Virus record (IMG/VR): IMGVR_UViG_3300042377_000625
Coordinates: 1 to 64,000 of that record
Source of the DNA: a virus
Direction: 5' to 3' (one strand)
Length of the DNA: 64,000 bases
Of this stretch, positions 1-64,000 are shown piece by piece. Made by a program: the position numbers and the translations under genes. Numbering within the stretch: position 1 is the first letter of the stretch; every line of letters begins with the position of its first letter. The notes under the pieces are model-generated. The model was given only the letters and a program-made list of their open reading frames with translations, was not told where the DNA came from and did no database searches.

Positions 1-276
1 TTAAGAATTGGTAAATGGGTGGCTGAGTATTGTGAGGATGGTCGATGTGACTATAACATTTCAAACAAAATCTTTGAAGAATCTTTGATGATGGCAGACG
101 TTAAAAAAATTAACGGTAAAGATGTTCCATGGGAACCAGGTAATCTATTAGGAAACCAATCAGATATCGTTCCTGATGTTGAGGTTGATGAATTGATTAA
201 GAAAAGTAAGAGTGGTGGTACCGTTAAAGAATCTGTTGTAAGAATAAAAAAATTACTTAAGGTTGACCTAAAGTAA
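1..276 (+). CDS. hypothetical protein, 5'-truncated by the window edge
   Basis: Frame is open from base 1 to TAA at 274-276. C-terminus ESVVRIKKLL resembles tails of other probable head proteins in this window. Confidence 0.6.
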   Translation, partial: LRIGKWVAEYCEDGRCDYNISNKIFEESLMMADVKKINGKDVPWEPGNLLGNQSDIVPDVEVDELIKKSKSGGTVKESVVRIKKLLKVDLK

Positions 277-295
277 AAATACATTATATTTATCC

Positions 296-380
296 TTGAA
301 ACCTTGTTACTGAGGTCCACGTGTCCAAGAGGCATTTGAGTTGGTTAACTACCAACGAAGTGGGGTTCAATAAACATAAA
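296..380 (+). promoter_or_regulatory. structured 5' leader (three-way junction) downstream of a TATTTAT late-promoter motif
   Basis: TATTTAT at 287-293. Stems GUUACUGAGGUCCAC/GUGGGGUUCAAUAAAC, GUGUC/GGCAU and GUUGGU/ACCAAC. 296-308 is complementary to 1245-1257. Confidence 0.45.
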
Positions 381-397
381 AATAAAATAAGGAAAAA

Positions 398-1237
398 ATG
401 TATTATCAAACAAAAACTGCAACGCCTTGTGCGTTCATCACAAAAGACAAATTACGTCTTAAACAATTTGGGCATAATGTCTATCTTAAAAACGGGTCAG
501 AATTCGAATTAGAATTATTCAACCCATCACAATCAACTGTTTTAGCAAAAATTAGAATCGACGGAAATTATATTTCAGGTGGAGGAATTGTTCTTAAACC
601 TGGACAACGAATTTACCTTGAGAGATTCTTAGACGACGCTAAAAAATTCAAATTTGAAACATACGAAGTTGATTCAACCTCTAATGAAGTATTAAACGCA
701 ATATCCAATAATGGTAATGTGGACGTAGAATTCTACGAGGAGTATATTAAACCAACATACCAACAACCCTTTTTGGTTAATTACCCGTTGGTCAACCCTT
801 TAGTTAATTACCCGTCAACAAATCCAAACCCTTACTATGTGAATACGTTTACAACTACAGGGTTAGGGGATACCGTATCCACATATACTACAAGTGTTGG
901 ATTTAACTCTTCAAATAGTGGTGACTCAACTTTAAGCTTTACCAACGGTTTCTCAAATAAGGTTGATTTACAAAAACCAAGAAGTAGAAGTTTAACAAAA
1001 AAATCAAAATCAATAGAAACAGGTAGAGTTGAGAAGGGTGGTAATAGTAACCAATCCTTTAGAACTGTTAATAAAGACTTTAATAGTTATACAATATCAA
1101 CATCTAACTGGAAAATACTTCCTGAGTCAGTTAAACCATACGAATCAAATGATTTAAAAGTTCACTGTACTGAATGTGGAAGTAAGAGAAAGAAAGATTC
1201 TCATAAATTTTGTCCTAATTGCGGAACAAAATATTAA
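398..1237 (+). CDS. conserved phage hypothetical protein with C-terminal zinc ribbon
   Basis: 279 aa; ends CTECG...FCPNCGTKY (CxxC...CxxC). Confidence 0.75.
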   Translation: MYYQTKTATPCAFITKDKLRLKQFGHNVYLKNGSEFELELFNPSQSTVLAKIRIDGNYISGGGIVLKPGQRIYLERFLDDAKKFKFETYEVDSTSNEVLNAISNNGNVDVEFYEEYIKPTYQQPFLVNYPLVNPLVNYPSTNPNPYYVNTFTTTGLGDTVSTYTTSVGFNSSNSGDSTLSFTNGFSNKVDLQKPRSRSLTKKSKSIETGRVEKGGNSNQSFRTVNKDFNSYTISTSNWKILPESVKPYESNDLKVHCTECGSKRKKDSHKFCPNCGTKY

Positions 1238-1263
1238 AATAAAAAACAAGGTTTCAAAAAAAT

Positions 1264-1295
1264 AAACCCCTTCTATTCGGAGGGGTTTTGTTTTT
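1264..1295 (+). terminator. intrinsic terminator
   Basis: AAACCCCTTC-TATTC-GGAGGGGTTT hairpin followed by a T-rich run. Confidence 0.7.
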
Positions 1296-1309
1296 AATAA
1301 AAAATGTCG

Positions 1310-1317
1310 TATCTTTG
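1310..1317 (+). promoter_or_regulatory. Bacteroidota sigma-A type -7 element (TAnnTTTG)
   Basis: TATCTTTG upstream of the RNA-repair cluster. The same element is at 2646, 5012, 8464, 8575, 8666 and 11941 (+) and at 10508, 14943, 31412 and 35836 (-). Confidence 0.65.
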
Positions 1318-1361
1318 TTCAAATAAAGGTGATGAAAATAATAAGTAAAAAAAATTATACT

Positions 1362-1775
1362 ATGAAACAAAGAATATATTTGGATGATGTTAGGACTCCT
1401 GTAGAAAAAGACCAATGGGTTATTGTTAGAAATTACGACGAGTTCGTAAATAAAGTTACAGAAATTGGTTTAGAGAACATTGGATTAATTTCCTTGGACC
1501 ACGACTTAGGTGATACTGCGATGACAGAATGGCATAAAAACGTTTACCACAACTACGAACTGAATTACGATAACATTACTGAAAAAACAGGGATGGATTG
1601 TACTAAATGGTTGGTAGAACAATGGATGGATGGGTCACCTGTTGTGGATGTTGTAATTCACTCAGCAAATGCTATTGGTAGTGCGAATATGATGGGGTAT
1701 ATTAATAACTACCGTCACATCAATCGTTTACCACAAAATTGTATCAGAGTACAAATCGAACATACTGTAAACTGA
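1362..1775 (+). CDS. cyclic-phosphate processing receiver-domain protein
   Basis: Motifs IYLDDVRTP, ISLDHDLG, TGMDCTKWL and IHSAN..G..NM. Start could alternatively be 1329 or 1332. Confidence 0.75.
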   Translation: MKQRIYLDDVRTPVEKDQWVIVRNYDEFVNKVTEIGLENIGLISLDHDLGDTAMTEWHKNVYHNYELNYDNITEKTGMDCTKWLVEQWMDGSPVVDVVIHSANAIGSANMMGYINNYRHINRLPQNCIRVQIEHTVN

Positions 1776-1805
1776 TAATAAATAAACAGATAAATAAAAC
1801 GAAAA

Positions 1806-2147
1806 ATGAAGGTCAATAATAGCGAGTTAAGTGGGAAAGTAATCAGAAATAATGAGACGTATATTGTTGAGGACAATACGTTTCTTAATAATTTAGTGTT
1901 ATCTAAAACAACACTACATCCTGGTAAAGAAACTACAGGACACTCTCACGAAGGTCTTGAAGAAGTTTATTTCTTTATCAAAGGTGAGGGTAAGATGTTG
2001 TTAAAAACAGAAACTACTGAAACTAACCTATCGGTTGGTGAAGGTGACATCGTATTGATTCCTGATGGAGCTTTCCACAAGGTTTTCAATCACGAAGGAA
2101 AAGAAGATTTAGAATTTGTTTGCGTATTCCAAAAGTACGAAAGATAA
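1806..2147 (+). CDS. cupin-domain protein
   Basis: GHSH..LEEVYFFIKGEG and GDIVLIPDGAFHKVFN cupin motifs. Confidence 0.85.
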   Translation: MKVNNSELSGKVIRNNETYIVEDNTFLNNLVLSKTTLHPGKETTGHSHEGLEEVYFFIKGEGKMLLKTETTETNLSVGEGDIVLIPDGAFHKVFNHEGKEDLEFVCVFQKYER

Positions 2148-2665
2148 TGAATATTTTCATTTTAGATTGGGATGTTAAAAAGTGTACTCAGTATCATGTT
2201 GACAAACACGTAGTCAAGATGATACTTGAAACCGCACAATTATTGTGTGGTGTTCATCATGTGACTGACGAAGTAACGACCAAGTACCGACCAAGTACCG
2301 ACCAAGTACCGTACAAGTTGTCACATAAAAACCATCCTTGCGCAATTTGGGCTCGTAAGAGTTTATCTAATTATTTGTACTTGTGTGAATTGGGATTAGA
2401 ATTATCTAAAGAGTATACTCATAGGTACGGTAAACAACATAAATCAGAAATGGTTATTTTATGGTGTATTATGAATAAACCTAACATTCCTGATATTGGA
2501 TTTACAGAACCTGCCAAGGCGATGCCTGACGAGTTTAAAGTGGATTCTGTTGTAGAATCCTACAGAAATTATTACATGGGGGCTAAATCTGATTTGGCCG
2601 CTTGGAAAAACAGAGAAAAACCTTTTTGGTTTGAAAAAAAAGAATTAAATTTGCAGTATGATTAA
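2147..2665 (+). CDS. pyrimidine-dimer DNA glycosylase/endonuclease V family-like protein
   Basis: MNIFILD...HVDKHVVKMILETAQLL...HKNHPCAIW...AMPDEFK...ESYRNYY. TAATG overlap with the cupin stop fixes the start at 2147. Confidence 0.7.
   Translation: MNIFILDWDVKKCTQYHVDKHVVKMILETAQLLCGVHHVTDEVTTKYRPSTDQVPYKLSHKNHPCAIWARKSLSNYLYLCELGLELSKEYTHRYGKQHKSEMVILWCIMNKPNIPDIGFTEPAKAMPDEFKVDSVVESYRNYYMGAKSDLAAWKNREKPFWFEKKELNLQYD
2266..2309 (+). repeat. 11-bp tandem repeat (CGACCAAGTAC x3 plus one degenerate copy) inside a CDS
   Basis: Perfect copies at 2277, 2288 and 2299; degenerate TGACGAAGTAA at 2266. Confidence 0.9.
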
Positions 2666-3320
2666 GATAGATAAAGACTTTAAAGGTGATGTGTGGATTT
2701 TTTCGGACCCACACTACAACCACAAGAATATATGTCGTGGTGTAACGGCATGGCGTTTACCTGATGGGACGGTCCCTGTTTCGCAAACTCGTGATTTCGA
2801 AACTATCGATAAGATGAACGCGACAATAGTGAATAACATCAACGAAAATGTGATGCAAGATGATATTTTAATTTGTCTTGGTGATTGGAGTTTCGGAGGT
2901 TTTGAATCAATCAAAGAATTTTGGGATAGAATTGTTTGTAAAAACATTCACCTTATTTTAGGTAACCATGACCACCACATTGAAAATAACCGAGACGGTT
3001 GTCAGGGGTATTTCAAAAGTGTCTCTCACTACAACACTTTAAAAATTGATGAACACACATTCCGTTTGATGCACTACCCGATAAGTTCTTGGGATGGTTT
3101 AAACAAGGGTGTTATGCACCTTCACGGACACTGTCACTTACCAACTAGTTTACGTTTAGGTAAAGGACAACGATTAGATGTTGGTATGGATGGTCATCCA
3201 GAATTTCGACCATACAATATTCGACGTGAAGTTGTCCCTATGTTACGACACAGAGATAAAGTATCTGAGATGGATAATGACCATCACACCGATGAAATAA
3301 TTAACAAAGATAAAGGATAA
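2658..3320 (+). CDS. calcineurin-like metallophosphoesterase
   Basis: SDPH, LGD, GNHD, HYP and HGHCH motifs. Confidence 0.9.
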   Translation: MIKIDKDFKGDVWIFSDPHYNHKNICRGVTAWRLPDGTVPVSQTRDFETIDKMNATIVNNINENVMQDDILICLGDWSFGGFESIKEFWDRIVCKNIHLILGNHDHHIENNRDGCQGYFKSVSHYNTLKIDEHTFRLMHYPISSWDGLNKGVMHLHGHCHLPTSLRLGKGQRLDVGMDGHPEFRPYNIRREVVPMLRHRDKVSEMDNDHHTDEIINKDKG

Positions 3321-3324
3321 GAAC

Positions 3325-3597
3325 ATGAAACACGATAAAGACATTTTAATTTGTAGTTGTCATTCAACTGACCATCAATTAATTGTTCTATACGAACAAG
3401 ATGAGGATTTTCCGATGGTATATTTCCACATTCACTTGAATGAAAGACCTTTTTGGAAAAGATTGGTTTATGGTGTAAAATATATTTTTGGAAGAAAATC
3501 TAGATATGGGGCTTTTGATGAATTTATATTTAATCACGACGATGCTCACAAAATTGAAAGAATTTTAGAATATTTGCGAGATGAAAAAACCGTGTAA
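3325..3597 (+). CDS. hypothetical protein
   Basis: 90-aa ORF inside the operon; CxC..H near the N-terminus. Confidence 0.65.
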   Translation: MKHDKDILICSCHSTDHQLIVLYEQDEDFPMVYFHIHLNERPFWKRLVYGVKYIFGRKSRYGAFDEFIFNHDDAHKIERILEYLRDEKTV

Positions 3598-3787
3598 GGA
3601 ATGTCCTTGGGTTGTTAAAAACAAACATAACGAAATGATTACTAATCATTCGATAAAACATAATAAACCCCATAATTGTCATATGATATCACCTGAAAAA
3701 AGAGGTGGGTTATGGGAGATAAAAGAAGAAACTAAATGTATAGGGAGAAAATTATATGAACACAGAGAGAAAGTTAGCAAGTATTAG
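3581..3787 (+). CDS. small Cys/His protein (possible Zn binding)
   Basis: KPCKECPW...HNCH...CIG; overlaps both neighbours. Confidence 0.6.
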   Translation: MKKPCKECPWVVKNKHNEMITNHSIKHNKPHNCHMISPEKRGGLWEIKEETKCIGRKLYEHREKVSKY

Positions 3788-4778
3788 AATTATCAGCGAC
3801 ATCCAACCTATTGAGGGGGCAGATGTAATTGAATTGGCAATTGTTGACAGTTGGAAGGTTGTTGTTGCTAAGAATGTCGGACATAAAGTAGGTGATATGG
3901 TTATCTACTGTGAAATTGATTCATTCTTACCAATCAGAGATGAGTTTGAATTCTTAAGAAAGACTTCGTATAAAAAAATGTCTGACGGAGCGGAAGGATT
4001 TCGTTTAAAAACAATTAAAATGAGAGGACAAGTTTCTCAAGGATTAATCTTACCAATGTCTGTTGTAGAATATACTAACGTAGGTTTTGAAGTTGGTATG
4101 GATGTAACTAATTTATTAGGAATTAGTAAATACGAACCACCAATCCCTGCTGAATTATCAGGTAAAGTGAAAGGTTTATTCCCATCTTTCTTACGTAAGA
4201 CTGATGAGGAAAGAGTTCAAAACTTGACAAAAGAATATGAACAATACAAATCATTAGGTCGTAAATTTTACGTAACAGAAAAATTGGATGGTTCTTCCGC
4301 AACGTTCTACTACAATGATGGGGTATTTGGCGTTTGTTCTAGAAATTTGGAATTACTTGAGACTGAAGGTAACACTTTTTGGAAAGTTGCTCGTGAATTA
4401 GATTTGGAAAATAAAATGAGAGACTTCGGGGTTAATATCTCACTTCAAGGAGAATTAATTGGTGAAGGTATTCAAGGGAATCCTTACAAAATAAAAGGTC
4501 AAACTGTGAAATTCTTTAATTTGTTTGACATTGATTTACAAGTATACCATTCTTTGGCTCATTTAGATAGAGCTCTTGGTATTATGGGGATTAAAATGGT
4601 TCCAATTGTTGATGAGTTTTTCGTATTACCTGACACTATTGAAGAGTTATTGAAATACGCCGAAGACAAATCTGTGTTGAATTCAAAATTTGATAGAGAA
4701 GGGGTTGTTATTCGTTCTAATGATAGAACAATCAGTTTCAAAGTTATCAGTAATAAATTCTTATTAAACGAGAAGTAA
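3756..4778 (+). CDS. RNA ligase, DRB0094/Rnl5-like, with N-terminal OB domain
   Basis: RKLASIR..I.PI.GAD.IE N-terminus; motif I TEKLDGSS; QGELIG; REGVV; SFKVISNKFLL. Confidence 0.9.
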   Translation: MNTERKLASIRIISDIQPIEGADVIELAIVDSWKVVVAKNVGHKVGDMVIYCEIDSFLPIRDEFEFLRKTSYKKMSDGAEGFRLKTIKMRGQVSQGLILPMSVVEYTNVGFEVGMDVTNLLGISKYEPPIPAELSGKVKGLFPSFLRKTDEERVQNLTKEYEQYKSLGRKFYVTEKLDGSSATFYYNDGVFGVCSRNLELLETEGNTFWKVARELDLENKMRDFGVNISLQGELIGEGIQGNPYKIKGQTVKFFNLFDIDLQVYHSLAHLDRALGIMGIKMVPIVDEFFVLPDTIEELLKYAEDKSVLNSKFDREGVVIRSNDRTISFKVISNKFLLNEK

Positions 4779-4996
4779 TGGAAGAGAAGAAAATAAGAAA
4801 AACTATAATTCACGAGGAACTTAATGAGAAACAACAGGAAATGTATGATGAATGGTTATTACACATTAAAGCAATTTATGGTGAATATGGTGCATTCACT
4901 TGGAAAGTAACCCCAACAGGAATTGGGAGTGGTCTTGTGGTTTATAGTCACAAAACAAAAACAGAATTAGATTTAACCGACGTTGATAGTTGGTAA
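4778..4996 (+). CDS. hypothetical protein
   Basis: 72 aa; TAATG coupling; PTGIG...ELDLTDVDSW. Confidence 0.7.
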   Translation: MEEKKIRKTIIHEELNEKQQEMYDEWLLHIKAIYGEYGAFTWKVTPTGIGSGLVVYSHKTKTELDLTDVDSW

Positions 4997-5023
4997 TTAA
5001 TAAAAAAGTATTACCTTTGTGGT

Positions 5024-6106
5024 ATGTTAGAAAGATTGAACAAATATTATGATGAGGGTTTGGTACAAAAACAATCGCACCCAACCCTTCCTTTAACTAT
5101 ATGGAACTACACTCCAAAAGTACAATATGGGGTGACTGGTGACCAATATAAGTTATGGGATGATATCACTGTGCAATGCCGAGGTTTAGTTACCGATGAT
5201 AACGGAGTTGTGGTTGCAAGACCATTTAAAAAATTCTTTAACATAGAAGAAAACCGACATACCTCAACTTCAGATTTTGAAGTATATGAAAAAATGGACG
5301 GTTCTTTAGGAATCCTATTCAACTATAAAGGAGAATGGGTTCTTGCAACTCGTGGTTCTTTCACTTCTGACCAGGCGGTTAAAGGTACTGAGTTACTTCA
5401 GAAATACGACTATAATAAATTACATTCTGATTACACTTATTTGTTTGAGATAATCTATCCTGAAAACAGAATAGTTTGTTCTTATGATTTTGAGGATTTA
5501 GTTTTATTAGGGATGATACACACTGAAAGTGGTGTTGAGGTTGATATCCATTTAGGTAATAATAACGATGTTAGGTTTAAAAATTTATTAAATAATCTTG
5601 AGTTAAACATTGTTAAAAAATACGACGGTATCAAAGATTATACTTTTTTGAAACGTATGATAGCAGATTCTAAAGAGGGTTTTGTTGTTAGATTTTCAAA
5701 TGGTAATAGGATGAAAATAAAAGGTGAAGAATACCTTCGTCTTCATAAAATAATGACTAACGTATCTACAACTGCGGTTTGGGAAGTTTTAAGTTCTGGT
5801 GGTGATATGGAGGAAATAATAAAAGATGTTCCTGATGAGTTCTACAAGAAAATAAAAATGTATGTTCAGGAACTGAATTATCAGTTTTATCGTTATTCAG
5901 AATATGCTGGTAAGACTCATGATTATTTCCGATACGGTAAGTATGGTGATAACGAAAAAGAATATAGTAAAAAAGAATTTGCAGAACATTTGGTAAAATG
6001 TGATGTTCATCCTAAAGTAAAATCTATCTGTTTTGCTATGTGGGACCAAAAACCATATGACCATATCATATGGAATTTACTCAAACCAAAGTTTGAAAAA
6101 CTATAA
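5024..6106 (+). CDS. RNA ligase 1 (T4 RnlA-like)
   Basis: CRGLV...ARPFKKFFN, motif I EKMDGSLG, ATRGSF, FEII, EGFVV, RMKIKGEEYLRLH. Confidence 0.9.
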   Translation: MLERLNKYYDEGLVQKQSHPTLPLTIWNYTPKVQYGVTGDQYKLWDDITVQCRGLVTDDNGVVVARPFKKFFNIEENRHTSTSDFEVYEKMDGSLGILFNYKGEWVLATRGSFTSDQAVKGTELLQKYDYNKLHSDYTYLFEIIYPENRIVCSYDFEDLVLLGMIHTESGVEVDIHLGNNNDVRFKNLLNNLELNIVKKYDGIKDYTFLKRMIADSKEGFVVRFSNGNRMKIKGEEYLRLHKIMTNVSTTAVWEVLSSGGDMEEIIKDVPDEFYKKIKMYVQELNYQFYRYSEYAGKTHDYFRYGKYGDNEKEYSKKEFAEHLVKCDVHPKVKSICFAMWDQKPYDHIIWNLLKPKFEKL

Positions 6107-6134
6107 AACACGACATAAAGTCGTGTTTTTTTTT
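6107..6134 (+). terminator. intrinsic terminator
   Basis: AACACGAC-ATAAA-GTCGTGTT followed by a T run. Confidence 0.75.
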
Positions 6135-6169
6135 GTTATCATTATATTTATTATAAAAAATTATTGCTA

Positions 6170-6775
6170 ATGTCAACAGAAGTTATTGTAGCGTTTATAA
6201 CAGGTGTATTAGGTCCAGTTATTCTTCTATACGCAAAAAACAAATTTGAGAAGAACAAAGAAAAACCTGATATGGTTAAAGAAGCACTACAAGTTAGTGA
6301 ATTGATTACCTCAAAGATTGAACACATCAAAGAAGAATTCAAAGCCGATAGAGTTTGGATTACTCAATTCCATAATGGAGGTCACTTTTACCCCACGGGT
6401 AAATCAATGGCAAAATTCAGTGTTATTTATGAATCTGTCGCACCATCAGTAAATTCAATCCAATTAAATTTTCAAAATATCCCTGTTAATTTATTTAGTA
6501 AGTCTATTAATCAATTATATGAAAATGATGTAATTGAAATTTCTGACTTTAAAGACGATACAATCTCAACATTTGGTTTAAAATATATTGCTGAAGATAC
6601 AGGATGCAAATCAGGTTTCTTATTTGCAATTAAAACCATTGACGATAAATTCATTGGTACTTTAGGTATTGATTATACTAAAAGAAAAACAAAACTTGAT
6701 ATGGAATCTATAAATCACCTACAAGTTCATGCAACCGCAATCGGTGGAGTTCTTATGGGTCACCTAAACGGGTAA
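6170..6775 (+). CDS. membrane-anchored GAF-like protein, putative T4 gpT-type holin
   Basis: One N-terminal TM helix (VIVAFITGVLGPVILLY), then ADRVWITQFHNGG...FIGTLGIDY GAF-like domain; lies next to peptidoglycan peptidases. Confidence 0.5.
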   Translation: MSTEVIVAFITGVLGPVILLYAKNKFEKNKEKPDMVKEALQVSELITSKIEHIKEEFKADRVWITQFHNGGHFYPTGKSMAKFSVIYESVAPSVNSIQLNFQNIPVNLFSKSINQLYENDVIEISDFKDDTISTFGLKYIAEDTGCKSGFLFAIKTIDDKFIGTLGIDYTKRKTKLDMESINHLQVHATAIGGVLMGHLNG

Positions 6776-6804
6776 CAATTCCGAATCTCATTATATTTAT
6801 TAAG

Positions 6805-7473
6805 ATGAGACGATTCCTAAACGAAACTTTACAAACACCAAACCCTTCAGATTATACTAATACTGACTTCAAACCATTTGTTGTTGGTAGAAGTAATCCG
6901 TTATCGGATAAGATAAATCCATCCTTATTGAAGGATGTTGATACCGCAGCCAAAAAAGCCAATGTTAAGGTTAGTATTACAACCGCAGTTAGTGGCCACG
7001 ATAAAGGTTCTCGACATGAAAAAGGTTTAGCCGTTGATATTGCGATGGTTAATGGACAAGGTTTTGGTAGTGAAAAAGCCGCAAAACAAAAAGGTATTTA
7101 CGATGATATTATGAGATTTGTCTCTGAATTAGAGAGTCTTGGGTATGTTAAGAATAGTGAATCAGGTAATGATAAAGCGGTTTTAACTTTCGGATTCCCA
7201 AACCATCATCACCATGTACACGTCTCAAGAAATTCAGATACAGGGGTATCAGATAGTAACGGTAAGGTTTCACCCGAGGTTAAACCCGATTCTCAAAAAA
7301 CACCTGACTCTGGTGAAAATTATGATAATATTGATTTTGAAAGCTCATCAGAGAGTAATAATGTTATTCAAAGTTTTTTAAACCCATTATTAAACACATT
7401 AGGTTTTAAAGAAGGAGAAGAACCTACAAATAAATTGGTTGAGGATATTAAAAGAATTAAAAATTTATTATAA
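6805..7473 (+). CDS. peptidase M15-like zinc peptidoglycan hydrolase
   Basis: SRHEKGLAVDI and HHHHVHVS zinc-ligand motifs. Confidence 0.7.
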   Translation: MRRFLNETLQTPNPSDYTNTDFKPFVVGRSNPLSDKINPSLLKDVDTAAKKANVKVSITTAVSGHDKGSRHEKGLAVDIAMVNGQGFGSEKAAKQKGIYDDIMRFVSELESLGYVKNSESGNDKAVLTFGFPNHHHHVHVSRNSDTGVSDSNGKVSPEVKPDSQKTPDSGENYDNIDFESSSESNNVIQSFLNPLLNTLGFKEGEEPTNKLVEDIKRIKNLL

Positions 7474-8096
7474 TGGAAAGATTTATTAATCCAGCACCAT
7501 ACGGTAATATGAAATCATCAATAATGTCAAAATCTGTTGATTTAATTTCATACCCAAATTCAAAATTAATAAATCCATATGATGGTGTTATTGTTTTTGA
7601 CAGAACTCCTTCTTGTGAAAACTTAATTAAAATTAAACATGAGTTTAATGGTGATAATGTATATTCTGAATTTTGTAATGTTGGTAAGTCATTTGTTTCA
7701 CCAGGAGATAGAATAAAACAAGGTCAAATTATTGGACATTTCACTGACGATAGAATTGGGTACTCAATTAAAAACGATGATGATAAAAAATTAGACGTGT
7801 CAAAATATATGGAAGGGTTTAAACCTAAAAAAGAAGACTCTAAAAAAGAGGGACCAAAAAAAGAAGACCCTAAAAAAGAAGACCCTAAAAAAGAGATTAA
7901 TAAAATTGATGTCGGTAATAAAGACGTTGGTTCTGGTAATATATTCTTAGATACTTTACTATCCCCATTTTCAATCGCAAATGATATTACAAGTGGTGTT
8001 GGTAAAGAGATTAAGAAATCCTTTAAAGAAGATTACGGTGGTAATAAAAGACTTACAGAACAAATAGATAAGATTAAAAAAATTATAAAGCATTAA
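7473..8096 (+). CDS. M23-like (hybrid-motif) protein, probably catalytically degenerate
   Basis: PYDGVI...IKIKH...YSEFCNV...VSPGDRIKQGQIIG; the usual HxxxD and HxH ligands are missing; PKKED repeats. Confidence 0.55.
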   Translation: MERFINPAPYGNMKSSIMSKSVDLISYPNSKLINPYDGVIVFDRTPSCENLIKIKHEFNGDNVYSEFCNVGKSFVSPGDRIKQGQIIGHFTDDRIGYSIKNDDDKKLDVSKYMEGFKPKKEDSKKEGPKKEDPKKEDPKKEINKIDVGNKDVGSGNIFLDTLLSPFSIANDITSGVGKEIKKSFKEDYGGNKRLTEQIDKIKKIIKH

Positions 8097-8125
8097 AAAA
8101 CCCCCTTTTCAGGGGGTTTTGTTTT
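8095..8125. terminator. bidirectional intrinsic terminator
   Basis: A-run-CCCCCT-TTTC-AGGGGG-T-run between convergent genes. Confidence 0.75.
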
Positions 8126-8308
8126 TTACTTAACAGATTGAACTGAAGTGGTGTCTACTAAAGTAGAGTCTACACTGATTTTAGTTGAGTCTGTGGCTAC
8201 AGATGTACTGTCTGCCGTTGTTAGAGTTTCCTCAGTTTGAGTTGATTGTCCACAAGATACCATCATCATTGTTCCTGTAACCAACATAGCGAAAATTACT
8301 TTTTTCAT
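8126..8308 (-). CDS. small lipoprotein
   Basis: Signal peptide II MKKVIFAMLVTGTMMMVS-C; Ser/Thr-rich mature part with DST x3 and DTT. Confidence 0.75.
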   Translation of the reverse strand: MKKVIFAMLVTGTMMMVSCGQSTQTEETLTTADSTSVATDSTKISVDSTLVDTTSVQSVK

Positions 8309-8439
8309 GTTATATTTGTTTTTATTGATAAATAAATAGGTGATTGTTGACGTAAAATCAACTTATACTTTAAAATAATTCAGATTTTCTTAACAAAGTA
8401 CAATATTTATATAAAAAATAAAAAAATATACTGTTTAGG

Positions 8440-8673
8440 TATTGTCAGAACAGTTTTTTTTATTATCTTTGTAAAACAATTCGGGGTTAGGTTGACAATC
8501 TGTTATAAAATCGTGGTTTCCTAAGACTGAAAAAAAAAACAAAAAAAAGATTTGGTAAATCGAAAAACTTTACCTACCTTTGTACAACAAAAGAGATAGA
8601 CAACGATTCAGATACAAATCTCTAAAAAAAATAAAAAAAGATTTGGTAAATCAAAAAAGTTTACCTACCTTTG
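8440..8673 (+). promoter_or_regulatory. three tandem Bacteroidota-type promoters (P2 and P3 are near-identical ~45-bp direct repeats)
   Basis: -7 boxes TATCTTTG 8464, TACCTTTG 8575 and TACCTTTG 8666. -33 TTTG at 8551 and 8642 with 20-nt spacers; A-tracts upstream. Confidence 0.75.
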
Positions 8674-8682
8674 TAAAACAAA

Positions 8683-8712
8683 TCGGAAACGTCCGAAGAA
8701 GTTCTTTGACAT
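8683..8712 (+). promoter_or_regulatory. rrn-like boxB hairpin plus boxA antitermination element
   Basis: TCGGA-AACG-TCCGA hairpin then AGTTCTTTGACAT. A matching AGTTCTTTAACAT precedes the tmRNA on the minus strand. Confidence 0.55.
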
Positions 8713-8723
8713 ATTATTATCCA

Positions 8724-9562
8724 TTATAACACTTCGGTGTTGTATAAACGATAATCGGCCGTATATGGTCGTTAAATAAACCTCGAAAGGGGGATAAAGT
8801 GAAATCATAAGTGTTAATGGTTTTGCGGTTCGGGTAACCGAACTCGAGTATACAAGTGGGATATCAGTGAGCCTGTAGTACCGAGGATAACTTCGTAGGG
8901 AAATGGAAAACTGAACGGGCAATGTGGATTGTCAGTTTGAGGTGGGAACACCAATAAGAATAACCCATAGGAATCAAGTGAGAAGTGTACTCCAAATACA
9001 CAATTGCGGGTTCCAATATAAGAGGTGACTTAAAACCGAAGGGATTAACCTGAAGGTAAGATAGAGAACGAATGGTGTCGCTACTATCCTTACCACAGAC
9101 CCACCAAGGTCTTGGTACGAAGTAATCTTAAAATATGAGAGTGGGGACACTCTACCGAGTAGACAAGTATCTTGTTGTTCAAAAGATAACGAGGCTTAAG
9201 ACGGACCTCTACTTGGAATCATCCACAACACAAAACTTATACTAAATTTAAGTAAAACTAAAAGACATATAAGCAAAAGTGTTCGTCAGGTTTTGATGAA
9301 AGTCGCCTACATAGTCATGAGTTGTTCATGGCATACTGAGACCGCAAGTCGATGTATATTGTTACCAAAAACCTCCAAGGAGTCGAATCCTGAGTCAGTT
9401 CGCAAGATTGAAGAGAGTAGAGTAGTAATAGAGTAGTTAAAACCTTAAGGAGTGATTGGTCTAACCAATCGGCGATGAGAGTTACCATTCAAAAGATGGT
9501 GGAAATGAAGGGAACCAAATAATCCTTCTAAAGATTCTCACAAAACGGTGTATTCTCAGCCT
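8724..9562 (+). ncRNA. GOLLD-like giant structured non-coding RNA
   Basis: About 840 nt with no credible ORF and higher GC. Dense hairpins with GNRA/UUCG loops and two UCAAAAG loops; A-rich linker (~9230-9270) between two domains; 3' domain GCAAAAG...UAUUCUCAGCC. Family assigned from recalled features; boundaries approximate. Confidence 0.65.
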
Positions 9563-9569
9563 TTAGCCA

Positions 9570-9977
9570 ACCAAAACTATGAAAACAGTGACTCCAATAC
9601 AGAGAAAAGAGGTAATTACGGTATATTCCTCAAGGTAATGAGTTTAAACTTTCCCTTAAAAAAGTCCCATAGAGTGTGTGTTTTTGGTTTTATACTATGT
9701 TACAACCTTTATCTGCTCTGATTGATAAATACAAAAAACTAGTGTGTTTGTGTCAAGACAAGACATCTTCGCTAAAAGATAAAAAACGTCAACACCGATA
9801 TTCTTAGGTTGTGGATTTTTGTGATAACCACAGGTTTTTTATAGGTGTCTAAATAAGTAAAAAACCAAAAAACATAGACGTTTAGGTCGCGGATATTCAC
9901 CTCACGATAGAAGGTCCCATTCGGTGTCACAAACTGATGGAGTGGTTAAGGTTGTACCACTGAGTAAAAAGCCCAAC
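9570..9977 (+). ncRNA. unassigned structured non-coding region (possible second RNA or GOLLD 3' extension)
   Basis: Long-range pairing 9678-9695 with 9858-9874, nested stems ACACC/GGTGT and TGTGG/CCACA, and hairpins at ~9917-9940 and 9941-9961. Only a 19-codon ORF (9579-9638). Confidence 0.4.
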
Positions 9978-10010
9978 GGGAATAACATGACGATGTTATT
10001 CCCTTTTTTT
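9978..10010 (+). terminator. intrinsic terminator closing the ncRNA transcript
   Basis: GGGAATAACAT-GACG-ATGTTATTCCC followed by T7. Confidence 0.85.
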
Positions 10011-10061
10011 ATGCACTAAAATATAATAATCATACAACACTAATCTATAATTTTAACGCAT

Positions 10062-10089
10062 AAAAAAACCCCATCCGAAGATGAGGTTT
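10062..10089 (-). terminator. tmRNA terminator
   Basis: Minus strand AAACCTCATC-TTCG-GATGGGGTTT followed by a T run. Confidence 0.75.
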
Positions 10090-10095
10090 AATGAG

Positions 10096-10481
10096 TGGAG
10101 GTAGAGGGGTTCGAACCCTCGTGTTGTACACCTTACCTATTAAGGACTACACGCTTAGGATAACATTTTCTAATGTTCCAAAAATAGTTAGTTCGTTCTT
10201 CACCATCGTAAACTAACAACCAATGGATGACTCGATTTTGGGTTCAGTCATTTTTCCACCTTTGTATAGACTTCTGTTCCTAGGTTGTATGTCCACCGAC
10301 CCGTATGGTGTTTCCTATATGTTAGGCAACAACCGCAGCTTCTTCACGGATTAATCCGATGGTCGCCATTTTGTCTAAAACGTTTCCGTTTACAGTTTAC
10401 ATCCGTAGATTTAAGTGATAGGATACATCTCACTGCGTGCCCCGAATAACTAACAATGCCAGTCAATTCCAAGTTACCCCC
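10096..10481 (-). ncRNA. ssrA: tmRNA
   Basis: 5' GGGGGUA pairs with 3' UACCUCC-A, giving the G3:U alanine determinant. T-arm GAGGG-UUCGAAC-CCCUC; 5' GGAAUUGAC motif. Tag ORF 10387-10322 = GNVLDKMATIGLIREEAAVVA* after UAAAC. CCA is not encoded. Confidence 0.93.
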
Positions 10482-10483
10482 AT

Positions 10484-10515
10484 ATGTTAAAGAACTTATT
10501 TCTTTTACAAAGATA
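10484..10515 (-). promoter_or_regulatory. tmRNA promoter (-7 TATCTTTG) and boxA-like element
   Basis: Minus strand reads TATCTTTG...AGTTCTTTAACAT immediately 5' of the mature tmRNA. Confidence 0.65.
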
Positions 10516-10569
10516 GTAAAGTTTTACCAATTACCAAACTATTTTATATTTATATGTAAATAAATATTT

Positions 10570-11934
10570 GTGGAGGAATCAAAAAACGCTAAGATAATAT
10601 TTGAGAACGAGTATGTCGTATTGGTACAGGTGTTCAATAAGAACGCAGCGACCTATTACGGACCCCCCAAGGTTACTGAATTGTATGACCGAGATTTTAG
10701 TCATGGTGATTTATATTTTGCCGTGAGTAAATACAATCCTGGCCCTGAGTATATATACACACTATACAAACCTACCGATGGTGAGCTTGAATATTATTCA
10801 GGTATCGAATTAAAACTTGAAAGTTACGACAACATCACATTTAAGTATCCGTACCTAAAACCCTACGTCCAAGATATTATGGGGAATAGTGAGATATACG
10901 ATTTATTATTAAAAATTAAAAACGGTCAAAAGGTTAATAACTGGGATGCTAATAGATTTGACCCAATTGTATATGATATTAAGTTTAATGAACAAACACC
11001 TGGTAAAAGTAGAGTTAAATTAAAGTTTGATGATTATGAGGATTATTGGAAATTATTTGAGTTAACTGAAGGAGATATTTGGTTTGGAAATTACGTATAT
11101 TCTAATTATGATTCCTACCAATTTGAAAGTGAAGATTTCGCTGATGAGGATTGGAAACAGGGTTATTTGTTACGGGAATTAAATGACGAAAACCAAATTA
11201 AACTAAAAGAAATTTTAAAATTATTATCGCCAGAACTATCTCAGTTACGAAATGATGAAGAATGGGAAAAAGCGTCTAATTTACTATTATCAACATTTGA
11301 ACGTGAATGTGAGGGAATTAAATCTGAATGGTTGTCAGAAAAAAATAACTGTAAAGAACGAGGTGCCCGTAAGATGATTGAAGACGACTGTTGTAATTTC
11401 TTCCAAAATTATGGAATATTCAATATGGGTAATTGTTTTTATAGTTATGTGACAACAGTGTCGGTATTATTATCTTTATATAAAATGGTTGATGAAAGAC
11501 ATTTCACGGTTAGTGAGGTTTTAAGTGATATTGGTCATAAATCAGGAAATCTTGGTGGATGGGAAGAATATTCTTATGAACAGGATTGTATTGATTTTGA
11601 TGATGAATCGTTCAATCGTAGTTGTGGTTGGCAATTAGATAAGATGTTTACTAAACTTGAGGATTCTGACGAATTTGAGGATATTAAAAAATTCTCAGAT
11701 AATGCTTCGAAAATTTTAAGTAAGTACGACATGGAAACTAATTACAAATTACCCAAAGACGAAACAAAAACATTTAGTATAATTAAAATGGACCCAAAAA
11801 CTAATAAAGTCCATGTTGTTGTTTCAGTTAAGAATTCATATCAAGGCGAACAAAGAAGTTATGATTTTGAAGATTTTGACCAATTTTTACATCATCCCGA
11901 ATTATTTGAAAATAGATTTGTCAAAGTAAAGTAA
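10570..11934 (+). CDS. hypothetical protein
   Basis: 454-aa acidic ORF, preceded by TATTTAT. Confidence 0.75.
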   Translation: MEESKNAKIIFENEYVVLVQVFNKNAATYYGPPKVTELYDRDFSHGDLYFAVSKYNPGPEYIYTLYKPTDGELEYYSGIELKLESYDNITFKYPYLKPYVQDIMGNSEIYDLLLKIKNGQKVNNWDANRFDPIVYDIKFNEQTPGKSRVKLKFDDYEDYWKLFELTEGDIWFGNYVYSNYDSYQFESEDFADEDWKQGYLLRELNDENQIKLKEILKLLSPELSQLRNDEEWEKASNLLLSTFERECEGIKSEWLSEKNNCKERGARKMIEDDCCNFFQNYGIFNMGNCFYSYVTTVSVLLSLYKMVDERHFTVSEVLSDIGHKSGNLGGWEEYSYEQDCIDFDDESFNRSCGWQLDKMFTKLEDSDEFEDIKKFSDNASKILSKYDMETNYKLPKDETKTFSIIKMDPKTNKVHVVVSVKNSYQGEQRSYDFEDFDQFLHHPELFENRFVKVK

Positions 11935-11952
11935 TTTACTTATCTTTGGCCT

Positions 11953-12783
11953 ATGGAAAGAAACTATCAATTACTAAAGGACGTTTTGTCGGTCCCAACA
12001 AAGACATATAAGGAAGACCGAATGATTGAGTTTTTAGTTAATTGGTTAACCGAAAACCAAATACCATTTCAGGTAGACGAACATCGAAACATTTATGCTA
12101 CTAAGACATCTCAGGATATTACTGAAGATTTCTATTTCCCGTGTGTTATTGCTCATACTGATACCGTACATCAATTAGACGTAATTAACGTTAGAGAAAT
12201 GGAATTACCTAACGCTCAGGGAGTAATTAAACCATCATTAAAAGCATTCAACGATTTTGGTGAACCAACAGGAATTGGTGGTGATGATAAATGCGGTGTT
12301 TACGCATGTTTAGAATTATTAAAAGAATTACCAAATCTTAAAGCCGCATTCTTTGTTTCAGAAGAAACAGGTTGCCACGGTTCAAAACAAGCGGATAAAA
12401 ATTTCTTCGAGAATGTTGGATACGGAATTCAATTTGATGCTCCTGAAAACTGGATGGTTAGTGAGTTCTGTATGGGAGTTCAATTATTTGGTAGAGAAAC
12501 CGAGTTCTTTAAATCATGTGATGAGGTTTTAACAGAAACATTCAATCCTGATAGAAAATATCAATCTCACCCATACACAGACGTGTACGCTTTGAAGAAC
12601 ACATTTGACTTCTCATGTATTAACTTCTCGATTGGGTACTACGACTACCACACTAGAGAAGAATACGTTGTAATCGAAGATGTTTATAATGGAATCAAAA
12701 CGGGTAAAGAATTAATTGAGAAATTGGGTAATGTGAAATACCCATTCAAATCGAAACCACGATACAGTTATTTATTTGACTAA
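11953..12783 (+). CDS. zinc metallopeptidase (M20/M28/M42 clan MH)
   Basis: AHTDTV, GGDDKCG, SEETGCHGS and YYDYHT motifs. Confidence 0.85.
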   Translation: MERNYQLLKDVLSVPTKTYKEDRMIEFLVNWLTENQIPFQVDEHRNIYATKTSQDITEDFYFPCVIAHTDTVHQLDVINVREMELPNAQGVIKPSLKAFNDFGEPTGIGGDDKCGVYACLELLKELPNLKAAFFVSEETGCHGSKQADKNFFENVGYGIQFDAPENWMVSEFCMGVQLFGRETEFFKSCDEVLTETFNPDRKYQSHPYTDVYALKNTFDFSCINFSIGYYDYHTREEYVVIEDVYNGIKTGKELIEKLGNVKYPFKSKPRYSYLFD

Positions 12784-12845
12784 TAAAAAACCCCTCCGTA
12801 AGGTGGGGTTATTTTTTGCTTATTAATGAACATAAAAAAAGGGGG

Positions 12846-14888
12846 TTATTCAACCCCTTTTCTTTTTCTTGTGACTTTCTTTTCCTCTTTAAACTTAACA
12901 TCACCATTTTCACTTATTAACGTGTACTCAGTATTCTCTTGAATGTTACTCTTAAGAACCTCTTCAGATATAAAATCTTCAACTTTATCCTGAATAGCTC
13001 TTTTCAATGGACGAGCACCATACATTTCATCAAACCCAACCTCAGAAATCATATCTAAAATAGAATCGTCAAATTTAATATTATATTTAAGACCTGTCAA
13101 TCTTTCAGATAAAATACTCAACTCAAGCTTAACAATTTTTTTAACATCTTCTTTCACTAGTGAATTAAAAATAATAACCTCATCAATACGGTTTAAAAAT
13201 TCAGGGGCGAAAAACTTCTTAAGTTCCTTCTTCAAAACTTCTCTTTTTTGTTCTTCTTCAACGTAAGAACTCGAGTTAGTTTTAAATCCTACACCCGCAC
13301 CAAACTCCTGTAGTTTTTTAACTCCAACGTTTGATGTCATGATAATGACACAGTTTTTGAAGTTAATTTTTCTTCCCATACCATCTGTAAGGTGACCGTC
13401 ATCCAACACTTGTAATAATGTTGAAAATATGTCTTTGTTTGCCTTTTCAATCTCATCAAATAAAATTACTGAGTAAGGTTTGTTTTTAACTTGTTCAGTT
13501 AATTGACCACCTTCGTCATAACCTACATATCCTGGAGGGGCTCCAATTAATCTTGAGATACTATGTTTTTCTTGGTATTCAGACATGTCCACACGAATCA
13601 TATTCTCCTCACTACCAAACATTTGTTTTGCCAATTGTTTTGCTAAGTAAGTTTTACCTACACCTGTTGAACCAAGGAAAATAAATGAACCAATTGGTTT
13701 ATTAGGGTCTTTAATACCTAATCTGTTTCGTCTGATTGACTTAGCAATTTTCATAACCGCTTCAGATTGGCCAATTACTTTGTCAGATAAACTACCCTCT
13801 AATTGAGATAGTAACATCGTCTCATTAGCATTCAATTTACTAATAGGAATTTTAGTCATGTTTGAAACGACCTCATAAACCAATTCGATAGAAACTTCTT
13901 TTTTCTTAATCTGAAGTTCCTCCTCAAATTTTTTCTTCTCAATATCTAATTTATTGAGAATACGTTTTTCCTTGTCACGTAGATTTGCCGCCTCTTCGTA
14001 ATTTTGTTTTTTAACAACCTCAAGTTTTTCAATTTTAACGTCGGCAGCTTCTTGTTTTAATTTTTCAATAATGTCAGGCATTTTAATCTCAACTTGACAT
14101 CTCGCACCTACCTCATCAATAATGTCGAATGCCTTATCAGGAAACTCTCTGTCGGTGATATATCTTGCCGCCAAATCAACACATACTGAAAGTATTTCAT
14201 CAGTATAAGATACCTTGTGGAATGATTCGTATTTATCTTTAACATTCTTAAGAATCTCCAAAGTCTCTTCTTTAGTCGCCGCGTCAACAATTACCTTTTG
14301 AAAACGTCTTTCTAATGCTCCGTCTTTCTCAAAGTTCTTACGATACTCATCAAGAGTTGTTGCACCAACACATTGAATTTCTCCACGGGCAAGTGCTGGT
14401 TTGAAGATGTTTGATGCGTCTAACGAACCTGATGAATTACCTGCACCAACTATTGTGTGAATTTCGTCAATAAAGACAATGATATTTGGTGCGTTTTGTA
14501 ACTCCTCGATAATTACTTTCATACGTTCCTCAAACTGACCACGGTATTTTGTACCCGCAACAATCGATGTCATGTCTAACGAAACAATTCTTTTATCCAT
14601 TAAATTTCTTGGACATTCACCGTTAAAAATTTTAATTGCTAATCCTTCTACGATTGCGGTTTTACCACAACCAGGTTCACCAATAATAATAGGGTTATTT
14701 TTCTTTCTACGAGAAAGGATTTGAGCAATCCTTGTAATTTCTCTTTCTCTACCAACAACAGGGTCTAATTTACCTTGTTCGGCCAATTTGATTAAATCTC
14801 GGCTGAAGTTATCCAACACAGGTGTTGATGAGTCAGATGTTGATTTAGGTGGGTTATTCTTTCCCCCATTATCCATGGATTCTATCAT
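12846..14888 (-). CDS. clpC: ClpC/ClpB-family AAA+ ATPase lacking the N-terminal repeat domain
   Basis: Two NBDs (GEPGCGKT, FIDEIH; GSTGVGKT, LFDEIEK), UVR-type middle coil (QNYEEAANLRDKE), GVGF ClpP-docking-like loop and GARPLKR. Confidence 0.88.
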   Translation of the reverse strand: MIESMDNGGKNNPPKSTSDSSTPVLDNFSRDLIKLAEQGKLDPVVGREREITRIAQILSRRKKNNPIIIGEPGCGKTAIVEGLAIKIFNGECPRNLMDKRIVSLDMTSIVAGTKYRGQFEERMKVIIEELQNAPNIIVFIDEIHTIVGAGNSSGSLDASNIFKPALARGEIQCVGATTLDEYRKNFEKDGALERRFQKVIVDAATKEETLEILKNVKDKYESFHKVSYTDEILSVCVDLAARYITDREFPDKAFDIIDEVGARCQVEIKMPDIIEKLKQEAADVKIEKLEVVKKQNYEEAANLRDKEKRILNKLDIEKKKFEEELQIKKKEVSIELVYEVVSNMTKIPISKLNANETMLLSQLEGSLSDKVIGQSEAVMKIAKSIRRNRLGIKDPNKPIGSFIFLGSTGVGKTYLAKQLAKQMFGSEENMIRVDMSEYQEKHSISRLIGAPPGYVGYDEGGQLTEQVKNKPYSVILFDEIEKANKDIFSTLLQVLDDGHLTDGMGRKINFKNCVIIMTSNVGVKKLQEFGAGVGFKTNSSSYVEEEQKREVLKKELKKFFAPEFLNRIDEVIIFNSLVKEDVKKIVKLELSILSERLTGLKYNIKFDDSILDMISEVGFDEMYGARPLKRAIQDKVEDFISEEVLKSNIQENTEYTLISENGDVKFKEEKKVTRKRKGVE

Positions 14889-14999
14889 ATTTTGTTTTTT
14901 AGTTAATTATAAGGATTAATTTTGTATTTTCAACAACAGGTACAAAGGTAAGTAAAATATCTAAATTAAAAAATTTAATTTTTGGTTATATTTATGAAT

Positions 15000-15335
15000 A
15001 TGATAAAACACTACACCAAATATATTGAGACCTTAGGTGCTGATAAAGATATCTTAGAAACATATAGAAATCTTAGACAATCATTCCAAAGAGAAGGTTG
15101 GTCCGAAAAGGATTTGGAGAAACCACCATATTATCCCCAAGATATTATGAGAAACTTCCAAAGGTTTAGTAGTTTACATTCAAAATTATTCCAAGAACTA
15201 AAAAGTTTTTTCCCTGATGTTGACCACAATGAGTTTGTTGATTATCTTAAAGGTAAATTACAAATAATAGATTCAGAAACACCTTTACAAAATGGCAGTA
15301 AAAAAAGAAGAGATAATCGGGACGAAGATTATTAA
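15000..15335 (+). CDS. hypothetical protein
   Basis: ORF follows TATTTAT at 14989; start could be 14994. Confidence 0.6.
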   Translation: MIKHYTKYIETLGADKDILETYRNLRQSFQREGWSEKDLEKPPYYPQDIMRNFQRFSSLHSKLFQELKSFFPDVDHNEFVDYLKGKLQIIDSETPLQNGSKKRRDNRDEDY

Positions 15336-15534
15336 CGAGATAGATTCAAGTAACTTAGTAAAAACTGAGTATGATACCGAAACCAAATTAATGGTGGTGG
15401 AATTTAAAAACGGTATGAAATACCAATATGACGCGGTTCCTCATGAGGTTTACACTAGATTTAGAATGAATGAGTCTCAAGGTAAATTCTTTAACACAGA
15501 AATCTCTAAAAAATTCAAATATACTAAACTTTAA
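15292..15534 (+). CDS. KTSC-domain protein
   Basis: IDSSNL...YD...VEFKNG..YQY..VP...ESQGKFFN. Confidence 0.88.
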   Translation: MAVKKEEIIGTKIINEIDSSNLVKTEYDTETKLMVVEFKNGMKYQYDAVPHEVYTRFRMNESQGKFFNTEISKKFKYTKL

Positions 15535-15564
15535 TTATTATCAATACTCGACTATTTATTAGTA

Positions 15565-16860
15565 ATGAGTGATTTAAAAAGTATATTAACTAGTTTTCAC
15601 GTACAAGACGAATTAAATCCTAAGATTTGGGATGGGTCAATGGAAAAGATGTCACCTAAAGTTAGGTCACGTCTACTTGAGATTGCTTATGAGTTTATAG
15701 AATTTTTAAACGTTGATATTTTTGTGTCAGACGTTATAATGACAGGTTCATTAGCCAATTATAACTGGTCAAAATTTTCAGACATTGATTTACACATCTT
15801 AGTTGACTTTAATCAATTCTCAAAAACTGAATTACCTTTATACGAAGAATTATTCCAATTAAAAAAAACCATATATAACGACAAACACGATATCACCATC
15901 TACGGATATGAAGTTGAGTTATATGTTCAAAATGAAATTGAGTCTCACTTTAGTAGTGGAGTGTATTCTGTTTTATTTGATACATGGGAAAATGAACCTA
16001 AAAAAGAAAATGTTAAAATTGACCTTGAACTGATTAAAAACAAATCAAAACAATGGATGGACATTATTGACGGTGTTATTGAAAGTGTTAAGGATGAATC
16101 TATTGATGACACTAAAAAAATTATCGACAAGTATAAGAAAAAACTTAAAAAATATAGAACTTGCGGATTAGAAGAAGGTGGAGAATATTCTGATGAAAAC
16201 TTAGTATTTAAAGTATTGAGAAGAAATGGATATATTGAAAAATTATATCAATATCAAGATAATCGTATTGATAAAGAATTATCCTTGAAAGAATCTACAA
16301 CAACTATTGGTGGTAATTTTAAAACTGATTTAGAGAACGGTCCAAAAAATCATGGTAGTAGAAAATTAGGTAATTGGCAATCAGATAATGCTTGGGATAT
16401 TTTTGCCCCTCCGAATACAGTTGTTAATTCATATACTAACGGTACTGTAACTAAAATAAGAGATACTGGTAAAAATTCTGGAAAAATTTATGGAACACAA
16501 GTATCGATTAAAGGGTCTGACGGATTTCCTGATATTTTTTACACTCACGTTAAAAATGTAAAATTAAAGAACGGAGATACAATTAAAGTTGGTGATTACA
16601 TTGGAGTTGTTTCTGAATGGGTTGGACATGACACAATGACTCATGTGCACATAGGATTACCTTATGGGGAACATATTAGAGAATTGTTAAAAAATTCTGG
16701 AAAAATTTTCACTAATAAATTGGGTACTGATTATAAAGATGATAGTAATAATGACGAAACTGATTACGACGAGACTGTTATCACCAAAGGTATCGAAGGA
16801 AGTAATAAAGAAGTTAGTAATTGGTTAGAACCATTATTATCGACATTAGGATTTAAATAA
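15565..16860 (+). CDS. nucleotidyltransferase (Pol-beta superfamily) fused to an M23 peptidase domain
   Basis: TGSLANYNW..SDIDLH in the N-terminal part; AWDIF...FYTHV...GDYIG...HVHIG in the C-terminal part. Confidence 0.75.
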   Translation: MSDLKSILTSFHVQDELNPKIWDGSMEKMSPKVRSRLLEIAYEFIEFLNVDIFVSDVIMTGSLANYNWSKFSDIDLHILVDFNQFSKTELPLYEELFQLKKTIYNDKHDITIYGYEVELYVQNEIESHFSSGVYSVLFDTWENEPKKENVKIDLELIKNKSKQWMDIIDGVIESVKDESIDDTKKIIDKYKKKLKKYRTCGLEEGGEYSDENLVFKVLRRNGYIEKLYQYQDNRIDKELSLKESTTTIGGNFKTDLENGPKNHGSRKLGNWQSDNAWDIFAPPNTVVNSYTNGTVTKIRDTGKNSGKIYGTQVSIKGSDGFPDIFYTHVKNVKLKNGDTIKVGDYIGVVSEWVGHDTMTHVHIGLPYGEHIRELLKNSGKIFTNKLGTDYKDDSNNDETDYDETVITKGIEGSNKEVSNWLEPLLSTLGFK

Positions 16861-16943
16861 ATGATTCAATTACGTTAGAACGATAACATTTTTGATTCTG
16901 AATATATTTATATATAAAATAATTTTAAAAAAAAAACAAAATA

Positions 16944-18284
16944 ATGGGAAACTTAAAACCAATTGGAAGTGAAAAATTACAAGGTATGGATAAAATCAAC
17001 CGTATCATTGAAATTTCTAGATATAATGAAAATACTCCGACGCCTATAAATGAAGATAAATCAATCGAATATAGAAAGACTTTATCTGACGGAAACAATT
17101 ATCAAATTGTTAAAGAAAAAAATGGGTACGTAATTAAAAAATCACTAACTGAATCTGTTGGTGAAAATGATTACTTAGAACCAATGAAAAATAGAAAATA
17201 CTATTCTTCTTATTCGCAAGCGTTCAAACGTCTTAACTTAATTGCTAAAGAGGTTAATATTAATGAAGGATATGAATCAAATGTTTCATTATTTGGTGAG
17301 AGCGATATTGATGAAAAAGCGGCGACAAAATACATTTTGAAAATGGGGGAAACTAAGGAACAAGCGGCACCCGCTCCTGCACCCGCTCCCGCTCCTGCAC
17401 CCGCTCCCGCTCCTGCACCCTCACCCGCTCCTGCACCGACAGACGATTTAGGTATGGAAGATGATATGAGTATGGAAGAACCTGAAGGTGAAGAAATGGA
17501 ACAACCTGAAGAAGATGAAGTTATTACATTAAAAGTTATTCAAAAATTAACAGGTAAATTAGCTCAGAAATTAAGAGCTTTCCAAGACACTCAAGAAGAT
17601 GAGGAACCAATGACATCTAAAGACATTAAATATGTTATTAATTCTATCTTATCAGCATTGAATTTAGAATCATTGGATGAAGAAGATAAAGAAGATATTT
17701 TAAATAAACTTGAGGGTATTGAATCTGAGGAAGAATTTGGTGGTGAAGAAATGGATATGGAAGAACCTGAGGGTGACGAAATGGGTATGGAAGAACCTGA
17801 AGGTGAAATGGCTGAGGGTGATTCTGGCATGTTTGATGATGAAGACGAAGCACTTTCTGCGGGTAAAAAATTAGCAGATAATATTTTTGGTGAAGGTCAT
17901 GATGAAGAAGATGGTGAAGAATATCGTTCAAAAATTAAAGGTGTTAACCCAAAACATGGTAAACACATGGAAGATGTTATCGAAGGACTTTTTACCGAAT
18001 CTAAAGTTGATGACATATTAAAAAAATACTTCAAGGTTGAGGAAAACGAACGTAATTTAATCGAAGCTAAAAAACAAAAACTTAATTTAATTAAAGAAAA
18101 CAAATCAAAAACGATTAGTAAAATTAAGATTGTTTCTGAAAGTATTTCTCAAGAAGTTGCATCAACTAAATTGGTTTCCAAATACCCTAACGCTAAATTA
18201 GTGGGTAAAACAAATCACAAAAATTTAGTTTTTGAAATGAATAATAAACAACTTAGAGTTACGGTTAAAGGTCAGATACTATAA
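16944..18284 (+). CDS. acidic virion/prohead-associated protein with (PA)n linker
   Basis: 446 aa, many [LIV]xE motifs, TATTTAT upstream, located in the head region. Confidence 0.65.
   Translation: MGNLKPIGSEKLQGMDKINRIIEISRYNENTPTPINEDKSIEYRKTLSDGNNYQIVKEKNGYVIKKSLTESVGENDYLEPMKNRKYYSSYSQAFKRLNLIAKEVNINEGYESNVSLFGESDIDEKAATKYILKMGETKEQAAPAPAPAPAPAPAPAPAPSPAPAPTDDLGMEDDMSMEEPEGEEMEQPEEDEVITLKVIQKLTGKLAQKLRAFQDTQEDEEPMTSKDIKYVINSILSALNLESLDEEDKEDILNKLEGIESEEEFGGEEMDMEEPEGDEMGMEEPEGEMAEGDSGMFDDEDEALSAGKKLADNIFGEGHDEEDGEEYRSKIKGVNPKHGKHMEDVIEGLFTESKVDDILKKYFKVEENERNLIEAKKQKLNLIKENKSKTISKIKIVSESISQEVASTKLVSKYPNAKLVGKTNHKNLVFEMNNKQLRVTVKGQIL
17366..17438 (+). repeat. in-frame tandem repeat encoding (AP)n
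   Basis: GCACCCGCTCCT/CCC units. Confidence 0.85.
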
Positions 18285-18694
18285 TGAGTTATTTAATATA
18301 TGTTAATGAATTAGGCCCTAATTATAAGGGAGATAACATATATGAATTCATATTTTCTGATACTTTAGAAAAAATATGGGGGGATAATTGGGAGTCAAAA
18401 CCATCAAATGGTTACCCACTACCACCTGATTTAGAATTTATACGAAAAGTAGGAACTCTAAAAGATGACCAAGTTACATTATCAGTTATCCAAAATTCTG
18501 ATTACTTCTCAATGATGGATTCTATGGATGGAGTAATTGCGATGGCTTGGGAGAACGAAAGTGATGATGTCGATTTTGACCATCAAAAAAGATTAGTGTT
18601 TAGATTCGGTGACGAAGAAACCACAGTCAAAGATAAATTATATGAACGTGATATCGTTTTAGAATTTGAAAAAAAGGTTGTCTATGAAAACTAA
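18284..18694 (+). CDS. hypothetical protein
   Basis: 136 aa; translational coupling (TAATG). Confidence 0.75.
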   Translation: MSYLIYVNELGPNYKGDNIYEFIFSDTLEKIWGDNWESKPSNGYPLPPDLEFIRKVGTLKDDQVTLSVIQNSDYFSMMDSMDGVIAMAWENESDDVDFDHQKRLVFRFGDEETTVKDKLYERDIVLEFEKKVVYEN

Positions 18695-19613
18695 CCAAAA
18701 ACAATTAAAATTAATACAACACGGGTTGAAGGCTTCCACTGTCACTAAATTAAGTGAATCACAAGTGGATATTTTGTTTAACAGACTGAATGAGTCTAAA
18801 AAAGAAAATAAAGAACAAGTTACCAAAACTACTGAGCCCGCTAAAGAAATTGTTAATATAGGAACTCAAGGAGGTGAATTACCAAATAACCCAACAGGAA
18901 AGGGATATAAGGTTGAGAAAAAACCTGATGGTACTATGAAAGCAACACCTATGGAGACTGAAATGACCGAAGACACTGATTCTGAAATGAATTGGTTAAT
19001 GAAAGGTGATACACAAGACCCAGTTCAAAAAGGACCTACAGGTGACGGTGACCCTGATTCATTACAAGAGTATAAAAATCTTGCGGAAAAATTTGAGTCT
19101 AAAAAACAACAAAAATATTTCTTCGCCAAATGCGGTGATGGTAAAACAAAAGAACAAAAAAAATGGTGTAAAATGGCTGAAGAATTTGCCGATAAAACAA
19201 ACTTTAAAAAGTTACCTGAAAAGAAAAAAACTGAAGCTAAAGAAAGCGGTTTAAATAATTTAGTTAATAAAGTTTCTGCGGCATATGCTGGTGGAGTAAA
19301 AAATAAGTTGAATTCCATCTCCCCAAGCGTTACATTTGGTGAGAACGAAATAGAGAAAAAAATTATGAAGTTAGTGGAAAAACATATCACACCAAAAATG
19401 ACTAAGCAGGAATTCCTTAATTTAGTTAAAGAACAAGGTACTAAAACGGCGCCATCAAGACCAGGGGTTAAACCTGATGTTGATACCCCAACAAGACCCT
19501 CAAAACCTGCAACACCGTACCAACCTAAGCCAGGAGTTAAACCAGCCCCTAAAGCGAAAACAAAGGTACCAAGTTGGTTATCATTTAAATCATTAGGAAT
19601 TAAATTAAAGTAA
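18684..19613 (+). CDS. hypothetical (probable head-associated) protein
   Basis: EKFESKKQQKYFFAKC segment, LxE motifs and a Pro-rich tail. Confidence 0.7.
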   Translation: MKTNQKQLKLIQHGLKASTVTKLSESQVDILFNRLNESKKENKEQVTKTTEPAKEIVNIGTQGGELPNNPTGKGYKVEKKPDGTMKATPMETEMTEDTDSEMNWLMKGDTQDPVQKGPTGDGDPDSLQEYKNLAEKFESKKQQKYFFAKCGDGKTKEQKKWCKMAEEFADKTNFKKLPEKKKTEAKESGLNNLVNKVSAAYAGGVKNKLNSISPSVTFGENEIEKKIMKLVEKHITPKMTKQEFLNLVKEQGTKTAPSRPGVKPDVDTPTRPSKPATPYQPKPGVKPAPKAKTKVPSWLSFKSLGIKLK

Positions 19614-19617
19614 GAAA

Positions 19618-20943
19618 ATGAGTCTAAATCCAAATACAGAAAAAAATCTAAAAGTTAAAAAATTTTTAGAAAAAAAATTAGTTAGTGAAGGTTTAACTAA
19701 TAGTGAACGTAGTCTTTTAAGTGAGTTAAAAAATAACTTAAAAGAAGCTCCTATTGATTATGAAGGCCCTGAAAGAATGGAACCTGGTATTGAAAGAAAA
19801 ATTACATCCAAAGGGACTCCTTATAATAACTTTCCAGCAATCCCTAATATGGATATGGATAAGGATTATATTGAATTAATCTCCTCAAAAAGATTTAAAG
19901 ATTCTGTAGATAAAGTTAGAAGAGCCATGGGTGATACCAGAGCAATCCAAGGAGCGAATCCATTAAATTCATTAATGATGACCGCAATGCAATCGCTACA
20001 AACAGTTGTGTCGATTCAAATGCAAAACAAAGAAGTTTTAGAACAACTTGCGGTTGATTTAGTTATTAAAGAAATGGGTATTCCTGAAGGAGCGATGCAG
20101 TTTGATGCTAAATTGGTTATGCAACCAATGGGAGCGTCTCAAGGAATGCAAGAAGAACCTGAAATGCCAAGTGAAGAAGAAATCGAAGAGTTTATGGGTG
20201 ATGCCGAAACATTTGATTTGGAGAGAGCGAAAAGAAGATTTATTAACTCACTTATTCAAGGGGCCGCCTTCAAAGGGGGACATATGTTTAATTTAGTTTC
20301 AAGAGAACTTAATGACGTTGACCCTAGATTAATGAATTTATACACCGTGTCGCAATCTTTAATGGAACACGCATATTGGTTATTCCCTGATATGGAAGGA
20401 ATGGCTGGCGGTGGCGGTGGTCAAATGGGACAATCAGAAGTTGATACCGAAACAGACCCACCAACAGTAAAAGCGAGGGCAATGACGTTCCCACTTTTAG
20501 TTCATGAATTGGTTAAAGGTGTTTATGAAATATTTGGTACTCACGGTTTACCTGATGACCCAAGACAACAAGAAATGATTATGAAGGCTGAGGATACTTT
20601 ACCAGCTGAGATTTGGGATTCTCGTTTAGGACCAATTTTTTGGGAAAAATTCTTAGAGGCTTACCCGATGGAATTGTTTGATGAGGATATGAAACATATC
20701 CAACACTACTTATTTATGAGATTTTCTAAATTAAATGCTGAAGAATTTTTCAGAGTTGCTAAACTTATACTTTCAGGTAACCCACAAGGAACTCAATTTA
20801 TTCAGAGAATGGTTAATGAAATCGTTACTGAACTGAAACAATATGATGCTGAAGAAGCGTTAAGTGGTGGTGATGATGAAGAAGATGACGATGATGGATT
20901 AGATGATTTCTTAAGTGGTTTAGGTATATCAAGACCAAAATAA
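19618..20943 (+). CDS. conserved phage hypothetical protein upstream of terminase
   Basis: 441-aa ORF in the operon with terL. Confidence 0.75.
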   Translation: MSLNPNTEKNLKVKKFLEKKLVSEGLTNSERSLLSELKNNLKEAPIDYEGPERMEPGIERKITSKGTPYNNFPAIPNMDMDKDYIELISSKRFKDSVDKVRRAMGDTRAIQGANPLNSLMMTAMQSLQTVVSIQMQNKEVLEQLAVDLVIKEMGIPEGAMQFDAKLVMQPMGASQGMQEEPEMPSEEEIEEFMGDAETFDLERAKRRFINSLIQGAAFKGGHMFNLVSRELNDVDPRLMNLYTVSQSLMEHAYWLFPDMEGMAGGGGGQMGQSEVDTETDPPTVKARAMTFPLLVHELVKGVYEIFGTHGLPDDPRQQEMIMKAEDTLPAEIWDSRLGPIFWEKFLEAYPMELFDEDMKHIQHYLFMRFSKLNAEEFFRVAKLILSGNPQGTQFIQRMVNEIVTELKQYDAEEALSGGDDEEDDDDGLDDFLSGLGISRPK

Positions 20944-20949
20944 TGAAAC

Positions 20950-22719
20950 ATGTCAAATTTAACCAGAGAACAGGTACTAATAGAGTACGTAAAATGTCAT
21001 AAGGACGTACAATATGCGTTAAAAACATATCTACAAACATACGATAACACAGTTTCTAAATACGTACCGTTAGAATTATTTCCTGACCAAGTATCATTAC
21101 TTGAGGATTACGAAAATTACAACGAAAATATTGCCTTAAAATATCGACAAGCGGGTGTATCTACGGTTACCGCAGCTTGGGCTTCGATGAAACTTTCTTT
21201 TGCTAAGAAAAACAAACCCGAAAAAATCCTTATAATAGCCAATAAACTTGATACGTCATTAGAGATGGCTAACAAGATTAGAGCTTTTATCAGTCAATGG
21301 CCAAGTTGGGTCGGTATTGATTTTGCGGTAGAAAAAAACTCACAAAAACATTATAAACTAAATAACGGTAGTGAGGTTAAAGCCGTTGCAACATCTAAAG
21401 ATGCCTTACGTGGATTTACACCAACAATACTTGTATTTGATGAGGCGGCATTTATCGAGGCCGACAGTGATTTTTGGGCAGCTTGTATGGCGTCCTTATC
21501 TACAGGTGGTAAAGTAATCGTAGTCTCAACACCAAATGGTTATGACCGAATTTATTATGAGATATACGACCAAGCGTTAAGGAATATGAATGACTTCAGG
21601 ATTTCTGAAATGTATTGGTACCGTGACCCTCGTTACACAAAAGATTTATATTTGGTTAAAACCGACGATATGATTCACTATCTTTTAAATAAAGAAGAAT
21701 ACAGTGAAAAAGATATACTCAGTTGGTCCCATATACCCGCACACGAAAGAGATTATAAAGAACTGAGAGAATTAATGAATCAAGGTTATAAACCTTGCTC
21801 GTCTTGGTTTGAAGCGATGGTTAAGAAATTAAAATATGATAAACGTAAAGTATCTCAGGAGTTGGAATGTAACTTCTTAGGTTCAGGTGATAACGTATTT
21901 GATTCTAAAATGTTACAAACAATTAGAGAAAATTCTATTGTAGAACCCAAGAATAAAATGATGGGTAATGCTTTGTGGATTTGGAAAGAACCTGTCGTTG
22001 GACATAAATACATTATGGGGGTCGACGTTTCTCGTGGGGATAGTGAAGACTTTAGTTCGTTCCAAATCATTGATTTTGACGAAAGAGAACAAGTTGCGGA
22101 ATATGTTGGTAAATTACCTCCTGATACTATGGCGGAAATTTGTTATAAATGGGCCAACATGTATTCATGTTTTATTGTGATTGATATCACAGGTGGAATG
22201 GGAGTTTCCACCTCAAGAAAATTACAGGAAATGGGTTATAAAGACTTATATGTTGATGGTGTTGACACCGCTAATAAGTGGAAATACGATTCTAAGTCCC
22301 ATGAAAAAATACCAGGAATTAATTTTAATAATAAAAGAGTTCAAATTATTGCTTCATTTGAAGAAGGGATGAGACATGGGTTTAAAATCTACAGTTCAAG
22401 ACTTTTCAATGAAATGAATACTTTCATTTACATTAATGGTCGTCCTGACCACCAAAAAGGACATCATGATGACTTAATTATGTCAGTCGCCATGGCAACT
22501 TATGTTGCTGAGTCGTCATTTAGTAATTTAACTAAAGTTGTCGAACATACTAAGGCAATGATTGAGTCTTGGGCGGTTAGCAATAATGACCAAGTTGCGA
22601 AAAATTTAGAATTTAATCCTGTTATACCACACATGTCAGAAAGAATAGGTCAATATAATAATCAGAACATGTCTAAAGAAGATTATCAAAAGTACGGTTG
22701 GTTATTTGGTATTAGATAA
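20950..22719 (+). CDS. terL: terminase large subunit (T4 gp17-like)
   Basis: KYRQAGVST Walker A, LVFDEAAF Walker B, VSTPNG, QELECNF, GVDVSRG nuclease and HDDLIMS. Confidence 0.95.
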   Translation: MSNLTREQVLIEYVKCHKDVQYALKTYLQTYDNTVSKYVPLELFPDQVSLLEDYENYNENIALKYRQAGVSTVTAAWASMKLSFAKKNKPEKILIIANKLDTSLEMANKIRAFISQWPSWVGIDFAVEKNSQKHYKLNNGSEVKAVATSKDALRGFTPTILVFDEAAFIEADSDFWAACMASLSTGGKVIVVSTPNGYDRIYYEIYDQALRNMNDFRISEMYWYRDPRYTKDLYLVKTDDMIHYLLNKEEYSEKDILSWSHIPAHERDYKELRELMNQGYKPCSSWFEAMVKKLKYDKRKVSQELECNFLGSGDNVFDSKMLQTIRENSIVEPKNKMMGNALWIWKEPVVGHKYIMGVDVSRGDSEDFSSFQIIDFDEREQVAEYVGKLPPDTMAEICYKWANMYSCFIVIDITGGMGVSTSRKLQEMGYKDLYVDGVDTANKWKYDSKSHEKIPGINFNNKRVQIIASFEEGMRHGFKIYSSRLFNEMNTFIYINGRPDHQKGHHDDLIMSVAMATYVAESSFSNLTKVVEHTKAMIESWAVSNNDQVAKNLEFNPVIPHMSERIGQYNNQNMSKEDYQKYGWLFGIR

Positions 22720-22740
22720 TATTTATTAATAAAATATCAC

Positions 22741-22896
22741 ATGGGACTAACTTCTAGAAAAAAATCGGGGAACAAACTTAATGGTAGTAAATTAAACGTA
22801 CCTGGTCAGGGTATTAGTAATGTTAGACCTGGTGGTGATAATAAAATAAACCAACAAAAGGGTGACCCTAATGGAAAGAAAGGTAAACAAAATTAA
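22741..22896 (+). CDS. small basic protein (51 aa, below the ORF-track cutoff)
   Basis: MGLTSRKKSGNKLNGSKLNVPGQG...KKGKQN*, with its own TATTTAT at 22720; fills the terL-portal gap. Confidence 0.6.
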   Translation: MGLTSRKKSGNKLNGSKLNVPGQGISNVRPGGDNKINQQKGDPNGKKGKQN

Positions 22897-22933
22897 CTAT
22901 TTAATTATAGATAATTAGAATTAAATTTATTAC

Positions 22934-24778
22934 ATGGAAAACAATCAAAATAATCAATTTACAGTTTGGCAGAGGCTATCTCAAGCCTTCGGTCCTAACG
23001 CCCTGTTAAATCAAGATTATCCAACATATAAGTTAGACAAGACTGAGTTATTAAAAACGACATCAAAACAGGAATACGATAAAGAAAAATTACAAGCTCA
23101 ACAAACGTATTACTTAGCCAATCAATGGACTAAAATTGAGAGTAACTTATACACTCAAGCGGTTTATTATGAACCAACAAGATTAGCATCATTCTATGAT
23201 TATGAATCAATGGAATATACTCCTGAAATTTCGGCGGCTTTAGATATCTACGGTGAAGAATCAACAACTGTTGACCAAAATGGTTACATGTTACAAATAT
23301 ATTCAGAATCTAAACGTATTAAATCAATCTTAATTGACTTGTTTAATAATGTTTTAGATATCAATACTAATTTACCGATGTGGACAAGAAATACCGCAAA
23401 ATACGGTGATAATTTTGTTTATTTAAAATTAGATGCTGAAAAAGGTATTGTTGGATGTATGCAATTACCAAATATTGAGATTGAACGACTTGAAAGAGGT
23501 ATGGCGGCAAAATCGGCAAACGTCGAGGAACCCGCAGAAAATAAAGGTTTAAGATTTAAGTGGAAGGCTAAAGACATGGAATTTAATTCATGGGAAATTG
23601 CCCACTTTAGATTATTAGGTGATGATAGAAAATTACCTTATGGTACTTCTATGTTAGAAAAAGCGAGACGTATTTGGAAACAATTATTATTATCGGAAGA
23701 CGCAATGTTAATCTATCGTACCTCAAGAGCCCCTGAAAGACGTGTCTTTAAAGTCTTTGTAGGTAATATGGACGATAAAGATGTTGAGTCGTATGTACAA
23801 CGTGTTGCGAACAAATTCAAACGTAGTCAGGTTGTTGATAGTCAATCAGGTAATGTTGATATGAGATTTAATCAAATGGCGGTTGACCAAGATTATTTTA
23901 TTCCTGTACGTGACCCTGCTCAAGCATCTCCAATTGAGACTCTACCAGGTGCACAGAATTTAGCGGAGATTGCCGATATTGAATACATCCAAAAGAAATT
24001 ATTAACCGCCCTTAGAGTTCCTAAAGCGTTTTTAGGGTTTGAGGAAGTTGTTGGTGATGGTAAGAATTTATCATTACAAGATATCCGTTTCGCAAGAACA
24101 ATTAATAGAATTCAAAAATCTATGATTGCGGAAATGAATAAAATAGCTATCATCCATTTATTCTTATTAGGGTTTGAAGATGAATTGTCAAACTTTACAT
24201 TAGGTTTAACTAACCCATCAACACAGGCCGATTTATTAAAAATTGATGTTTGGAAAGAAAAAGTTTTATTATATAAAGATGCAGTAACGGCAATCGAAGG
24301 TATTGCACCAGTTTCTGTAACTTGGGCTAAGAAACACGTATTAGGATTCTCTGATGAAGAAATTAAATTAGATTTACAACAACAACGTATTGAAAAAGCG
24401 GTTGGTGCTGAATTAACTAACACGGCGACTATTATCAGTCATACAGGTGTATTTGACAATATTGATAAACTATATGGTGTTAAATCAGGCGCAACTCAAA
24501 CTGTGGGAGCAACCCCACCACCTCCAGGAGGTGAATCAAGTGGTGGAGGATTAGGAGCACCTGAAGATATGGGTGGAGGGGCTCCAATACCACCACCACC
24601 AGGACCTGAACCAGGAGGTGAAGCGGAGATAACACCTGAATCATATAAACGTGATAACTTAACAATTTTATTAGAAAGTGATAACTTAACAGATTCGGAT
24701 TCATTTATTGATTTGTCTAAAGCAAGAAATTCTTTAGGTGAAATGGAAAAAGAGTTAAACAAACTTCTAAAAGACTGA
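22934..24778 (+). CDS. portal protein (T4 gp20-like)
   Basis: YESMEYTPEISAALDIY, EDAMLIYRTSRAPERRVF, DYFIPVR, IETLPGAQNL, ALRVPKAFL and DIRFARTI. Confidence 0.95.
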   Translation: MENNQNNQFTVWQRLSQAFGPNALLNQDYPTYKLDKTELLKTTSKQEYDKEKLQAQQTYYLANQWTKIESNLYTQAVYYEPTRLASFYDYESMEYTPEISAALDIYGEESTTVDQNGYMLQIYSESKRIKSILIDLFNNVLDINTNLPMWTRNTAKYGDNFVYLKLDAEKGIVGCMQLPNIEIERLERGMAAKSANVEEPAENKGLRFKWKAKDMEFNSWEIAHFRLLGDDRKLPYGTSMLEKARRIWKQLLLSEDAMLIYRTSRAPERRVFKVFVGNMDDKDVESYVQRVANKFKRSQVVDSQSGNVDMRFNQMAVDQDYFIPVRDPAQASPIETLPGAQNLAEIADIEYIQKKLLTALRVPKAFLGFEEVVGDGKNLSLQDIRFARTINRIQKSMIAEMNKIAIIHLFLLGFEDELSNFTLGLTNPSTQADLLKIDVWKEKVLLYKDAVTAIEGIAPVSVTWAKKHVLGFSDEEIKLDLQQQRIEKAVGAELTNTATIISHTGVFDNIDKLYGVKSGATQTVGATPPPPGGESSGGGLGAPEDMGGGAPIPPPPGPEPGGEAEITPESYKRDNLTILLESDNLTDSDSFIDLSKARNSLGEMEKELNKLLKD

Positions 24779-24798
24779 TATTTATAAATAAAAAAGAG

Positions 24799-25518
24799 AT
24801 GACAAATTTTGGAATAATTAAATCGAAGATAGAAGATGTGTTATTAGAATCATATAAAAACAACACATTTAAACAAGAATTCAAAAACTTTAAAAAGTTA
24901 GTTTTAGAAAATAAAAAAATATGCAAACTTTTTTATTTATATGATGATTTATCTTCTAATAAAGGATTATCGGAATCTATCGTTAATGAATATGTGAATG
25001 AATGTATAACCATTTATGAAAATACCATTAATAAAATACAAGAGTCGGATATTACACCATTAAAGTCTTGGATTAAAAATTCTAAGGTTGACAATCAGTA
25101 TAATAATATTGATAATTTATTCTCGAGAGATGTCCTAACAATCGAATCAAGAATAACTAGTAAAAAATACATTTCAGAATCTCTTAAGAAATTACCTATC
25201 AAGAAAGCAGATACTGTTCAAATATCGCTAACTTCTATGGTTAATGTTGCAAATAAAACAATCACAAATTTTATTGATTCATTAACTGAGTCAGATAAAA
25301 AAGAATTAACAAAACTTTTATCTGAAGATGACGTTACTTTAAACCAAAAATTTGATGATGTTAAAAAAAGTGTTGTAACTAAATTAACTGAAATGAAAAA
25401 TAATAATGAAGATAACTCAACTCAAACAAGAATTGATGAAACTCTTGATAAAGTAATTTCAGAAAAATACGACAAGTTAACTTATTTCAAACTTAAAAGT
25501 TTGAATGAGAATCTTTAA
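24799..25518 (+). CDS. hypothetical head-module protein
   Basis: 239 aa directly after portal; TATTTAT upstream. Confidence 0.7.
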   Translation: MTNFGIIKSKIEDVLLESYKNNTFKQEFKNFKKLVLENKKICKLFYLYDDLSSNKGLSESIVNEYVNECITIYENTINKIQESDITPLKSWIKNSKVDNQYNNIDNLFSRDVLTIESRITSKKYISESLKKLPIKKADTVQISLTSMVNVANKTITNFIDSLTESDKKELTKLLSEDDVTLNQKFDDVKKSVVTKLTEMKNNNEDNSTQTRIDETLDKVISEKYDKLTYFKLKSLNENL

Positions 25519-25709
25519 TCGTTATTTGATTTATATTTTTTCTGAACGTATTTCGCTTTTGAAATCATATTCCTATTTTTAACAGATTTTTTTTGGAATT
25601 CTTTTCGTTCATTTAATTCCTTACTTTGCCTTGTCTTTATGACTTTGCTTTTGTAAATTTTTAACGCTTTTTCAAGAGTTACATTTTTTTCTACCTTTAT
25701 GATTAACAT
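25515..25709 (-). CDS. rpsU: ribosomal protein bS21
   Basis: MLIIKV...LEKALK.YKSKV.KT...EL.ERKEF.KKSV..R....KAKY matches the Bacteroidota-type bS21 pattern. Confidence 0.88.
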   Translation of the reverse strand: MLIIKVEKNVTLEKALKIYKSKVIKTRQSKELNERKEFQKKSVKNRNMISKAKYVQKKYKSNND

Positions 25710-25796
25710 GTTTTTGTGAGTTTATATTTATTTTGACTATTGCAGTAAATATACCTATTTTTATTAAAACAATAAACTTAGAAATTATGAAATTTA

Positions 25797-26267
25797 ATGA
25801 AAAAGGGTAAAACCTCACACATTCACGGATTCAACACTGCCAAGGTAGTATATGGAACAGTTGATTCGATGAATTTAAAGTCACTCTATCTTAACATCCA
25901 AACATGGGTAGAACCAACTACAGAGTGCGAAAATTGGACAAGGACAGTTCTCAATATGAGCAGAGCCATAAAACATTCGGTCTACGAATCCTTAGATAAA
26001 GAGTTATTTGATGATAAATTTATAGTAGATTTAGATTTAAGGTCCAGCGGATTAAATCAAGGTAAAAAATCTTTTATGAACTTAGAGATTAATTTCTTTT
26101 TAAATCATGAAGGACATGACTTTAAATCAAAAGAAATTAAAGATTCACTTAAAGATATTACTAATAGAATTTTTTACGAAAACTTTATCGGTAACGATTA
26201 CTTCAACTTTTATCTAACTAAAAAAATCAAAACAAACGATGATACGCTACAATTAGAGAATGTTTAA
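25797..26267 (+). CDS. hypothetical protein
   Basis: 156-aa ORF divergent from bS21. Confidence 0.75.
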   Translation: MKKGKTSHIHGFNTAKVVYGTVDSMNLKSLYLNIQTWVEPTTECENWTRTVLNMSRAIKHSVYESLDKELFDDKFIVDLDLRSSGLNQGKKSFMNLEINFFLNHEGHDFKSKEIKDSLKDITNRIFYENFIGNDYFNFYLTKKIKTNDDTLQLENV

Positions 26268-26289
26268 TATTTATAATAAAACATTTGAG

Positions 26290-27018
26290 ATGAATTTAAG
26301 AATTTTACAACCAACTGAAATAGGTAAAGGTATATTAATAGAATACGATGCGGGTTACGTATCACCAACAGATACACATAATGCTAAGGTTATTAAAGAA
26401 TCTAAAGGTAATATGTTAGACCACTCTAAACCATTTGAATTTTATGCGGTATTACAGAAATATAATACCCCAAACAGAAATGGTAGAATATACCCTGAAC
26501 GTATTTTAAAAAGAGAATCAGAAAACTATAAAAAAATGATAGAAAAGGGCACCGCTCTTTCAGAGTTAAATCACCCTGAATCGTCATTAATTGATTTAGA
26601 TAGAGTTTCTCATGCAATAACTGAAATATGGTGGGAAGGTCCTGTACTAATGGGTAAGATACAATTACTTACATCACCAGGATTCCACGAAAGAGGTATT
26701 GTATCAACTAAAGGAGATTTAGCCGCTAATTACCTAAGACAAGGAGTTACGTTAGGAATCTCTTCAAGAGGAGTTGGTTCCCTTAAAAAAGTTGGTGAAC
26801 AGAATGAGGTCCAAGAAGATTTTGAATTAATCTGTTTTGACTTAGTATCCTCACCATCAACACCAGGAGCGTATTTATTCCAAAATCCTGAAGATAGATT
26901 TAACTTTGAGGAGAACTTGGAAGAGGAGAAAAAAATGAAAGTCGAAAGACAAGTTGGGGAAAGTGGAAATAAATCACTTGACTTAATGAAAAAATTGAAC
27001 GATTATTTAGGATATTAA
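26290..27018 (+). CDS. prohead protease (T4 gp21-like)
   Basis: NRNGRIYP, ELNHPE, VSH, GISSRGVGS and FDLVSSPSTPGAY. Confidence 0.93.
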   Translation: MNLRILQPTEIGKGILIEYDAGYVSPTDTHNAKVIKESKGNMLDHSKPFEFYAVLQKYNTPNRNGRIYPERILKRESENYKKMIEKGTALSELNHPESSLIDLDRVSHAITEIWWEGPVLMGKIQLLTSPGFHERGIVSTKGDLAANYLRQGVTLGISSRGVGSLKKVGEQNEVQEDFELICFDLVSSPSTPGAYLFQNPEDRFNFEENLEEEKKMKVERQVGESGNKSLDLMKKLNDYLGY

Positions 27019-27032
27019 AAAAAAATTATAAC

Positions 27033-27242
27033 ATGGACGAAAAGTATTTTATTGCAAAAATCACAACCGATATGATTGATGAAAAATCGGGAAAACTTAA
27101 AAAATTAAGAGAAGAAAAATTAGTAAAAGGTTATAACCCTACTGATGTTGAGGCCAAAGTAACGAAAGTTTTTGAGAACTACACACAGGATTGGAGACTA
27201 ACTGCAATTGTTGAAAGTAAAATAGATGAAGTGATAGAATAA
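27033..27242 (+). CDS. DUF4494-like small protein
   Basis: YFIAKI....GK.KK..E..LV....TDVEAKV pattern resembles a Bacteroidota family (recalled). Confidence 0.5.
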   Translation: MDEKYFIAKITTDMIDEKSGKLKKLREEKLVKGYNPTDVEAKVTKVFENYTQDWRLTAIVESKIDEVIE

Positions 27243-27407
27243 AATCTTTACATTTCAATAATAATAAAAGGGGGACATTTGTCCCCTTTTTTGTTTTTTA
27301 TCAAAATGGTAATATTTATAATAAATAAAAAACCAATTATCAAATTAGTTTAATTAAAACTTTTTTGATATTGGGAGATATTTATATAGTAAATTAAAAA
27401 CATACAA

Positions 27408-28907
27408 ATGGCGAAAGAAAAATCTTTAGTGGAAGAAGCAATCATCCAAATGAAAAATTTGGAAGAAGCGGTTGCGGAAAATGCAAAAGGAATACTTGCT
27501 TCAACTATGAAGGAAGAAATCAAAGAACTAGTAAAAGAATCTCTAACTGAACAAGAAGACGAGATTGAAACGGATGTTGAAATGGACGAGCCTGAAATGG
27601 AAGACGATATGTCTGACGACGAAGGAATGGAAATGGATACTGATAATTTAGATATGGATATGGATGATGAAGATTCTATGGAGGATGACTTTATGGATGA
27701 CGATGAAACTATTGACCTTACCGACGTTGACGACGAAGATGAAATCTTACGTGTATTTAGTTTAATGGGACCTGAAGATAATATCGTGGTTACCAAAGAT
27801 AATTCAGGTAATATCAATCTTAAAGATTCTGAAAAAGAATATATGATTGTTGGTGAAGGTGAAGAATTTATGGATGATTCTGAAGAAATGTTTGAAATGG
27901 ATGATATGTCAGATTTTGGTATGGAAGACGATGAAGACGAAGACATCAATAGCATCATTGATAGAGTATTTAAAAAAGATAACGACGAATTAGAAGAAAT
28001 GGATTTTGAAAAAGATGAATTAGAGTTCGGAGAAGAAGAAGGAATGGACAGTGAAGAAATTGTTTATGAAATTGAATTCAACGAAGAAGAAGGTGAAGAA
28101 GATATGGGTCTATCTGAAGAAGATGAAGTAGAAGAAGAAATGTACGAATCTTACGAAGAAGAAGACGAGGATATGGAAGAAGAACCTGTTATGGAATCTA
28201 AAAAGATGTCAATCAAACCTAAGGGTGTTGGCATGGGAAATCCAAATAAGAAAAAAGTATACTCAAACAAACCTAACCAAGAAGGTGGTTTCAAAACTGT
28301 GAAAAAAACAGTTAATAAAACTATGGGTACTGGTAAAGCGAAATTTGAATACAAAGACGGTGAAAATCTTGACGGTGATATGAAAACTGTTAAAAAGGTT
28401 GAAACCAAAGAAGCATCAAGAACTTTAGGAAACGGTTCTAACTTTAGAAAGGGTGGTTTATCAAAACCAAGAGCTCACTCTAAATTTAATACCGCAATCC
28501 AAAAAGAGAGTGTTGATAACAAAGAATTACAAGTTCTTAGAGAAAAAAATGAAGAGTACAGAAAAGCACTTAACGTTTTCAGAAATAAATTAAACGAAGT
28601 TGCAGTGTTTAATTCAAACTTAGCTTATGCTACACGTTTGTTTACAGAACATTCGACATCAAAACAAGAGAAGATTAATATCTTAAGACGTTTTGATAGT
28701 GTTGAAACTATTAAAGAATCTAAAAACTTGTATAAGACATTAAAAGATGACCTTTCGGCTACGACAAGTCAACCAATGAATGAATCAATGGAAAGAACCA
28801 TTCAAAGTTCTCCATCAACAGGTTCTTCGGCTAACTTGATTGAGTCTAAAACATACGAAAATCCTCAGTTCTTAAGAATGAAAGATTTAATGTCAAAATT
28901 AAAATAA
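27408..28907 (+). CDS. prohead core/scaffold protein (gp22-like)
   Basis: Very acidic, coiled-coil C-terminus, many LxE sites, located between protease and major capsid genes. Confidence 0.75.
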   Translation: MAKEKSLVEEAIIQMKNLEEAVAENAKGILASTMKEEIKELVKESLTEQEDEIETDVEMDEPEMEDDMSDDEGMEMDTDNLDMDMDDEDSMEDDFMDDDETIDLTDVDDEDEILRVFSLMGPEDNIVVTKDNSGNINLKDSEKEYMIVGEGEEFMDDSEEMFEMDDMSDFGMEDDEDEDINSIIDRVFKKDNDELEEMDFEKDELEFGEEEGMDSEEIVYEIEFNEEEGEEDMGLSEEDEVEEEMYESYEEEDEDMEEEPVMESKKMSIKPKGVGMGNPNKKKVYSNKPNQEGGFKTVKKTVNKTMGTGKAKFEYKDGENLDGDMKTVKKVETKEASRTLGNGSNFRKGGLSKPRAHSKFNTAIQKESVDNKELQVLREKNEEYRKALNVFRNKLNEVAVFNSNLAYATRLFTEHSTSKQEKINILRRFDSVETIKESKNLYKTLKDDLSATTSQPMNESMERTIQSSPSTGSSANLIESKTYENPQFLRMKDLMSKLK

Positions 28908-28939
28908 AATAAACTAAAAAATTAATAAAAACCAAAAAA

Positions 28940-30811
28940 ATGGGAGCATTATTAGAATCAGGTCTTGTTGGTAACATCGGGTTAAAACACCTTAAAGTTA
29001 TCAAAGAAGATACTATCAACAAATGGGATAAATTAGGATTCCTAGAAGGCCTTAAAGGTCACCTAAAAGAAAACGTAGCTCAGTTATATGAGAACCAAGC
29101 GTCTTTCTTAATTAACGAAGCAACGTCTGACGGGTCTTCAGGTTCATTTGAAACTGTTGTATTCCCTATCGTAAGACGTGTATTCTCTAAATTATTAGCG
29201 AATGACATCGTATCAGTACAAGCGATGAATTTACCAATCGGTAAATTATTCTTCTTTGTACCTAAAATTCAAGGGTATTCAGGTGGTACTAACACTCCAT
29301 GGAGTGATGTATCTTCAGGAGACCACTACGCACCACTAGGAGCACCAAACGGACCAACATCTCAAAATGCAGGTTACACAGGAACTGGAGCGGTTGCTAA
29401 AAACCTTTATGACTTATTCTACGAAGGAACTGAACCAGGTTTAGACCCAGCAGGTTTATTCGATTATTCAAAAGGTCGTTGGTCAGCAATCACTGCAAGT
29501 ACGTTGATTCAAGCATGGTCAAATGGGTCATTAGTTGATGCAACTATTAATGATGGTGCACCAGCAAATGGTATTGAAATTGCTTCAGGTAACACAAGAA
29601 AAGTTATTGTTAAAATGTGTGGTTTCGCTGATACAGGAGCTGGTAAATTAATCGGACCTGACGGTAATGAAATGGATACAGAATCTTTCTTATCTGATTT
29701 AGTTATCTTTACAGGTGCTGGTTTAACAGTTGCTGAAGGTTCTCCATGTACAGTTTCAACAGGAGCATTATTGTTCAGAGTTGTTACTCAACAATATGGT
29801 AAAGGAATCGTTTCTTACGGTAATACAGTTCAAACTAATTGGCCAGCGGCATCAGGTAATAACCCTGCAGGTAACGGTGGTTCGTTTAAAACCGTATGTG
29901 ACGCTAACGGATGTATCTACTTAGAAGTTGATTTATCTTGTCCAGTATGTGCTGATTGTGATTCTACATCTTTAGATGGTTACACAGGTACTACTATTAC
30001 TGAAGCGTCTTCAGGAACATCATTCTACGCAGCGTTCAGACGTTACGAACAATTAGAATTTGAAGATAAAATCGGTGAGGTTTCTTTCGACTTAGATTCA
30101 GTTACTGTATCTGTTACAGAAAGAAAATTAAGAGCACAATGGTCTCCTGAGTTAGCTCAAGACGTTGCTGCATTCCACAACATCGATGCTGAAGCTGAAT
30201 TAACGGCTTTATTATCTGAACAAGTTGCTGCTGAAATCGACCGTGAAATCTTAAGAGATTTACGTAAAGGTGCGGCATGGAACTTACGTTGGGATTACAA
30301 CGGATGGAGAAGAATTTCTCAAACTACATCTTATACTCAAAAAGATTGGAATCAAACATTAATTACTGCAATTAACCAATTGTCAGCACAAATCCACAAA
30401 TCTACATTAAGAGGTGGAGCTAACTGGATTGTAGTTTCTTCTGAGATTTCGGCTATTTTTGATGATTTAGAGTACTTCCACGTATCTAACGCGTCTCCAG
30501 AGCAAGACCAATACAACATGGGTATTGAAAGAGTTGGAACATTAGCAGGTCGTTACCAAGTTTACCGTGACCCTTACTTCCCAGCTAACACAGTGTTAGT
30601 AGGACATAAAGGAACGTCATTGTTAGACACAGGTTACATCTACGCACCGTATGTACCATTACAATTAACACCTACAATGTATAACCCATTCAACTTCACA
30701 CCTATTAAAGGTATTATGACACGTTACGCTAAGAAAATGGTTAACAACCGTTTCTACGGACGTATCACAGTTGATGGAGTTAGAACATTCGACTTAAGAG
30801 AATTGAGATAA
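28940..30811 (+). CDS. major capsid protein (T4 gp23-like)
   Basis: LANDIVSVQAM, RKLRAQWSPELAQD, DAEAELTALLSEQVAAEIDREI, YAPYVPL and GIMTRYA. Confidence 0.96.
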   Translation: MGALLESGLVGNIGLKHLKVIKEDTINKWDKLGFLEGLKGHLKENVAQLYENQASFLINEATSDGSSGSFETVVFPIVRRVFSKLLANDIVSVQAMNLPIGKLFFFVPKIQGYSGGTNTPWSDVSSGDHYAPLGAPNGPTSQNAGYTGTGAVAKNLYDLFYEGTEPGLDPAGLFDYSKGRWSAITASTLIQAWSNGSLVDATINDGAPANGIEIASGNTRKVIVKMCGFADTGAGKLIGPDGNEMDTESFLSDLVIFTGAGLTVAEGSPCTVSTGALLFRVVTQQYGKGIVSYGNTVQTNWPAASGNNPAGNGGSFKTVCDANGCIYLEVDLSCPVCADCDSTSLDGYTGTTITEASSGTSFYAAFRRYEQLEFEDKIGEVSFDLDSVTVSVTERKLRAQWSPELAQDVAAFHNIDAEAELTALLSEQVAAEIDREILRDLRKGAAWNLRWDYNGWRRISQTTSYTQKDWNQTLITAINQLSAQIHKSTLRGGANWIVVSSEISAIFDDLEYFHVSNASPEQDQYNMGIERVGTLAGRYQVYRDPYFPANTVLVGHKGTSLLDTGYIYAPYVPLQLTPTMYNPFNFTPIKGIMTRYAKKMVNNRFYGRITVDGVRTFDLRELR

Positions 30812-30832
30812 TCAACATCTTAAATAATATGA

Positions 30833-30860
30833 AAAGGGACGAGTAATCGTCCCTTTTTTT
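30833..30860 (+). terminator. intrinsic terminator after the capsid gene
   Basis: AAAGGGACGA-GTAA-TCGTCCCTTT followed by a T run. Confidence 0.85.
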
Positions 30861-30882
30861 GTTTTACAAGTATTTATATTAT

Positions 30883-31296
30883 ATGAGCGAATTACGTAGA
30901 TTAATCAAAGAACATTTATTATTAGAAAAGAAAATTGGGCATATTATGGCCAAAATAGAAATTGCCTTTGGTTTTGAGATTGATAGAACTACCCACGCAT
31001 ATGAAAGAAAAAACAGAACTGATATTCCTGATTATAATGATAGAGAAATATCTAACGGTGAATTAAAATATATAATTGAGAGTTGTAGACGAGAAATTGC
31101 GGAAGGAATTACCACAGGAGAGATTAAAGATGATGTAGCATTTGTTATTAAATCAAAAGAAAAAGAAATCGCTATGGTCATAGTACCAAAACATGGTGGT
31201 GGCTCCTATTGGAAATTACTTATAATTACCGTTTTTAGAGAATCGTATGATTTATCTTTTAGAGTTGGTAAAGACCAATTTGTTATTTGGATTTAA
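30883..31296 (+). CDS. hypothetical protein
   Basis: N-terminal LRRLIKEHLLLE; HAYER...LLIITV; TATTTAT upstream. Confidence 0.7.
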   Translation: MSELRRLIKEHLLLEKKIGHIMAKIEIAFGFEIDRTTHAYERKNRTDIPDYNDREISNGELKYIIESCRREIAEGITTGEIKDDVAFVIKSKEKEIAMVIVPKHGGGSYWKLLIITVFRESYDLSFRVGKDQFVIWI

Positions 31297-31407
31297 AAAA
31301 GAACGGGACTTAGTATCTAAATCGTTTCTATCCCGTTCAAATTAGGAGGTTTTCGTCCTAACCATTATGATTGATTTAGTTGTATCTGAATCGTTTCCCT
31401 CAACCAC
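31295..31407 (-). ncRNA. candidate small RNA with two AACGAUUYAGAUAC loop motifs
   Basis: Minus-strand TATCTTTG at 31412-31419 drives no ORF. Three hairpins follow, the last ending in U6. Confidence 0.55.
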
Positions 31408-31488
31408 ATTACAAAGATAAGTAAATATACTGAATCCACAACTTTTTTTTCGAAAAAACAGATATTTATATATTAAACAGAAATAGGT

Positions 31489-32364
31489 ATGAAAAAATTA
31501 TATTTTTTAAATGAAGAAGAATCTAAAAGAATTCTAAATCTTCATAAAGAAGCAACTAAAAAACAATATCTTAAAGAAGACGACACTATGATGTCATCTG
31601 AAAATGAGTTAGCCGAAGATGGTGTAATGGCGTCAATGGCAACAGGTGCTGCAATTGGTGGAGCCGTTGGTTTAGTTCCAGGAGCAATTATCGGTGGAGC
31701 GATTGGATTAATTAACGGATTAATTAATGGTGGGAATTATTCTTACAAAGGTGCCGAAAAAATTTTACAAGCTTGTGGAAATTTAAAAGAAGTTGGTAAA
31801 TCAACACTGAGTAGAGCCACATTAAATGGTATTGCCGATGGTATTAACGCAGCGGTTGATGGTATGGGTACTGATGAGGATGCAATTAAAAGTAATCTAC
31901 AAAAAATCACAACAATTCCTGATTTATGTGCGATGTCAAACATATATAATACAAGACATGGTGAAAGTTTATTCGCAGCAATTGATGGGGACATCGATTC
32001 TGAGGGTGAATGGAAACAATATGTTTTTTTACCATTATTAGACGCATATGAAAACAGTGTTGACCTTGGTAAAAAATTGGCGGCACAAAAGGAATCAAGT
32101 GTCGTAAAGGGATTTGAAAAATTTCCTTGTATTCCAAGTAACCCAAAAGCGAAATCATCAAAATTGAGTGACGGTAGTATTGCTTACATAATTGATGGGG
32201 TGGTTTATTACGGGAATGGTAGAAAAAAATTGGTCGACGGAACTATGGCCAGTTATTCTTGTGGTAAAGAATCGTCTAATACTAAGACAAATACTAAGAC
32301 AAAAGTTAAACAACCAACAATACCTTCAGATACAGATTTAGATATGGTATTGACTAAACTTTAA
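31489..32364 (+). CDS. protein with Gly-zipper and an annexin-like repeat
   Basis: GAAIGGAVG..GAIIGGAIG; AVDGMGTDEDAI...YNTRHGESLFAAIDGD matches the annexin GxGTDE repeat. Confidence 0.65.
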   Translation: MKKLYFLNEEESKRILNLHKEATKKQYLKEDDTMMSSENELAEDGVMASMATGAAIGGAVGLVPGAIIGGAIGLINGLINGGNYSYKGAEKILQACGNLKEVGKSTLSRATLNGIADGINAAVDGMGTDEDAIKSNLQKITTIPDLCAMSNIYNTRHGESLFAAIDGDIDSEGEWKQYVFLPLLDAYENSVDLGKKLAAQKESSVVKGFEKFPCIPSNPKAKSSKLSDGSIAYIIDGVVYYGNGRKKLVDGTMASYSCGKESSNTKTNTKTKVKQPTIPSDTDLDMVLTKL

Positions 32365-32380
32365 ATTATTAATTATTAAA

Positions 32381-32863
32381 ATGAAGAAAATTATAAAAAT
32401 AACTGAATCTGAAAAAGAGTCTATTTTAAATTTACATAACACGTATAAAAATAGATTAATGGAACAAACACCAGCTCCTGTAACTGCAGCTCCTGCAACC
32501 GCAACTCCTGCAACCGCAGCTCCTGCAACCGCAGCTCCTGCATCCCAAGATAGAAAAGTAGATTGTACAACAACTAAAAATCCTACAAGATGTAAACAAA
32601 AAGTTTTAGATGTACAAGTTAAAATTAACGATAAATGTACTAAGATATCTAAAAAATTAGTTGAGGATGGTATATACGGTACTAATACTATGAACGCAAT
32701 TAATGCTTGTACGGGTATTGATTTGAGTAAAAGTTCGGGAACTCAAACACCCGCAGGAGTACAAACACCTGCAGGAGTACAAACACCCGCAGGAGTACAA
32801 ACACCCGCTGGAACTACAGTTGCGTCAGCAACAGATGAACCTGTTGATAGCTTAACGGTTTAA
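32381..32863 (+). CDS. protein with PG-binding-like motif and TPA repeats
   Basis: LVEDGIYGTNTMNAI motif; TAAPA and QTPAGV repeats. Confidence 0.6.
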   Translation: MKKIIKITESEKESILNLHNTYKNRLMEQTPAPVTAAPATATPATAAPATAAPASQDRKVDCTTTKNPTRCKQKVLDVQVKINDKCTKISKKLVEDGIYGTNTMNAINACTGIDLSKSSGTQTPAGVQTPAGVQTPAGVQTPAGTTVASATDEPVDSLTV

Positions 32864-33243
32864 TCTTCTAAGGGACTGATTAATCTACTAGCGGTAGAAT
32901 AATTCGTAGCGATTGCAATGTCATGGACATTACAAATTCTTAATAACATACTAACATCTACTTGATGTGGATGAACTTCTAAGGGGTCGATAAAGAATAT
33001 AACTATATCGACTTCTTTGTTTACAATCATTGACGCAATCTGAGCGTCACCACCCATAGGACCACTTAACATCGTCTCAACCTTAGTTAATCCAGCATGT
33101 TTTAAATGTTTTCCTGTTGTACCTGTGGCAACTACTTCAACATTATCTGAAGTGAAGAAAGGTAGTCGTTTCATTACGAATGATACCATATCGGCCTTCT
33201 TACCGTCGTGAGCGATTAACGCTAATTTAATCTTCTGTTTCAT
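32860..33243 (-). CDS. mgsA: methylglyoxal synthase
   Basis: ALIAHDGKK, ATGTTG, SGPMGGDAQI, FFIDPL..HPH..DV..LLR.C.VH and ATN..TA. Confidence 0.95.
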   Translation of the reverse strand: MKQKIKLALIAHDGKKADMVSFVMKRLPFFTSDNVEVVATGTTGKHLKHAGLTKVETMLSGPMGGDAQIASMIVNKEVDIVIFFIDPLEVHPHQVDVSMLLRICNVHDIAIATNYSTASRLISPLED

Positions 33244-33460
33244 TTTTAATTTCCTGTTTTGACATAACTCTAATTGCTCTTGATACAACCTCTGCCTCAC
33301 CTAAAGAATAAACCCCCTCGTGGTATGCCTTCTTAACCGCTTGTATTAATAGGTATGAAGCATTGTCTTTATCCATAGATTGTAGTAGCACGTCTAAATG
33401 GTCCTCAGTTAGTAGAGGTATTGTGTCGAATAGTTTTCCAAATAATTGTTGTTCTTCCAT
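33227..33460 (-). CDS. hypothetical protein
   Basis: 77 aa; overlaps the mgsA start. Confidence 0.7.
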   Translation of the reverse strand: MEEQQLFGKLFDTIPLLTEDHLDVLLQSMDKDNASYLLIQAVKKAYHEGVYSLGEAEVVSRAIRVMSKQEIKNETED

Positions 33461-33508
33461 TGTGAAAATATCTTTTTTTGATATATTTATAAGTATACTA
33501 AAATATCT

Positions 33509-34954
33509 ATGCTAAATCAATTAATAAAGAAAGTATTACTCGAGGCAACTTCTGACAGTAATGGGGGTAGAGGGTCCTATGTTTCTCCTTTACAACCTGG
33601 TGTTAGAGAATTTAGTAAAGAGTCGTTACAACCATTTATAACACCCGTATCAAAGTATGTCAATACTGAGTTGGGATACGACAGTTATGACGGTAAAATG
33701 AGTACCCCTAAAAAGAAAATTAAAAAGATGGAAAATAAAGCAAAAAACATCTCCAATTATATTAAGAATCACCCTACTTTAACATCTGGTGATGATGAAG
33801 GTAATAATATAAACCAAACACCTGGAGGTAAAAAAAGTATTGTACCAATCACAACTCTAAAAGAGTGGATTGAAATAAAAAAAGACACTGTAGTTGTTGG
33901 TGAAAAGAAAGTAATTAAACTTAACGAAGGTGATATTATTCGAATGGTAAAAAGAATTTTATCTGAACAAGATGATGAAAAAACTTATTATAAGTTAGGT
34001 GCAACAGGTTTAGGATTTAAAATTATTGATGGAAAATTATACACGGTATTATTTAATAAATCAACAGGTGAAGTAAAACCAGACTACGCATTAAACGGGG
34101 AGTTATACGACTTCAAAGTAGATGTTAAAACAGGTGAAGTACTTGACGAGGACTATAGAACAAATATCGAATTCACAGAGTTTTATTGGAATGATATAGT
34201 TCGTTCTGATATACAACCTGGACAATATAATAATGTAAGATACAAATTTATTGCCGTGGCACCTGAAGGTGTTCCTAATAAGGCCTCAATCGGTAAACCA
34301 GTTGTTTACACGGGTAATATTGTTGCAGAGGACATAAGTGTCTTAAAATCAATCGGAATGACCGAATCTAAAGATACTACCATTTCACCTATGATGTATT
34401 ATAAGAAGGGTGGAAAAGGGTATTATGTGATGTTATATCCTGGCGCAAGACCTGGTACTGAAGTTACAATTGGTGGGTCATCAAAAAAAACAACACCAAC
34501 ACCGACTAATATTAGTTTGGATATTACAGAACCGTTCGTATTTGACAAAACAGAATTAAAACCTGAAGCTCAAGATAAGATTGATAAATTTATTTCTAAT
34601 TTAAATGGTTACTTGAAAACATATCCTAAGTATGGTAAATTCTTATTACAAAACGTCCCATTAATTATCGGATATTCATCAAGAGATAAAGACCCTAACG
34701 ATAGAATAATTGGTAAATTACCTGCATGTCAATCATCTAAAACTATTGGTGAGTATAATCAATGTTTATCACAACAAAGAGCAAATACAATCGCTAATAT
34801 GATTAAAGAGAAAACGGGTATTGTTATGACCCCTATTGGTAAAGGTGAAACGACTGAGTTCGGGCCAGGATGGACAAAAGAAAAATCAACTACTACTGAC
34901 CAAACACAACCTAATAGAAGGTTTGTAATTAAAATTAAAGATTATACAGAATAA
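33509..34954 (+). CDS. multi-segment protein with C-terminal OmpA-like peptidoglycan-binding domain
   Basis: F.FDKTEL...IIGYSS...YNQCLSQQRANTI...GKGET...NRRFVI. Confidence 0.7.
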   Translation: MLNQLIKKVLLEATSDSNGGRGSYVSPLQPGVREFSKESLQPFITPVSKYVNTELGYDSYDGKMSTPKKKIKKMENKAKNISNYIKNHPTLTSGDDEGNNINQTPGGKKSIVPITTLKEWIEIKKDTVVVGEKKVIKLNEGDIIRMVKRILSEQDDEKTYYKLGATGLGFKIIDGKLYTVLFNKSTGEVKPDYALNGELYDFKVDVKTGEVLDEDYRTNIEFTEFYWNDIVRSDIQPGQYNNVRYKFIAVAPEGVPNKASIGKPVVYTGNIVAEDISVLKSIGMTESKDTTISPMMYYKKGGKGYYVMLYPGARPGTEVTIGGSSKKTTPTPTNISLDITEPFVFDKTELKPEAQDKIDKFISNLNGYLKTYPKYGKFLLQNVPLIIGYSSRDKDPNDRIIGKLPACQSSKTIGEYNQCLSQQRANTIANMIKEKTGIVMTPIGKGETTEFGPGWTKEKSTTTDQTQPNRRFVIKIKDYTE

Positions 34955-34984
34955 AAAAAAGAGGTCATTAGACCTCTTTTTTAT
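34954..34984. terminator. bidirectional terminator
   Basis: A-run-GAGGTC-ATTA-GACCTC-T-run between convergent genes. Confidence 0.8.
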
Positions 34985-35380
34985 TTAGAACACTTTGATG
35001 TTGATAATTTTCTTATCAGTGTAGTCATCAAAGCAGTAGATTAAAACATACTTACCTAACTTAGGATGAGTATTAGTATGTGGAATACTATCTAATGTGA
35101 CAACCCCTGTTTTCTTATCTTGGATATATACGTATGAATCGTATGTGAATTCATTATGTAACGTTTGATTAAGTTTGAAGTCCTTGAAAAATCTAACTGA
35201 ATCAAGATTAGTGATATCAATCTTGTATGTGTTAAGTAACAACTTAACGGATACGGAATCTTTAACCCATAAATCACTTAACTCATAGAAGTTCCCCGCC
35301 TTCTTAATAGAGGATTCAACCTGAGCGAAACCAACACATGTGGTTAAGACTAAAACGATGAGTGTGATTAATTTTTTCAT
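34985..35380 (-). CDS. secreted hypothetical protein
   Basis: Signal peptide MKKLITLIVLVLTTCVGFA-Q. Confidence 0.7.
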   Translation of the reverse strand: MKKLITLIVLVLTTCVGFAQVESSIKKAGNFYELSDLWVKDSVSVKLLLNTYKIDITNLDSVRFFKDFKLNQTLHNEFTYDSYVYIQDKKTGVVTLDSIPHTNTHPKLGKYVLIYCFDDYTDKKIINIKVF

Positions 35381-35389
35381 ATTACAAAG

Positions 35390-35800
35390 TTAAGCAATTT
35401 TTTCTAATATTGATGATAAAGAATGAACTATTTGTGATTTTATTTCATCTTCGTACCCTTGTCTCATAATCTCTGTTTTGTTATCATACAAAACATTTAA
35501 TTTTTCCCAATCTCTCTGAGACAAAACTATATCATAATGGTATACGTGATTGGTAATACTAATTTTTCTATCGTCCATAAGGATAAATAAACCTAACGTA
35601 ACATTCTTGATATATTTCTTACCTGATAGTGGAGCAATTAAAAATTTAGAATCAGGATGATTAATAAGTCTACGACAAATTGCGGTACAAATCTTTTCAT
35701 TTTCCGATAGTCGACTTTTTTCTGTGAAAAATCGATACTTGTGCCAAAGAGTAAATTTAGTGTACCATCTCTTTAGAACCCTCTTTAAATATATTTTCAT
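35390..35800 (-). CDS. hypothetical protein
   Basis: 136 aa, with a host-type promoter at 35836-35843. Confidence 0.7.
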   Translation of the reverse strand: MKIYLKRVLKRWYTKFTLWHKYRFFTEKSRLSENEKICTAICRRLINHPDSKFLIAPLSGKKYIKNVTLGLFILMDDRKISITNHVYHYDIVLSQRDWEKLNVLYDNKTEIMRQGYEDEIKSQIVHSLSSILEKIA

Positions 35801-35921
35801 TTTTTTGTTGTATGTTGATTACATTATCTTAAGTACAAAGATAGTAAAAATATTGACAAAAAAAAATAACCTTAAAATAATTAAGGTTATTTCTTGTATT
35901 TTTTATTATTAGTCTTACTAA

Positions 35922-36524
35922 TTACCCGTTTAATCCGTTACCACCAATAAGAACCGCGTTCATTTGAACAACTTCTCTACCAGCACTATTTGTATAGGTT
36001 GGATGTGGAGGAATTATTGTAATTACCGAATTGTCGCATATTTCCTGGCATATGGTGGTTTCAGTGTTAGACGATAATGGTGGTAGATTTTTACAATCTT
36101 CACAATCTAAAAATGGCCCTGAACTGTAATGATAATTTGTTTCACCCGTTAGTGATAACTCATCAAAAGTAGCACAAAATGGTGTTTCAGAACCAAATTG
36201 TATTTCATAAGTAATACCTGTTGTAGGAGTACCATATTCACGACAAAAATTAGTTGCTTCAATATTAAACACTTCTAAGTCATTACATCCTATAAATTTA
36301 AAATTTAAAGACTCTGTAAGACCACTTAAACACGTACAACAATCGTCGTGTAATTGAACAAAGGATATATTTAGAGTTTCCGCGCTTTCTGTTACTGCCC
36401 CAACAGTACCACAAAATCGAGCCTCGCTAATATCGAACTCTACTGTGGCCCCCAAAGTTAACGTTGCTGCAGAAAGAATGTATACATCATTAGTTAAACA
36501 TTCATTTATAATATAATTTGCCAT
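35922..36524 (-). CDS. Cys-rich probable virion protein
   Basis: Two C...FC...DC..C modules; C-terminal PPHPTYTN...GGNGLNG. Confidence 0.6.
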   Translation of the reverse strand: MANYIINECLTNDVYILSAATLTLGATVEFDISEARFCGTVGAVTESAETLNISFVQLHDDCCTCLSGLTESLNFKFIGCNDLEVFNIEATNFCREYGTPTTGITYEIQFGSETPFCATFDELSLTGETNYHYSSGPFLDCEDCKNLPPLSSNTETTICQEICDNSVITIIPPHPTYTNSAGREVVQMNAVLIGGNGLNG

Positions 36525-36622
36525 ATCTTTTGTGTTATTTTTTTTTTAATTTTTATAGGTTATAATGTAAAATTTAATAATTTTATATTATTTAACATTT
36601 TGTTTTTATTATAAATATCTTA

Positions 36623-38098
36623 TTAATCTAAATACTTCATATTAACGATTTGAAATTTAACTTGTCGTTTGTATGTATTTATCTCTCCACTACTATCCAC
36701 CTTAATATCTATATAATACTCGTTAGGTATTTTATCCCTAGTGTCAAACATAAAATAATATTCGTTTGGCGTCCTGTTGATTTTGGTCCAACCTTGAACC
36801 TCAACCTCAGTCTGGCCTTCTCTAACATATACTCTGTAGTGAGCGTCAACATTTTGTAAAAGTTTTTGAGTTGTGTAAGCTTGTTTAATGACAACACCAA
36901 CTTTTCTAATATCAGTATTGTATATTTTTTCATCTTGTTTAATACCATAAAAGTCAAACCCATATAATTTAGGGTCGACTGAATTAGTACCAATCTGAAT
37001 TGAATTTTTTAATGGTTGTATTGTAAACTCATTAAACGATTGGGGTAATGGGAAACCATTGTAATTTAAGTTGTACCATTTATCAGTAAACATACATGGT
37101 GTTTTATAACCAATTATTGGTGGTATAACAATTTCATAAACACCTTTAGTTCTTTGACAAGCGGTTAACCCTGTTAATCCAGGAATGTCATTTCCCGATG
37201 AATCCATAATAGTAACACTTGGATTATTGTCTAAATTGATTGGGTTACCGTTATCAAACAAGTACAAATAAAGTTTGTTTGTTCTACCTAAAGAAAATAA
37301 GTTTCTATCATCTTCAATAAGGTCATTATAGTTTGTTTCTAAAAATGGTTCGTAAAATGTTTGAGTATGTCTTGTAAAAAATTGAGTTTCATAGGTATCA
37401 GTAAGACCTGATAAGTTTTCGACCTGAGGTTTGTAAGCAATTCCCCATCCTGTGACATTAGTTAATGAACCATCAATAATTGAATTAATTTCACTAGTCA
37501 TGTCAAAACTAACGTTCTCATTACCAAATTCAAAATGTTGTGTGTCAACGATAGTTAATGAGCTAAAAGGAACAACCCCACTGTTTAAGTTATTGTAGAC
37601 ACCAGGCTCAGTCCAAACACCAATTGTCGTTGTTTGAAACCAATTCGAGGGTCTATCAGAAAAAGATTTGTCCGTATCACTATATTCATAAACTAAATCA
37701 GCAAAATCATAACCAACACCTTCATCCCAAATCTGTGGGTTTAGTGGGTTGTTATTAATGTATGGGATTCTGAATAAAATTAAATCAAATGACGTGGCTC
37801 TTTTTCTACCTTGAGATGTTGAGGTGTTTAATAACTCAATATCAAAGGTTGAGGTATTCACCATTCTTAAAGTGTGAACAATTGTGTCGTTACAAGTTGT
37901 AGAAATTGTACCGTCATTTATCTTCTGAAATAGTAATGAAAGGTCTAAATCGAATATGAATCTACTATACCCACTAGGATATTGAGACACTGCGGTAGAA
38001 CCATAAAACAATTCCGTAACTGGGTTTCTACCAGTATTGGTGAAACTGTTGGATATGATAGTATTGTTCTTACTAAAGTAGGAGTTATTAATTGACAT
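36623..38098 (-). CDS. probable virion (baseplate/tail) protein
   Basis: 491-aa beta-rich protein; late motif upstream; adjacent to a gp5-like gene. Confidence 0.55.
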   Translation of the reverse strand: MSINNSYFSKNNTIISNSFTNTGRNPVTELFYGSTAVSQYPSGYSRFIFDLDLSLLFQKINDGTISTTCNDTIVHTLRMVNTSTFDIELLNTSTSQGRKRATSFDLILFRIPYINNNPLNPQIWDEGVGYDFADLVYEYSDTDKSFSDRPSNWFQTTTIGVWTEPGVYNNLNSGVVPFSSLTIVDTQHFEFGNENVSFDMTSEINSIIDGSLTNVTGWGIAYKPQVENLSGLTDTYETQFFTRHTQTFYEPFLETNYNDLIEDDRNLFSLGRTNKLYLYLFDNGNPINLDNNPSVTIMDSSGNDIPGLTGLTACQRTKGVYEIVIPPIIGYKTPCMFTDKWYNLNYNGFPLPQSFNEFTIQPLKNSIQIGTNSVDPKLYGFDFYGIKQDEKIYNTDIRKVGVVIKQAYTTQKLLQNVDAHYRVYVREGQTEVEVQGWTKINRTPNEYYFMFDTRDKIPNEYYIDIKVDSSGEINTYKRQVKFQIVNMKYLD

Positions 38099-38120
38099 TT
38101 AAGTGTTTTACTTATAAATA

Positions 38121-39701
38121 TCAATTAATTCGGATATTTTGATTTAGGATGGTATTTTCTGCGTCAGCAAGAATTGCATTAATTTCTGCGGAGGTTTGTC
38201 CGTTACCTGCGGCAACAGGAATAGGTGGTGCCGTAGCCACAGGATGTACGTGACCAGTAACAAATGAAAATATTTTTCTAAGTAGTTTCATTAACTCATC
38301 ACCTCTTGTTGTTGGGTATGTCTTATTAAAAATACTACTTTCGTCACCAATAAATTTATCTTGTGGTATACCATATAAAGTTTGACTTAAACTAATCTTA
38401 CCTTTAGGTCCTGTAGAGTCTTGAGATAGTAAATAAATTTTTTGAGCTCCTAAGACACCATAAGTGACATCTGAAGGTACAAACTCGGATGGAGTAACTG
38501 TTTCAGTTTTAATATCCCCTTGAGGTCCAATAAGTGCAGTTCCATTTTTGTTTTCCCAAACTAAAAACCACCCACTATTAACTAACCCCATATTTAATTT
38601 AATTTTACTATAAAAATTAACATAATTAGTTAGTTCCGCAACATCATTTACAACTTGTGATGGTGAGAATTTAACACCTTTTTCATAAGTTAATTTTGAT
38701 GGGGTAACAACAAATGGAAATATTTGGTCTTGAGGTATATTACGTAATTGGTTGTTAACAACATAATTAGGTAAATCAATAAATTTTTTAAAAACTCCAT
38801 CACTAAATTTATTAATTAAAGTTAATGATTCGTTAAAACTTTTGGCGGTAAATTTTACTTCCTCAATAGGGCCACTATAATCGGTACCAACACTTAAGTT
38901 AAGGATAGTGTCGGACTTAAAATTTTTACTGTTAACTTTCTGACTTGGTATTACATTGTATAATCCAACAGACCCATTAAAAACATTTTGAGTGTTTTCT
39001 AAATTTTCAATATCCCAGATTATTATTTTTTTAACTACCTTTACATTTTCAACTAATCTAGCTTGACTTTCTTGGGGTAATAAAACTTTTTGTTGGGTAA
39101 AATTTGAAAGTTGTAAGAATGACCTCATCGCATTTCCAACAGGTAATTGTGTTGTACTTAATACTTTTGTTTTACCCGCTCTAATTAAAACCTCATTTTC
39201 TTTAACAACTACATCGGCGGAACCACGTCCTAACAATGCGTTATCACCAGGTTCGGGAAATACACCATAACTATCTTTGTTACGATATTGCCCATCACTA
39301 TTTTTAATCGAAATACCTTGTTTAATTCTATCTCCCGCAGCTAAAAATTTCTTAGCGCCTTGATAATACTCAAAAGGTGTTGTCATTGGTGACGAAAACG
39401 GTCCTTGAATATAAAATTGACTTTGGAAATTAAATTTTTTATTTTGATATATAATATGTACGTACTCGTCTTTTTTCGGTACTTGGCTAAAATAAAAAGG
39501 TAGTAATGGTAAAAAAATTAACGGGTCTTTAGAAGTCCATTTATCTATTTCCTCATTCCAATCAGGAACTGAAGCTAAAATATCACTATATGTTTGTGTT
39601 TCAGGTATTACTCTAAGTCTACCTAACATCATCGGGTCTTGGTTATCGTAAACGATACCAGGAAATATAATTTGATACTTATTAGATTGGTCTATTTTCA
39701 T
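38121..39701 (-). CDS. baseplate hub/spike protein (gp5/VgrG-like)
   Basis: N-terminal OB motif [15 protein letters not shown]; [12 protein letters not shown]; C-terminal RGDEL...GHVH. Confidence 0.65.
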
Positions 39702-39913
39702 TATTTAATAGTTCTGTTTTGATATTCTTTAAGAATAGTATTGTAAGTTAATTCTAATTTATCTAAATGTTCGGTCATTTTAATGACCGCATCTTTGGTA
39801 AATTTAAAATCTTCCTGAATAAAATCCATAACAAAAGTCAAATCTTTATTTGAGTGTGATTTGTAGTCTTTTATTATTTTTACGGCTTTTTCCGATTGTT
39901 CTTTTTTTGTCAT
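39701..39913 (-). CDS. hypothetical protein
   Basis: 70 aa; coupled to neighbouring genes. Confidence 0.7.
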
Positions 39914-39915
39914 AA

Positions 39916-41823
39916 TTACATTTTTTTACCGAAAGCACTCGAAGGAACTGTCAGACCTGCTGGTGTCATTGTTAATGGTGGTATTGCAATTTGTACCTTA
40001 CCATTTTCAGCCTCTTCCGATGACATAGATTTCATTTGCCCTAACATTTTTAGAACATCTAAATTAGGACTTCCATCTGGCATTGTACCTGTTGGGATAC
40101 CAAGTTTTTGCATTTCCTCAATAGCTCCAATAAACGCACGAGATTCAGAATATCCATCCATAAATTGAGATGCAAATAATAGAGGTAATGGTATTTCACC
40201 ACCCCATCCAGAAGTCGCAATCTTTAACAATGATAGAATTTCATCAATAACACTCTTACATTTACGCCAATCCGATATAAACTGAGCCACAACAATTATA
40301 AGTTGGATTAACTTTAAAATCATAATAATTCTTTTATCCATTTTTTCTCTAGCAACATCTTGAATTACTGATTGGATTAAATTTAAAATATCTTTTTTAA
40401 TTATTTCAAAAAGTTCCTTAACAAATAAAGCTCCTATTTTTGACATTAAGTTTATAAAAAACTTTTTAAATGTTTTCATGAAAGCGACGAATGAGTTAAC
40501 ACCATCAACAAATGTTTGACCTAATGATTTTAACATTACAAATATTGGTAATAATACTTTTGGAGATAGTAACGACGCGGCAATTCCTTGAACGATTAAT
40601 TTAAGGAAGTTTAAATCTACCGTGGCTTTAATATTCCCCTCAATAGCAAAACCTTGCCATTCAGGATTGTTAATTAATGTTTGAGTTAATGCGTCAGCAG
40701 CATCGACTAAATCCTTATCCTCAATAAAATTTAATGTACCTAAATCATTTAGAATGTCATCATAATTAACGGGTAATTTAACATTACCACAATCCTCAAA
40801 TTCAATCACACCATTTTTAATGTTAGTTACTCTTTGGTCAATATTACGTAAATCAATATCTGTGAATTCAAAAAACGACTCATCAATATCATCGAGTTCG
40901 GCTAATTTTGCAATACCACTAACATCGATTTCTTTTTTATTATCAAAACATAAACCTAAAACCCTTTGGATGATTAACATAAGTTTATTAGTGTCTTCGG
41001 CTTGAGCTACTCCAACATTTGCACTAATAGATATGGCTCCACTTAATGACTCCATAATATTTGCCATAATATTTGTGAACTCAACAACTTTAGTTGTTCT
41101 ATAATAATCGGCTAAAAAAGTACCAACTTTATTAATATTGTTTGCTCTATTAGGTAGAGTTACCTTAAACCACGGACCAGTTTCTCCTAAGTTATTTGTG
41201 TCAACGTATTGAATATCAAATAACGCTTGTCCTGATTGACCAATATATTGTTGACCGTTGTCAGTTGAGTAAGGTTGACCACTTTGAATTCTTTGATACA
41301 ACTCTTTGTTCATTGAGAATGGATAAAGTTGTACGTTAACAGGATTTCTTTCGTATAAGACTTTACCTTCTTTACTTGACGGGTCTTTTTTTAATAGGTT
41401 AATCAAGTCTATTGAACTTACTTTAACATACACCACCTGAGCCGCATATGTTTGTTGTTGGTCACAACCAACCGCATTTATTGCTTCTTCCATAAGAAGC
41501 TCAATAATTTTAGGTTCAATATTCTTAATAACCCTAATTAATGTTTTTTTAACGTAACTAATTGAACTACCTCCCTTACCACCAGTAAGATTATTAATAT
41601 CTAGTAATTGTTCAAATTGATTTTTGATTTCCCTTTGAAATCTTTTAGTCTGTTCTTTGACTTTATCTATAGACTCAGTAACGTTTTGTTTGGCAGTATC
41701 AAAAGACTCTCCAGCTTTTTTAGAAGTGTCATCATATTGAGTTTTTAAATCCTTATATGTGGTGGTCGCCGCAATCTTTTTTTGTGCGTCTTTATAATCA
41801 AGACCTAAATCTAATGATGCCAT
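39916..41823 (-). CDS. hypothetical (probable virion) protein
   Basis: 635-aa ORF in the late operon. Confidence 0.7.
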   Translation of the reverse strand: MASLDLGLDYKDAQKKIAATTTYKDLKTQYDDTSKKAGESFDTAKQNVTESIDKVKEQTKRFQREIKNQFEQLLDINNLTGGKGGSSISYVKKTLIRVIKNIEPKIIELLMEEAINAVGCDQQQTYAAQVVYVKVSSIDLINLLKKDPSSKEGKVLYERNPVNVQLYPFSMNKELYQRIQSGQPYSTDNGQQYIGQSGQALFDIQYVDTNNLGETGPWFKVTLPNRANNINKVGTFLADYYRTTKVVEFTNIMANIMESLSGAISISANVGVAQAEDTNKLMLIIQRVLGLCFDNKKEIDVSGIAKLAELDDIDESFFEFTDIDLRNIDQRVTNIKNGVIEFEDCGNVKLPVNYDDILNDLGTLNFIEDKDLVDAADALTQTLINNPEWQGFAIEGNIKATVDLNFLKLIVQGIAASLLSPKVLLPIFVMLKSLGQTFVDGVNSFVAFMKTFKKFFINLMSKIGALFVKELFEIIKKDILNLIQSVIQDVAREKMDKRIIMILKLIQLIIVVAQFISDWRKCKSVIDEILSLLKIATSGWGGEIPLPLLFASQFMDGYSESRAFIGAIEEMQKLGIPTGTMPDGSPNLDVLKMLGQMKSMSSEEAENGKVQIAIPPLTMTPAGLTVPSSAFGKKM

Positions 41824-41828
41824 TTTAG

Positions 41829-42206
41829 TTAGTTTTTCATTTTGTAAGACCCGTCAGGTTTAGACGCGTCTTTTAGTATTAAATTTTCTAATAAATCATC
41901 ATCCACACCTAAATCAGTAATTGAGAAACTACCACTTCCTGCGGTATTAGATTTTTCCCACATAGTAGATTGCAGTTTAGATAATGTTAATTTCTTTTCA
42001 ACACAATCGTTAATGATTTTTTGTTGCTTTTCAATAACAGGACCTATTAGAGTCATATCTTCAGGTTCTTTCATCATTGTCAACATTTTATTTTGTATTC
42101 TAATCGCAGTGTTTCTTTGTTCAACAAGTTCATTATAGATTTCTTGCATCAAAGATAACATCGACTCTTTAGTTAAATTAATTTCTTTTTTTTGTGGTCT
42201 TCCCAT
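41829..42206 (-). CDS. hypothetical protein
   Basis: 125-aa helical ORF; late motif at 42211-42217. Confidence 0.7.
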   Translation of the reverse strand: MGRPQKKEINLTKESMLSLMQEIYNELVEQRNTAIRIQNKMLTMMKEPEDMTLIGPVIEKQQKIINDCVEKKLTLSKLQSTMWEKSNTAGSGSFSITDLGVDDDLLENLILKDASKPDGSYKMKN

Positions 42207-42231
42207 TACAATAAATATTAACTATAAAATT

Positions 42232-42981
42232 TTATTTAACCATATTCTCCACTAAAGTATAATACATTGTTTTGTATTTCTTCATTGACCCCCTAATTTC
42301 TTTGGTTGACAAATTAGTCATTTCCCTTAATGAGAGTAGTATAATATTTTTATTAAATTTATTATTATCGTTACCGATAAAAATAGATTCATAATTCTCA
42401 AAAAGGTCATGTAACGCATGACCTAGTTTGATTTCGTTTTCCGATAAACTCTCATTTTCTAGCAAATTATCTAACTCAAGTAAAAAGTTTTTAATTACTT
42501 TTTCTGAATCAATACCTTCTTTTTCTATACTGTAAGAAAAGTTAGGGTTATTTTCTATACTCGTTGAGATATCTTCATATGATATTTTTCGGTTAGTTTC
42601 TTTTTGGTCCTTAATAATTTGACCCATAAGATAATTCTTACAGATTGTACCAAAATATGAATAAGCTTTTTTCTCTCTAGAGGGTTTAAACTTTTCAATT
42701 TTTGTCATTAAGAATGAGTGAGTGTCTACATGTATCTCCGTAAAGTCCATGTCTTTTCTATATAATTTGTATCTTCGAATTATCGAAGATATCATCTTAT
42801 CTAAAGGTTTTTTTAAAAAATCATTATAAATTTTATTTCGTTCTTCGTAGGAGGTTGATTCTAAAAATCTAACAACGGCCTGCTCTTCGGGAACATCAAA
42901 ATAATTTAATTGTGTTGGTTTTCTACCTTTCTTTTTTAACTCAACATTGGTGTTTCCTGTTAAATTAATAATTTCTGTCAT
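42232..42981 (-). CDS. phage sigma factor, T4 gp55-like
   Basis: Sigma region-2-like segment KIEKFKPSREKKAYSYFGTICKNYLMGQIIKDQK. Confidence 0.6.
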   Translation of the reverse strand: MTEIINLTGNTNVELKKKGRKPTQLNYFDVPEEQAVVRFLESTSYEERNKIYNDFLKKPLDKMISSIIRRYKLYRKDMDFTEIHVDTHSFLMTKIEKFKPSREKKAYSYFGTICKNYLMGQIIKDQKETNRKISYEDISTSIENNPNFSYSIEKEGIDSEKVIKNFLLELDNLLENESLSENEIKLGHALHDLFENYESIFIGNDNNKFNKNIILLSLREMTNLSTKEIRGSMKKYKTMYYTLVENMVK

Positions 42982-43793
42982 TAAACTGTTTGGGGTTCAT
43001 ACTTTATGGCCCTGTCGTTAATAAAAAAGTATTCTTTTTTGGCCGAGTCAATCCAAAATCTTACTTCACCTTCCGTTAATCTATCGTCACCATTTTTATA
43101 ATTCCAAAAAATAGACCCGTCTCTCAAGTTAACATGTTTATACCCAATCTTAGGTATTGACATAATCTTAACTGAGTTATGTGTCATTCTTAAGAAAAAT
43201 TCATATCCAAATGTTAATTTGAATGATGGTTTAATTAAACCAAAATCAATAAAAGATGATGTTTTAATAACCATACCTGAAGTTTGAAAATTCTGATATT
43301 CTAATAAAGTTTCATGAGTTAAAATACCCATTTCTGGTGTGAAGTTTGCTGCGAATGTTGCCTCATTTGTAAATCCTGCAAATTTACCTGTTTGGTCTGT
43401 ATCAACAACGATAGGTAAGAATGCGTCAACATCAGGATATGAGTTAGCGTAGACCTCAACGTTTTTAAACCAAATACTTGAATACTCATCGTCAAACTCA
43501 AATAGAGAAACCCATTTAGATTTTGCCGACCTCACACCATGATTTATTTGTGATGCGTAGTTAGCGTCTTTTGTCCACGCAACTTTAACTACATTTAAAG
43601 TACCAAAATCAAATTGATTTAAGTAATCTACAATATGTGTTTCGTTAGTGTGAACTATAATTAATTCATTGATACCAACTTTTTGATTTTTTAATGACTC
43701 AATACATTTTTCAAAATATTCAGTAAATCCGTTTGCTTTTCCTGACTTAATTGGTAAAATAACCGATACGTCAAATTTTTGTGTGTTTTCCAT
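42981..43793 (-). CDS. glycosyltransferase family 2
   Basis: VSVILPI, INHGV...WVSLFEFDDEY and YEFFLR. Confidence 0.8.
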   Translation of the reverse strand: MENTQKFDVSVILPIKSGKANGFTEYFEKCIESLKNQKVGINELIIVHTNETHIVDYLNQFDFGTLNVVKVAWTKDANYASQINHGVRSAKSKWVSLFEFDDEYSSIWFKNVEVYANSYPDVDAFLPIVVDTDQTGKFAGFTNEATFAANFTPEMGILTHETLLEYQNFQTSGMVIKTSSFIDFGLIKPSFKLTFGYEFFLRMTHNSVKIMSIPKIGYKHVNLRDGSIFWNYKNGDDRLTEGEVRFWIDSAKKEYFFINDRAIKYEPQTV

Positions 43794-43794
43794 A

Positions 43795-44859
43795 TTACTC
43801 TTCGATAGTTTCTAGTTTAGTTAATTGTTCTTGAAATGAGGCAAATCTTGTGTTAATATAATCAGTAAATAATTTTACCGAAACCTCATTGAATTCTTTT
43901 TTTGTTGGTAAATTCTCAACTGTTTTAATCATTTCCTCATATAAATTAGGGTTAACATTGTCCTCCAACCAATTTTGTAAGAAGTCAGCAACAAAATCAA
44001 CCATTTGATTTTTATTGTTAATCCATATACCATTATCCTCTGACATCCAAGATGGTAGTAAGTTTGGTGTTAAACCTAAAACAGGTACCCCGCAAGTCAT
44101 TGATTCTAATGGGAATGTACCATAAGCACTTGTTTCATCAATCCATACAGATAAGAAACTTTCTTTTAATGATTTAGAAAATTCTTCTTCGGATAAACCT
44201 CTCATATCTCTAAAAGTGACCCATCTATATTGAGGGAATTTTATGTAGAAAGATTTAATTAAATTAACCGAATCTCTTTGGTCTCTTGAATGGACTGCAA
44301 CAATTGGTTTTGGTGGTAATGTTTGTTTGGTGAATGATTCCGAAATGAATGGTTTTAAAACATCATAAGAAATACCTTTCATTAAGTTTTCTAAAAACTC
44401 CATTTGGGTTTCTGATGTAGTAATACATTTGTAAAACCCTAATTGTGACCAAGATTGACCTGGTTGTAATGTTTCCAATACGTGGTCATAAGCTTGACAT
44501 AACACAATTTTACCACAAGGTAATTTAGCGATTTGACTCATTACAAATCCGTATAATTCAGGGATAACAATAAAATCTTCAGGTGAAACCTCTAAGTTTT
44601 GACCTTCGATAGATTTATGAGGTAATGATGTCATGTATGATTCACCTAACCATCCTGATACTCCTGTATAATCAGGTTTCTCATGTAAAATGATTGGGTT
44701 ATATCCTTCGTTTAATAATGCCATTCCTAAATTATAAATGTAGGCGATTGATGCTTTGGCATTACCCTTAGTATCCTGAACTAAAAGATAGATTCTTGAT
44801 TTCTTATCTTTCATGTTTTGAACTGACTGTTCTAATTTTGAAATTTGTTCTTTATTCAT
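43795..44859 (-). CDS. glycosyltransferase (GT-B, GT4-like)
   Basis: DFIVIPE and YGTFPLESMTCGVPV. Confidence 0.7.
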   Translation of the reverse strand: MNKEQISKLEQSVQNMKDKKSRIYLLVQDTKGNAKASIAYIYNLGMALLNEGYNPIILHEKPDYTGVSGWLGESYMTSLPHKSIEGQNLEVSPEDFIVIPELYGFVMSQIAKLPCGKIVLCQAYDHVLETLQPGQSWSQLGFYKCITTSETQMEFLENLMKGISYDVLKPFISESFTKQTLPPKPIVAVHSRDQRDSVNLIKSFYIKFPQYRWVTFRDMRGLSEEEFSKSLKESFLSVWIDETSAYGTFPLESMTCGVPVLGLTPNLLPSWMSEDNGIWINNKNQMVDFVADFLQNWLEDNVNPNLYEEMIKTVENLPTKKEFNEVSVKLFTDYINTRFASFQEQLTKLETIEE

Positions 44860-44863
44860 TGTA

Positions 44864-45139
44864 TTAGTATTTATTTAGTAATTTTTTATTTAAAAGTGTG
44901 TTAAAGGCTAATTTAAATGGAATTGTAATCTCTGACCCTTTACCTGCTAAAGTTTCGTCGACTTCATCTCCATCATCCATAATAACATCTAACATGAGTT
45001 TAATCGTTTCGTATTTTACGATATTAATTTGTGTACTATCGGTTTCACCCGAAGAAGATGACGGCTCTTGTTTTATTTGGATATATTCGTCAATCTTATC
45101 TAAATCCAAATAGTAATGTTCTCCTAATATTTTTAACAT
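44864..45139 (-). CDS. hypothetical protein
   Basis: 91 aa inside the operon. Confidence 0.7.
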   Translation of the reverse strand: MLKILGEHYYLDLDKIDEYIQIKQEPSSSSGETDSTQINIVKYETIKLMLDVIMDDGDEVDETLAGKGSEITIPFKLAFNTLLNKKLLNKY

Positions 45140-45735
45140 TATAAAATAATTTTTAATTTATCTTCCAATTCTTTGATTGTGTTTATTGTGTATTCCGATT
45201 CAACATTATTGTTATAAATTGTTTCATATTTAATTAATGTTTTATCTGATGGATGGTCTAATAATAGTGCGGGATTTGCGGTAAGTAAAACATCAATTTC
45301 ATCCCACATAGAGTTAATTGTTAAATTACTATAGAATTTTACCTTTTCAAATTCGCATCCAAATTTAGATAAGAAAAATAATGAAGCGGGTTTTGATTTA
45401 TTAATTTCGTCAGAAATAATAATTAAATCATGTTCATTTCTTAATTTTAAGTAGATTTCATTTAAATCGTTAAATGTTGAGTATTCTGCTGATTGAGCAT
45501 GTCCAAAAATTTCCATAGGAAATTCTTCATACAAGAATGAGTATAACTCCTCATCATTTTCAAAACTAAAATGTTTTTTTAAATCAAGACTATCAACAGG
45601 TGTTGTTATCTCGTAATTGAAGGTGTTTTCTTCCTCAATACCGTCAGTCTTATCAATCATGAATTTTTGATAAGTTTGTTCTATTTTGTCTAAAGTGTTT
45701 CGTAGAACACCATTAATTTCTATACCTATTCTCAT
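45139..45735 (-). CDS. HAD 5'-nucleotidase-like protein with degenerate motif I
   Basis: MRIGIEINGVLRN in place of DxDGVL. Confidence 0.6.
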   Translation of the reverse strand: MRIGIEINGVLRNTLDKIEQTYQKFMIDKTDGIEEENTFNYEITTPVDSLDLKKHFSFENDEELYSFLYEEFPMEIFGHAQSAEYSTFNDLNEIYLKLRNEHDLIIISDEINKSKPASLFFLSKFGCEFEKVKFYSNLTINSMWDEIDVLLTANPALLLDHPSDKTLIKYETIYNNNVESEYTINTIKELEDKLKIIL

Positions 45736-45757
45736 ATACGTAAAAAAATATGTAAAA

Positions 45758-45799
45758 AACCCAATAAGTAAATTAAATTGAATTTATACTTATTGGGTT
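45758..45799 (-). terminator. hairpin/terminator after phoH
   Basis: AACCCAATAAGTA/TACTTATTGGGTT 13-bp stem with a T run on the minus strand. Confidence 0.6.
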
Positions 45800-45809
45800 C
45801 GTAATTATT

Positions 45810-46547
45810 TTAGTTTTCGTATCTTTTTAGGATTTTACTAATTAATGGGTTTCTAACCACATCTTCAGGTTTGAATTCGAATGTTCCAATATCATCCATA
45901 TTTTGAAACTTTTGTAGTGCGTCCCACAACCCTGTCTGAGTTTTATCTTTATGTCGGTCAAATTGTTCTAAGTCACCTGAAAGGAAGAATTTAGAATTAA
46001 ACCCAATCCTTGTTAATAATAATTTCATTTGACTTGGTGTTGAGTTCTGAGCCTCCTCGAATAGTAGAATTGAATTGTCGATGTTCATACCTCTCATGTA
46101 GGCCAATGCAAAAACTTCGATAGCTTCAATCTCTTTTAATTTTTCTCTCGCTTCTTTACCAATAATCTTATTTAATAAATAATACGATGGGAAAATGTAA
46201 GGGTCTAATTTCTCTTCAACATTACCAGGGAGTGAACCTAATTTTTCTTCGGCCTCAACTGCGGGTCTTACAATAATGATTTTTTCATAAGGTGTTGTAG
46301 GGTCTGCGAGTAAATCTACCGCCGCTTTCATCGCTATGTAACTTTTACCAACACCTGCAGGTCCTGAACAAATGGTAATTTGACTATTAGTTAAAATGTC
46401 ATAATACTTTCTTTGACTTTCCGAAAGAAACTTCTCTTTAGATTTTTTCTTTATGATTTGTGATATTAATTCTTTTTTTGTTAGTCTTGGTTTGTACTCA
46501 TCAACTGGTTTTGGTGGTACTGTACTTCTTTTTTTTCTTTCTGTCAT
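45810..46547 (-). CDS. phoH: PhoH-family ATPase
   Basis: GPAGVGKS, RPAVE..EKLGSLPG, YMRG, EEAQN, LTRIG, GDLEQ and DVVRNPL. Confidence 0.95.
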   Translation of the reverse strand: MTERKKRSTVPPKPVDEYKPRLTKKELISQIIKKKSKEKFLSESQRKYYDILTNSQITICSGPAGVGKSYIAMKAAVDLLADPTTPYEKIIIVRPAVEAEEKLGSLPGNVEEKLDPYIFPSYYLLNKIIGKEAREKLKEIEAIEVFALAYMRGMNIDNSILLFEEAQNSTPSQMKLLLTRIGFNSKFFLSGDLEQFDRHKDKTQTGLWDALQKFQNMDDIGTFEFKPEDVVRNPLISKILKRYEN

Positions 46548-46606
46548 GTTAAAAACTTAAATGTTAATTGTTTTTTAAAATATACTTTAGTTACTGTTTA
46601 TGTAAA

Positions 46607-47317
46607 TCAATTTCTTTCAAATCCTTCTTCATCATGGTGACAGGTTATTGAGTTAATTAAATAACTTTTTAAGTTATTTTTTAATATATGTTCTCTACAT
46701 CTATTCCATAATTCACCATCAGAGGGTAACCCAACAACCCCTGTTTCATCAAATAAATCACGATATTTAAATGGTATTGTATTAAAATTCATACATACTG
46801 AAGAATGGATTAATGTCGCATAACTTGGTAGAAAATTAATATAATGATTTTCGATACCAATTATTTTTGGCATAGTTTTTTCTGGTGACAAGTAAGTTGA
46901 CTTAGTACAAACCCAATCGGCGTTTGTATTTAATAGACATTTATTAATTACTTCTAAATGATTTGGTTCCCATACGTCGTCATGGTCCAAATGACAAATA
47001 TAATAGTTTCCATCGTCTAATGATTTATCAATTCCGTAGTTAACCGCGTTAACACCACCGTAAGACCAAAGAGCATACCCTTTACCATAACGGTCCCTTT
47101 CTTTAGCAAACGGGAGGTTTTCAAAATAGAGTTTATCTTTATCGTAACTTTTACATATGTTAATAAACTCTTCATTATCTTCGTACTTGTCTCCAATAAC
47201 GTAAACTTTAAAATCTTCATGAGTTTGATTAAAAACACAATCTAACGCTCTTTTTAAGTAAAAAGGTGTTGAGTTATCTGTTCTTTGGTATGTTGATATT
47301 ATAATTGATAGTTTCAT
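46607..47317 (-). CDS. glycosyltransferase family 2
   Basis: LSIIISTYQR, VNYG, HLDHDD and PSDGELW. Confidence 0.85.
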   Translation of the reverse strand: MKLSIIISTYQRTDNSTPFYLKRALDCVFNQTHEDFKVYVIGDKYEDNEEFINICKSYDKDKLYFENLPFAKERDRYGKGYALWSYGGVNAVNYGIDKSLDDGNYYICHLDHDDVWEPNHLEVINKCLLNTNADWVCTKSTYLSPEKTMPKIIGIENHYINFLPSYATLIHSSVCMNFNTIPFKYRDLFDETGVVGLPSDGELWNRCREHILKNNLKSYLINSITCHHDEEGFERN

Positions 47318-47335
47318 GATTATTTAGTTTTTACT

Positions 47336-47704
47336 TTATTTTTTTAAAACTATCGCATTACCATCAATAATTTCTACATCGTCTCTTATTATTTTTGTTT
47401 TTAAAAAATACTTATTATTTTCTTTTTTGTCTAACTCAATCACAATTTCAATCTCATCATTAATGTAACAAGGGTTTTTAAAATTTAAATCTTGTTTTAA
47501 ATATATTGAACCTTCACCAGGGTAATAGGTTGCAATTATCTTAGAAAAAAAGGAAGATAATAACATTCCATGTGCAATTCTTTTTCCAAATATACTATTT
47601 TTGGAATACTCATCATCTAAGTGGATTGGATTTTTATCTCCAGACAGTTCGGAAAAATCCCTCACCATTTTATCTGTTATAGTTATTTTTTCAGAAACTC
47701 GCAT
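47336..47704 (-). CDS. MaoC-family (R)-specific enoyl-CoA hydratase
   Basis: FSELSGDKNPIHLD...FGKRIAHGML...PGEG..YLKQDLNF. Confidence 0.9.
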   Translation of the reverse strand: MRVSEKITITDKMVRDFSELSGDKNPIHLDDEYSKNSIFGKRIAHGMLLSSFFSKIIATYYPGEGSIYLKQDLNFKNPCYINDEIEIVIELDKKENNKYFLKTKIIRDDVEIIDGNAIVLKK

Positions 47705-48240
47705 TCTAAACTGTATAAATTATTTTCTCTATTTTTTATGACCTTAGATGGTATACCAACAACAATTTTAGACTTTTCAACATCTTTAGTCACTAATGAT
47801 AACGAACCAACAGAACTATGGTCATCAATATTAACATTTGGTAATATCACACTCCCCGCACCAACAATAACGTGTTTACCTAACCTAACATCACCTGATA
47901 TAACATTAGTGTATTCTTTACTTACTGTTGGATTTGTTAAAAAATTACCACTATAATCATCAGTTGAACTGTATATTGATACTCTTGATGATAATCCTGA
48001 AAAATCGTCAAGTGTTATTTTACCGTTCCCGATTAAACTACAAAAAACGGCAATGTGAACATAGTTACCTATTTTAATTCCACCTTCACCAGCGCTAATC
48101 ACACAAAAATCATCAATTCTAACATTGTTACCTATCGATATGTTCCGTGGATTGTAAATTGAACATTTGTTTGAAATCAAAACATTTTCCCCAATTGATT
48201 TAAATCCAATTAATTTTAATTCTTCTTTAGTATAAAACAT
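47683..48240 (-). CDS. left-handed beta-helix sugar N-acyltransferase (AntD/VioB-like)
   Basis: MFYTKEELKLIGFKSIGENVLIS...IGNNVRIDDFC...DDYSG...KHVIVGAGSVILPNV closely follows the AntD pattern (recalled). Confidence 0.8.
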   Translation of the reverse strand: MFYTKEELKLIGFKSIGENVLISNKCSIYNPRNISIGNNVRIDDFCVISAGEGGIKIGNYVHIAVFCSLIGNGKITLDDFSGLSSRVSIYSSTDDYSGNFLTNPTVSKEYTNVISGDVRLGKHVIVGAGSVILPNVNIDDHSSVGSLSLVTKDVEKSKIVVGIPSKVIKNRENNLYSLECEFLKK

Positions 48241-48247
48241 AGTTATT

Positions 48248-48319
48248 TTAATTAATTTTTATAGACAGTAAAGAAAGATTATTACTCACTTTCCTTCCAA
48301 ACTCACCTGTACCTATTCT
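48248..48319 (-). pseudogene. possible remnant of a PglD/NeuD-like N-terminus
   Basis: Start-less frame RIGTGEFGRKVSNN...* resembles IGAGGFGREV. Confidence 0.25.
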
Positions 48320-48327
48320 CGATTTTT

Positions 48328-48945
48328 TTATTTTATTTTTTTAATTATTTTACGGTAATTTGAATGTAATTCGGTAATATAGTCAGAAAAGGTTAACATA
48401 AAATAGTCTACAGATTCTTTCGGTCTTAAGTTTGTTGGCCGACTCATTTCCCATAAGTAATCGTCAAAAATAATAATACCATTATCATTTAATAATTCCC
48501 ATGACATAATCGCATCCATCATAACATATGGTGCGGTATGATTACCGTCAATAAAAATTATATCGTACATTTTTCCTTCAGTAATTAAAAATGGTAAGAC
48601 TTTATTTGAAAGACCTTCCCTAACGATTACCTTATTGGCGTTTGTACTTTCATTAATATTATGTAAAAACATTTCTTTAGTTTTTCTTTCACTTAATAAC
48701 CATTCAGCGTTATCTTTAAAGTAAGAATTTAAACTATTATTATCTTGACTAAAATTAGTCCATGGGTCGACACAAGTTATCGTTGATTTGTCGTTTTGTA
48801 AAATATTATCTAAAAACCAAATAGTGGATTTACCCTCAAAACAACCTATCTCAAGGATATGAATTTCTTTTGTTGGGTCTAAATTATTTAATACGGATAA
48901 CCCATCGTTGGTAAACCATTCTTCTGTAAATTTGTAATTTTTCAT
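48328..48945 (-). CDS. class I SAM-dependent methyltransferase (Methyltransf_24-like)
   Basis: LEIGCFEGKS, CVDPW, DIIFIDGNH and GIIIFDDY. Confidence 0.88.
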   Translation of the reverse strand: MKNYKFTEEWFTNDGLSVLNNLDPTKEIHILEIGCFEGKSTIWFLDNILQNDKSTITCVDPWTNFSQDNNSLNSYFKDNAEWLLSERKTKEMFLHNINESTNANKVIVREGLSNKVLPFLITEGKMYDIIFIDGNHTAPYVMMDAIMSWELLNDNGIIIFDDYLWEMSRPTNLRPKESVDYFMLTFSDYITELHSNYRKIIKKIK

Positions 48946-49571
48946 TGTTGATATATTTTAAAATTTGATAAATCTGGATAAGGTAATTCTAAATCCTCAT
49001 TATGTTTTGGAGTCCCATCCATATTATAGAACTGATTCATTAATAAATAACCTCTCGCGGCTAATTCGGGCATCATATAAAAATTCCAACCTAACATATC
49101 AAAATGGTCGTCATGGTATGAACATTCTCTTCTCCCACTATATCTTGCTCGTTTGAACCAAAGATACGCATCATAGTCGTCTGTTAAAATTGCACCACCC
49201 TTAGACAGTTTAAAGTGTTTGTATGGTCCTGTGAATGAGATACACATATGAGTGTTAGGTATGTACATATTACTAGTAAACCTAAGTGCCGAATCCCAAA
49301 CTTTTGTTGGGGACAACTGGTACGCACCTTTTATAGTTTTACCCTCAACAGGGGTAAATTTAACCTTACCTCCCGCATGAATAATCTCACATGGTACCGA
49401 TGGGTATGTTCTGGATGGAATCTCAATTTCCATACCTTTAATATTCTCATACATTAGTGATAAGAATAATGCGTTACTTTGATTATCCACTGTTACAACG
49501 TACTTCGCACCTGTATATTCGGATAGTTTAGTTTCAAAATTTTCTGTTATTTGGTAAATTCCTTGTGCCAT
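48942..49571 (-). CDS. short DegT/DnrJ/EryC1/StrS sugar aminotransferase
   Basis: FETKLSEYTGAKY, WDSA, SFTGPYKH (PLP lysine), GGAILTDD and GWNFYM; only 209 aa. Confidence 0.8.
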   Translation of the reverse strand: MAQGIYQITENFETKLSEYTGAKYVVTVDNQSNALFLSLMYENIKGMEIEIPSRTYPSVPCEIIHAGGKVKFTPVEGKTIKGAYQLSPTKVWDSALRFTSNMYIPNTHMCISFTGPYKHFKLSKGGAILTDDYDAYLWFKRARYSGRRECSYHDDHFDMLGWNFYMMPELAARGYLLMNQFYNMDGTPKHNEDLELPYPDLSNFKIYQQ

Positions 49572-51070
49572 TAGTTTAATTTAAATATAAAAGGTTTAAT
49601 ATTGTTTTCGTTTTTAATCATAAAAGGATAAAAAGTGTTAATGTAATCTTGACGGTAATTATCATCATTATCTCCTCTGGTTTGACTCTCATAGTGATAA
49701 GCAACTAAATTACCGTCATAATAATTATTTAGACCTAATGAAAGACATTTGATGTTTAATTCCGCATCCTCTAAACAAGTTTGATAATTTTCGTTAAAAT
49801 AACCACACTTTTCAAATATGGTTTTATTAATCATTAATAGAGCTGCAGTAGACCCCAATACTTTTTTTATTGATGGTGTATAAGTATAATATCCTTTTAA
49901 TCCCGAATGTGTTAATTGTATTATATTGTTATGAATATAAATTACCATACCATCATGTTGTACGGTATTATCTAAATAATGTAGACGACAACCGACAGTA
50001 CCAACTTTTGGAGTTGTTTTGAATATTTTTAACATACCATAAATAACGTTGTTTAATAATTTAATATCATTATTACAAAATAACAAATATTCGTGAGTGT
50101 TATTTAGATGGTTTTTAACCACATCATTATTAATTTTTGCAAAATTATAATAATCATATTCAATTAATTTAATATTATTATAATCAGAAATAAATGATTT
50201 AAGTTTTTCTTTATTTTCATCAGTTGACCCAGTGTCGGCGATAAAAATGTCAAATAAATTAGGGTTACAATGTTCGTAAAAAGATAGAATACATTCACTT
50301 ATTAATTCGAACTTATCTTTTGTTGGTATAATTACCGAAACTTTACCAATATTTTTAGTTGGTTTTTCGTTTATTTTAGGAACGTAAATACTGTTTGGTT
50401 TTAAGTCTAATGGCAATTTAGACGAGAACTTCTCTAAAAATTTAGTTTTACTTTCAAAAAATTCCTCATTTGGTCGTCCAACTGATTGGTGGGTAATATC
50501 AAAAGAAAATGTAACCCCAATTTTTACCCCGTCTAAATAATTACTTAAACAGAATGGGTGGTCATAAAAATGAAACTTACCAATAGTCTCATTAAAATTA
50601 TGTTTTATTTTTGTTTTATCGAATGAAATGAATAAACCATCAATAGTCACTACTGGTGTTAATTCATCTAATTTTGCGGAATACTTATTAACCCATTTTT
50701 TACGACCCTCAGGTTGGTGATATACATGACCAACCATTGTTTGAGCCATTCGTTCCCAATAGACTCCTGATTCAGGAAAATATGTTGACCCTGCCTTCCC
50801 AATGATTCCGTAATCAGGGTTATTTTCGAAATCTTTAAATAATTTCTTACCCCAATTATTTTCTAATTTGATGTCGTTATGACAACAAACCACAATATCA
50901 TAAATTGATTGTGATATACCTTTGTTATATACCTCAGCCAAACTGTATTGATTATTGTTCTGAAACTCTAAAATCTGAACATGTTTTAATCCAACAGTTT
51001 GTAACAAATGTTGTTTAAATTTGTTATTATAAGTTTCGTCTTTATGGGTTGAATAAATTATTGTTATCAT
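49571..51070 (-). CDS. two-domain GT2 glycosyltransferase
   Basis: Two GT-A domains (CCHNDI...IDGLF...FHFYD; VSVIIPTKD...FCNNDI...EDAEL...HYESQTRG). Confidence 0.85.
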   Translation of the reverse strand: MITIIYSTHKDETYNNKFKQHLLQTVGLKHVQILEFQNNNQYSLAEVYNKGISQSIYDIVVCCHNDIKLENNWGKKLFKDFENNPDYGIIGKAGSTYFPESGVYWERMAQTMVGHVYHQPEGRKKWVNKYSAKLDELTPVVTIDGLFISFDKTKIKHNFNETIGKFHFYDHPFCLSNYLDGVKIGVTFSFDITHQSVGRPNEEFFESKTKFLEKFSSKLPLDLKPNSIYVPKINEKPTKNIGKVSVIIPTKDKFELISECILSFYEHCNPNLFDIFIADTGSTDENKEKLKSFISDYNNIKLIEYDYYNFAKINNDVVKNHLNNTHEYLLFCNNDIKLLNNVIYGMLKIFKTTPKVGTVGCRLHYLDNTVQHDGMVIYIHNNIIQLTHSGLKGYYTYTPSIKKVLGSTAALLMINKTIFEKCGYFNENYQTCLEDAELNIKCLSLGLNNYYDGNLVAYHYESQTRGDNDDNYRQDYINTFYPFMIKNENNIKPFIFKLN

Positions 51071-51071
51071 A

Positions 51072-51674
51072 TTAAATTCCTGTTGAACCGAATCCGTTAC
51101 TATTACGGTCTTTTTTTGTTACTTCATTTCTCTCATCCAAATAAACCCAACCACCATTAACTACGGGACATAAAACTGCTTGAGCAACTTTCATACCTTT
51201 AGTAATTGTAAAAGGTTCTTTATTTGTATTAAATATAATTACTTTTACTTCACCTGTATATCCATTATCTACCGTTCCTGGAGAGTTTAAACACATTAAA
51301 CCTTGATTAATGGCTAACCCACTTTTAGACCTAACTTGAATTTCATATCCATCTTTAATGTCAAATGATAATCCTGTCGGAACTAAACCTCTACCAAGTC
51401 CCTCAATTGTAATATCTTCAACTGAGTATAAATCAAATCCAGAATCACTTGGGTAGTTATAACTTGGGGTTACGGCATCAAGATGTAGTTTATTAAAACC
51501 TAATTCTAACTGAGCTTTATAGTTTTTCATATCAACTTCTAATTGTTTAACATCAACACCAAACTCCTCAAGGATTTGATTATAATCAATATCATTGTTT
51601 TCTGACATTGATAGTATTGATTTTAGCTCTTCGGCTTTTTTCTTTAAAAAATCTAAATCTATTTCTTCTGACAT
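51072..51674 (-). CDS. dut: dUTPase
   Basis: SGFDL, RSKSGLA, GTVDNGYTGE, AQAV and RNSNGFGSTG. Confidence 0.95.
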   Translation of the reverse strand: MSEEIDLDFLKKKAEELKSILSMSENNDIDYNQILEEFGVDVKQLEVDMKNYKAQLELGFNKLHLDAVTPSYNYPSDSGFDLYSVEDITIEGLGRGLVPTGLSFDIKDGYEIQVRSKSGLAINQGLMCLNSPGTVDNGYTGEVKVIIFNTNKEPFTITKGMKVAQAVLCPVVNGGWVYLDERNEVTKKDRNSNGFGSTGI

Positions 51675-52393
51675 TATTTAAGTTCTTTTAATTTTTTTAT
51701 CACCTCAATTAATACGTTAACGTCTCGTTCACAGTATTCTGAGATTTCTTTTAATTTACCATGGTTCCAATATGAATTATGTACTTTATCTCCTGTGATT
51801 TCACCTTCTTTTGGTGATGGAATCTCCATTGAGGTACACATTAAATCTAATGAACCAATCGCCGTATAAGCACCATATTGCCAAATTTCTTTAGTGTCGA
51901 TGGCTTTAATTTCCCATGGTTTTGTATCGTATGACGGTAAAATTGATGGTGGAAGTAATCCATTAATAATCATTCTTTTAGCCATCATTGGAATATCAAA
52001 ATTCTTTAGATTATGCCCACACAGAAAGAAATCCAATCTTCCACAACGGTCCAATAATTTCTGACAATCACGTAATAATTGTTCCTCATCATCACCAGAA
52101 AACGTTTGTTTTTTAACTTCACCATTATCCATAACAAAGGCAACACTAACACATACAATCTTTGCAAATTCGGGTACCAGCGCGGTTCTTGTTGAGAATA
52201 TAATATTTTTTCTTTCATCTTCGTTTTCCCCTTTAATTGCGTCTTCAGGGAATCGTTTTAAAAACCAATCGAAATACTTATCGAATTGATGTGCAATTTC
52301 AGGACGTTTTTCAACACAAGTATCGAAGTCTTTTTCAATCCCAACTGTTTCTATATCAAGAAACAAAATTTTAGTAATAGGTATTTTAATCAT
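51674..52393 (-). CDS. DnaQ/PolB-like 3'-5' exonuclease
   Basis: FLDIET, GHNLKNFDIP and EYCERDV (DEDD). Confidence 0.85.
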   Translation of the reverse strand: MIKIPITKILFLDIETVGIEKDFDTCVEKRPEIAHQFDKYFDWFLKRFPEDAIKGENEDERKNIIFSTRTALVPEFAKIVCVSVAFVMDNGEVKKQTFSGDDEEQLLRDCQKLLDRCGRLDFFLCGHNLKNFDIPMMAKRMIINGLLPPSILPSYDTKPWEIKAIDTKEIWQYGAYTAIGSLDLMCTSMEIPSPKEGEITGDKVHNSYWNHGKLKEISEYCERDVNVLIEVIKKLKELK

Positions 52394-52844
52394 TTGTCTC
52401 TAAATTTTTTAAAATTTCAGGGTTTTGTTTCAATGTTTGTATTGTGATTAAATCTTTGATTTTAGTTGTTGACCAATTGTGAGACCTTGTGGTGTAAACT
52501 ACCTCAATTGGTAGATGGTCTCCAGTAAACCTCTTACCAATATAATCGTCACCTAAAATTCTAACATCAGGTTTATAAAACTCAATAAGTTTTATTAAAT
52601 CCTCTTCAGTTTGATATGTCACAACTTCATCAACATACTTTATTGACATTAAAGTTTTATATCTTTCATATAATGGAACGACTGGTTTATACTTTGTAAA
52701 TCTTGTCTCAGACGGGTCTCTTTGTAAAAAGACCATAAAGTAATCACACTTTTCTTTTGCCGCTTCAAAAGTGTAAATATAACCTGGGTGTAATAAATCA
52801 AAATTACCTGCGGTGAACCCAACTTTACCTTTTTTATTATACAT
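52386..52844 (-). CDS. cytidylyltransferase (TagD/RfaE-like)
   Basis: GNFDLLHPGY, ERY..L.SIKYVDEV, GDDY and STTKIK. Confidence 0.85.
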   Translation of the reverse strand: MYNKKGKVGFTAGNFDLLHPGYIYTFEAAKEKCDYFMVFLQRDPSETRFTKYKPVVPLYERYKTLMSIKYVDEVVTYQTEEDLIKLIEFYKPDVRILGDDYIGKRFTGDHLPIEVVYTTRSHNWSTTKIKDLITIQTLKQNPEILKNLETND

Positions 52845-52845
52845 A

Positions 52846-54066
52846 TTATTTAATTAATGATTTATAAAATTCTGCTCTATTTTTTGTTACGGTATTTAAA
52901 TCGTATTTGTCTTTAACCGTTTCATATAATCTTTCTCCCATATCTGTAATCAAATTAGGGTTTTGAACTAACTTTTTGATGTGTTTCGACCAATCACTAT
53001 GATTTCTTTGCTCACCGACTAATAAAGCATTACCATCAACAAAGTTACCATTCTTCATACAATGTTTCAAGTCGATTGTATATGGACCTATTTCAGACGC
53101 GATTAACGCTTTCTTATAAAATCCTGCTTCAATAACTTTTAACTGAGATTTCATTCTATTAAAGACGTGATTTTTGATTGGAGCTAATGAAATATCAAAT
53201 TTAGAATAATTCATTGCATATGTGGTAACAGGTTTTGTCCAAACTCTAAGATAAGGTAATTCTTTATTTGAAACATAATCTTGTTCTTTATATTCCATTA
53301 AGAATTTTTTATAATCCTCATCAACTAAATTATAATTGTTTGTAAAAATCTCTTCATATTTTGCCCACACAGTTTCGTGAGGTAAAATGTCTCTACGTTT
53401 TTGTTCCCCCGTTTGTGGATTAATCTCAGTAACAGTACCACGAGTATCAAACCCACAAATAACATATTGAATTTTGTCATTAATGTCCTTACCATTTCTT
53501 TGAGTGAACCCTTGTAGTAACATTAAATCATGTAAGTGAGATGAGCCACCTAACCACCCAACTCTAATTCTATCTGATTCAACGGTTGGTTGATTGAATT
53601 GAGGTTCTTTTGGGTTAATTGCATTGGGGAATACAACAACATTTTTATTAAACCTTCTAATTTCATTTGCAAAAATATCTGTTGTTGTTGTAACATAATC
53701 AGCTTCTTTTAAGTTTGCAACAATTTTTTCGTTAATTTTTTGTTGAACAATTATTTGATGAATAGGATGTTCTTTTGTTGGTAACCAATAATCATCAATG
53801 TCAACAATAACGATAATTCCTAGTGATTTTAACTTTCTAATGATTAGTGGAGTATTGTCGTAATTACTACCAATATTTCTATGTACGTGAACGATTTGAT
53901 ATTTTTTCCAATAATTTGGGTCATTGATTTTTGGTTCGTAGTCAATGTCTAAATGGAAGTCGTCAGGATATAAATTTTGTAAATGTACGTGAGGGTCGAT
54001 AGAACGAAATTTCCCAACACCACTTTTATCACTTGGTAGTACTAAAACATTAATTTTTTCTTTCAT
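52846..54066 (-). CDS. glycosyltransferase (GT-B)
   Basis: DIDDYW, RVGWLGGSSH..DL and DISLAPI...FNRMKSQLKVIEAG. Confidence 0.8.
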   Translation of the reverse strand: MKEKINVLVLPSDKSGVGKFRSIDPHVHLQNLYPDDFHLDIDYEPKINDPNYWKKYQIVHVHRNIGSNYDNTPLIIRKLKSLGIIVIVDIDDYWLPTKEHPIHQIIVQQKINEKIVANLKEADYVTTTTDIFANEIRRFNKNVVVFPNAINPKEPQFNQPTVESDRIRVGWLGGSSHLHDLMLLQGFTQRNGKDINDKIQYVICGFDTRGTVTEINPQTGEQKRRDILPHETVWAKYEEIFTNNYNLVDEDYKKFLMEYKEQDYVSNKELPYLRVWTKPVTTYAMNYSKFDISLAPIKNHVFNRMKSQLKVIEAGFYKKALIASEIGPYTIDLKHCMKNGNFVDGNALLVGEQRNHSDWSKHIKKLVQNPNLITDMGERLYETVKDKYDLNTVTKNRAEFYKSLIK

Positions 54067-54178
54067 AATATAAAATTGTCTTAGAAAATATAATAAGAAA
54101 ATAATAGAATATCAACCTTATAAAATAAAAAACCCCCACATAGTTATGAGGGGGGTTTTCTTTAGAGTAAACTTGTTT

Positions 54179-54763
54179 TTAAGATATTTTTTTTATCTTA
54201 GTAACCTTACCTTCAAATATATGCTTACCTACCTTAAAAGAAAATACTTCATTTGATTTTTGGGTTGATTCGGCGATTAATCCATTTTCTAATAAAACCT
54301 CTTCAACAACTTCTCTTAACAATTCTTTTAAACTTGACAAATCTTGAGTCGGTATTGATTGTTCGGTAACTCTTTTTGGTTGAGGTCCTCTTGGAGTTCC
54401 TTTAGCGTCAACATTCATCAATCTTGCGGCTTTATCAATCAAATCATTAGATAATGAAGGTCCTGCCATTGAGTTTGGTTGATTGATTGGATGTTCTATC
54501 ATTAACCTTTTAATCTCATCAGGTAATTTAGATGACATAACCCTATCTTTGGTTATTGGTTGTTGTGTTGAAGGAACTGATTGAGTTACAGATTCCTGCA
54601 TAAATTCTTGTGGTAAGTTATACTTGGCTTGTGGGGCTTCGTAATCCTGAACCATTGGACTTGTCATATTTAAATTATTACCCGCTCTTGGGGTATTATT
54701 ATGTTTATCCATAATAGCCTTAGATACCATTAATTTTTGTATTAAGTCGTTTTCGTTTGTCAT
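54179..54763 (-). CDS. hypothetical protein
   Basis: 194 aa. Confidence 0.7.
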   Translation of the reverse strand: MTNENDLIQKLMVSKAIMDKHNNTPRAGNNLNMTSPMVQDYEAPQAKYNLPQEFMQESVTQSVPSTQQPITKDRVMSSKLPDEIKRLMIEHPINQPNSMAGPSLSNDLIDKAARLMNVDAKGTPRGPQPKRVTEQSIPTQDLSSLKELLREVVEEVLLENGLIAESTQKSNEVFSFKVGKHIFEGKVTKIKKIS

Positions 54764-54770
54764 ATCTTAA

Positions 54771-55205
54771 TTATTGTATTGGTTCCGTTGGTTCCGTTGG
54801 TTCCGTTGGTTCCGTTGGTTGTTGATTAAACACTGCGTTAATAATAACTCTATTCATACTTTTGTCCCCTGATGGATTATATCCTGGTTTAGATGAATCA
54901 AAATTTTCTCCCGTTGGTTTAAATGATAATATTTTATCAACTCTGAATAATCTCCACCCAGGTAAAGGTTGTTCGCCTTTATACGCGGTATGAGAAGACC
55001 CTTCATTATCCCAAGCTCTTAAAACAGGATTATCTGACTTACTATACCCAAGACAAACAGGTTCGATTTCTCTTAACCCTCTACCACCTGGCTCATCACC
55101 ATCATAGTAAATTACTATCTTATTTCTTTTTTTTATAGCATCAACGATTGAGTCAATCGACGCTACTTCTAAAATAAGAGATTTAACTGTGTTGTAAAGT
55201 TTCAT
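54771..55205 (-). CDS. stand-alone WYL-domain protein
   Basis: AIK.R..I.IYY...REIEP...LRAW...WRLFRVDKI; C-terminal (PTE)n repeat. Confidence 0.75.
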   Translation of the reverse strand: MKLYNTVKSLILEVASIDSIVDAIKKRNKIVIYYDGDEPGGRGLREIEPVCLGYSKSDNPVLRAWDNEGSSHTAYKGEQPLPGWRLFRVDKILSFKPTGENFDSSKPGYNPSGDKSMNRVIINAVFNQQPTEPTEPTEPTEPIQ

Positions 55206-55498
55206 TATGCACTTGGTGTAGTATACGGTGAGTTGGGTTTAAATTCATTAATAACTACCTCGGCCTTTCTCTCTAAAATGTCTTGGATTGCTCCCGCACC
55301 TTGATTATAAACATCTAAAAATCCTCCAGTACCTTTACCTTGAGCATCTCCATCGGCAATAGCGTCAGGATTAACCGCAGAATATTGGTTTGTTGGTTTA
55401 TAATCATTCTTTGGGAATAATTTTGCTCTCTCCATCTCAGCAATTGATGATAAATCATTTTTAGGTTGCTCGAAACTAATTGGTTCTGTTGTTGGCAT
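55205..55498 (-). CDS. hypothetical protein
   Basis: 97 aa; translationally coupled. Confidence 0.7.
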   Translation of the reverse strand: MPTTEPISFEQPKNDLSSIAEMERAKLFPKNDYKPTNQYSAVNPDAIADGDAQGKGTGGFLDVYNQGAGAIQDILERKAEVVINEFKPNSPYTTPSA

Positions 55499-55499
55499 A

Positions 55500-55970
55500 T
55501 TATATTATTTTTTTAATTAAATCGTTTATTCTAGTTAAATTTTCCATGATAGCAGTGTCATATTTATCAACGGTTGATTTGTGACTTTTACTAGGTCTAT
55601 TAATCGTTGTCATGTCATTCTTCTCATGTGGCTGAATAAATTGATTAGGTAAAACCTCAGATTTATTCTTTTTAGTATTGTGTACATTATCTCTCATTGA
55701 AGTTAAGGTGTTGTGAACCCAATTTTTAACATAATGACCCCCATTTAAAATATAAGATAAATCATTTTCGTCACCCTCAAACTTATCAAACCAATTTTTC
55801 ATTCGTTTTAATTGTTGATATGTAACTTCACGACTATCTCTTAGTTCTTTGTTTCTCTTATAACCCTCAACACTTTCGTCAGCACCTCCCGCGGCATCAT
55901 GACACTGTTGTAAATAACTTACAACCTCCTCAGGTAGAGAAAATTTATTTCCATATAAATCTTTATTCAT
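55500..55970 (-). CDS. hypothetical protein
   Basis: 156 aa; C-terminal MENLTRINDLIKKII. Confidence 0.7.
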   Translation of the reverse strand: MNKDLYGNKFSLPEEVVSYLQQCHDAAGGADESVEGYKRNKELRDSREVTYQQLKRMKNWFDKFEGDENDLSYILNGGHYVKNWVHNTLTSMRDNVHNTKKNKSEVLPNQFIQPHEKNDMTTINRPSKSHKSTVDKYDTAIMENLTRINDLIKKII

Positions 55971-56799
55971 TTGATTTTAATATGTTAATTAATTTAGAAA
56001 TACTGATACCTTCTTTATCTGCTAATTTTTTAATTGATTGTAAATTTTTAACTAATATCTTACTAACGCTTTCATCACGTTTTACAACGTCTGAACTATC
56101 TTTAGATTTCTTAGTTAAGATGTCCTCAACCATTTTAATCATTTTTTCTTTTTGTTGTTCTTCAATACTATCTTTTTCAGAAAGTCTTTGTTTTAATTTA
56201 CCACCAACTTTCTTAGCTTTGGGTAATTTACCAAATTCTTTTGCTCTTTGTACGGGATTCTCAACACCCATCTTTTTTAATATATTTATAGTTTCTTTAA
56301 AATCTTTTCCTTCAGTCTCAACATATCCAAAGGCTTCTGAATAGTCAACTTCTGACACAATATTTTCTTTTTCTTCTTCACTCTCACCATAATAAACACG
56401 GTAACCTCTTGTTACAGGGTCATTTGTTGTTCTAGCCATAACAACAGTTTGGTCCATTGTTTTTCTTGGGGAAAGGGTTAAATTTATCAAAGGAATTCTT
56501 GAACTTAACATAGTTCCGTCAGAATCAACTAACTCACCAATCTCACCCGAAGATTTTTTTACACCTTTTAATTTATCCTCAATATCAATTGTTGTTTGTT
56601 TTTCTTTTGATTTTAAAATATTATTTACAACATCTTTAACTTTTTTCGAATCTTTTTTATCGAAGTCCATTTTTTTGTCTTTTTTTCTAGATTCGGTTAA
56701 AGTGTCAGCAATAGAATAGTATAAGGAGATTTGGTCTCCTCTATCTTTTAAAAAGAAGTAATAATTATTACTGTAGTATTCTTTGTTAAAATTTATCAT
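55963..56799 (-). CDS. hypothetical protein
   Basis: 278 aa; late motif at 56813-56819. Confidence 0.7.
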   Translation of the reverse strand: MINFNKEYYSNNYYFFLKDRGDQISLYYSIADTLTESRKKDKKMDFDKKDSKKVKDVVNNILKSKEKQTTIDIEDKLKGVKKSSGEIGELVDSDGTMLSSRIPLINLTLSPRKTMDQTVVMARTTNDPVTRGYRVYYGESEEEKENIVSEVDYSEAFGYVETEGKDFKETINILKKMGVENPVQRAKEFGKLPKAKKVGGKLKQRLSEKDSIEEQQKEKMIKMVEDILTKKSKDSSDVVKRDESVSKILVKNLQSIKKLADKEGISISKLINILKSNE

Positions 56800-56812
56800 A
56801 ACACATTTTCCA

Positions 56813-56839
56813 ATAAATACTTCGATTTAGAGTATTTAT
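56813..56839. promoter_or_regulatory. divergent pair of TATTTAT late-promoter motifs
   Basis: ATAAATAC...GTATTTAT between divergent genes. Confidence 0.6.
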
Positions 56840-56849
56840 CATAAAAAAG

Positions 56850-59800
56850 ATGGCAAGTCAAAATATAAATCAATACGTCCGCTCAAATTGGTCTCTAAAA
56901 CTTAATTTAGATTCCAATGATATGTCTTTGACCTCAGATGAACAAGACTACAATCAAGAGGTTGTTTTCTCCCCATATTTGATTGCACAAACATACGGAA
57001 ACCGACTTCCTGTTTATTTTGACATTAACAATCCTTTAAGTGTTCAAAACCAAACACTTTCATATAAACAATACAATAATAATAATATTTTTGTATCTCA
57101 AAATTATTACAATCCAAATAATGATGATTTGACTTGTTACTCATCATCAACATCATGTGATATTGGGTTAACAGGTGTTGACAACGGATTAGTCAACCAA
57201 ATGACGGGTGAAACGATAACATTCACTAAAGGTTTATATTCTGATTATTTAAAATTCAATAGAATGTATTACGACCGAAGATTAAAGTTACATCAAGTTA
57301 CAGGTCACACCAATTTACCTAACGTAAGATTTTCGGGGTTTAATAAAACCGTTTTATACGAAGTGGTTAGTAAATCAAGCCCTTTTGAGGGTAGATACCA
57401 CGAATTATATGGTGGTTTTTATCAAGGGTTTTATAAATTATTTGGTTTTGATTATGAGATTTTTCCTGAAAGAATGAATAAAGGATGGTCCGTTGAAATG
57501 GTTTTGAAACCAAGACTTATCAATGAGTATTCTCCATTACCTAATGAAACAACTCTTAATGAAATTTATCCAAACAATAAGAATACTTTTTTTTATTTTG
57601 GAACTAGAGCTGAAAATAAATTTTATCACCACGCCAGTGGTAGTCCATTGTGTTTTTCGGGGTACAATCGAGTAACATCAGGTCTAACTCAACTACAAAC
57701 ATGTGCTTGTTGTAATAGAACAATTACGGATAGTAGATGTGTATTTGTTTATCCGCCAAGGTCAGTAAATAATATTCATGACCCTCACGTTAATTATGGG
57801 TGTAGTAGTTGTAATGGAGACCCAGAAAAGAAAATTACTTGTGGTTGTGATTGTAATTTAGACCCTTGTGAAACTTGTGGGTGGGAATGTCAAACACACA
57901 TATGCGACACTATAATTATCCCAACACCAACACCAACACCCCCTCCAACGCCAATACCTGATTGTGAACTACCACCTGTTTGCACACCATCATGTGATGT
58001 TTGTACAACAACCACAACTTGTTATAACTGTAATACAGGATTTACATCAATCGAAAATACTTGTGAAACAAATCCAATATATGATTCTATGTCAAACGCA
58101 TTATCTTTTAGATTATGTGGTGACCCAAAAAATCCTGGTATCGGAGTTAGAATGTTAAAATTCACAGGAGACTGTGTTACTACGGGTTCTTGTGAAACAA
58201 GTGGAATTACGTACACTACAGGACACACTATTGTTGATTATTGTACACCCCCAATTTACCCTACATGTTTATTAGAGAATCCCGCGTGGTTAGAGGAGGA
58301 ACATTGGTTTCAAGTAGATGCGGTATGGGAAAGATATACATGGTTAGATACGTGTGATTTATGGTATCGAGGAGGACTTGGTGATATAACTGAAAAACTT
58401 TATTTAGAATCATTAGCAAATAATGCAACATCATTAATTACAATACCATACACTCAAATTGGTGGTAAAACATCAGAACAAATTGAGTTGGTTAGATTAA
58501 ATGAAAAATGGTTAATTGATAAATTATATCGAAATGGGAGACTTAAGATTTACGTTAATGGTAAATTATTTCATACAATTGAAAATTTTGAGGAGATTAT
58601 CCCAAGAGGGTTAGATACCGACAAAGAAAAACAAGTTGGTGTTCCATTTAATATATCGTGGGGTGGAGGTACCCAAGGACTTAGAGAAAATTTAACTTTT
58701 TCATCTATGACGCAACCTTACGGACCTTATATTCAAGACCCTGAAAATTTCCCAATTAATGATTTATCGGGGACAACATTTAATGGGTTAAAAACTAATA
58801 TATTAATTGAACAGAATTTTGCGGGAACTTTTGATGGTGCCATTTCACAATTTAGAATGTATGTTACCCCATTATCGGCTCCTGAGGTAAAACACAACTT
58901 TAATTTATTAAAAAATACTTTCAGAATGTTTAACCCTGATTGTCCTGACTGCTCGACATCGGTTTGTTTACCTAACGACTTTACATACCAAATATCTGGA
59001 GAAACAACAACAACCACCACCACAAATTTAACCACAACGACAACAACAACCTCAAATTTAACGACAACAACTACAACCTCAAATTTAACAACAACAACTA
59101 CAACCTCAAATTTAACAACAACTACAACCACATATTCACCGACCCCAACACCAACTAACACCCCAACACCAACACCGACTAACACTTCAACACCAACTTC
59201 AACACCAACTTCAACACCAACACCTACACCTACACCTACACCTACGGTTTATACACCTGGAGAGTGTATTCGTTTTATTGATGATTTAACGGATTGTACT
59301 GGTACAATTGCATTACCATCAAATATAAGTCCTTCAACTCAGATTAATGGTAAATCATCATATTATTTCACTTATTACTCTATCGCCCCACCCACCGTAT
59401 TAATGAGGATTTCTTGGGATAATATAAATAATTATTGGATTTTAGAGGATATGTCCACATATTATCCATTACCTAACCCACTCGCATATCTTCCTATAAA
59501 TAGTCTTACACCAATTGGGGGAATGAATAATTGGGTACCACTACCAAATATTATAGGTAGTTGTCTATATGGAGGCGGTGCAGGAATACAGCATATAAAT
59601 TTTCTGACGTATACGGTTATTGGAGATTGTTCATCTTGTTGCAAAACATTCCAATTATATAGTGGATTTGGACCTGGAACTGGTTCAACGTATCAAATTT
59701 TATATTGTGATAATACTGTCGAAGTTATTGATGTACCATTATATGTTACCATAACTTATAAATGTGCCATCAATGTAATTAAACTTAATGGTGGAGGAAC

Positions 59801-59855
59801 TGTAACAGTTGTTGATATCAATTGTGATTGTGACCCAAATAATTTAAGTATATGA
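56850..59855 (+). CDS. large virion protein with LamG/ConA-like segments, Cys-rich inserts and a Thr/Pro mucin-like linker
   Basis: GRLKIYVNG and [15 protein letters not shown]; (TTTTTSNL)n and (PT)n tracts. Confidence 0.7.
59003..59244 (+). repeat. in-frame Thr-rich and Pro-Thr tandem repeats
   Basis: ACAACA...TCAAATTTA units, then CCAACA units. Confidence 0.85.
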
Positions 59856-60349
59856 ATGAAACAATTGTAATATCTAGTATCAATTATAATGGTCAAATTG
59901 CTAATGTTGTTTTTAAACCTGACAACAGTATGGACGCTATTAATTTAGGTGATGTATTATTACCTTTTTTATTTGAACCTAACTTATTAACTCCCCCAAG
60001 AGAGGTTTATGGTGTTTATACTATATTAGTTATTAATTCTGACTGCCCTAACTTCTTAACTGTTGTTAGACCAATTCCATCACCAACACCTACACCAACA
60101 CCTACAAGTACCCCAACTCCTATTCCTACAAGTACGCCAACACCAACACCAACAGACACTCCTTGCCCCCCACAACCAACTAAAACGCCTAAACCAACCA
60201 AAACACCAACTCCAACACTACACCCAACACCAACCCCTACTTTTGACCCTTGCGCCACCCCAACACCAACCCCAAAACCAACTCGTGCTCCAAGACCAAC
60301 ACCAACATTAACTCGCACCCCTTGTGTAACACCAACAATTGGTTTATAA
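59852..60349 (+). CDS. virion protein with (PT)n tail
   Basis: C-terminal half is PT-rich. Confidence 0.7.
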
Positions 60350-60406
60350 TATTAAGTTTAAGAATAAAATAAAAATAAAAGATATTTATTAAATAAAAAA
60401 AAAACT

Positions 60407-61441
60407 ATGTCAACATCAAGACCATTTGCATATAATCCAACATTATCACTAATCAATGGGGCTATCCGAGTATTTAATAGTACATTAACTATTGGGGTTG
60501 ACGACCAAGACTACACATTACAACCAGGTGGAATTCAATGGTGGAACGGACCCGATGAAGACCTTGGGTATGTAATCGCTCACTCAGTTCCAACAGGAAC
60601 ACAACCAAATCCGTTAGGGATTTCTGCGTATGTAGGATTTTGGAGGTCGTTGTCGTTAAATGAAATTTCATTTGTTGAAAAGGCGGGATTTGTTAGTAGT
60701 AAAACTTACACAACAGGTGACGAGGCGTATATTTGGATGAACGGTTTTGGACATTGGTCTTCTTGGGAAGTAAATCCAGGTTCGTTAATATTTCCAAATA
60801 GTTCTAATACGGCAAGGATTATTCCTACTCATATTGGTACAGTTAATGAATTCTTTACAATTGAATTTTGGTATTTTGGAAATCCAGTATCAACAGGTAG
60901 TAACCAATACATATTTAGTCAAAGTGCTTCATTTGGTGGTGGTGATTTAAATTTATATATTGACCCATCAGATAGTTGTCTTCACGGATTATCCACTGGT
61001 AATGCGATATCTCTACCATTGTCAACAAATGTTTGGCAACACATTGCAATTACATGTGACAATGGTCAAGTTAAAGTCTATTTTGATGGTAATGACAAAA
61101 CTGCCGTTGGAATACCTAACACTCTGATTAGTAACACTATTGGTTTAATTTATTTTGGCTCTTTACTATCGAGTAGTAATTTTTTAGATGCGAAACTTAC
61201 TGATATAAGGATATGTAGAAATATTGTATATACAAGTGGGTTTACAACCCCCAAAAGTTCATTATTACCAATACAAGGTGCAAATCCTTACGGAGGTGCG
61301 TCCACTAATCAAATTAATGATGGTGACTGTGTTCTTTTAATTGACTCATTAAATTCACCCTCTTTTCAACAAGACCTTAGTAATTTAGGTAGTACCGTTA
61401 TTGTTGGGGCAATAACACGTAGTTCTGACACTCCTTATTAA
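60407..61441 (+). CDS. LamG/concanavalin-like domain virion protein
   Basis: FTIEFW...WQHIAIT...KVYFDG...LTDIRI...YTSGFT. Confidence 0.75.
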   Translation: MSTSRPFAYNPTLSLINGAIRVFNSTLTIGVDDQDYTLQPGGIQWWNGPDEDLGYVIAHSVPTGTQPNPLGISAYVGFWRSLSLNEISFVEKAGFVSSKTYTTGDEAYIWMNGFGHWSSWEVNPGSLIFPNSSNTARIIPTHIGTVNEFFTIEFWYFGNPVSTGSNQYIFSQSASFGGGDLNLYIDPSDSCLHGLSTGNAISLPLSTNVWQHIAITCDNGQVKVYFDGNDKTAVGIPNTLISNTIGLIYFGSLLSSSNFLDAKLTDIRICRNIVYTSGFTTPKSSLLPIQGANPYGGASTNQINDGDCVLLIDSLNSPSFQQDLSNLGSTVIVGAITRSSDTPY

Positions 61442-61532
61442 TAACTATAAAAACATAAATAAAGTCCTCCAACCCTTGGGGGATTTTTTGTTTTAAAAAA
61501 GAGTTAAAGTAAATACTAACTATTTATTCAAT

Positions 61533-61835
61533 ATGACACAAATTGAGATTACTGGAGTTTCTGGAGTTACATTACCGTATGATTTATATGCGTGTGATGT
61601 GTATGGGAATCAATGTGTTTTAATTTCAACTATTAACACTCAAGTACCTCCATCAATATCTATTGTACTACCAACCACATTCAATTCAGCCCCCGCCGTT
61701 GGAATAAAAATCATAGACTCTTTGGGGTGCGAAAAGTTCGGAATAATTTATTGTGACGAGAAAGGTAAGATTTATCAAGACGGAGAAATCTTTATTTTCA
61801 TGGATGCAAATATTTATATATTCGAAGACCAATAA
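61533..61835 (+). CDS. hypothetical virion protein
   Basis: 100 aa; TATTTAT 5 nt upstream. Confidence 0.65.
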   Translation: MTQIEITGVSGVTLPYDLYACDVYGNQCVLISTINTQVPPSISIVLPTTFNSAPAVGIKIIDSLGCEKFGIIYCDEKGKIYQDGEIFIFMDANIYIFEDQ

Positions 61836-61882
61836 AAACCAAATTATGAAAAGATTCATATTTATACATATAGACTAAAAAG

Positions 61883-64000
61883 ATGCCGAATTATCAAAGA
61901 CTGACCGACAGAACCCAAGCTCCGATAGTATCTCCAGATGACATTGTACACATTGTCATTACGGGTGATACATCACAAAACCCCGCAGGTTCATCATATA
62001 AAGCAAGTATCCAACAAATTGCGGATGCTCTATCCCTTGCTGGTACTTCAGGTACTGCAGGAACAAGTGGTGTTAATGGTTCATCAGGAACAAGTGGTGT
62101 TAATGGTTCGTCAGGTTCAAGTGGTCAAAATGGTACTTCAGGTTTAAGTGGTTCTTCAGGAAGTAGTGGAACATCAGGAAGTAGCGGTTCTTCGGGTAGT
62201 TCAGGAACTAAAGGAACATCAGGTTCAAGTGGTACTTCAGGAATATCAGGTTCTAGTGGAACAAGTGGTTCATCAGGAAGTTCAGGTTCAAGTGGTTCAT
62301 CAGGAAGTTCAGGTTCAAGTGGTTCTTCTGGTAGTAGTGGTTCTTCAGGAACTAACGGTTCTTCAGGAACTAACGGTTCTTCAGGAACTAACGGTTCATC
62401 GGGTTCATCGGGTTCTTCGGGTGAAAGTGGTTCATCAGGAACATCGGGTACGTCAGGTAGTAGTGGTTCTTCTGGTAGTAGTGGTTCTTCAGGAACTAAC
62501 GGCTCTTCAGGGACTAACGGCTCTTCAGGGACTAACGGCTCTTCAGGGACTAGTGGAAGTTCGGGTACTGATGGTTCATCAGGTACTTCAGGTACTGATG
62601 GTAGTTCAGGAACAAGTGGGACTGACGGTTCTTCAGGAACGTCAGGTTCTTCAGGAACAAGTGGGATTGACGGTTCTTCAGGAACTTCAGGAACTGACGG
62701 TAGTTCGGGAACTTCAGGTGCTGATGGTTCTTCGGGAACTTCAGGGTCTAGTGGTATAAGTGGTGTTAATGGTTCTTCAGGGACTTCAGGTATTAGTGGG
62801 ACCGATGGTAGTTCAGGTACGTCAGGAAATAGTGGGTCTTCAGGAACATCAGGAACAGATGGTTCTTCAGGAACATCGGGCTCAAGCGGAACAAGTGGTA
62901 CCAATGGTAGTTCAGGTACAAGTGGAACTGACGGTAGTTCAGGTACAAGTGGAACTGACGGTAGTTCAGGAACTAGTGGTATTGACGGTTCTTCAGGAAC
63001 AAGCGGTACTGACGGTAGTTCAGGAACAGATGGTTCATCAGGAACTAGTGGAACAGATGGTTCTTCAGGAACATCGGGCTCAAGTGGTACAGATGGTAGT
63101 TCAGGTACAAGCGGAACTGACGGTAGTTCAGGAACTTCAGGAACAGATGGTTCATCAGGAACTAGCGGAAGTTCAGGAACAGATGGTTCATCAGGAACAA
63201 GTGGAACTGACGGAAGTTCAGGCACTTCGGGTTCAAGCGGATTAAGTGGTGTTGATGGTTCTTCAGGAACAAGTGGAACTGACGGTAGTTCAGGAACAGA
63301 TGGTTCATCAGGAACTAGCGGAACTGACGGTAGTTCAGGAACAAGCGGAAGTTCAGGAACAGATGGTTCTTCAGGAACAAGTGGAACGGATGGTTCTTCA
63401 GGGACTAGCGGTTCTTCAGGAACAAGTGGGAGTTCAGGTACTTCAGGAACTGATGGTTCTTCAGGAACAAGTGGAACTGACGGTAGTTCAGGAACAAGTG
63501 GTACCGATGGTTCAAGTGGTACCTCGGGTTCAAGTGGAATTAGTGGTGTTAACGGAACTAATGGTACGTCAGGTTCTTCAGGAACAAGCGGAACAGATGG
63601 TTCATCAGGGACAAGCGGTAGTTCAGGAACAGATGGTTCATCAGGAACTAGTGGTACTAACGGTTCTTCAGGAACTAGCGGAACAGATGGTTCATCAGGA
63701 ACAAGTGGAACTAGCGGAACAGATGGGTCATCGGGAACAAGTGGAACATCAGGTTCAAGTGGATTAAGTGGTGTTGACGGTTCTTCAGGAACAAGCGGAA
63801 CAGACGGTTCTTCAGGAACTAGCGGTACTGATGGTTCTTCAGGAACAAGCGGAACTGATGGTTCTTCAGGTACTAGTGGAACAAGCGGAACAGATGGTTC
63901 TTCAGGAACAAGTGGAACATCAGGTTCAAGTGGATTAAGTGGTGTTGATGGTTCTTCAGGTACTTCAGGAACAGATGGTTCTTCAGGAACAAGTGGAAGT
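61883..64000 (+). CDS. collagen-like (Gly-X-Y)n Ser/Thr-rich fibre protein, 3'-truncated and absent from the ORF track
   Basis: ATG 61883 MPNYQRLTDRTQAP...ALSLA, then continuous GTS/GSS/GTD triplets; no stop seen before the window end. TATTTAT at 61859. Confidence 0.85.
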   Translation, partial: MPNYQRLTDRTQAPIVSPDDIVHIVITGDTSQNPAGSSYKASIQQIADALSLAGTSGTAGTSGVNGSSGTSGVNGSSGSSGQNGTSGLSGSSGSSGTSGSSGSSGSSGTKGTSGSSGTSGISGSSGTSGSSGSSGSSGSSGSSGSSGSSGSSGSSGTNGSSGTNGSSGTNGSSGSSGSSGESGSSGTSGTSGSSGSSGSSGSSGTNGSSGTNGSSGTNGSSGTSGSSGTDGSSGTSGTDGSSGTSGTDGSSGTSGSSGTSGIDGSSGTSGTDGSSGTSGADGSSGTSGSSGISGVNGSSGTSGISGTDGSSGTSGNSGSSGTSGTDGSSGTSGSSGTSGTNGSSGTSGTDGSSGTSGTDGSSGTSGIDGSSGTSGTDGSSGTDGSSGTSGTDGSSGTSGSSGTDGSSGTSGTDGSSGTSGTDGSSGTSGSSGTDGSSGTSGTDGSSGTSGSSGLSGVDGSSGTSGTDGSSGTDGSSGTSGTDGSSGTSGSSGTDGSSGTSGTDGSSGTSGSSGTSGSSGTSGTDGSSGTSGTDGSSGTSGTDGSSGTSGSSGISGVNGTNGTSGSSGTSGTDGSSGTSGSSGTDGSSGTSGTNGSSGTSGTDGSSGTSGTSGTDGSSGTSGTSGSSGLSGVDGSSGTSGTDGSSGTSGTDGSSGTSGTDGSSGTSGTSGTDGSSGTSGTSGSSGLSGVDGSSGTSGTDGSSGTSGS
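62042..64000 (+). repeat. 9-bp periodic repeat (GGN WSN/ACN NNN)
   Basis: Roughly 215 Gly-X-Y triplets. Confidence 0.9.

What the first reader, a model, noticed from the sequence alone, without database searches (positions are those of the whole stretch)
31295..31419. Candidate small RNA presenting AACGAUUYAGAUAC twice; the same motif sits in the GOLLD leader 23 kb away
Seen: the minus-strand promoter box TATCTTTG (31412-31419) leads to ~110 nt with no ORF. Hairpin 1 is GUUG..GAAACGAUUCAGAUA..CAAC (motif at 31382-31397), followed by a middle hairpin UUAGGA/UCCUAA. Hairpin 3 is GAACGGGA-UAGAAACGAUUUAGAUACUAAG-UCCCGUUC-U6 (motif at 31313-31328). A third copy, AACGATTCAGATAC (8602-8615), is looped out by AGAGAT/ATCTCT just downstream of promoter P2 of the GOLLD-like RNA. 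All three lie mainly in hairpin loops, in transcribed orientation, right after host-type promoters, with different stems. Inference: an undescribed multivalent protein-binding or decoy RNA motif (sponge, antitoxin mimic or anti-defence RNA) or an antisense seed, linking an early sRNA to the giant RNA.
Basis: partly seen in the sequence, partly recalled or inferred. Interest (0 to 1): 0.8.

Follow-up and report, generated by a model that had tools for sequence, protein, structure and literature searches.

The report
Conserved phage sRNA with repeated loop
A real, previously undescribed small RNA of freshwater jumbo phages shows one to three copies of a fixed 19-base loop. The same loop-hairpin sits behind promoters in front of the giant GOLLD RNA and tRNA arrays, and it occurs in the same phage genomes as a small nuclease-like phage gene, which suggests a new RNA-protein recognition module.

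Summary
Window 31295-31411 (minus strand) is a promoter-to-terminator unit of about 117 nt with three hairpins. In 38 homologues from related T4-like lake phages, 22 of 23 base pairs show compensatory changes, while the loop GGRA-ACGAUUHAGAUAC-AA stays fixed. The unit is modular, with variants carrying one, two or three motif loops.

The third copy (8602-8615) is not a coincidence. The same motif hairpin follows host-type promoters upstream of GOLLD in at least six other phage records. It also sits upstream of tRNA arrays in others, including a 634-kb megaphage.

The sRNA is convergent with a conserved late gene for a 137-aa protein (30883-31296), and its terminator abuts that gene's stop codon. 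This pairing survives relocation to other genome positions. Across near-complete genomes, motif and gene are present or absent together. The protein gives only weak, repeated leads to RelE/RegB/DUF4258-type RNases.

No Rfam family matches. No antisense target or CRISPR repeat was found.

Three Flavobacteriaceae/Bacteroidota genome bins carry the hairpin downstream of an unrelated 159-aa gene in a mobile island.

Best reading: a protein-recognition loop, with the sRNA acting as a multivalent decoy, antidote or substrate. Binding itself is inferred, not shown.

The parts
31412..31419 (-). Bacteroidota-type -7 promoter box TATCTTTG (TAnnTTTG) of the sRNA
   Evidence: A box of this type sits at the same place in relatives (TACATTTG, TATATTTG, TACCTTTG).
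31295..31411 (-). The small RNA, about 117 nt, from just after the promoter to the U-run
   Evidence: Covariance model R1 scores 137.9 bits here and 36-140 bits in 37 related loci. Covariation was counted.
31366..31408 (-). Hairpin 1: 9-bp stem (31400-31408 with 31366-31374) and a 25-nt loop carrying motif copy 1 (31382-31395)
   Evidence: Eight of 9 pairs change on both sides.
31342..31361 (-). Hairpin 2: 6-bp stem with a CGAAAA-type loop and no motif. It is dispensable in some relatives and replaced by a third motif hairpin in L147.
   Evidence: Six of 6 pairs covary. Variants are shown.
31295..31338 (-). Hairpin 3: intrinsic terminator with an 8-bp stem, a 22-nt loop carrying motif copy 2 (31313-31326) and a U6 run (31295-31300)
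   Evidence: Eight of 8 pairs covary.
30883..31296 (+). Convergent 137-aa gene ('p145'). Its stop codon abuts the sRNA terminator. The N-terminal helix has invariant L13-x-E15, and H38, R42 and R45 are also invariant.
   Evidence: Adjacency is kept in every sRNA locus where the flank was recovered, including relocated cassettes, except L079. AF2 model pLDDT is 81.
30871..30879 (+). Late-type TATTTATAT motif 3 nt before the p145 start codon. It follows the major-capsid-gene terminator hairpin.
   Evidence: Reading it as a late promoter is inference.
8575..8582 (+). Promoter P2 -7 box TACCTTTG, part of a duplicated promoter (the P3 box lies at 8666-8673)
8592..8623 (+). Promoter-proximal motif hairpin in the GOLLD upstream region: 6-bp stem AGAGAU/AUCUCU and a 20-nt loop with motif copy 3 (8602-8615), followed by an A-run and promoter P3
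   Evidence: Equivalent modules sit upstream of GOLLD in L154, L121, L151, L135, L172 and L259.
8683..8710 (+). After P3: hairpin UCGGAAACGUCCGA followed by the boxA-like AGUUCUUUGAC, then GOLLD (Rfam hit 9155-9562). In record G007 the motif hairpin occupies the position of this hairpin.

Best explanation
Shown: window 31295-31411 (minus strand) encodes a genuine, conserved, non-coding small RNA of a clade of T4-like jumbo phages from lakes that use Bacteroidota-type promoters. Its functional unit is a hairpin whose stem is free to vary. Its 19-25-nt loop always carries GGRA-ACGAUUHAGAUAC-AA. The sRNA strings one to three such units together, and the last one doubles as the intrinsic terminator. 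Single units also stand directly behind strong host-type promoters upstream of the phage's other non-coding genes (GOLLD, tRNA arrays).

Inferred: the loop is a sequence-specific protein recognition site. The most likely reader is the 137-aa protein encoded convergently next to the sRNA. This is a late, possibly capsid-packaged protein with weak similarity to RelE/RegB/DUF4258-type endoribonucleases. On this reading the sRNA is a multivalent decoy, antidote or preferred substrate that buffers or directs that protein. The promoter-proximal hairpins would mark phage non-coding transcripts for binding or 5' processing by the same protein.
For: RNA reality:
- Promoter box, three hairpins and U-run are conserved in 38 homologues.
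- 95.9% of cells pair, 22 of 23 pairs show compensatory change, and 0 of 500 shuffles reach this. Slid controls give 33-50% pairing.

Loop versus stem:
- 85 of 91 distinct viral contexts of the 13-mer lie in a loop closed by 5 or more bp, with loops mostly 20-25 nt.
- The central base is C, U or A and never G in these 85. G appears only in coding chance hits.
- The loop flanks GGRA and AA are also conserved.

Modularity: variants carry 1, 2 or 3 motif loops.

Recurrence before non-coding genes:
- GOLLD: L154, L121, L151, L135, G007, G415.
- tRNA arrays: L093/L133/L141, L105, L126, and LR745206.1 three times.

Coupling to p145:
- The sRNA terminator abuts the p145 stop codon in every sRNA locus with the flank recovered, except L079. 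This includes cassettes moved away from the capsid gene (L112, L149, G414 at 27 kb, G418).
- Among 80 capsid-gene loci, p145 is in 8, and the sRNA is in 7 of those plus one other.
- Genome-level profile: motif and p145 are both present in G007, G414, G415 (not adjacent there), LR745206.1 and G006 (distant homologue). Both are absent in G416, G417 and G419/G420.

p145 as RNase-like (all sub-threshold):
- Invariant H38, R42, R45.
- Topology is an N-terminal helix, helices, then a 4-stranded sheet, as described for RegB (PMC3014915).
- BFVD hit to 'site-specific RNA endonuclease', E 0.018, prob 0.96.
- VIA-align hits to RelE/HigB at Z 3.2-4.5 and to a CdiA-CT/CdiI complex chain at Z 5.4.
- Nearest named Atlas cluster is DUF4258, score 0.80.
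- DUF4258 is the only Pfam family hit by more than one distant relative: 4 of 41, best E 0.015.
- The only hhalign segment against T4 RegB places H38/R42 on RegB H48/R52. H48 is catalytic and R52L is the mutant used as the regB-defective phage (PMC3014915, PMC1702504).

Against antisense: G415, G006 and LR745206.1 have motif hairpins but no sRNA next to p145. No anti-motif 3' UTR therefore exists there, yet the co-occurrence holds.
Against: - No binding or cleavage was tested, and every structural or sequence link of p145 to RNases is below significance. Foldseek against PDB found nothing at E <= 0.001. Best VIA-align Z is 5.4 where unrelated matches commonly reach 7-8. hhalign probability against RegB is 0.2%.
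- The co-occurrence rests on few, related genomes. Adjacency alone would be inherited together.
- L073/G415 has p145 without an adjacent sRNA. L079 has the sRNA beside an HNH-like gene with no p145 found.
- Three bacterial genome bins carry the hairpin next to a different gene, and no p145 homologue was found in them. The loop may therefore have another or an additional reader.
- In G007 the hairpin sits immediately before a boxA-like element, which fits a co-transcriptional role instead.
Confidence: 0.5

Rival explanations
1. Cis-antisense (type-I-antitoxin-like) regulator. The sRNA is fully complementary to the 3' untranslated stretch of the convergent p145 or late mRNA, which has no plus-strand terminator before the next gene. 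Pairing, started by loop-loop kissing, would control the stability of that mRNA. Trans-encoded motif hairpins would kiss the same anti-motif loops.
For: - The convergent arrangement, with the terminator abutting the stop codon, is conserved.
- On the plus strand hairpin 3 is followed by AAAUU rather than a U-run, so read-through is likely.
- Large single-stranded loops suit kissing contacts.
Against: - It does not explain why the loop sequence is fixed while the stems drift. Cis-antisense pairing is perfect whatever the sequence.
- In G415, G006 and LR745206.1 motif hairpins exist although p145 has no adjacent sRNA, and hence no anti-motif.
- It can coexist with the main explanation.
Confidence: 0.15
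2. Anti-defence mimic. The loop copies an RNA element of the host, or of a host-borne mobile island. The phage floods the cell with decoy hairpins to neutralise or pre-empt the protein that reads it. This would be analogous to phage pseudo-ToxI against ToxIN.
For: - Three Flavobacteriaceae/Bacteroidota genome bins (L226, L234, L187) carry one or two motif hairpins, with different stems. They lie directly downstream on the same strand of a rare 159-aa gene (P0123), in islands with a serine recombinase or integrase.
- That gene is absent from the viral collection and found in 1 of 401 genomes of its family.
- Phage copies are driven by strong promoters and are multivalent.
Against: - Two further P0123 loci lack the hairpins. 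In L255 the hairpin pair is a roughly 95-nt indel.
- P0123 has no recognisable family and its model is poor, pLDDT 54.
- The direction of copying is unknown.
- It does not explain the tight coupling to p145.
Confidence: 0.12
3. Co-transcriptional leader element (boxB/nut-like). The nascent hairpin recruits a factor to RNA polymerase so that long untranslated phage transcripts (GOLLD, tRNA arrays) escape termination.
For: - The hairpin starts 0-10 nt after the -7 box in 43 contexts.
- It sits before non-coding genes.
- In G007 it lies immediately 5' of the boxA-like AGUUCUUUGA in two leaders, exactly where other phages have a different hairpin.
Against: - In the window and most GOLLD loci another full promoter lies between the motif hairpin and the boxA leader.
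- In tRNA-type loci the hairpin is followed by a U-run, so it is itself a terminated mini-transcript.
- In the sRNA the motif sits in the loop of the terminator, and no boxA is present.
Confidence: 0.1
4. Trans-antisense seed. The exposed loop pairs with a conserved host or phage RNA that carries GUAUCUDAAUCGU.
For: Exposed loops of about 20 nt with an invariant sequence are typical seeds. Only about 31% of this phage genome, and no host genome, is available to search.
Against: - The best non-self duplex in the 92-kb record is -18.5 kcal/mol, within the range of shuffled loops, -16.4 to -21.1.
- All near-matches in the window are in the sense orientation.
- The variable central base would sit in the middle of the duplex.
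Confidence: 0.08
5. DNA-level site: an operator, or a single-strand DNA hairpin read by a nuclease or recombinase, rather than an RNA.
For: A conserved loop above covarying stems is also the signature of some single-strand DNA origins. The hairpin pair behaves as an indel in host loci.
Against: - Orientation relative to the promoter is always the same.
- The distance to the -7 box is fixed.
- The U-run terminator and a covarying motif-free middle hairpin all point to RNA.
Confidence: 0.03

Closest known systems
Type III toxin-antitoxin systems (ToxIN, AbiQ/antiQ, CptIN) and phage pseudo-ToxI mimicry
   Same: A small RNA with repeated units is genetically coupled to a small putative endoribonuclease gene. 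In those systems the RNA is both substrate and inhibitor of the protein. Phage-borne copies of such RNAs are known (from my knowledge of Blower et al. 2012, not re-read here).
   Different: - The units here are hairpins with a conserved loop, not tandem 34-36-nt direct repeats.
- The RNA gene is convergent, not upstream on the same strand.
- No ToxN/AbiQ family match appeared in the Pfam or PADLOC scans.
- The pair sits in a lytic phage beside the capsid gene, and extra copies stand before non-coding genes.
T4 RegB endoribonuclease and its GGA(G)+A-rich single-stranded target
   Same: - Both come from T4-like phages.
- The protein is small, with an extra N-terminal helix, helices and a 4-stranded sheet (PMC3014915).
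- The target is a single-stranded purine-rich site beginning GGA (PMC1702504). The loop here begins GGRA.
- There is a weak BFVD fold hit, and the H/R motif coincides.
   Different: - No sequence membership: there is no Pfam match (PF10715 would be the RegB family, from memory), and hhalign is not significant.
- The conserved site here is 19 nt and lies in hairpin loops of non-coding RNAs, not in Shine-Dalgarno regions of early mRNAs.
- p145 carries a late-type promoter, whereas regB is an early gene.
CsrB/RsmY/RsmZ-type protein sponges
   Same: Several hairpins each present the same short motif (containing GGA) in their loops. Valency varies between relatives, and a terminator hairpin can carry a site.
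   Different: - The motif is far longer (19 nt against GGA or ANGGA).
- The RNA is phage-encoded.
- I did not search for a CsrA homologue. From general knowledge, Bacteroidota lack CsrA.
Lambda nut (boxA + boxB) and rrn leader boxB-boxA
   Same: A promoter-proximal hairpin next to a boxA-like GUUCUUUGA precedes untranslated genes (G007).
   Different: The element is usually separated from boxA by another promoter, is often self-terminated, and occurs inside a terminator loop in the sRNA.
Convergent type I toxin-antitoxin pairs (bsrG/SR4, txpA/RatA)
   Same: A small RNA is convergent with a small protein gene and overlaps its 3' end.
   Different: p145 is not a short hydrophobic peptide. The conserved loop motif also occurs in trans positions with no complementary partner.

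Membership tests
Any Rfam 15 family | Covariance-model score at or above the family's gathering threshold | tested here: not met
   A whole-window scan finds only GOLLD and tmRNA. A permissive scan of 31250-31460 gives only chance-level hits of 18 bits or less, with E >= 0.28.
GOLLD RNA (RF02032) | The motif hairpin forms part of the GOLLD model | tested here: not met
   GOLLD matches 9155-9562 at 326.8 bits. The hairpin at 8592-8623 lies more than 500 nt upstream, behind a separate promoter.
Type III toxin-antitoxin (ToxIN-like) | Tandem direct RNA repeats immediately upstream of the toxin gene on the same strand, separated by a terminator | tested here: not met
   The sRNA is convergent with p145. 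Its units are hairpins 69 nt apart with unrelated stems, not tandem repeats.
Type III toxin-antitoxin (ToxIN-like) | The toxin belongs to the ToxN/AbiQ/CptN endoRNase families | tested here: not met
   Pfam and PADLOC scans of p145 give no such family.
Type III toxin-antitoxin (ToxIN-like) | The RNA binds and inhibits the protein, and the protein processes the RNA | not testable with these tools
   This needs a toxicity-rescue assay and an in-vitro cleavage assay.
RegB (T4 site-specific RNA endonuclease) | Sequence membership in the RegB family | tested here: not met
   There is no Pfam hit. hhalign of profile A3 against T4 RegB gives probability 0.2% and E 0.31.
RegB / RelE / YoeB structural family | Shared fold: two helices packed on a four-stranded antiparallel sheet | tested here: inconclusive
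   The model topology fits. BFVD gives a RegB-annotated hit at E 0.018. RelE/HigB chains score Z 3.2-4.5. These values lie within the range of unrelated matches.
DUF4258 (PF14076) | Pfam score above the gathering threshold, and the conserved His | tested here: inconclusive
   p145 itself has no hit. Four of 41 distant relatives hit at a best E of 0.015, and no other family recurs. The nearest named Atlas cluster scores 0.80. His38 is invariant across the wider family.
Csr/Rsm sponge RNA | A CsrA/RsmA-family partner protein in the same system | not tested
   No search for CsrA was made in phage or host.
nut / rrn-leader antitermination site | A hairpin adjacent to boxA on the same transcript as the protected genes | tested here: inconclusive
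   Met in G007, in two leaders. Not met in the window, where promoter P3 intervenes. Not met in tRNA-type loci, where the hairpin is followed by a U-run.
RNA anti-CRISPR (repeat mimic) | The loop or hairpin matches the repeat of a CRISPR array in candidate hosts | tested here: not met
   The 18-mer scan of 185,579 species genomes gave 73 loci. None had regularly spaced multiple copies. Partial identity to a repeat was not excluded.

The most novel reading that the evidence does not exclude
A new kind of phage RNA-protein module. A RelE/RegB-like ribonuclease is made late and may be packaged through an N-terminal LxE-type capsid-targeting helix and injected with the DNA. It would be held in check or directed by a dedicated multivalent hairpin RNA. 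Phage non-coding operons (GOLLD, tRNA arrays) would carry the same hairpin as a 'self' tag or processing signal. Mobile islands of the Flavobacteriaceae hosts would have captured the tag, possibly to sense or exploit the infecting phage.
Probability: 0.15. Interest if true: 0.85.

Novelty: new variant of a known kind. Interest (0 to 1): 0.68.

Why it matters
GOLLD is one of the largest bacterial or phage RNAs with no known function, and phage tRNA arrays are poorly understood. A short, invariant, easily mutated hairpin now ties GOLLD upstream regions, tRNA-array upstream regions, a stand-alone sRNA and one small protein gene together across many uncultured jumbo phages. That gives a concrete experimental handle: one protein, one 19-nt loop.

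If the protein is a nuclease buffered by its own RNA, this would be a toxin-antidote logic inside a lytic phage, and an RNA-based layer of temporal control in Bacteroidota phages, whose hosts lack Hfq and CsrA (from general knowledge). The host-island copies hint at an arms-race use of the same tag.

At the least, it defines a new, well-supported phage RNA family suitable for Rfam.

Tried and rejected
- Rfam at gathering and permissive thresholds found no family. ARAGORN found no tRNA in the window.
- Antisense target scan of the whole 92-kb record with RNAduplex found nothing above shuffled-loop controls, apart from the motif's own opposite strands.
- CRISPR or other repeat origin: the genome-contig scan gave 73 loci, about what chance predicts. 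Most are coding, with central G (ETIEIQ-type), and none are arrays.
The outer stem covaries.
- A GOLLD family search in five fragmentary relatives rang nowhere, including the controls, so it is uninformative.
- Foldseek against PDB for p145 gave no match at E <= 0.001. VIA-align gave only middling Z. The profile against PDB sequences found nothing. hhalign against T4 RegB was not significant.
- P0123, the host gene next to the hairpins, has no Pfam, PADLOC or Atlas lead, and its AF2 model is poor at pLDDT 54. hhalign shows it is not related to p145.
- Metatranscriptome contigs from four lake studies cover the capsid gene heavily. The sRNA region has only one or two low-depth contigs, which give no strand or end information, so expression is neither shown nor excluded.
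- L096/L159 (G419/G420) looked like a motif without p145, but the hit lies inside a coding frame.
- Resemblance of GAUU-N-AGAUAC to the universal 16S rRNA 790 loop GAUUAGAUAC (recalled from memory) needs a 1-nt insertion. By my rough estimate it is expected by chance at about 0.1-0.2, so I did not pursue it.
- Complex prediction was not used because it cannot take RNA.

Full report
CONTEXT. The window is the first 64 kb of a 92-kb IMG/VR virus record estimated to be about 31% complete. It encodes a T4-type Gp23 major capsid protein at 28940-30811. It also encodes a GOLLD RNA at 9155-9562 and a tmRNA at 10093-10481, and it uses Bacteroidota-type TAnnTTTG promoters. Runs that hold the region are lake-water metagenomes.

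OBSERVATION. The 14-mer AACGATTYAGATAC occurs exactly three times in the whole record, while the reversed-pattern control gives none. No other site lies within one mismatch. Two sites with two mismatches lie inside genes.

The only correction concerns hairpin 1. Its conserved helix is an outer 9-bp stem (31400-31408 with 31366-31374) closing a 25-nt loop, not the inner GUUG/CAAC pairing.

IS IT AN RNA? Using the capsid protein I fetched 80 related loci. The motif appeared at the same place and strand in the closest ones, with different stems. A covariance model built from six sequences found 38 homologues, once loci from a scan of the viral collection with the 18-mer were added.

On that alignment 95.9% of cells form standard pairs. 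Twenty-two of 23 pairs show changes on both sides, and none of 500 shuffles reaches the observed values. Sliding the partners drops pairing to 33-50%. The alignment was fitted to the model, which favours the structure somewhat. Even so, the compensatory changes are plain in the raw sequences. The promoter box and the U-run are also conserved.

I regard the RNA as real (about 0.9), although no transcript has been seen. Metatranscriptome contigs were uninformative.

THE UNIT IS THE HAIRPIN. Relatives carry one motif loop (L137, L059, L079, L257, L260) or two, with or without the middle hairpin. L147 carries three, its middle hairpin replaced by another motif hairpin.

Across all viral loci, 85 of 91 distinct contexts of ACGATTNAGATAC lie in a loop closed by at least 5 bp, with loops mostly 20-25 nt. 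The central base is C (55), U (20) or A (10) and never G. The six exceptions are coding or unstructured chance hits. Flanks within the loop are conserved too, giving GGRA-ACGAUUHAGAUAC-AA.

THE GOLLD LINK IS REAL AND WIDER THAN REPORTED. The 18-mer scan also returned single hairpins that start 0-10 nt after a TAnnTTTG box. Each is followed by an A-run or U-run and then a second full promoter.

- Upstream of GOLLD: L154, L121, L151, L135 (Rfam scores 298-330 bits), G415 and G007.
- Upstream of tRNA arrays: L093/L133/L141, L105, L126.
- Three times in tRNA-rich regions of the 634-kb megaphage LR745206.1.

In the window the arrangement is P2, motif hairpin, A-run, P3, a different hairpin, boxA-like AGUUCUUUGAC, then GOLLD. 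In G007 the motif hairpin sits directly before the boxA-like element in two leaders. In tRNA-type loci it is followed by a U-run, so it is a terminated mini-transcript of about 45 nt. These differing arrangements argue against a single leader function. They favour a portable recognition module.

THE NEIGHBOUR GENE. The sRNA's terminator abuts the stop codon of a convergent 137-aa gene (30883-31296). This gene has no Pfam or PHROG family. It forms a sizeable virus-only family, with 127 clusters at 50% identity.

The adjacency holds in every sRNA locus where the flank was recovered, with one exception. This includes loci where other genes separate the cassette from the capsid gene (L112), loci where it has moved elsewhere (L149) and G414 at 27 kb, with G418 also relocated. 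The exception is L079, where an HNH-like gene sits in p145's place.

Among the 80 capsid loci the gene is present in 8, and the sRNA in 7 of these plus one other.

At genome level, motif hairpins and the gene co-occur in G007, G414, G415, LR745206.1 and, with a distant homologue, G006. In G415, G006 and LR745206.1 they are not adjacent. Both are missing from G416 (93% complete), G417 (76%) and G419/G420. The sample is small and phylogenetically related, so this is suggestive rather than conclusive.

WHAT THE PROTEIN MIGHT BE. The AF2 model (pLDDT 81) has a long N-terminal helix, three further helices and a four-stranded sheet. This is the topology the T4 literature gives for RegB: RelE/YoeB-like with an extra first helix (PMC3014915). 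All similarity signals are sub-threshold but point the same way:

- a BFVD hit annotated 'site-specific RNA endonuclease' (E 0.018, prob 0.96), and a top hit in Tenacibaculum phage PTm1;
- RelE/HigB chains at Z 3.2-4.5, and a CdiA-CT/CdiI complex chain at Z 5.4;
- DUF4258 as the nearest named Atlas cluster, and the only Pfam family hit by more than one distant relative, 4 of 41;
- an hhalign segment placing the invariant H38/R42 on RegB H48/R52.

I put RNase-like at roughly 50-60%.

The gene has a late-type TATTTATAT motif just before its ATG and an invariant L13-x-E15. Another first-stage note read such LxE sites as possible capsid-targeting or prohead-protease sites. I did not test that beyond the invariance.

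ALTERNATIVES. A trans-antisense role lacks a target in the available sequence. A cis-antisense role on the p145 3' end is plausible where the two are adjacent, but it cannot explain the fixed loop or the genomes without adjacency. A nut-like role fits G007 only. A DNA-level site is unlikely, given the constant orientation, the terminator and the covarying motif-free hairpin.

A HOST-SIDE COPY. The bacterial scan was mostly noise. However, three Flavobacteriaceae/Bacteroidota genome bins carry one or two motif hairpins, with different stems. They lie just downstream of a rare 159-aa gene, in islands with a serine recombinase, an integrase and a T9SS-sorted protein.

Two further loci with that gene lack the hairpins. 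The gene is unrelated to p145, and no p145 homologue was found in those bins. This could mean mimicry in either direction, or capture of the tag by a mobile element. It remains unexplained.

VERDICT. The finding is a genuine new phage RNA family with a portable, invariant loop. Binding is not demonstrated.

Noticed in passing
window 8400-8700; also L154, L121, L127, L172: The GOLLD upstream region is a stack of near-identical strong promoters (-33 TTGACA/TTTGG plus TAnnTTTG). Each is followed by its own small hairpin unit and an A-run. Besides the motif hairpin there are other recurring mini-units, for example the P1 unit at 8470-8530 and a UUUAAC...GUUAAA unit in L121, L127 and L259.
   Followed up: partly
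L105 about 6400-6500; L126; L273: Between the second promoter and the tRNA array lies a short ORF of about 30 codons, followed by a strong terminator hairpin. The ORF begins MKNLNLNIVNPQPQ in L105, and L126 has a similar NPQPQ core. It is a possible leader peptide or small protein ahead of phage tRNA arrays.
   Followed up: no
L226 3900-4500, L234, L187 250-330 versus L255, L256: Host-island gene P0123 (159 aa, invariant C-terminal DKNHGT-W) is followed by motif hairpins in three genome bins but not in two metagenome loci. Relative to L255 the hairpin pair is a clean indel of about 95 nt.
   Followed up: partly
L079 5860-6650: In this relative an HNH-type endonuclease-like ORF sits between the capsid gene and the sRNA, where p145 normally lies. 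This is a possible homing-endonuclease replacement.
   Followed up: no
This resembles T4 prohead-protease (L/I)xE sites, so the protein may be packaged in the capsid.
   Followed up: partly
window 28940-30811: The capsid genes of this phage clade are heavily represented in RNA contigs of four independent lake metatranscriptome studies, with many strain variants.
   Followed up: no
window 31382-31395 and the other copies: If the variable central base is ignored, the motif core GAUU-AGAUAC equals the universal 16S rRNA 790-loop sequence GAUUAGAUAC (recalled from memory). This is probably chance.
   Followed up: no
window 8683-8696 versus the motif: The hairpin before boxA (UCGGAAACGUCCGA) shares GGAAACG with the 5' part of the motif loop. 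In G007 the motif hairpin replaces it.
   Followed up: partly

Follow-up and report, generated by a model that had tools for sequence, protein, structure and literature searches.

Overall, we believe, on a balance that tips somewhat in its favour, that the gene island at positions 42981-54066 makes up one half, the sugar-tailoring one, of a protein-glycosylation system that the phage itself encodes, that works wholly in the cytoplasm and that acts on the phage's fibres. Judged by their sequences, its enzymes probably build a rare sugar of the anthrax-spore type, with which the phage probably coats its own Ser/Thr-rich fibres. Gene identities, conserved residues, a cassette swap, synteny and co-occurrence were all observed directly. 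At the same time, support for the original prediction of fibre glycosylation is partial, and we infer the acceptor and the identity of the sugar. The window analysed covers the first 64 kb of a contig of 92,343 bp from a large uncultured phage, and genes were called with Pfam and PHROGs profile searches, supplemented by PDB sequence matches.

Every listed gene of the island lies on the minus strand. Pfam and PHROGs bear out the five glycosyltransferase (GT) genes and one nucleotidyltransferase originally described, together with the tight run at 46607-51070 of double GT2, aminotransferase, methyltransferase, acyltransferase, hydratase and GT2. The first gene encodes a 406-aa GT (52846..54066; phrog_7162 glycosyltransferase, E 7e-46), and a terminator/promoter scan placed a terminator-like hairpin (54152-54133) and a sigma-70-like site (54115-54087) just upstream of it. 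It is followed by a 152-aa cytidylyltransferase-like nucleotidyltransferase (52386..52844; Pfam CTP_transf_like, 3e-13) that matches TagD (PDB 1COZ, 8e-16) and, both below cut-off, the NCBIfam models rfaE_dom_II (2e-19) and TagD (3.4e-19); it could be a TagD-like glycerol-3-phosphate cytidylyltransferase or a heptose-1-phosphate adenylyltransferase resembling RfaE domain II. The remaining GTs are a 499-aa double GT2 (49571..51070; Glyco_tranf_2_5, 1.3e-23, and Glycos_transf_2, 6.2e-16) with neither a transmembrane segment nor a PDB sequence match, a 354-aa GT-B-like protein (43795..44859; PDB 8XSG, the glucoside glucosyltransferase AmGGT, E 2e-6), a 270-aa GT2 (42981..43793; Pfam GT2, 5.1e-7) and the 236-aa GT2 that closes the run (46607..47317; Glycos_transf_2, 3.4e-11). 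The glycan genes are thus present, but the island is interrupted by a PhoH-like ATPase (45810..46547; Pfam PhoH, 2.1e-61) and by dUTPase-like (51072-51674) and PolB-exo-like 3'-5' exonuclease (51674-52393) genes, both called by Pfam. The latter two are kept in the same frame among relatives, and probably serve nucleotide metabolism rather than the glycan pathway.

As to the aminotransferase, a DegT-family gene is indeed present (48942..49571), but its PLP-protein product, similar to sugar aminotransferases, has only 209 aa and matches the 360-position Pfam DegT profile at positions 26-98 only; we call it mini-DegT. It has 7,786 homologues (787 representatives at 50% identity), the best 120 of which are 82-94% identical and mostly 209-213 aa long, and it recurs at 533 IMG/VR loci at 80% identity or more while its neighbours diverge; it is the conserved anchor of the island. 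Compared with known sugar aminotransferases, it is missing both a beta-alpha unit of ~50 residues and the entire C-terminal domain, and its activity is therefore uncertain. One might suppose that the pathway is incomplete or decayed, that mini-DegT is a non-catalytic remnant or plays some other part, such as that of a conserved recombination anchor or of a binding subunit, and that no anthrose-like sugar is made. Such decay would accommodate deletions this large relative to every characterised DegT enzyme, the missing dehydratase gene, a degree of conservation across diverging surroundings that is unusual for a sugar-tailoring gene, and a cassette breakpoint exactly at the mini-DegT stop codon. 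We nonetheless consider it improbable, because across 61 diverse members S112 and the PLP lysine, K118, are invariant and D93 is nearly so, and the AlphaFold2 model is compact and confident (pLDDT 97). Its best Foldseek matches are sugar aminotransferases (TM-score 0.63-0.70), which suggests that mini-DegT folds as the large domain of these enzymes. It is also consistently paired with amine-modifying enzymes: the immediate downstream neighbour belongs to a single similarity cluster in 54 of 77 IMG/VR loci, a cluster that includes AntD-like matches and from which the member sampled is a PglD-type N-acyltransferase, and the other neighbours scanned comprise two methyltransferases, one WbqC-like protein, one ATP-grasp protein and three without a Pfam match. 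The gene after mini-DegT is thus usually N-acyl-modifying, and fusions occur as well, of mini-DegT with GNAT and of GT4 and FkbM with mini-DegT. Finally, in five of the seven relatives with a completeness of 93% or more, no other DegT gene is present. We therefore retain the reading of a working pathway, in which this truncated-looking enzyme is predicted to convert an NDP-4-keto-6-deoxyhexose into an NDP-4-amino-4,6-dideoxyhexose.

The acyltransferase (47683..48240) is well identified. This AntD-type left-handed beta-helix (LbH, hexapeptide) N-acyltransferase aligns end to end (residues 2-184, ~52% identity by hand count from the alignment) with the crystallised AntD sequences 3VBI-3VBP (E 3e-52), of which 3vbn is AntD of Bacillus cereus (PMC6031040), and it falls below cut-off against the NCBIfam NeuD/PglB/VioB family (9e-17). 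The AntD/VioB-like call is strongly borne out, while "convergence" on spore, flagellin and giant-virus coats proves the wrong word for AntD because the phage protein is homologous to it. Its gene overlaps by 22 nt that of the hydratase (47336..47704; Pfam MaoC_dehydratas, 2.3e-20), which matches PDB 5CPG (4e-21) and 1IQ6 (1.4e-18) and keeps the Asp/His catalytic motif SGDKNPIH, confirming the expected MaoC protein as a PhaJ-type (R)-specific enoyl-CoA hydratase. The hydratase is predicted to supply a 3-hydroxyacyl-CoA donor, and the AntD-like enzyme to use it to N-acylate the 4-amino sugar. In bacteria, AntD-like genes have a full-length DegT close by in 63 of 80 loci; RmlB is found near them in 26 of these loci and RmlA in 18. 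The methyltransferase (48328..48945; Methyltransf_24, 4.8e-21, and the O-methyltransferase family Methyltransf_3, 3.4e-7) had no match in a PDB sequence search, and its positional counterpart in the related locus L006 also matches RMNT_CmcI and TylF; it is a predicted sugar O-methyltransferase, so that the SAM-dependent methyltransferase and GTs called for by the proposed pathway are in place. The 236-aa GT2 accompanies AntD-like genes in L008-L010, and is a candidate for an AntB-like role in transferring the finished N-acyl amino sugar.

The source of the keto-sugar probably lies elsewhere. Neither the 92-kb contig nor G003, a complete relative with the same module, has a gene for a 4,6-dehydratase, and RmlA, RmlB and a PglF-type dehydratase are absent from these 92 kb, which CheckV rates as only 31% complete. 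The host therefore probably provides the keto-sugar, as one of the two sources originally proposed, the other being a gene elsewhere in the phage genome. In Ferruginibacter (L095) an overlapping AntD-then-hydratase pair occurs in the same order at 51-58% identity, and the phage pair looks horizontally acquired from Bacteroidota. Because this closest pair adjoins PglC/PglF-like genes, the nucleotide sugar could be of the UDP-QuiNAc4N type instead of the dTDP-viosamine type.

The mucin-like Thr/Pro and Gly-X-Y Ser/Thr genes of the original prediction are real, but they lie outside the island and on the opposite strand, and are therefore its divergent neighbours rather than transcriptionally downstream of it. 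The minus-strand genes truly downstream (below 42232) resemble tail/baseplate genes by eye; a PHROGs search returned no family match for them. On the plus strand, translation reveals a 1,001-aa mucin-like protein (56850..59855) with poly-Thr and (Pro-Thr)n tracts, in which S/T/P reaches 93% in a 30-residue window, followed by a 165-aa Pro-Thr-rich protein (59852-60349, from the S/T/P scan) and, within 59852..61835, a 344-aa ConA-like lectin-domain protein (Laminin_G_3, 1.8e-12) and a 100-aa protein. Beyond these, a 2,550-aa collagen-like protein (Pfam Collagen; 61883 to contig position 69535, past the window end at 64000) is proline-free, consists to 56% of Ser+Thr and contains an unbroken run of 783 Gly-X-Y triplets, and is followed on the contig by a second, 3,117-aa Gly-X-Y protein (69686-79039) and a second GT island (79071-89782) that contains an Aah/TibC heptosyltransferase domain (TIGR04414, 285 bits where the cut-off is 200). 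The fibre block has six genes that carry S/T/P tracts or Gly-X-Y repeats, the sixth being the partial 91677. Each of the five whose upstream context was examined (56850, 59852, 61883, 69686 and 89875) either has TATTTAT ahead of it or directly follows a gene that does; the motif, a putative late promoter, stands 11 nt before the mucin-like start codon, 18 nt before that of the 2,550-aa gene and before 60407 and 61533, and genes of the head module and tail region have it upstream as well. Of the genes in the islands, only the boundary gene 55963-56799 is preceded by it; none stands upstream of the 406-aa GT. Given this, and the proximity of PhoH, dUTPase and exonuclease genes, expression timing does not tie the island to the fibres.

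Among relatives, gene order links the island to the mucin-like protein. In each of the 54 whose flanking sequence was long enough, a homologue of it sits next to the 406-aa GT, exonuclease and dUTPase genes, and in 52 of them it also adjoins the double GT2; S/T/P tracts are kept in 39 of 59 homologues, and the mucin-like protein is a candidate syntenic acceptor. Synteny of this kind may be simple inheritance within one lineage. Collagen-like genes are not associated with AntD-like ones, occurring in 4 of 7 AntD-positive and 7 of 17 AntD-negative records; they track TibC-like genes, the kind present in island 2 (Fisher p = 4e-5; p = 1e-3 by a conservative count). Nor is a link to the collagen-like fibre general, since G003 and immuto carry the mini-DegT/N-acyltransferase module without collagen-like or TibC-like genes; the mucin-like protein is therefore an equally good acceptor. 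These same patterns would suit a glycan placed on the capsid, tail sheath, baseplate or another non-fibre protein, with the Ser/Thr fibres modified by island-2 enzymes only or left bare, and glycosylated capsid and tail-tube subunits are known from mycobacteriophages (Freeman et al. 2023, as cited in PMC12619734). We regard this as rather unlikely, however: among the 81 contig ORFs the only S/T/P-rich proteins are those of the fibre block between and beside the two GT islands, the mucin-like gene keeps its place by the island, and a TIGR04414 gene lies co-directionally within 5.4 kb of mini-DegT in 13 of 80 loci, nine of which, on nine other phage contigs, have an AntD-like gene in the same cluster.

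Fibre glycosylation must also be weighed against remodelling of the host envelope, in which sugars would be added to, or altered on, lipid-linked O-antigen or capsule intermediates during infection and exported by host flippase and ligase, and which could block superinfection or keep progeny from sticking to debris. Bacterial AntD-like genes lie in O-antigen/capsule-type clusters that also encode Wzx flippases or ABC transporters, and the phage pair looks taken from such a Bacteroidota cluster; the island genes lack TATTTAT, and soluble GT2 and GT4 enzymes normally work on Und-PP-linked acceptors, soluble GTs being normal in Und-P-linked pathways too. Yet neither the contig nor four complete relatives contain a transmembrane segment, an initiating phosphoglycosyltransferase or a Wzx flippase, so that the suggested targeting of host LPS finds no support in phage-encoded export machinery. 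In addition, at least 12 GT-like genes occupy the two islands that flank the fibres, one with a domain of a direct protein-glycosylating family, and no integrase or lysogeny genes were noticed among those examined, in contrast to classical serotype-converting phages. We consider the envelope an unlikely target.

Phage DNA, hypermodified against restriction, is a very improbable one. The dUTPase-like, exonuclease and PhoH genes within the island would fit it, as would an arms race between restriction systems and a variable cassette, and phage GTs that attach diverse glycans to DNA provide precedent (Pyle et al. 2024, as cited in PMC12619734). Against it, no thymidylate-synthase-family hydroxymethylase was found in the contig or in the complete relatives G001 and G003, both of which carry the mini-DegT/AntD-like pair. 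To our knowledge, N-acylated, O-methylated amino-dideoxyhexoses are not known from DNA. Moreover, the cultured Flavobacterium phage immuto has a homologous island, and HPLC-UV-MS of its DNA reported fdPreQ1 alongside canonical dA, dC and dT; none of the nucleosides reported bears a sugar (bioRxiv 10.1101/2023.04.13.536721).

Returning to the fibres, we infer every catalytic step of the general pathway from the genes. The host would supply an NDP-4-keto-6-deoxyhexose, most likely dTDP-4-keto-6-deoxyglucose and possibly UDP-4-keto-6-deoxy-GlcNAc, which mini-DegT would aminate at C4. The hydratase would make a 3-hydroxyacyl-CoA from crotonyl- or methylcrotonyl-CoA, the AntD-type enzyme would add the 3-hydroxybutyryl or 3-hydroxy-3-methylbutyryl group to the amine, and the methyltransferase would then O-methylate the sugar. 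The 236-aa GT2 would move the product onto a glycan built by the other soluble GTs on fibre Ser/Thr residues, the candidates being the mucin-like protein, the Pro-Thr proteins and the giant collagen-like proteins; on some of these, the glycan may be primed by the TibC-like heptosyltransferase that island 2 encodes. The terminal part of this pathway appears to be interchangeable. The related locus L005 matches the window at 88-90% DNA identity over 48938-57954 and 39220-46478, but blastn finds no match there for 46479-48937, the segment that runs from the methyltransferase, its first gene, through AntD and the hydratase to the 236-aa GT2, its last; a different acyltransferase/methyltransferase/GT-like set takes its place. 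One breakpoint coincides with the mini-DegT stop codon and the right-hand one (46478) falls inside the 5' end of PhoH. The block would thus be a swappable cassette by which the terminal sugar is specified, and as such it resembles a serotype determinant, here one for the virion surface.

We believe that the glycosyltransferase (GT)-rich run of genes at 42981-54066 is best read, on what is available, as a virus-encoded system for glycosylation of its own particle. The contig, an IMG/VR viral sequence, is 92,343 bp long, with the window covering its first 64 kb, and is 31% complete according to CheckV. Its GC content is about 32%, and genes for the large terminase, the portal protein and the major head protein are present in the window. 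On the same contig, the 680-aa product of 12846-14888 (minus strand) matches the PHROGs 'ATP-dependent protease' family phrog_4871 (E 1.6e-237). Few entries of the cultured-phage collection match at the DNA level: Flavobacterium phages, Bacteroides phages and two uncultured phages. Given these matches, and since two island genes have their nearest bacterial homologues in Ferruginibacter (family Chitinophagaceae), a Bacteroidota host is likely.

Pfam, PHROGs and NCBIfam searches bear out the gene content and order first proposed for this island. Reading along the minus strand, it encodes a GT of 406 aa (52846-54066), a cytidylyltransferase-like protein (52386-52844), an exonuclease (51674-52393), a dUTPase-like protein (51072-51674), a double GT2 (49571-51070), a DegT-like protein (48942-49571), a methyltransferase (48328-48945), a left-handed beta-helix (LbH) acyltransferase (47683-48240), a MaoC hydratase (47336-47704), a GT2 (46607-47317), PhoH (45810-46547), two proteins to which no product is assigned (44864-45735), a GT-B-like protein (43795-44859; PDB 8XSG, E 2e-6) and a further GT2 (42981-43793). 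The hydratase, GT, acyltransferase and methyltransferase genes are contiguous at 46607-48945, with short gaps and overlaps of 22 nt (hydratase on acyltransferase) and 4 nt. PDB sequence searches gave no match for the methyltransferase, the double GT2 or the 406-aa GT. The 198-aa protein at 45139-45735 (minus) begins MRIGIEINGVL, which by eye resembles the first HAD/5'-nucleotidase motif with both aspartates changed (to E and N); searches of Pfam, PHROGs and NCBIfam assign it to no family. A 249-aa protein (42232-42981, minus), encoded immediately downstream of the island, looks by eye like a small phage sigma-like factor and has no PHROGs match. At the other side lies a small WYL-domain protein (54771-55205, minus) with a C-terminal (Thr-Glu-Pro)4 repeat, which adjoins the GT island in 62 of 63 relatives at a median identity of ~73% and could be a regulator of the island.

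We regard the assignment of the acyltransferase as AntD-type as firm, by full-length homology to the structurally characterised enzyme. In phmmer its residues 2-184 align to positions 21-201 of PDB 3VBI-3VBP (E 3e-52), with ~52% identity as counted by hand from the alignment, and 3vbn is AntD, the N-acyltransferase of D-anthrose biosynthesis in B. cereus (PMC6031040, there credited to Kubiak and Holden 2012). The original prediction spoke of convergence with the spore coat system; for AntD this does not hold, as a full-length match of this strength is homology at the level of the family. The protein also matches the Hexapep family of left-handed beta-helix repeats in Pfam (4e-11) and, under the cut-off, the NeuD/PglB/VioB family in NCBIfam (9e-17). 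For its neighbour, the MaoC protein, the matches are 5CPG and 1IQ6, both (R)-specific enoyl-CoA hydratases, and the Asp/His motif SGDKNPIH is present. The methyltransferase falls within Pfam Methyltransf_24 and an O-methyltransferase family, and its positional counterpart in L006, a related IMG/VR locus, additionally matches the rhamnosyl-O-methyltransferase/CmcI and TylF families.

The neighbourhoods of 80 bacterial AntD-like genes (50-64% identity) bear on the substrate. Full-length DegT genes are found near 63 of the 80, Wzx-type flippases near about 21, RmlB-like dehydratases near 26, RmlA near 18 and PglF-like dehydratases near only 6. As RmlB and RmlA neighbours outnumber PglF-like ones (26 versus 6 loci for the dehydratases), the bacterial context favours dTDP-4-amino-4,6-dideoxyglucose (viosamine), the sugar on which AntD itself acts, with 3-hydroxy-3-methylbutyryl-CoA as acyl donor. 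Among the only bacterial loci with a close MaoC partner are those of Ferruginibacter, in the order PglC-like, AntD-like, MaoC (overlapping), DegT, PglF-like, and an arrangement of this type would make an N-acyl QuiNAc4N instead. Since no PF16363 match, and hence no NDP-hexose 4,6-dehydratase, was found in the 92-kb contig (31% complete) or in the complete relative G003, where an AntD-like gene directly follows the DegT-like gene, the host probably supplies the keto-sugar. Another complete relative of 348 kb (G002, the record of locus L049) has four SDR-type sugar dehydratase/epimerase-like genes at 22598-24366, 35229-36203 and 134215-135192, one of them of the GDP-mannose 4,6-dehydratase family (E 1e-117), so some members of the lineage have fuller nucleotide-sugar pathways. 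The product of the present pathway would be an O-methylated N-(3-hydroxyacyl)-4-amino-4,6-dideoxyhexose, for which we infer the carrier nucleotide, the acyl chain and the methylation site. The anthrose/viosamine biochemistry first put forward is thus largely supported by the AntD match, the hydratase, the methyltransferase and the GTs; the aminotransferase is a predicted miniature form only, and the carrier may be dTDP or UDP.

That miniature form, which we call mini-DegT, is 209 aa long and matches Pfam DegT only at profile positions 26-98; the matches of the whole family together span only positions 26-98 and ~162-246. It lacks the two-domain architecture of ~360-400 aa typical of DegT/DnrJ/EryC1/StrS sugar aminotransferases. 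We reject the reading as a split gene or pseudogene because thousands of proteins normally have this 209-aa length, the predicted fold is confident and the catalytic residues are kept. There are 7,786 homologues, the best 120 of which are 82-94% identical and mostly 209-213 aa; the gene is encoded in 533 IMG/VR loci, and a search of 1.84 billion representatives yields 787 clusters at 50% identity, mostly of 195-240 aa. Across 61 diverse aligned members, the SxxxxK Schiff-base motif never varies at S112 or K118, and at least 90% keep D93, within a DSA motif that matches the EDaA motif of DegT enzymes. In the latter the aspartate is in contact with the ring nitrogen of PLP. The mini-DegT lysine falls in the same alignment position as that of the PDB enzymes. 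AlphaFold2 models the protein at pLDDT 97, and the top Foldseek matches of the model are GDP-perosamine synthase, PseC, WbpE, WecE and similar enzymes (query TM-score 0.63-0.70, target-normalised ~0.40). Residue conservation, model and structural matches together point to a family that has kept the PLP core and is missing one beta-alpha unit of ~50 residues and the C-terminal domain.

The genomic context argues that the gene is functional. The gene directly downstream of mini-DegT belongs to one similarity cluster in 54 of 77 loci; this cluster holds the AntD-like hits, and its single scanned member is a PglD-type N-acyltransferase. Other downstream neighbours that were scanned comprise two methyltransferases, one WbqC-like protein, one ATP-grasp protein and three without a Pfam match. 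Mini-DegT is also found fused to GNAT and, in a protein from another source (P0121), to GT4 and FkbM, and it is the sole DegT-family gene in five of the seven relatives that are at least 93% complete. If this is confirmed, no smaller scaffold would be known among sugar aminotransferases, a point that concerns enzymology and glycoengineering alike.

The gene may have a second role, as a recombination anchor for cassette exchange. Among the best 80 of the 533 IMG/VR loci (L005-L084) its protein is 80-98% identical, whereas adjoining genes are 25-70% identical or absent, and within the island it alone matches the cultured Flavobacterium phage immuto strongly at the DNA level (71%). The closest relative, L005, makes the exchange visible: blastn gives 87.7% DNA identity over 48938-57954 and 89.7% over 39220-46478, and between them 46479-48937, with the methyltransferase, AntD, hydratase and GT2 genes, finds no L005 match. 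The breakpoints are the mini-DegT stop codon and the 5' end of PhoH. In the replacement set a PglD-type (PglD_N) acetyltransferase, identified by Pfam, takes the place of AntD; judged from the translations, the rest appears to consist of a 281-aa protein of no kinship, a methyltransferase-like protein of another kind and a small GT2-like one. Further close relatives have AntD and GT2 without the hydratase, or AntD with the hydratase. The genes predicted to govern N-acylation, O-methylation and transfer are exchanged as one unit within a conserved frame, much like O-antigen serotype determinants of bacteria.

Where would such a sugar go? Phage DNA is one candidate, and we rate it unlikely. Immuto carries a homologous island, with a mini-DegT, an LbH acyltransferase and GTs, and HPLC-UV-MS of its digested DNA gave canonical dA, dC and dT, with fdPreQ1 replacing dG (bioRxiv 10.1101/2023.04.13.536721); no sugar-bearing nucleoside was reported, and there is no match to the thymidylate-synthase family (PF00303), the source of the hydroxymethyl pyrimidines in T-even-type DNA glycosylation, in the contig or in the complete relatives G001 and G003. 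A polysaccharide exported to the cell surface by phage-encoded machinery is another, and parts for it were not found: neither an initiating phosphoglycosyltransferase (PF02397) nor a Wzx flippase (PF01943) has a match in the contig and four complete relatives, and the island proteins have no transmembrane segments except one hydrophobic stretch in the exonuclease.

Further candidates are the proteins encoded next to the island. The original prediction noted Ser/Thr/Pro-rich neighbours, and these do exist, on the plus strand and beyond the 54066 boundary: a mucin-like 1,001-aa protein with poly-Thr and (Pro-Thr)n tracts (56850-59855), a 165-aa Pro-Thr protein (59852-60349) and a collagen-like Gly-X-Y protein (from 61883). 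On the full contig the product of this first Gly-X-Y gene reaches 2,550 aa, is 56% Ser+Thr and has 783 triplets in an unbroken row; the gene for a second, of 3,117 aa, comes next, followed by a second GT island (79071-89782) and, beyond that, by further Pro-Thr and Gly-X-Y genes. Among the 81 ORFs of the contig, only five, all in this fibre block, are S/T/P-rich, and a partial Gly-X-Y gene at the contig end has 33% Ser+Thr; each of these is either flanked by the two GT islands or adjacent to one of them.

The motif TATTTAT occurs 5-35 nt upstream of the start codon in genes of the head module, in two genes of a tail-like region lying downstream of the island and in those at 56850, 60407, 61533, 61883, 89875 and 90509; at 69686 the distance is ~55 nt. 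Of the genes within the islands it stands before one alone, the boundary gene at 55963-56799, whose direction diverges from that of the mucin-like gene. Over the whole contig, 22 of 60 occurrences of (A)TATTTAT(A) precede an ORF, for example at 24799, 27408, 31489, 33509, 36623 (minus), 56850 and 61883. The motif is probably a late promoter of this phage lineage and, being common to both, makes the fibre genes appear co-regulated with the head genes. The island at 42981-54066 starts after a terminator-like hairpin and a sigma-70-like site; a sigma-70 promoter scan returned 108 sites versus 89 expected from shuffles and is therefore uninformative. From the shared TATTTAT and the fibre-like composition we infer that the Ser/Thr-rich proteins are virion components, so that the phage GTs adjoin genes for predicted virion proteins with Ser/Thr-rich tracts.

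This neighbourhood is conserved. A homologue of the 1,001-aa protein (54-94% identical) adjoins the genes for the 406-aa GT, the exonuclease and the dUTPase in all 54 IMG/VR loci with enough flank, in 52 of them with the double GT2 as well, and strong S/T/P tracts are kept in 39 of 59 homologues. An ESM Atlas search with its N-terminal domain returned only unnamed viral clusters. The literature searched on phage glycosylation contained no experimental glycan or proteomic data for any of these phages, of which the present one is uncultured. Fibres as the target of the glycan are a plausible, if unproven, reading and the best available, towards which we lean by a modest measure.

Which fibre would be decorated is a separate matter, on which the second island (1071-11782 in locus L004) is informative. 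It encodes a GT4-GT9 fusion, an 895-aa GT4, two FkbM methyltransferases, a GT2-like protein and a GT9; a DUF6165 protein also lies among these GTs. The C-terminal half of the fusion matches TIGR04414, the Aah/TibC protein O-heptosyltransferases, with 285 bits versus a curated cut-off of 200. Among the best 80 of the 533 mini-DegT loci, TibC-like homologues are co-directional with mini-DegT and at most 5.4 kb from it in 13, nine of which have an AntD-like gene within ~0.9 kb downstream of mini-DegT, so that what are two islands in this phage form a single cluster in others. The nucleotidyltransferase at 52386-52844 scores equally as TagD-like (glycerol-3-phosphate cytidylyltransferase) and as RfaE-domain-II-like (heptose-1-phosphate adenylyltransferase), under both curated cut-offs, and is found in 2 of the same 80 loci and in 16 of 63 mucin-like-gene loci. 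If it is a heptose-1-phosphate adenylyltransferase, it would feed the TibC-like enzyme. A GmhA-type SIS domain of the ADP-heptose pathway was found only in G004, another relative.

Across 24 mini-DegT records, collagen-like genes occur in 9 of 9 TibC-positive versus 2 of 15 TibC-negative records (Fisher p 4e-5, or 1e-3 after merging a duplicate pair and discounting a weak case), p values that overstate independence because the records are phylogenetically related. AntD-like and collagen-like genes show no association in these records (4 of 7 AntD-positive versus 7 of 17 AntD-negative records). A count of collagen-like or mucin-like ORFs within 10 kb of mini-DegT (9 of 80 loci) is uninformative, the fibres of this phage being themselves more than 7 kb away. 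Given the missing association, and the amino-sugar module of G003 and immuto, which comes without a collagen-like or TibC-like gene, we conclude that the anthrose-like sugar has no fixed link with the collagen-like fibre. As a candidate for the acceptor, the mucin-like protein is no worse than the collagen-like ones, and the acceptor may differ between phages.

A broader model can be drawn from these observations, one that we put forward tentatively and consider possible more than probable. Large phages of probable Bacteroidota hosts would carry a modular 'virion serotype' locus, in which an uncharacterised miniature class of PLP aminotransferase (~209 aa, 787 clusters at 50% identity) supplies exchangeable cassettes for N-acylation, O-methylation and transfer, recombined at mini-DegT and PhoH, so that near-identical phages show different terminal sugars on their mucin-like and collagen-like fibres, anthrose-like in the present case. 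If true, viruses would have their own version of the O-antigen diversification seen in bacteria. A difference in this cassette between genomes otherwise so alike suggests diversifying selection on the virion glycan, which bears on host recognition, escape from defence and grazers, and particle stability in lakes. If it is confirmed, tailed phages would, like giant viruses, encode the steps that tailor rare amino sugars of bacterial type for the virion, a far more elaborate glycosylation than the simple form found in mycobacteriophages. As immuto is cultured and has a homologous island, the central question is open to direct test.

The closest known counterpart is the anthrose system (antABCD) of B. 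anthracis and B. cereus and its acceptor BclA. Both have, in one run, an AntD homologue, a putative 3-hydroxyacyl-CoA-supplying hydratase, an aminotransferase-like gene and a dedicated GT, and as with BclA there are Ser/Thr-rich collagen-like proteins, here encoded nearby. The hydratase is dispensable in phage relatives, in agreement with the reported loss of only half the anthrose when antA is knocked out (PMC10050317). Unlike that system, the phage one belongs to no spore, relies on a 209-aa miniature aminotransferase, has a methyltransferase inside the cassette and offers proline-free acceptor triplets, Gly-Ser/Thr-Ser. The phage hydratase belongs to the MaoC/PhaJ type; in the two Bacillaceae loci sampled (Bacillus and Priestia), the AntD-like gene had no MaoC homologue beside it.

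The flagellin of P. syringae carries a modified viosamine, an N-acylated, 2-O-methylated 4-amino-4,6-dideoxyglucose. Mimivirus encodes its own viosamine pathway and decorates its fibrils with the sugar (PMC9614988), as 2-O-methyl-N-acetyl-viosamine. What these two share with the phage, as predicted here, is an N-acylated, O-methylated 4-amino-4,6-dideoxyhexose on a surface protein structure; mimivirus differs in having its own 4,6-dehydratase, a full-length aminotransferase, UDP sugars and acetyl groups. The bacillosamine pathway (PglF dehydratase, PglE aminotransferase, PglD acetyltransferase, PglC transferase) has the same succession of aminotransferase and LbH N-acyltransferase, and is echoed in the PglD_N-type acetyltransferase of L005 and in the Pgl-like genes around the Ferruginibacter AntD-like gene, whereas the phage has neither PglF nor PglC. 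With TibC/Aah (TIGR04414) the phage shares the island-2 domain, over the cut-off, which clusters with mini-DegT and AntD-like genes in relatives and co-occurs with collagen-like genes. In contrast to those enzymes, the phage version is fused to a GT4 domain, its would-be acceptors are collagen-like repeats and not beta-helical adhesins, and a supply of ADP-heptose is not evident beyond the ambiguous nucleotidyltransferase.

Finally, mycobacteriophage GTs encoded near structural genes reportedly modify the phage's own virion proteins in the cytoplasm (Freeman et al. 2023), and the same relation between GTs, structural genes and virion proteins is proposed here. Mycobacteriophages use one to a few GTs, host nucleotide sugars and the C-termini of capsid or tail-tube proteins as acceptors. 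The present system, as predicted from its genes, would instead deploy at least 12 GT-like genes in two islands, together with dedicated amino-sugar tailoring enzymes, methyltransferases and a swappable cassette, with giant repeat fibres as its would-be acceptors.
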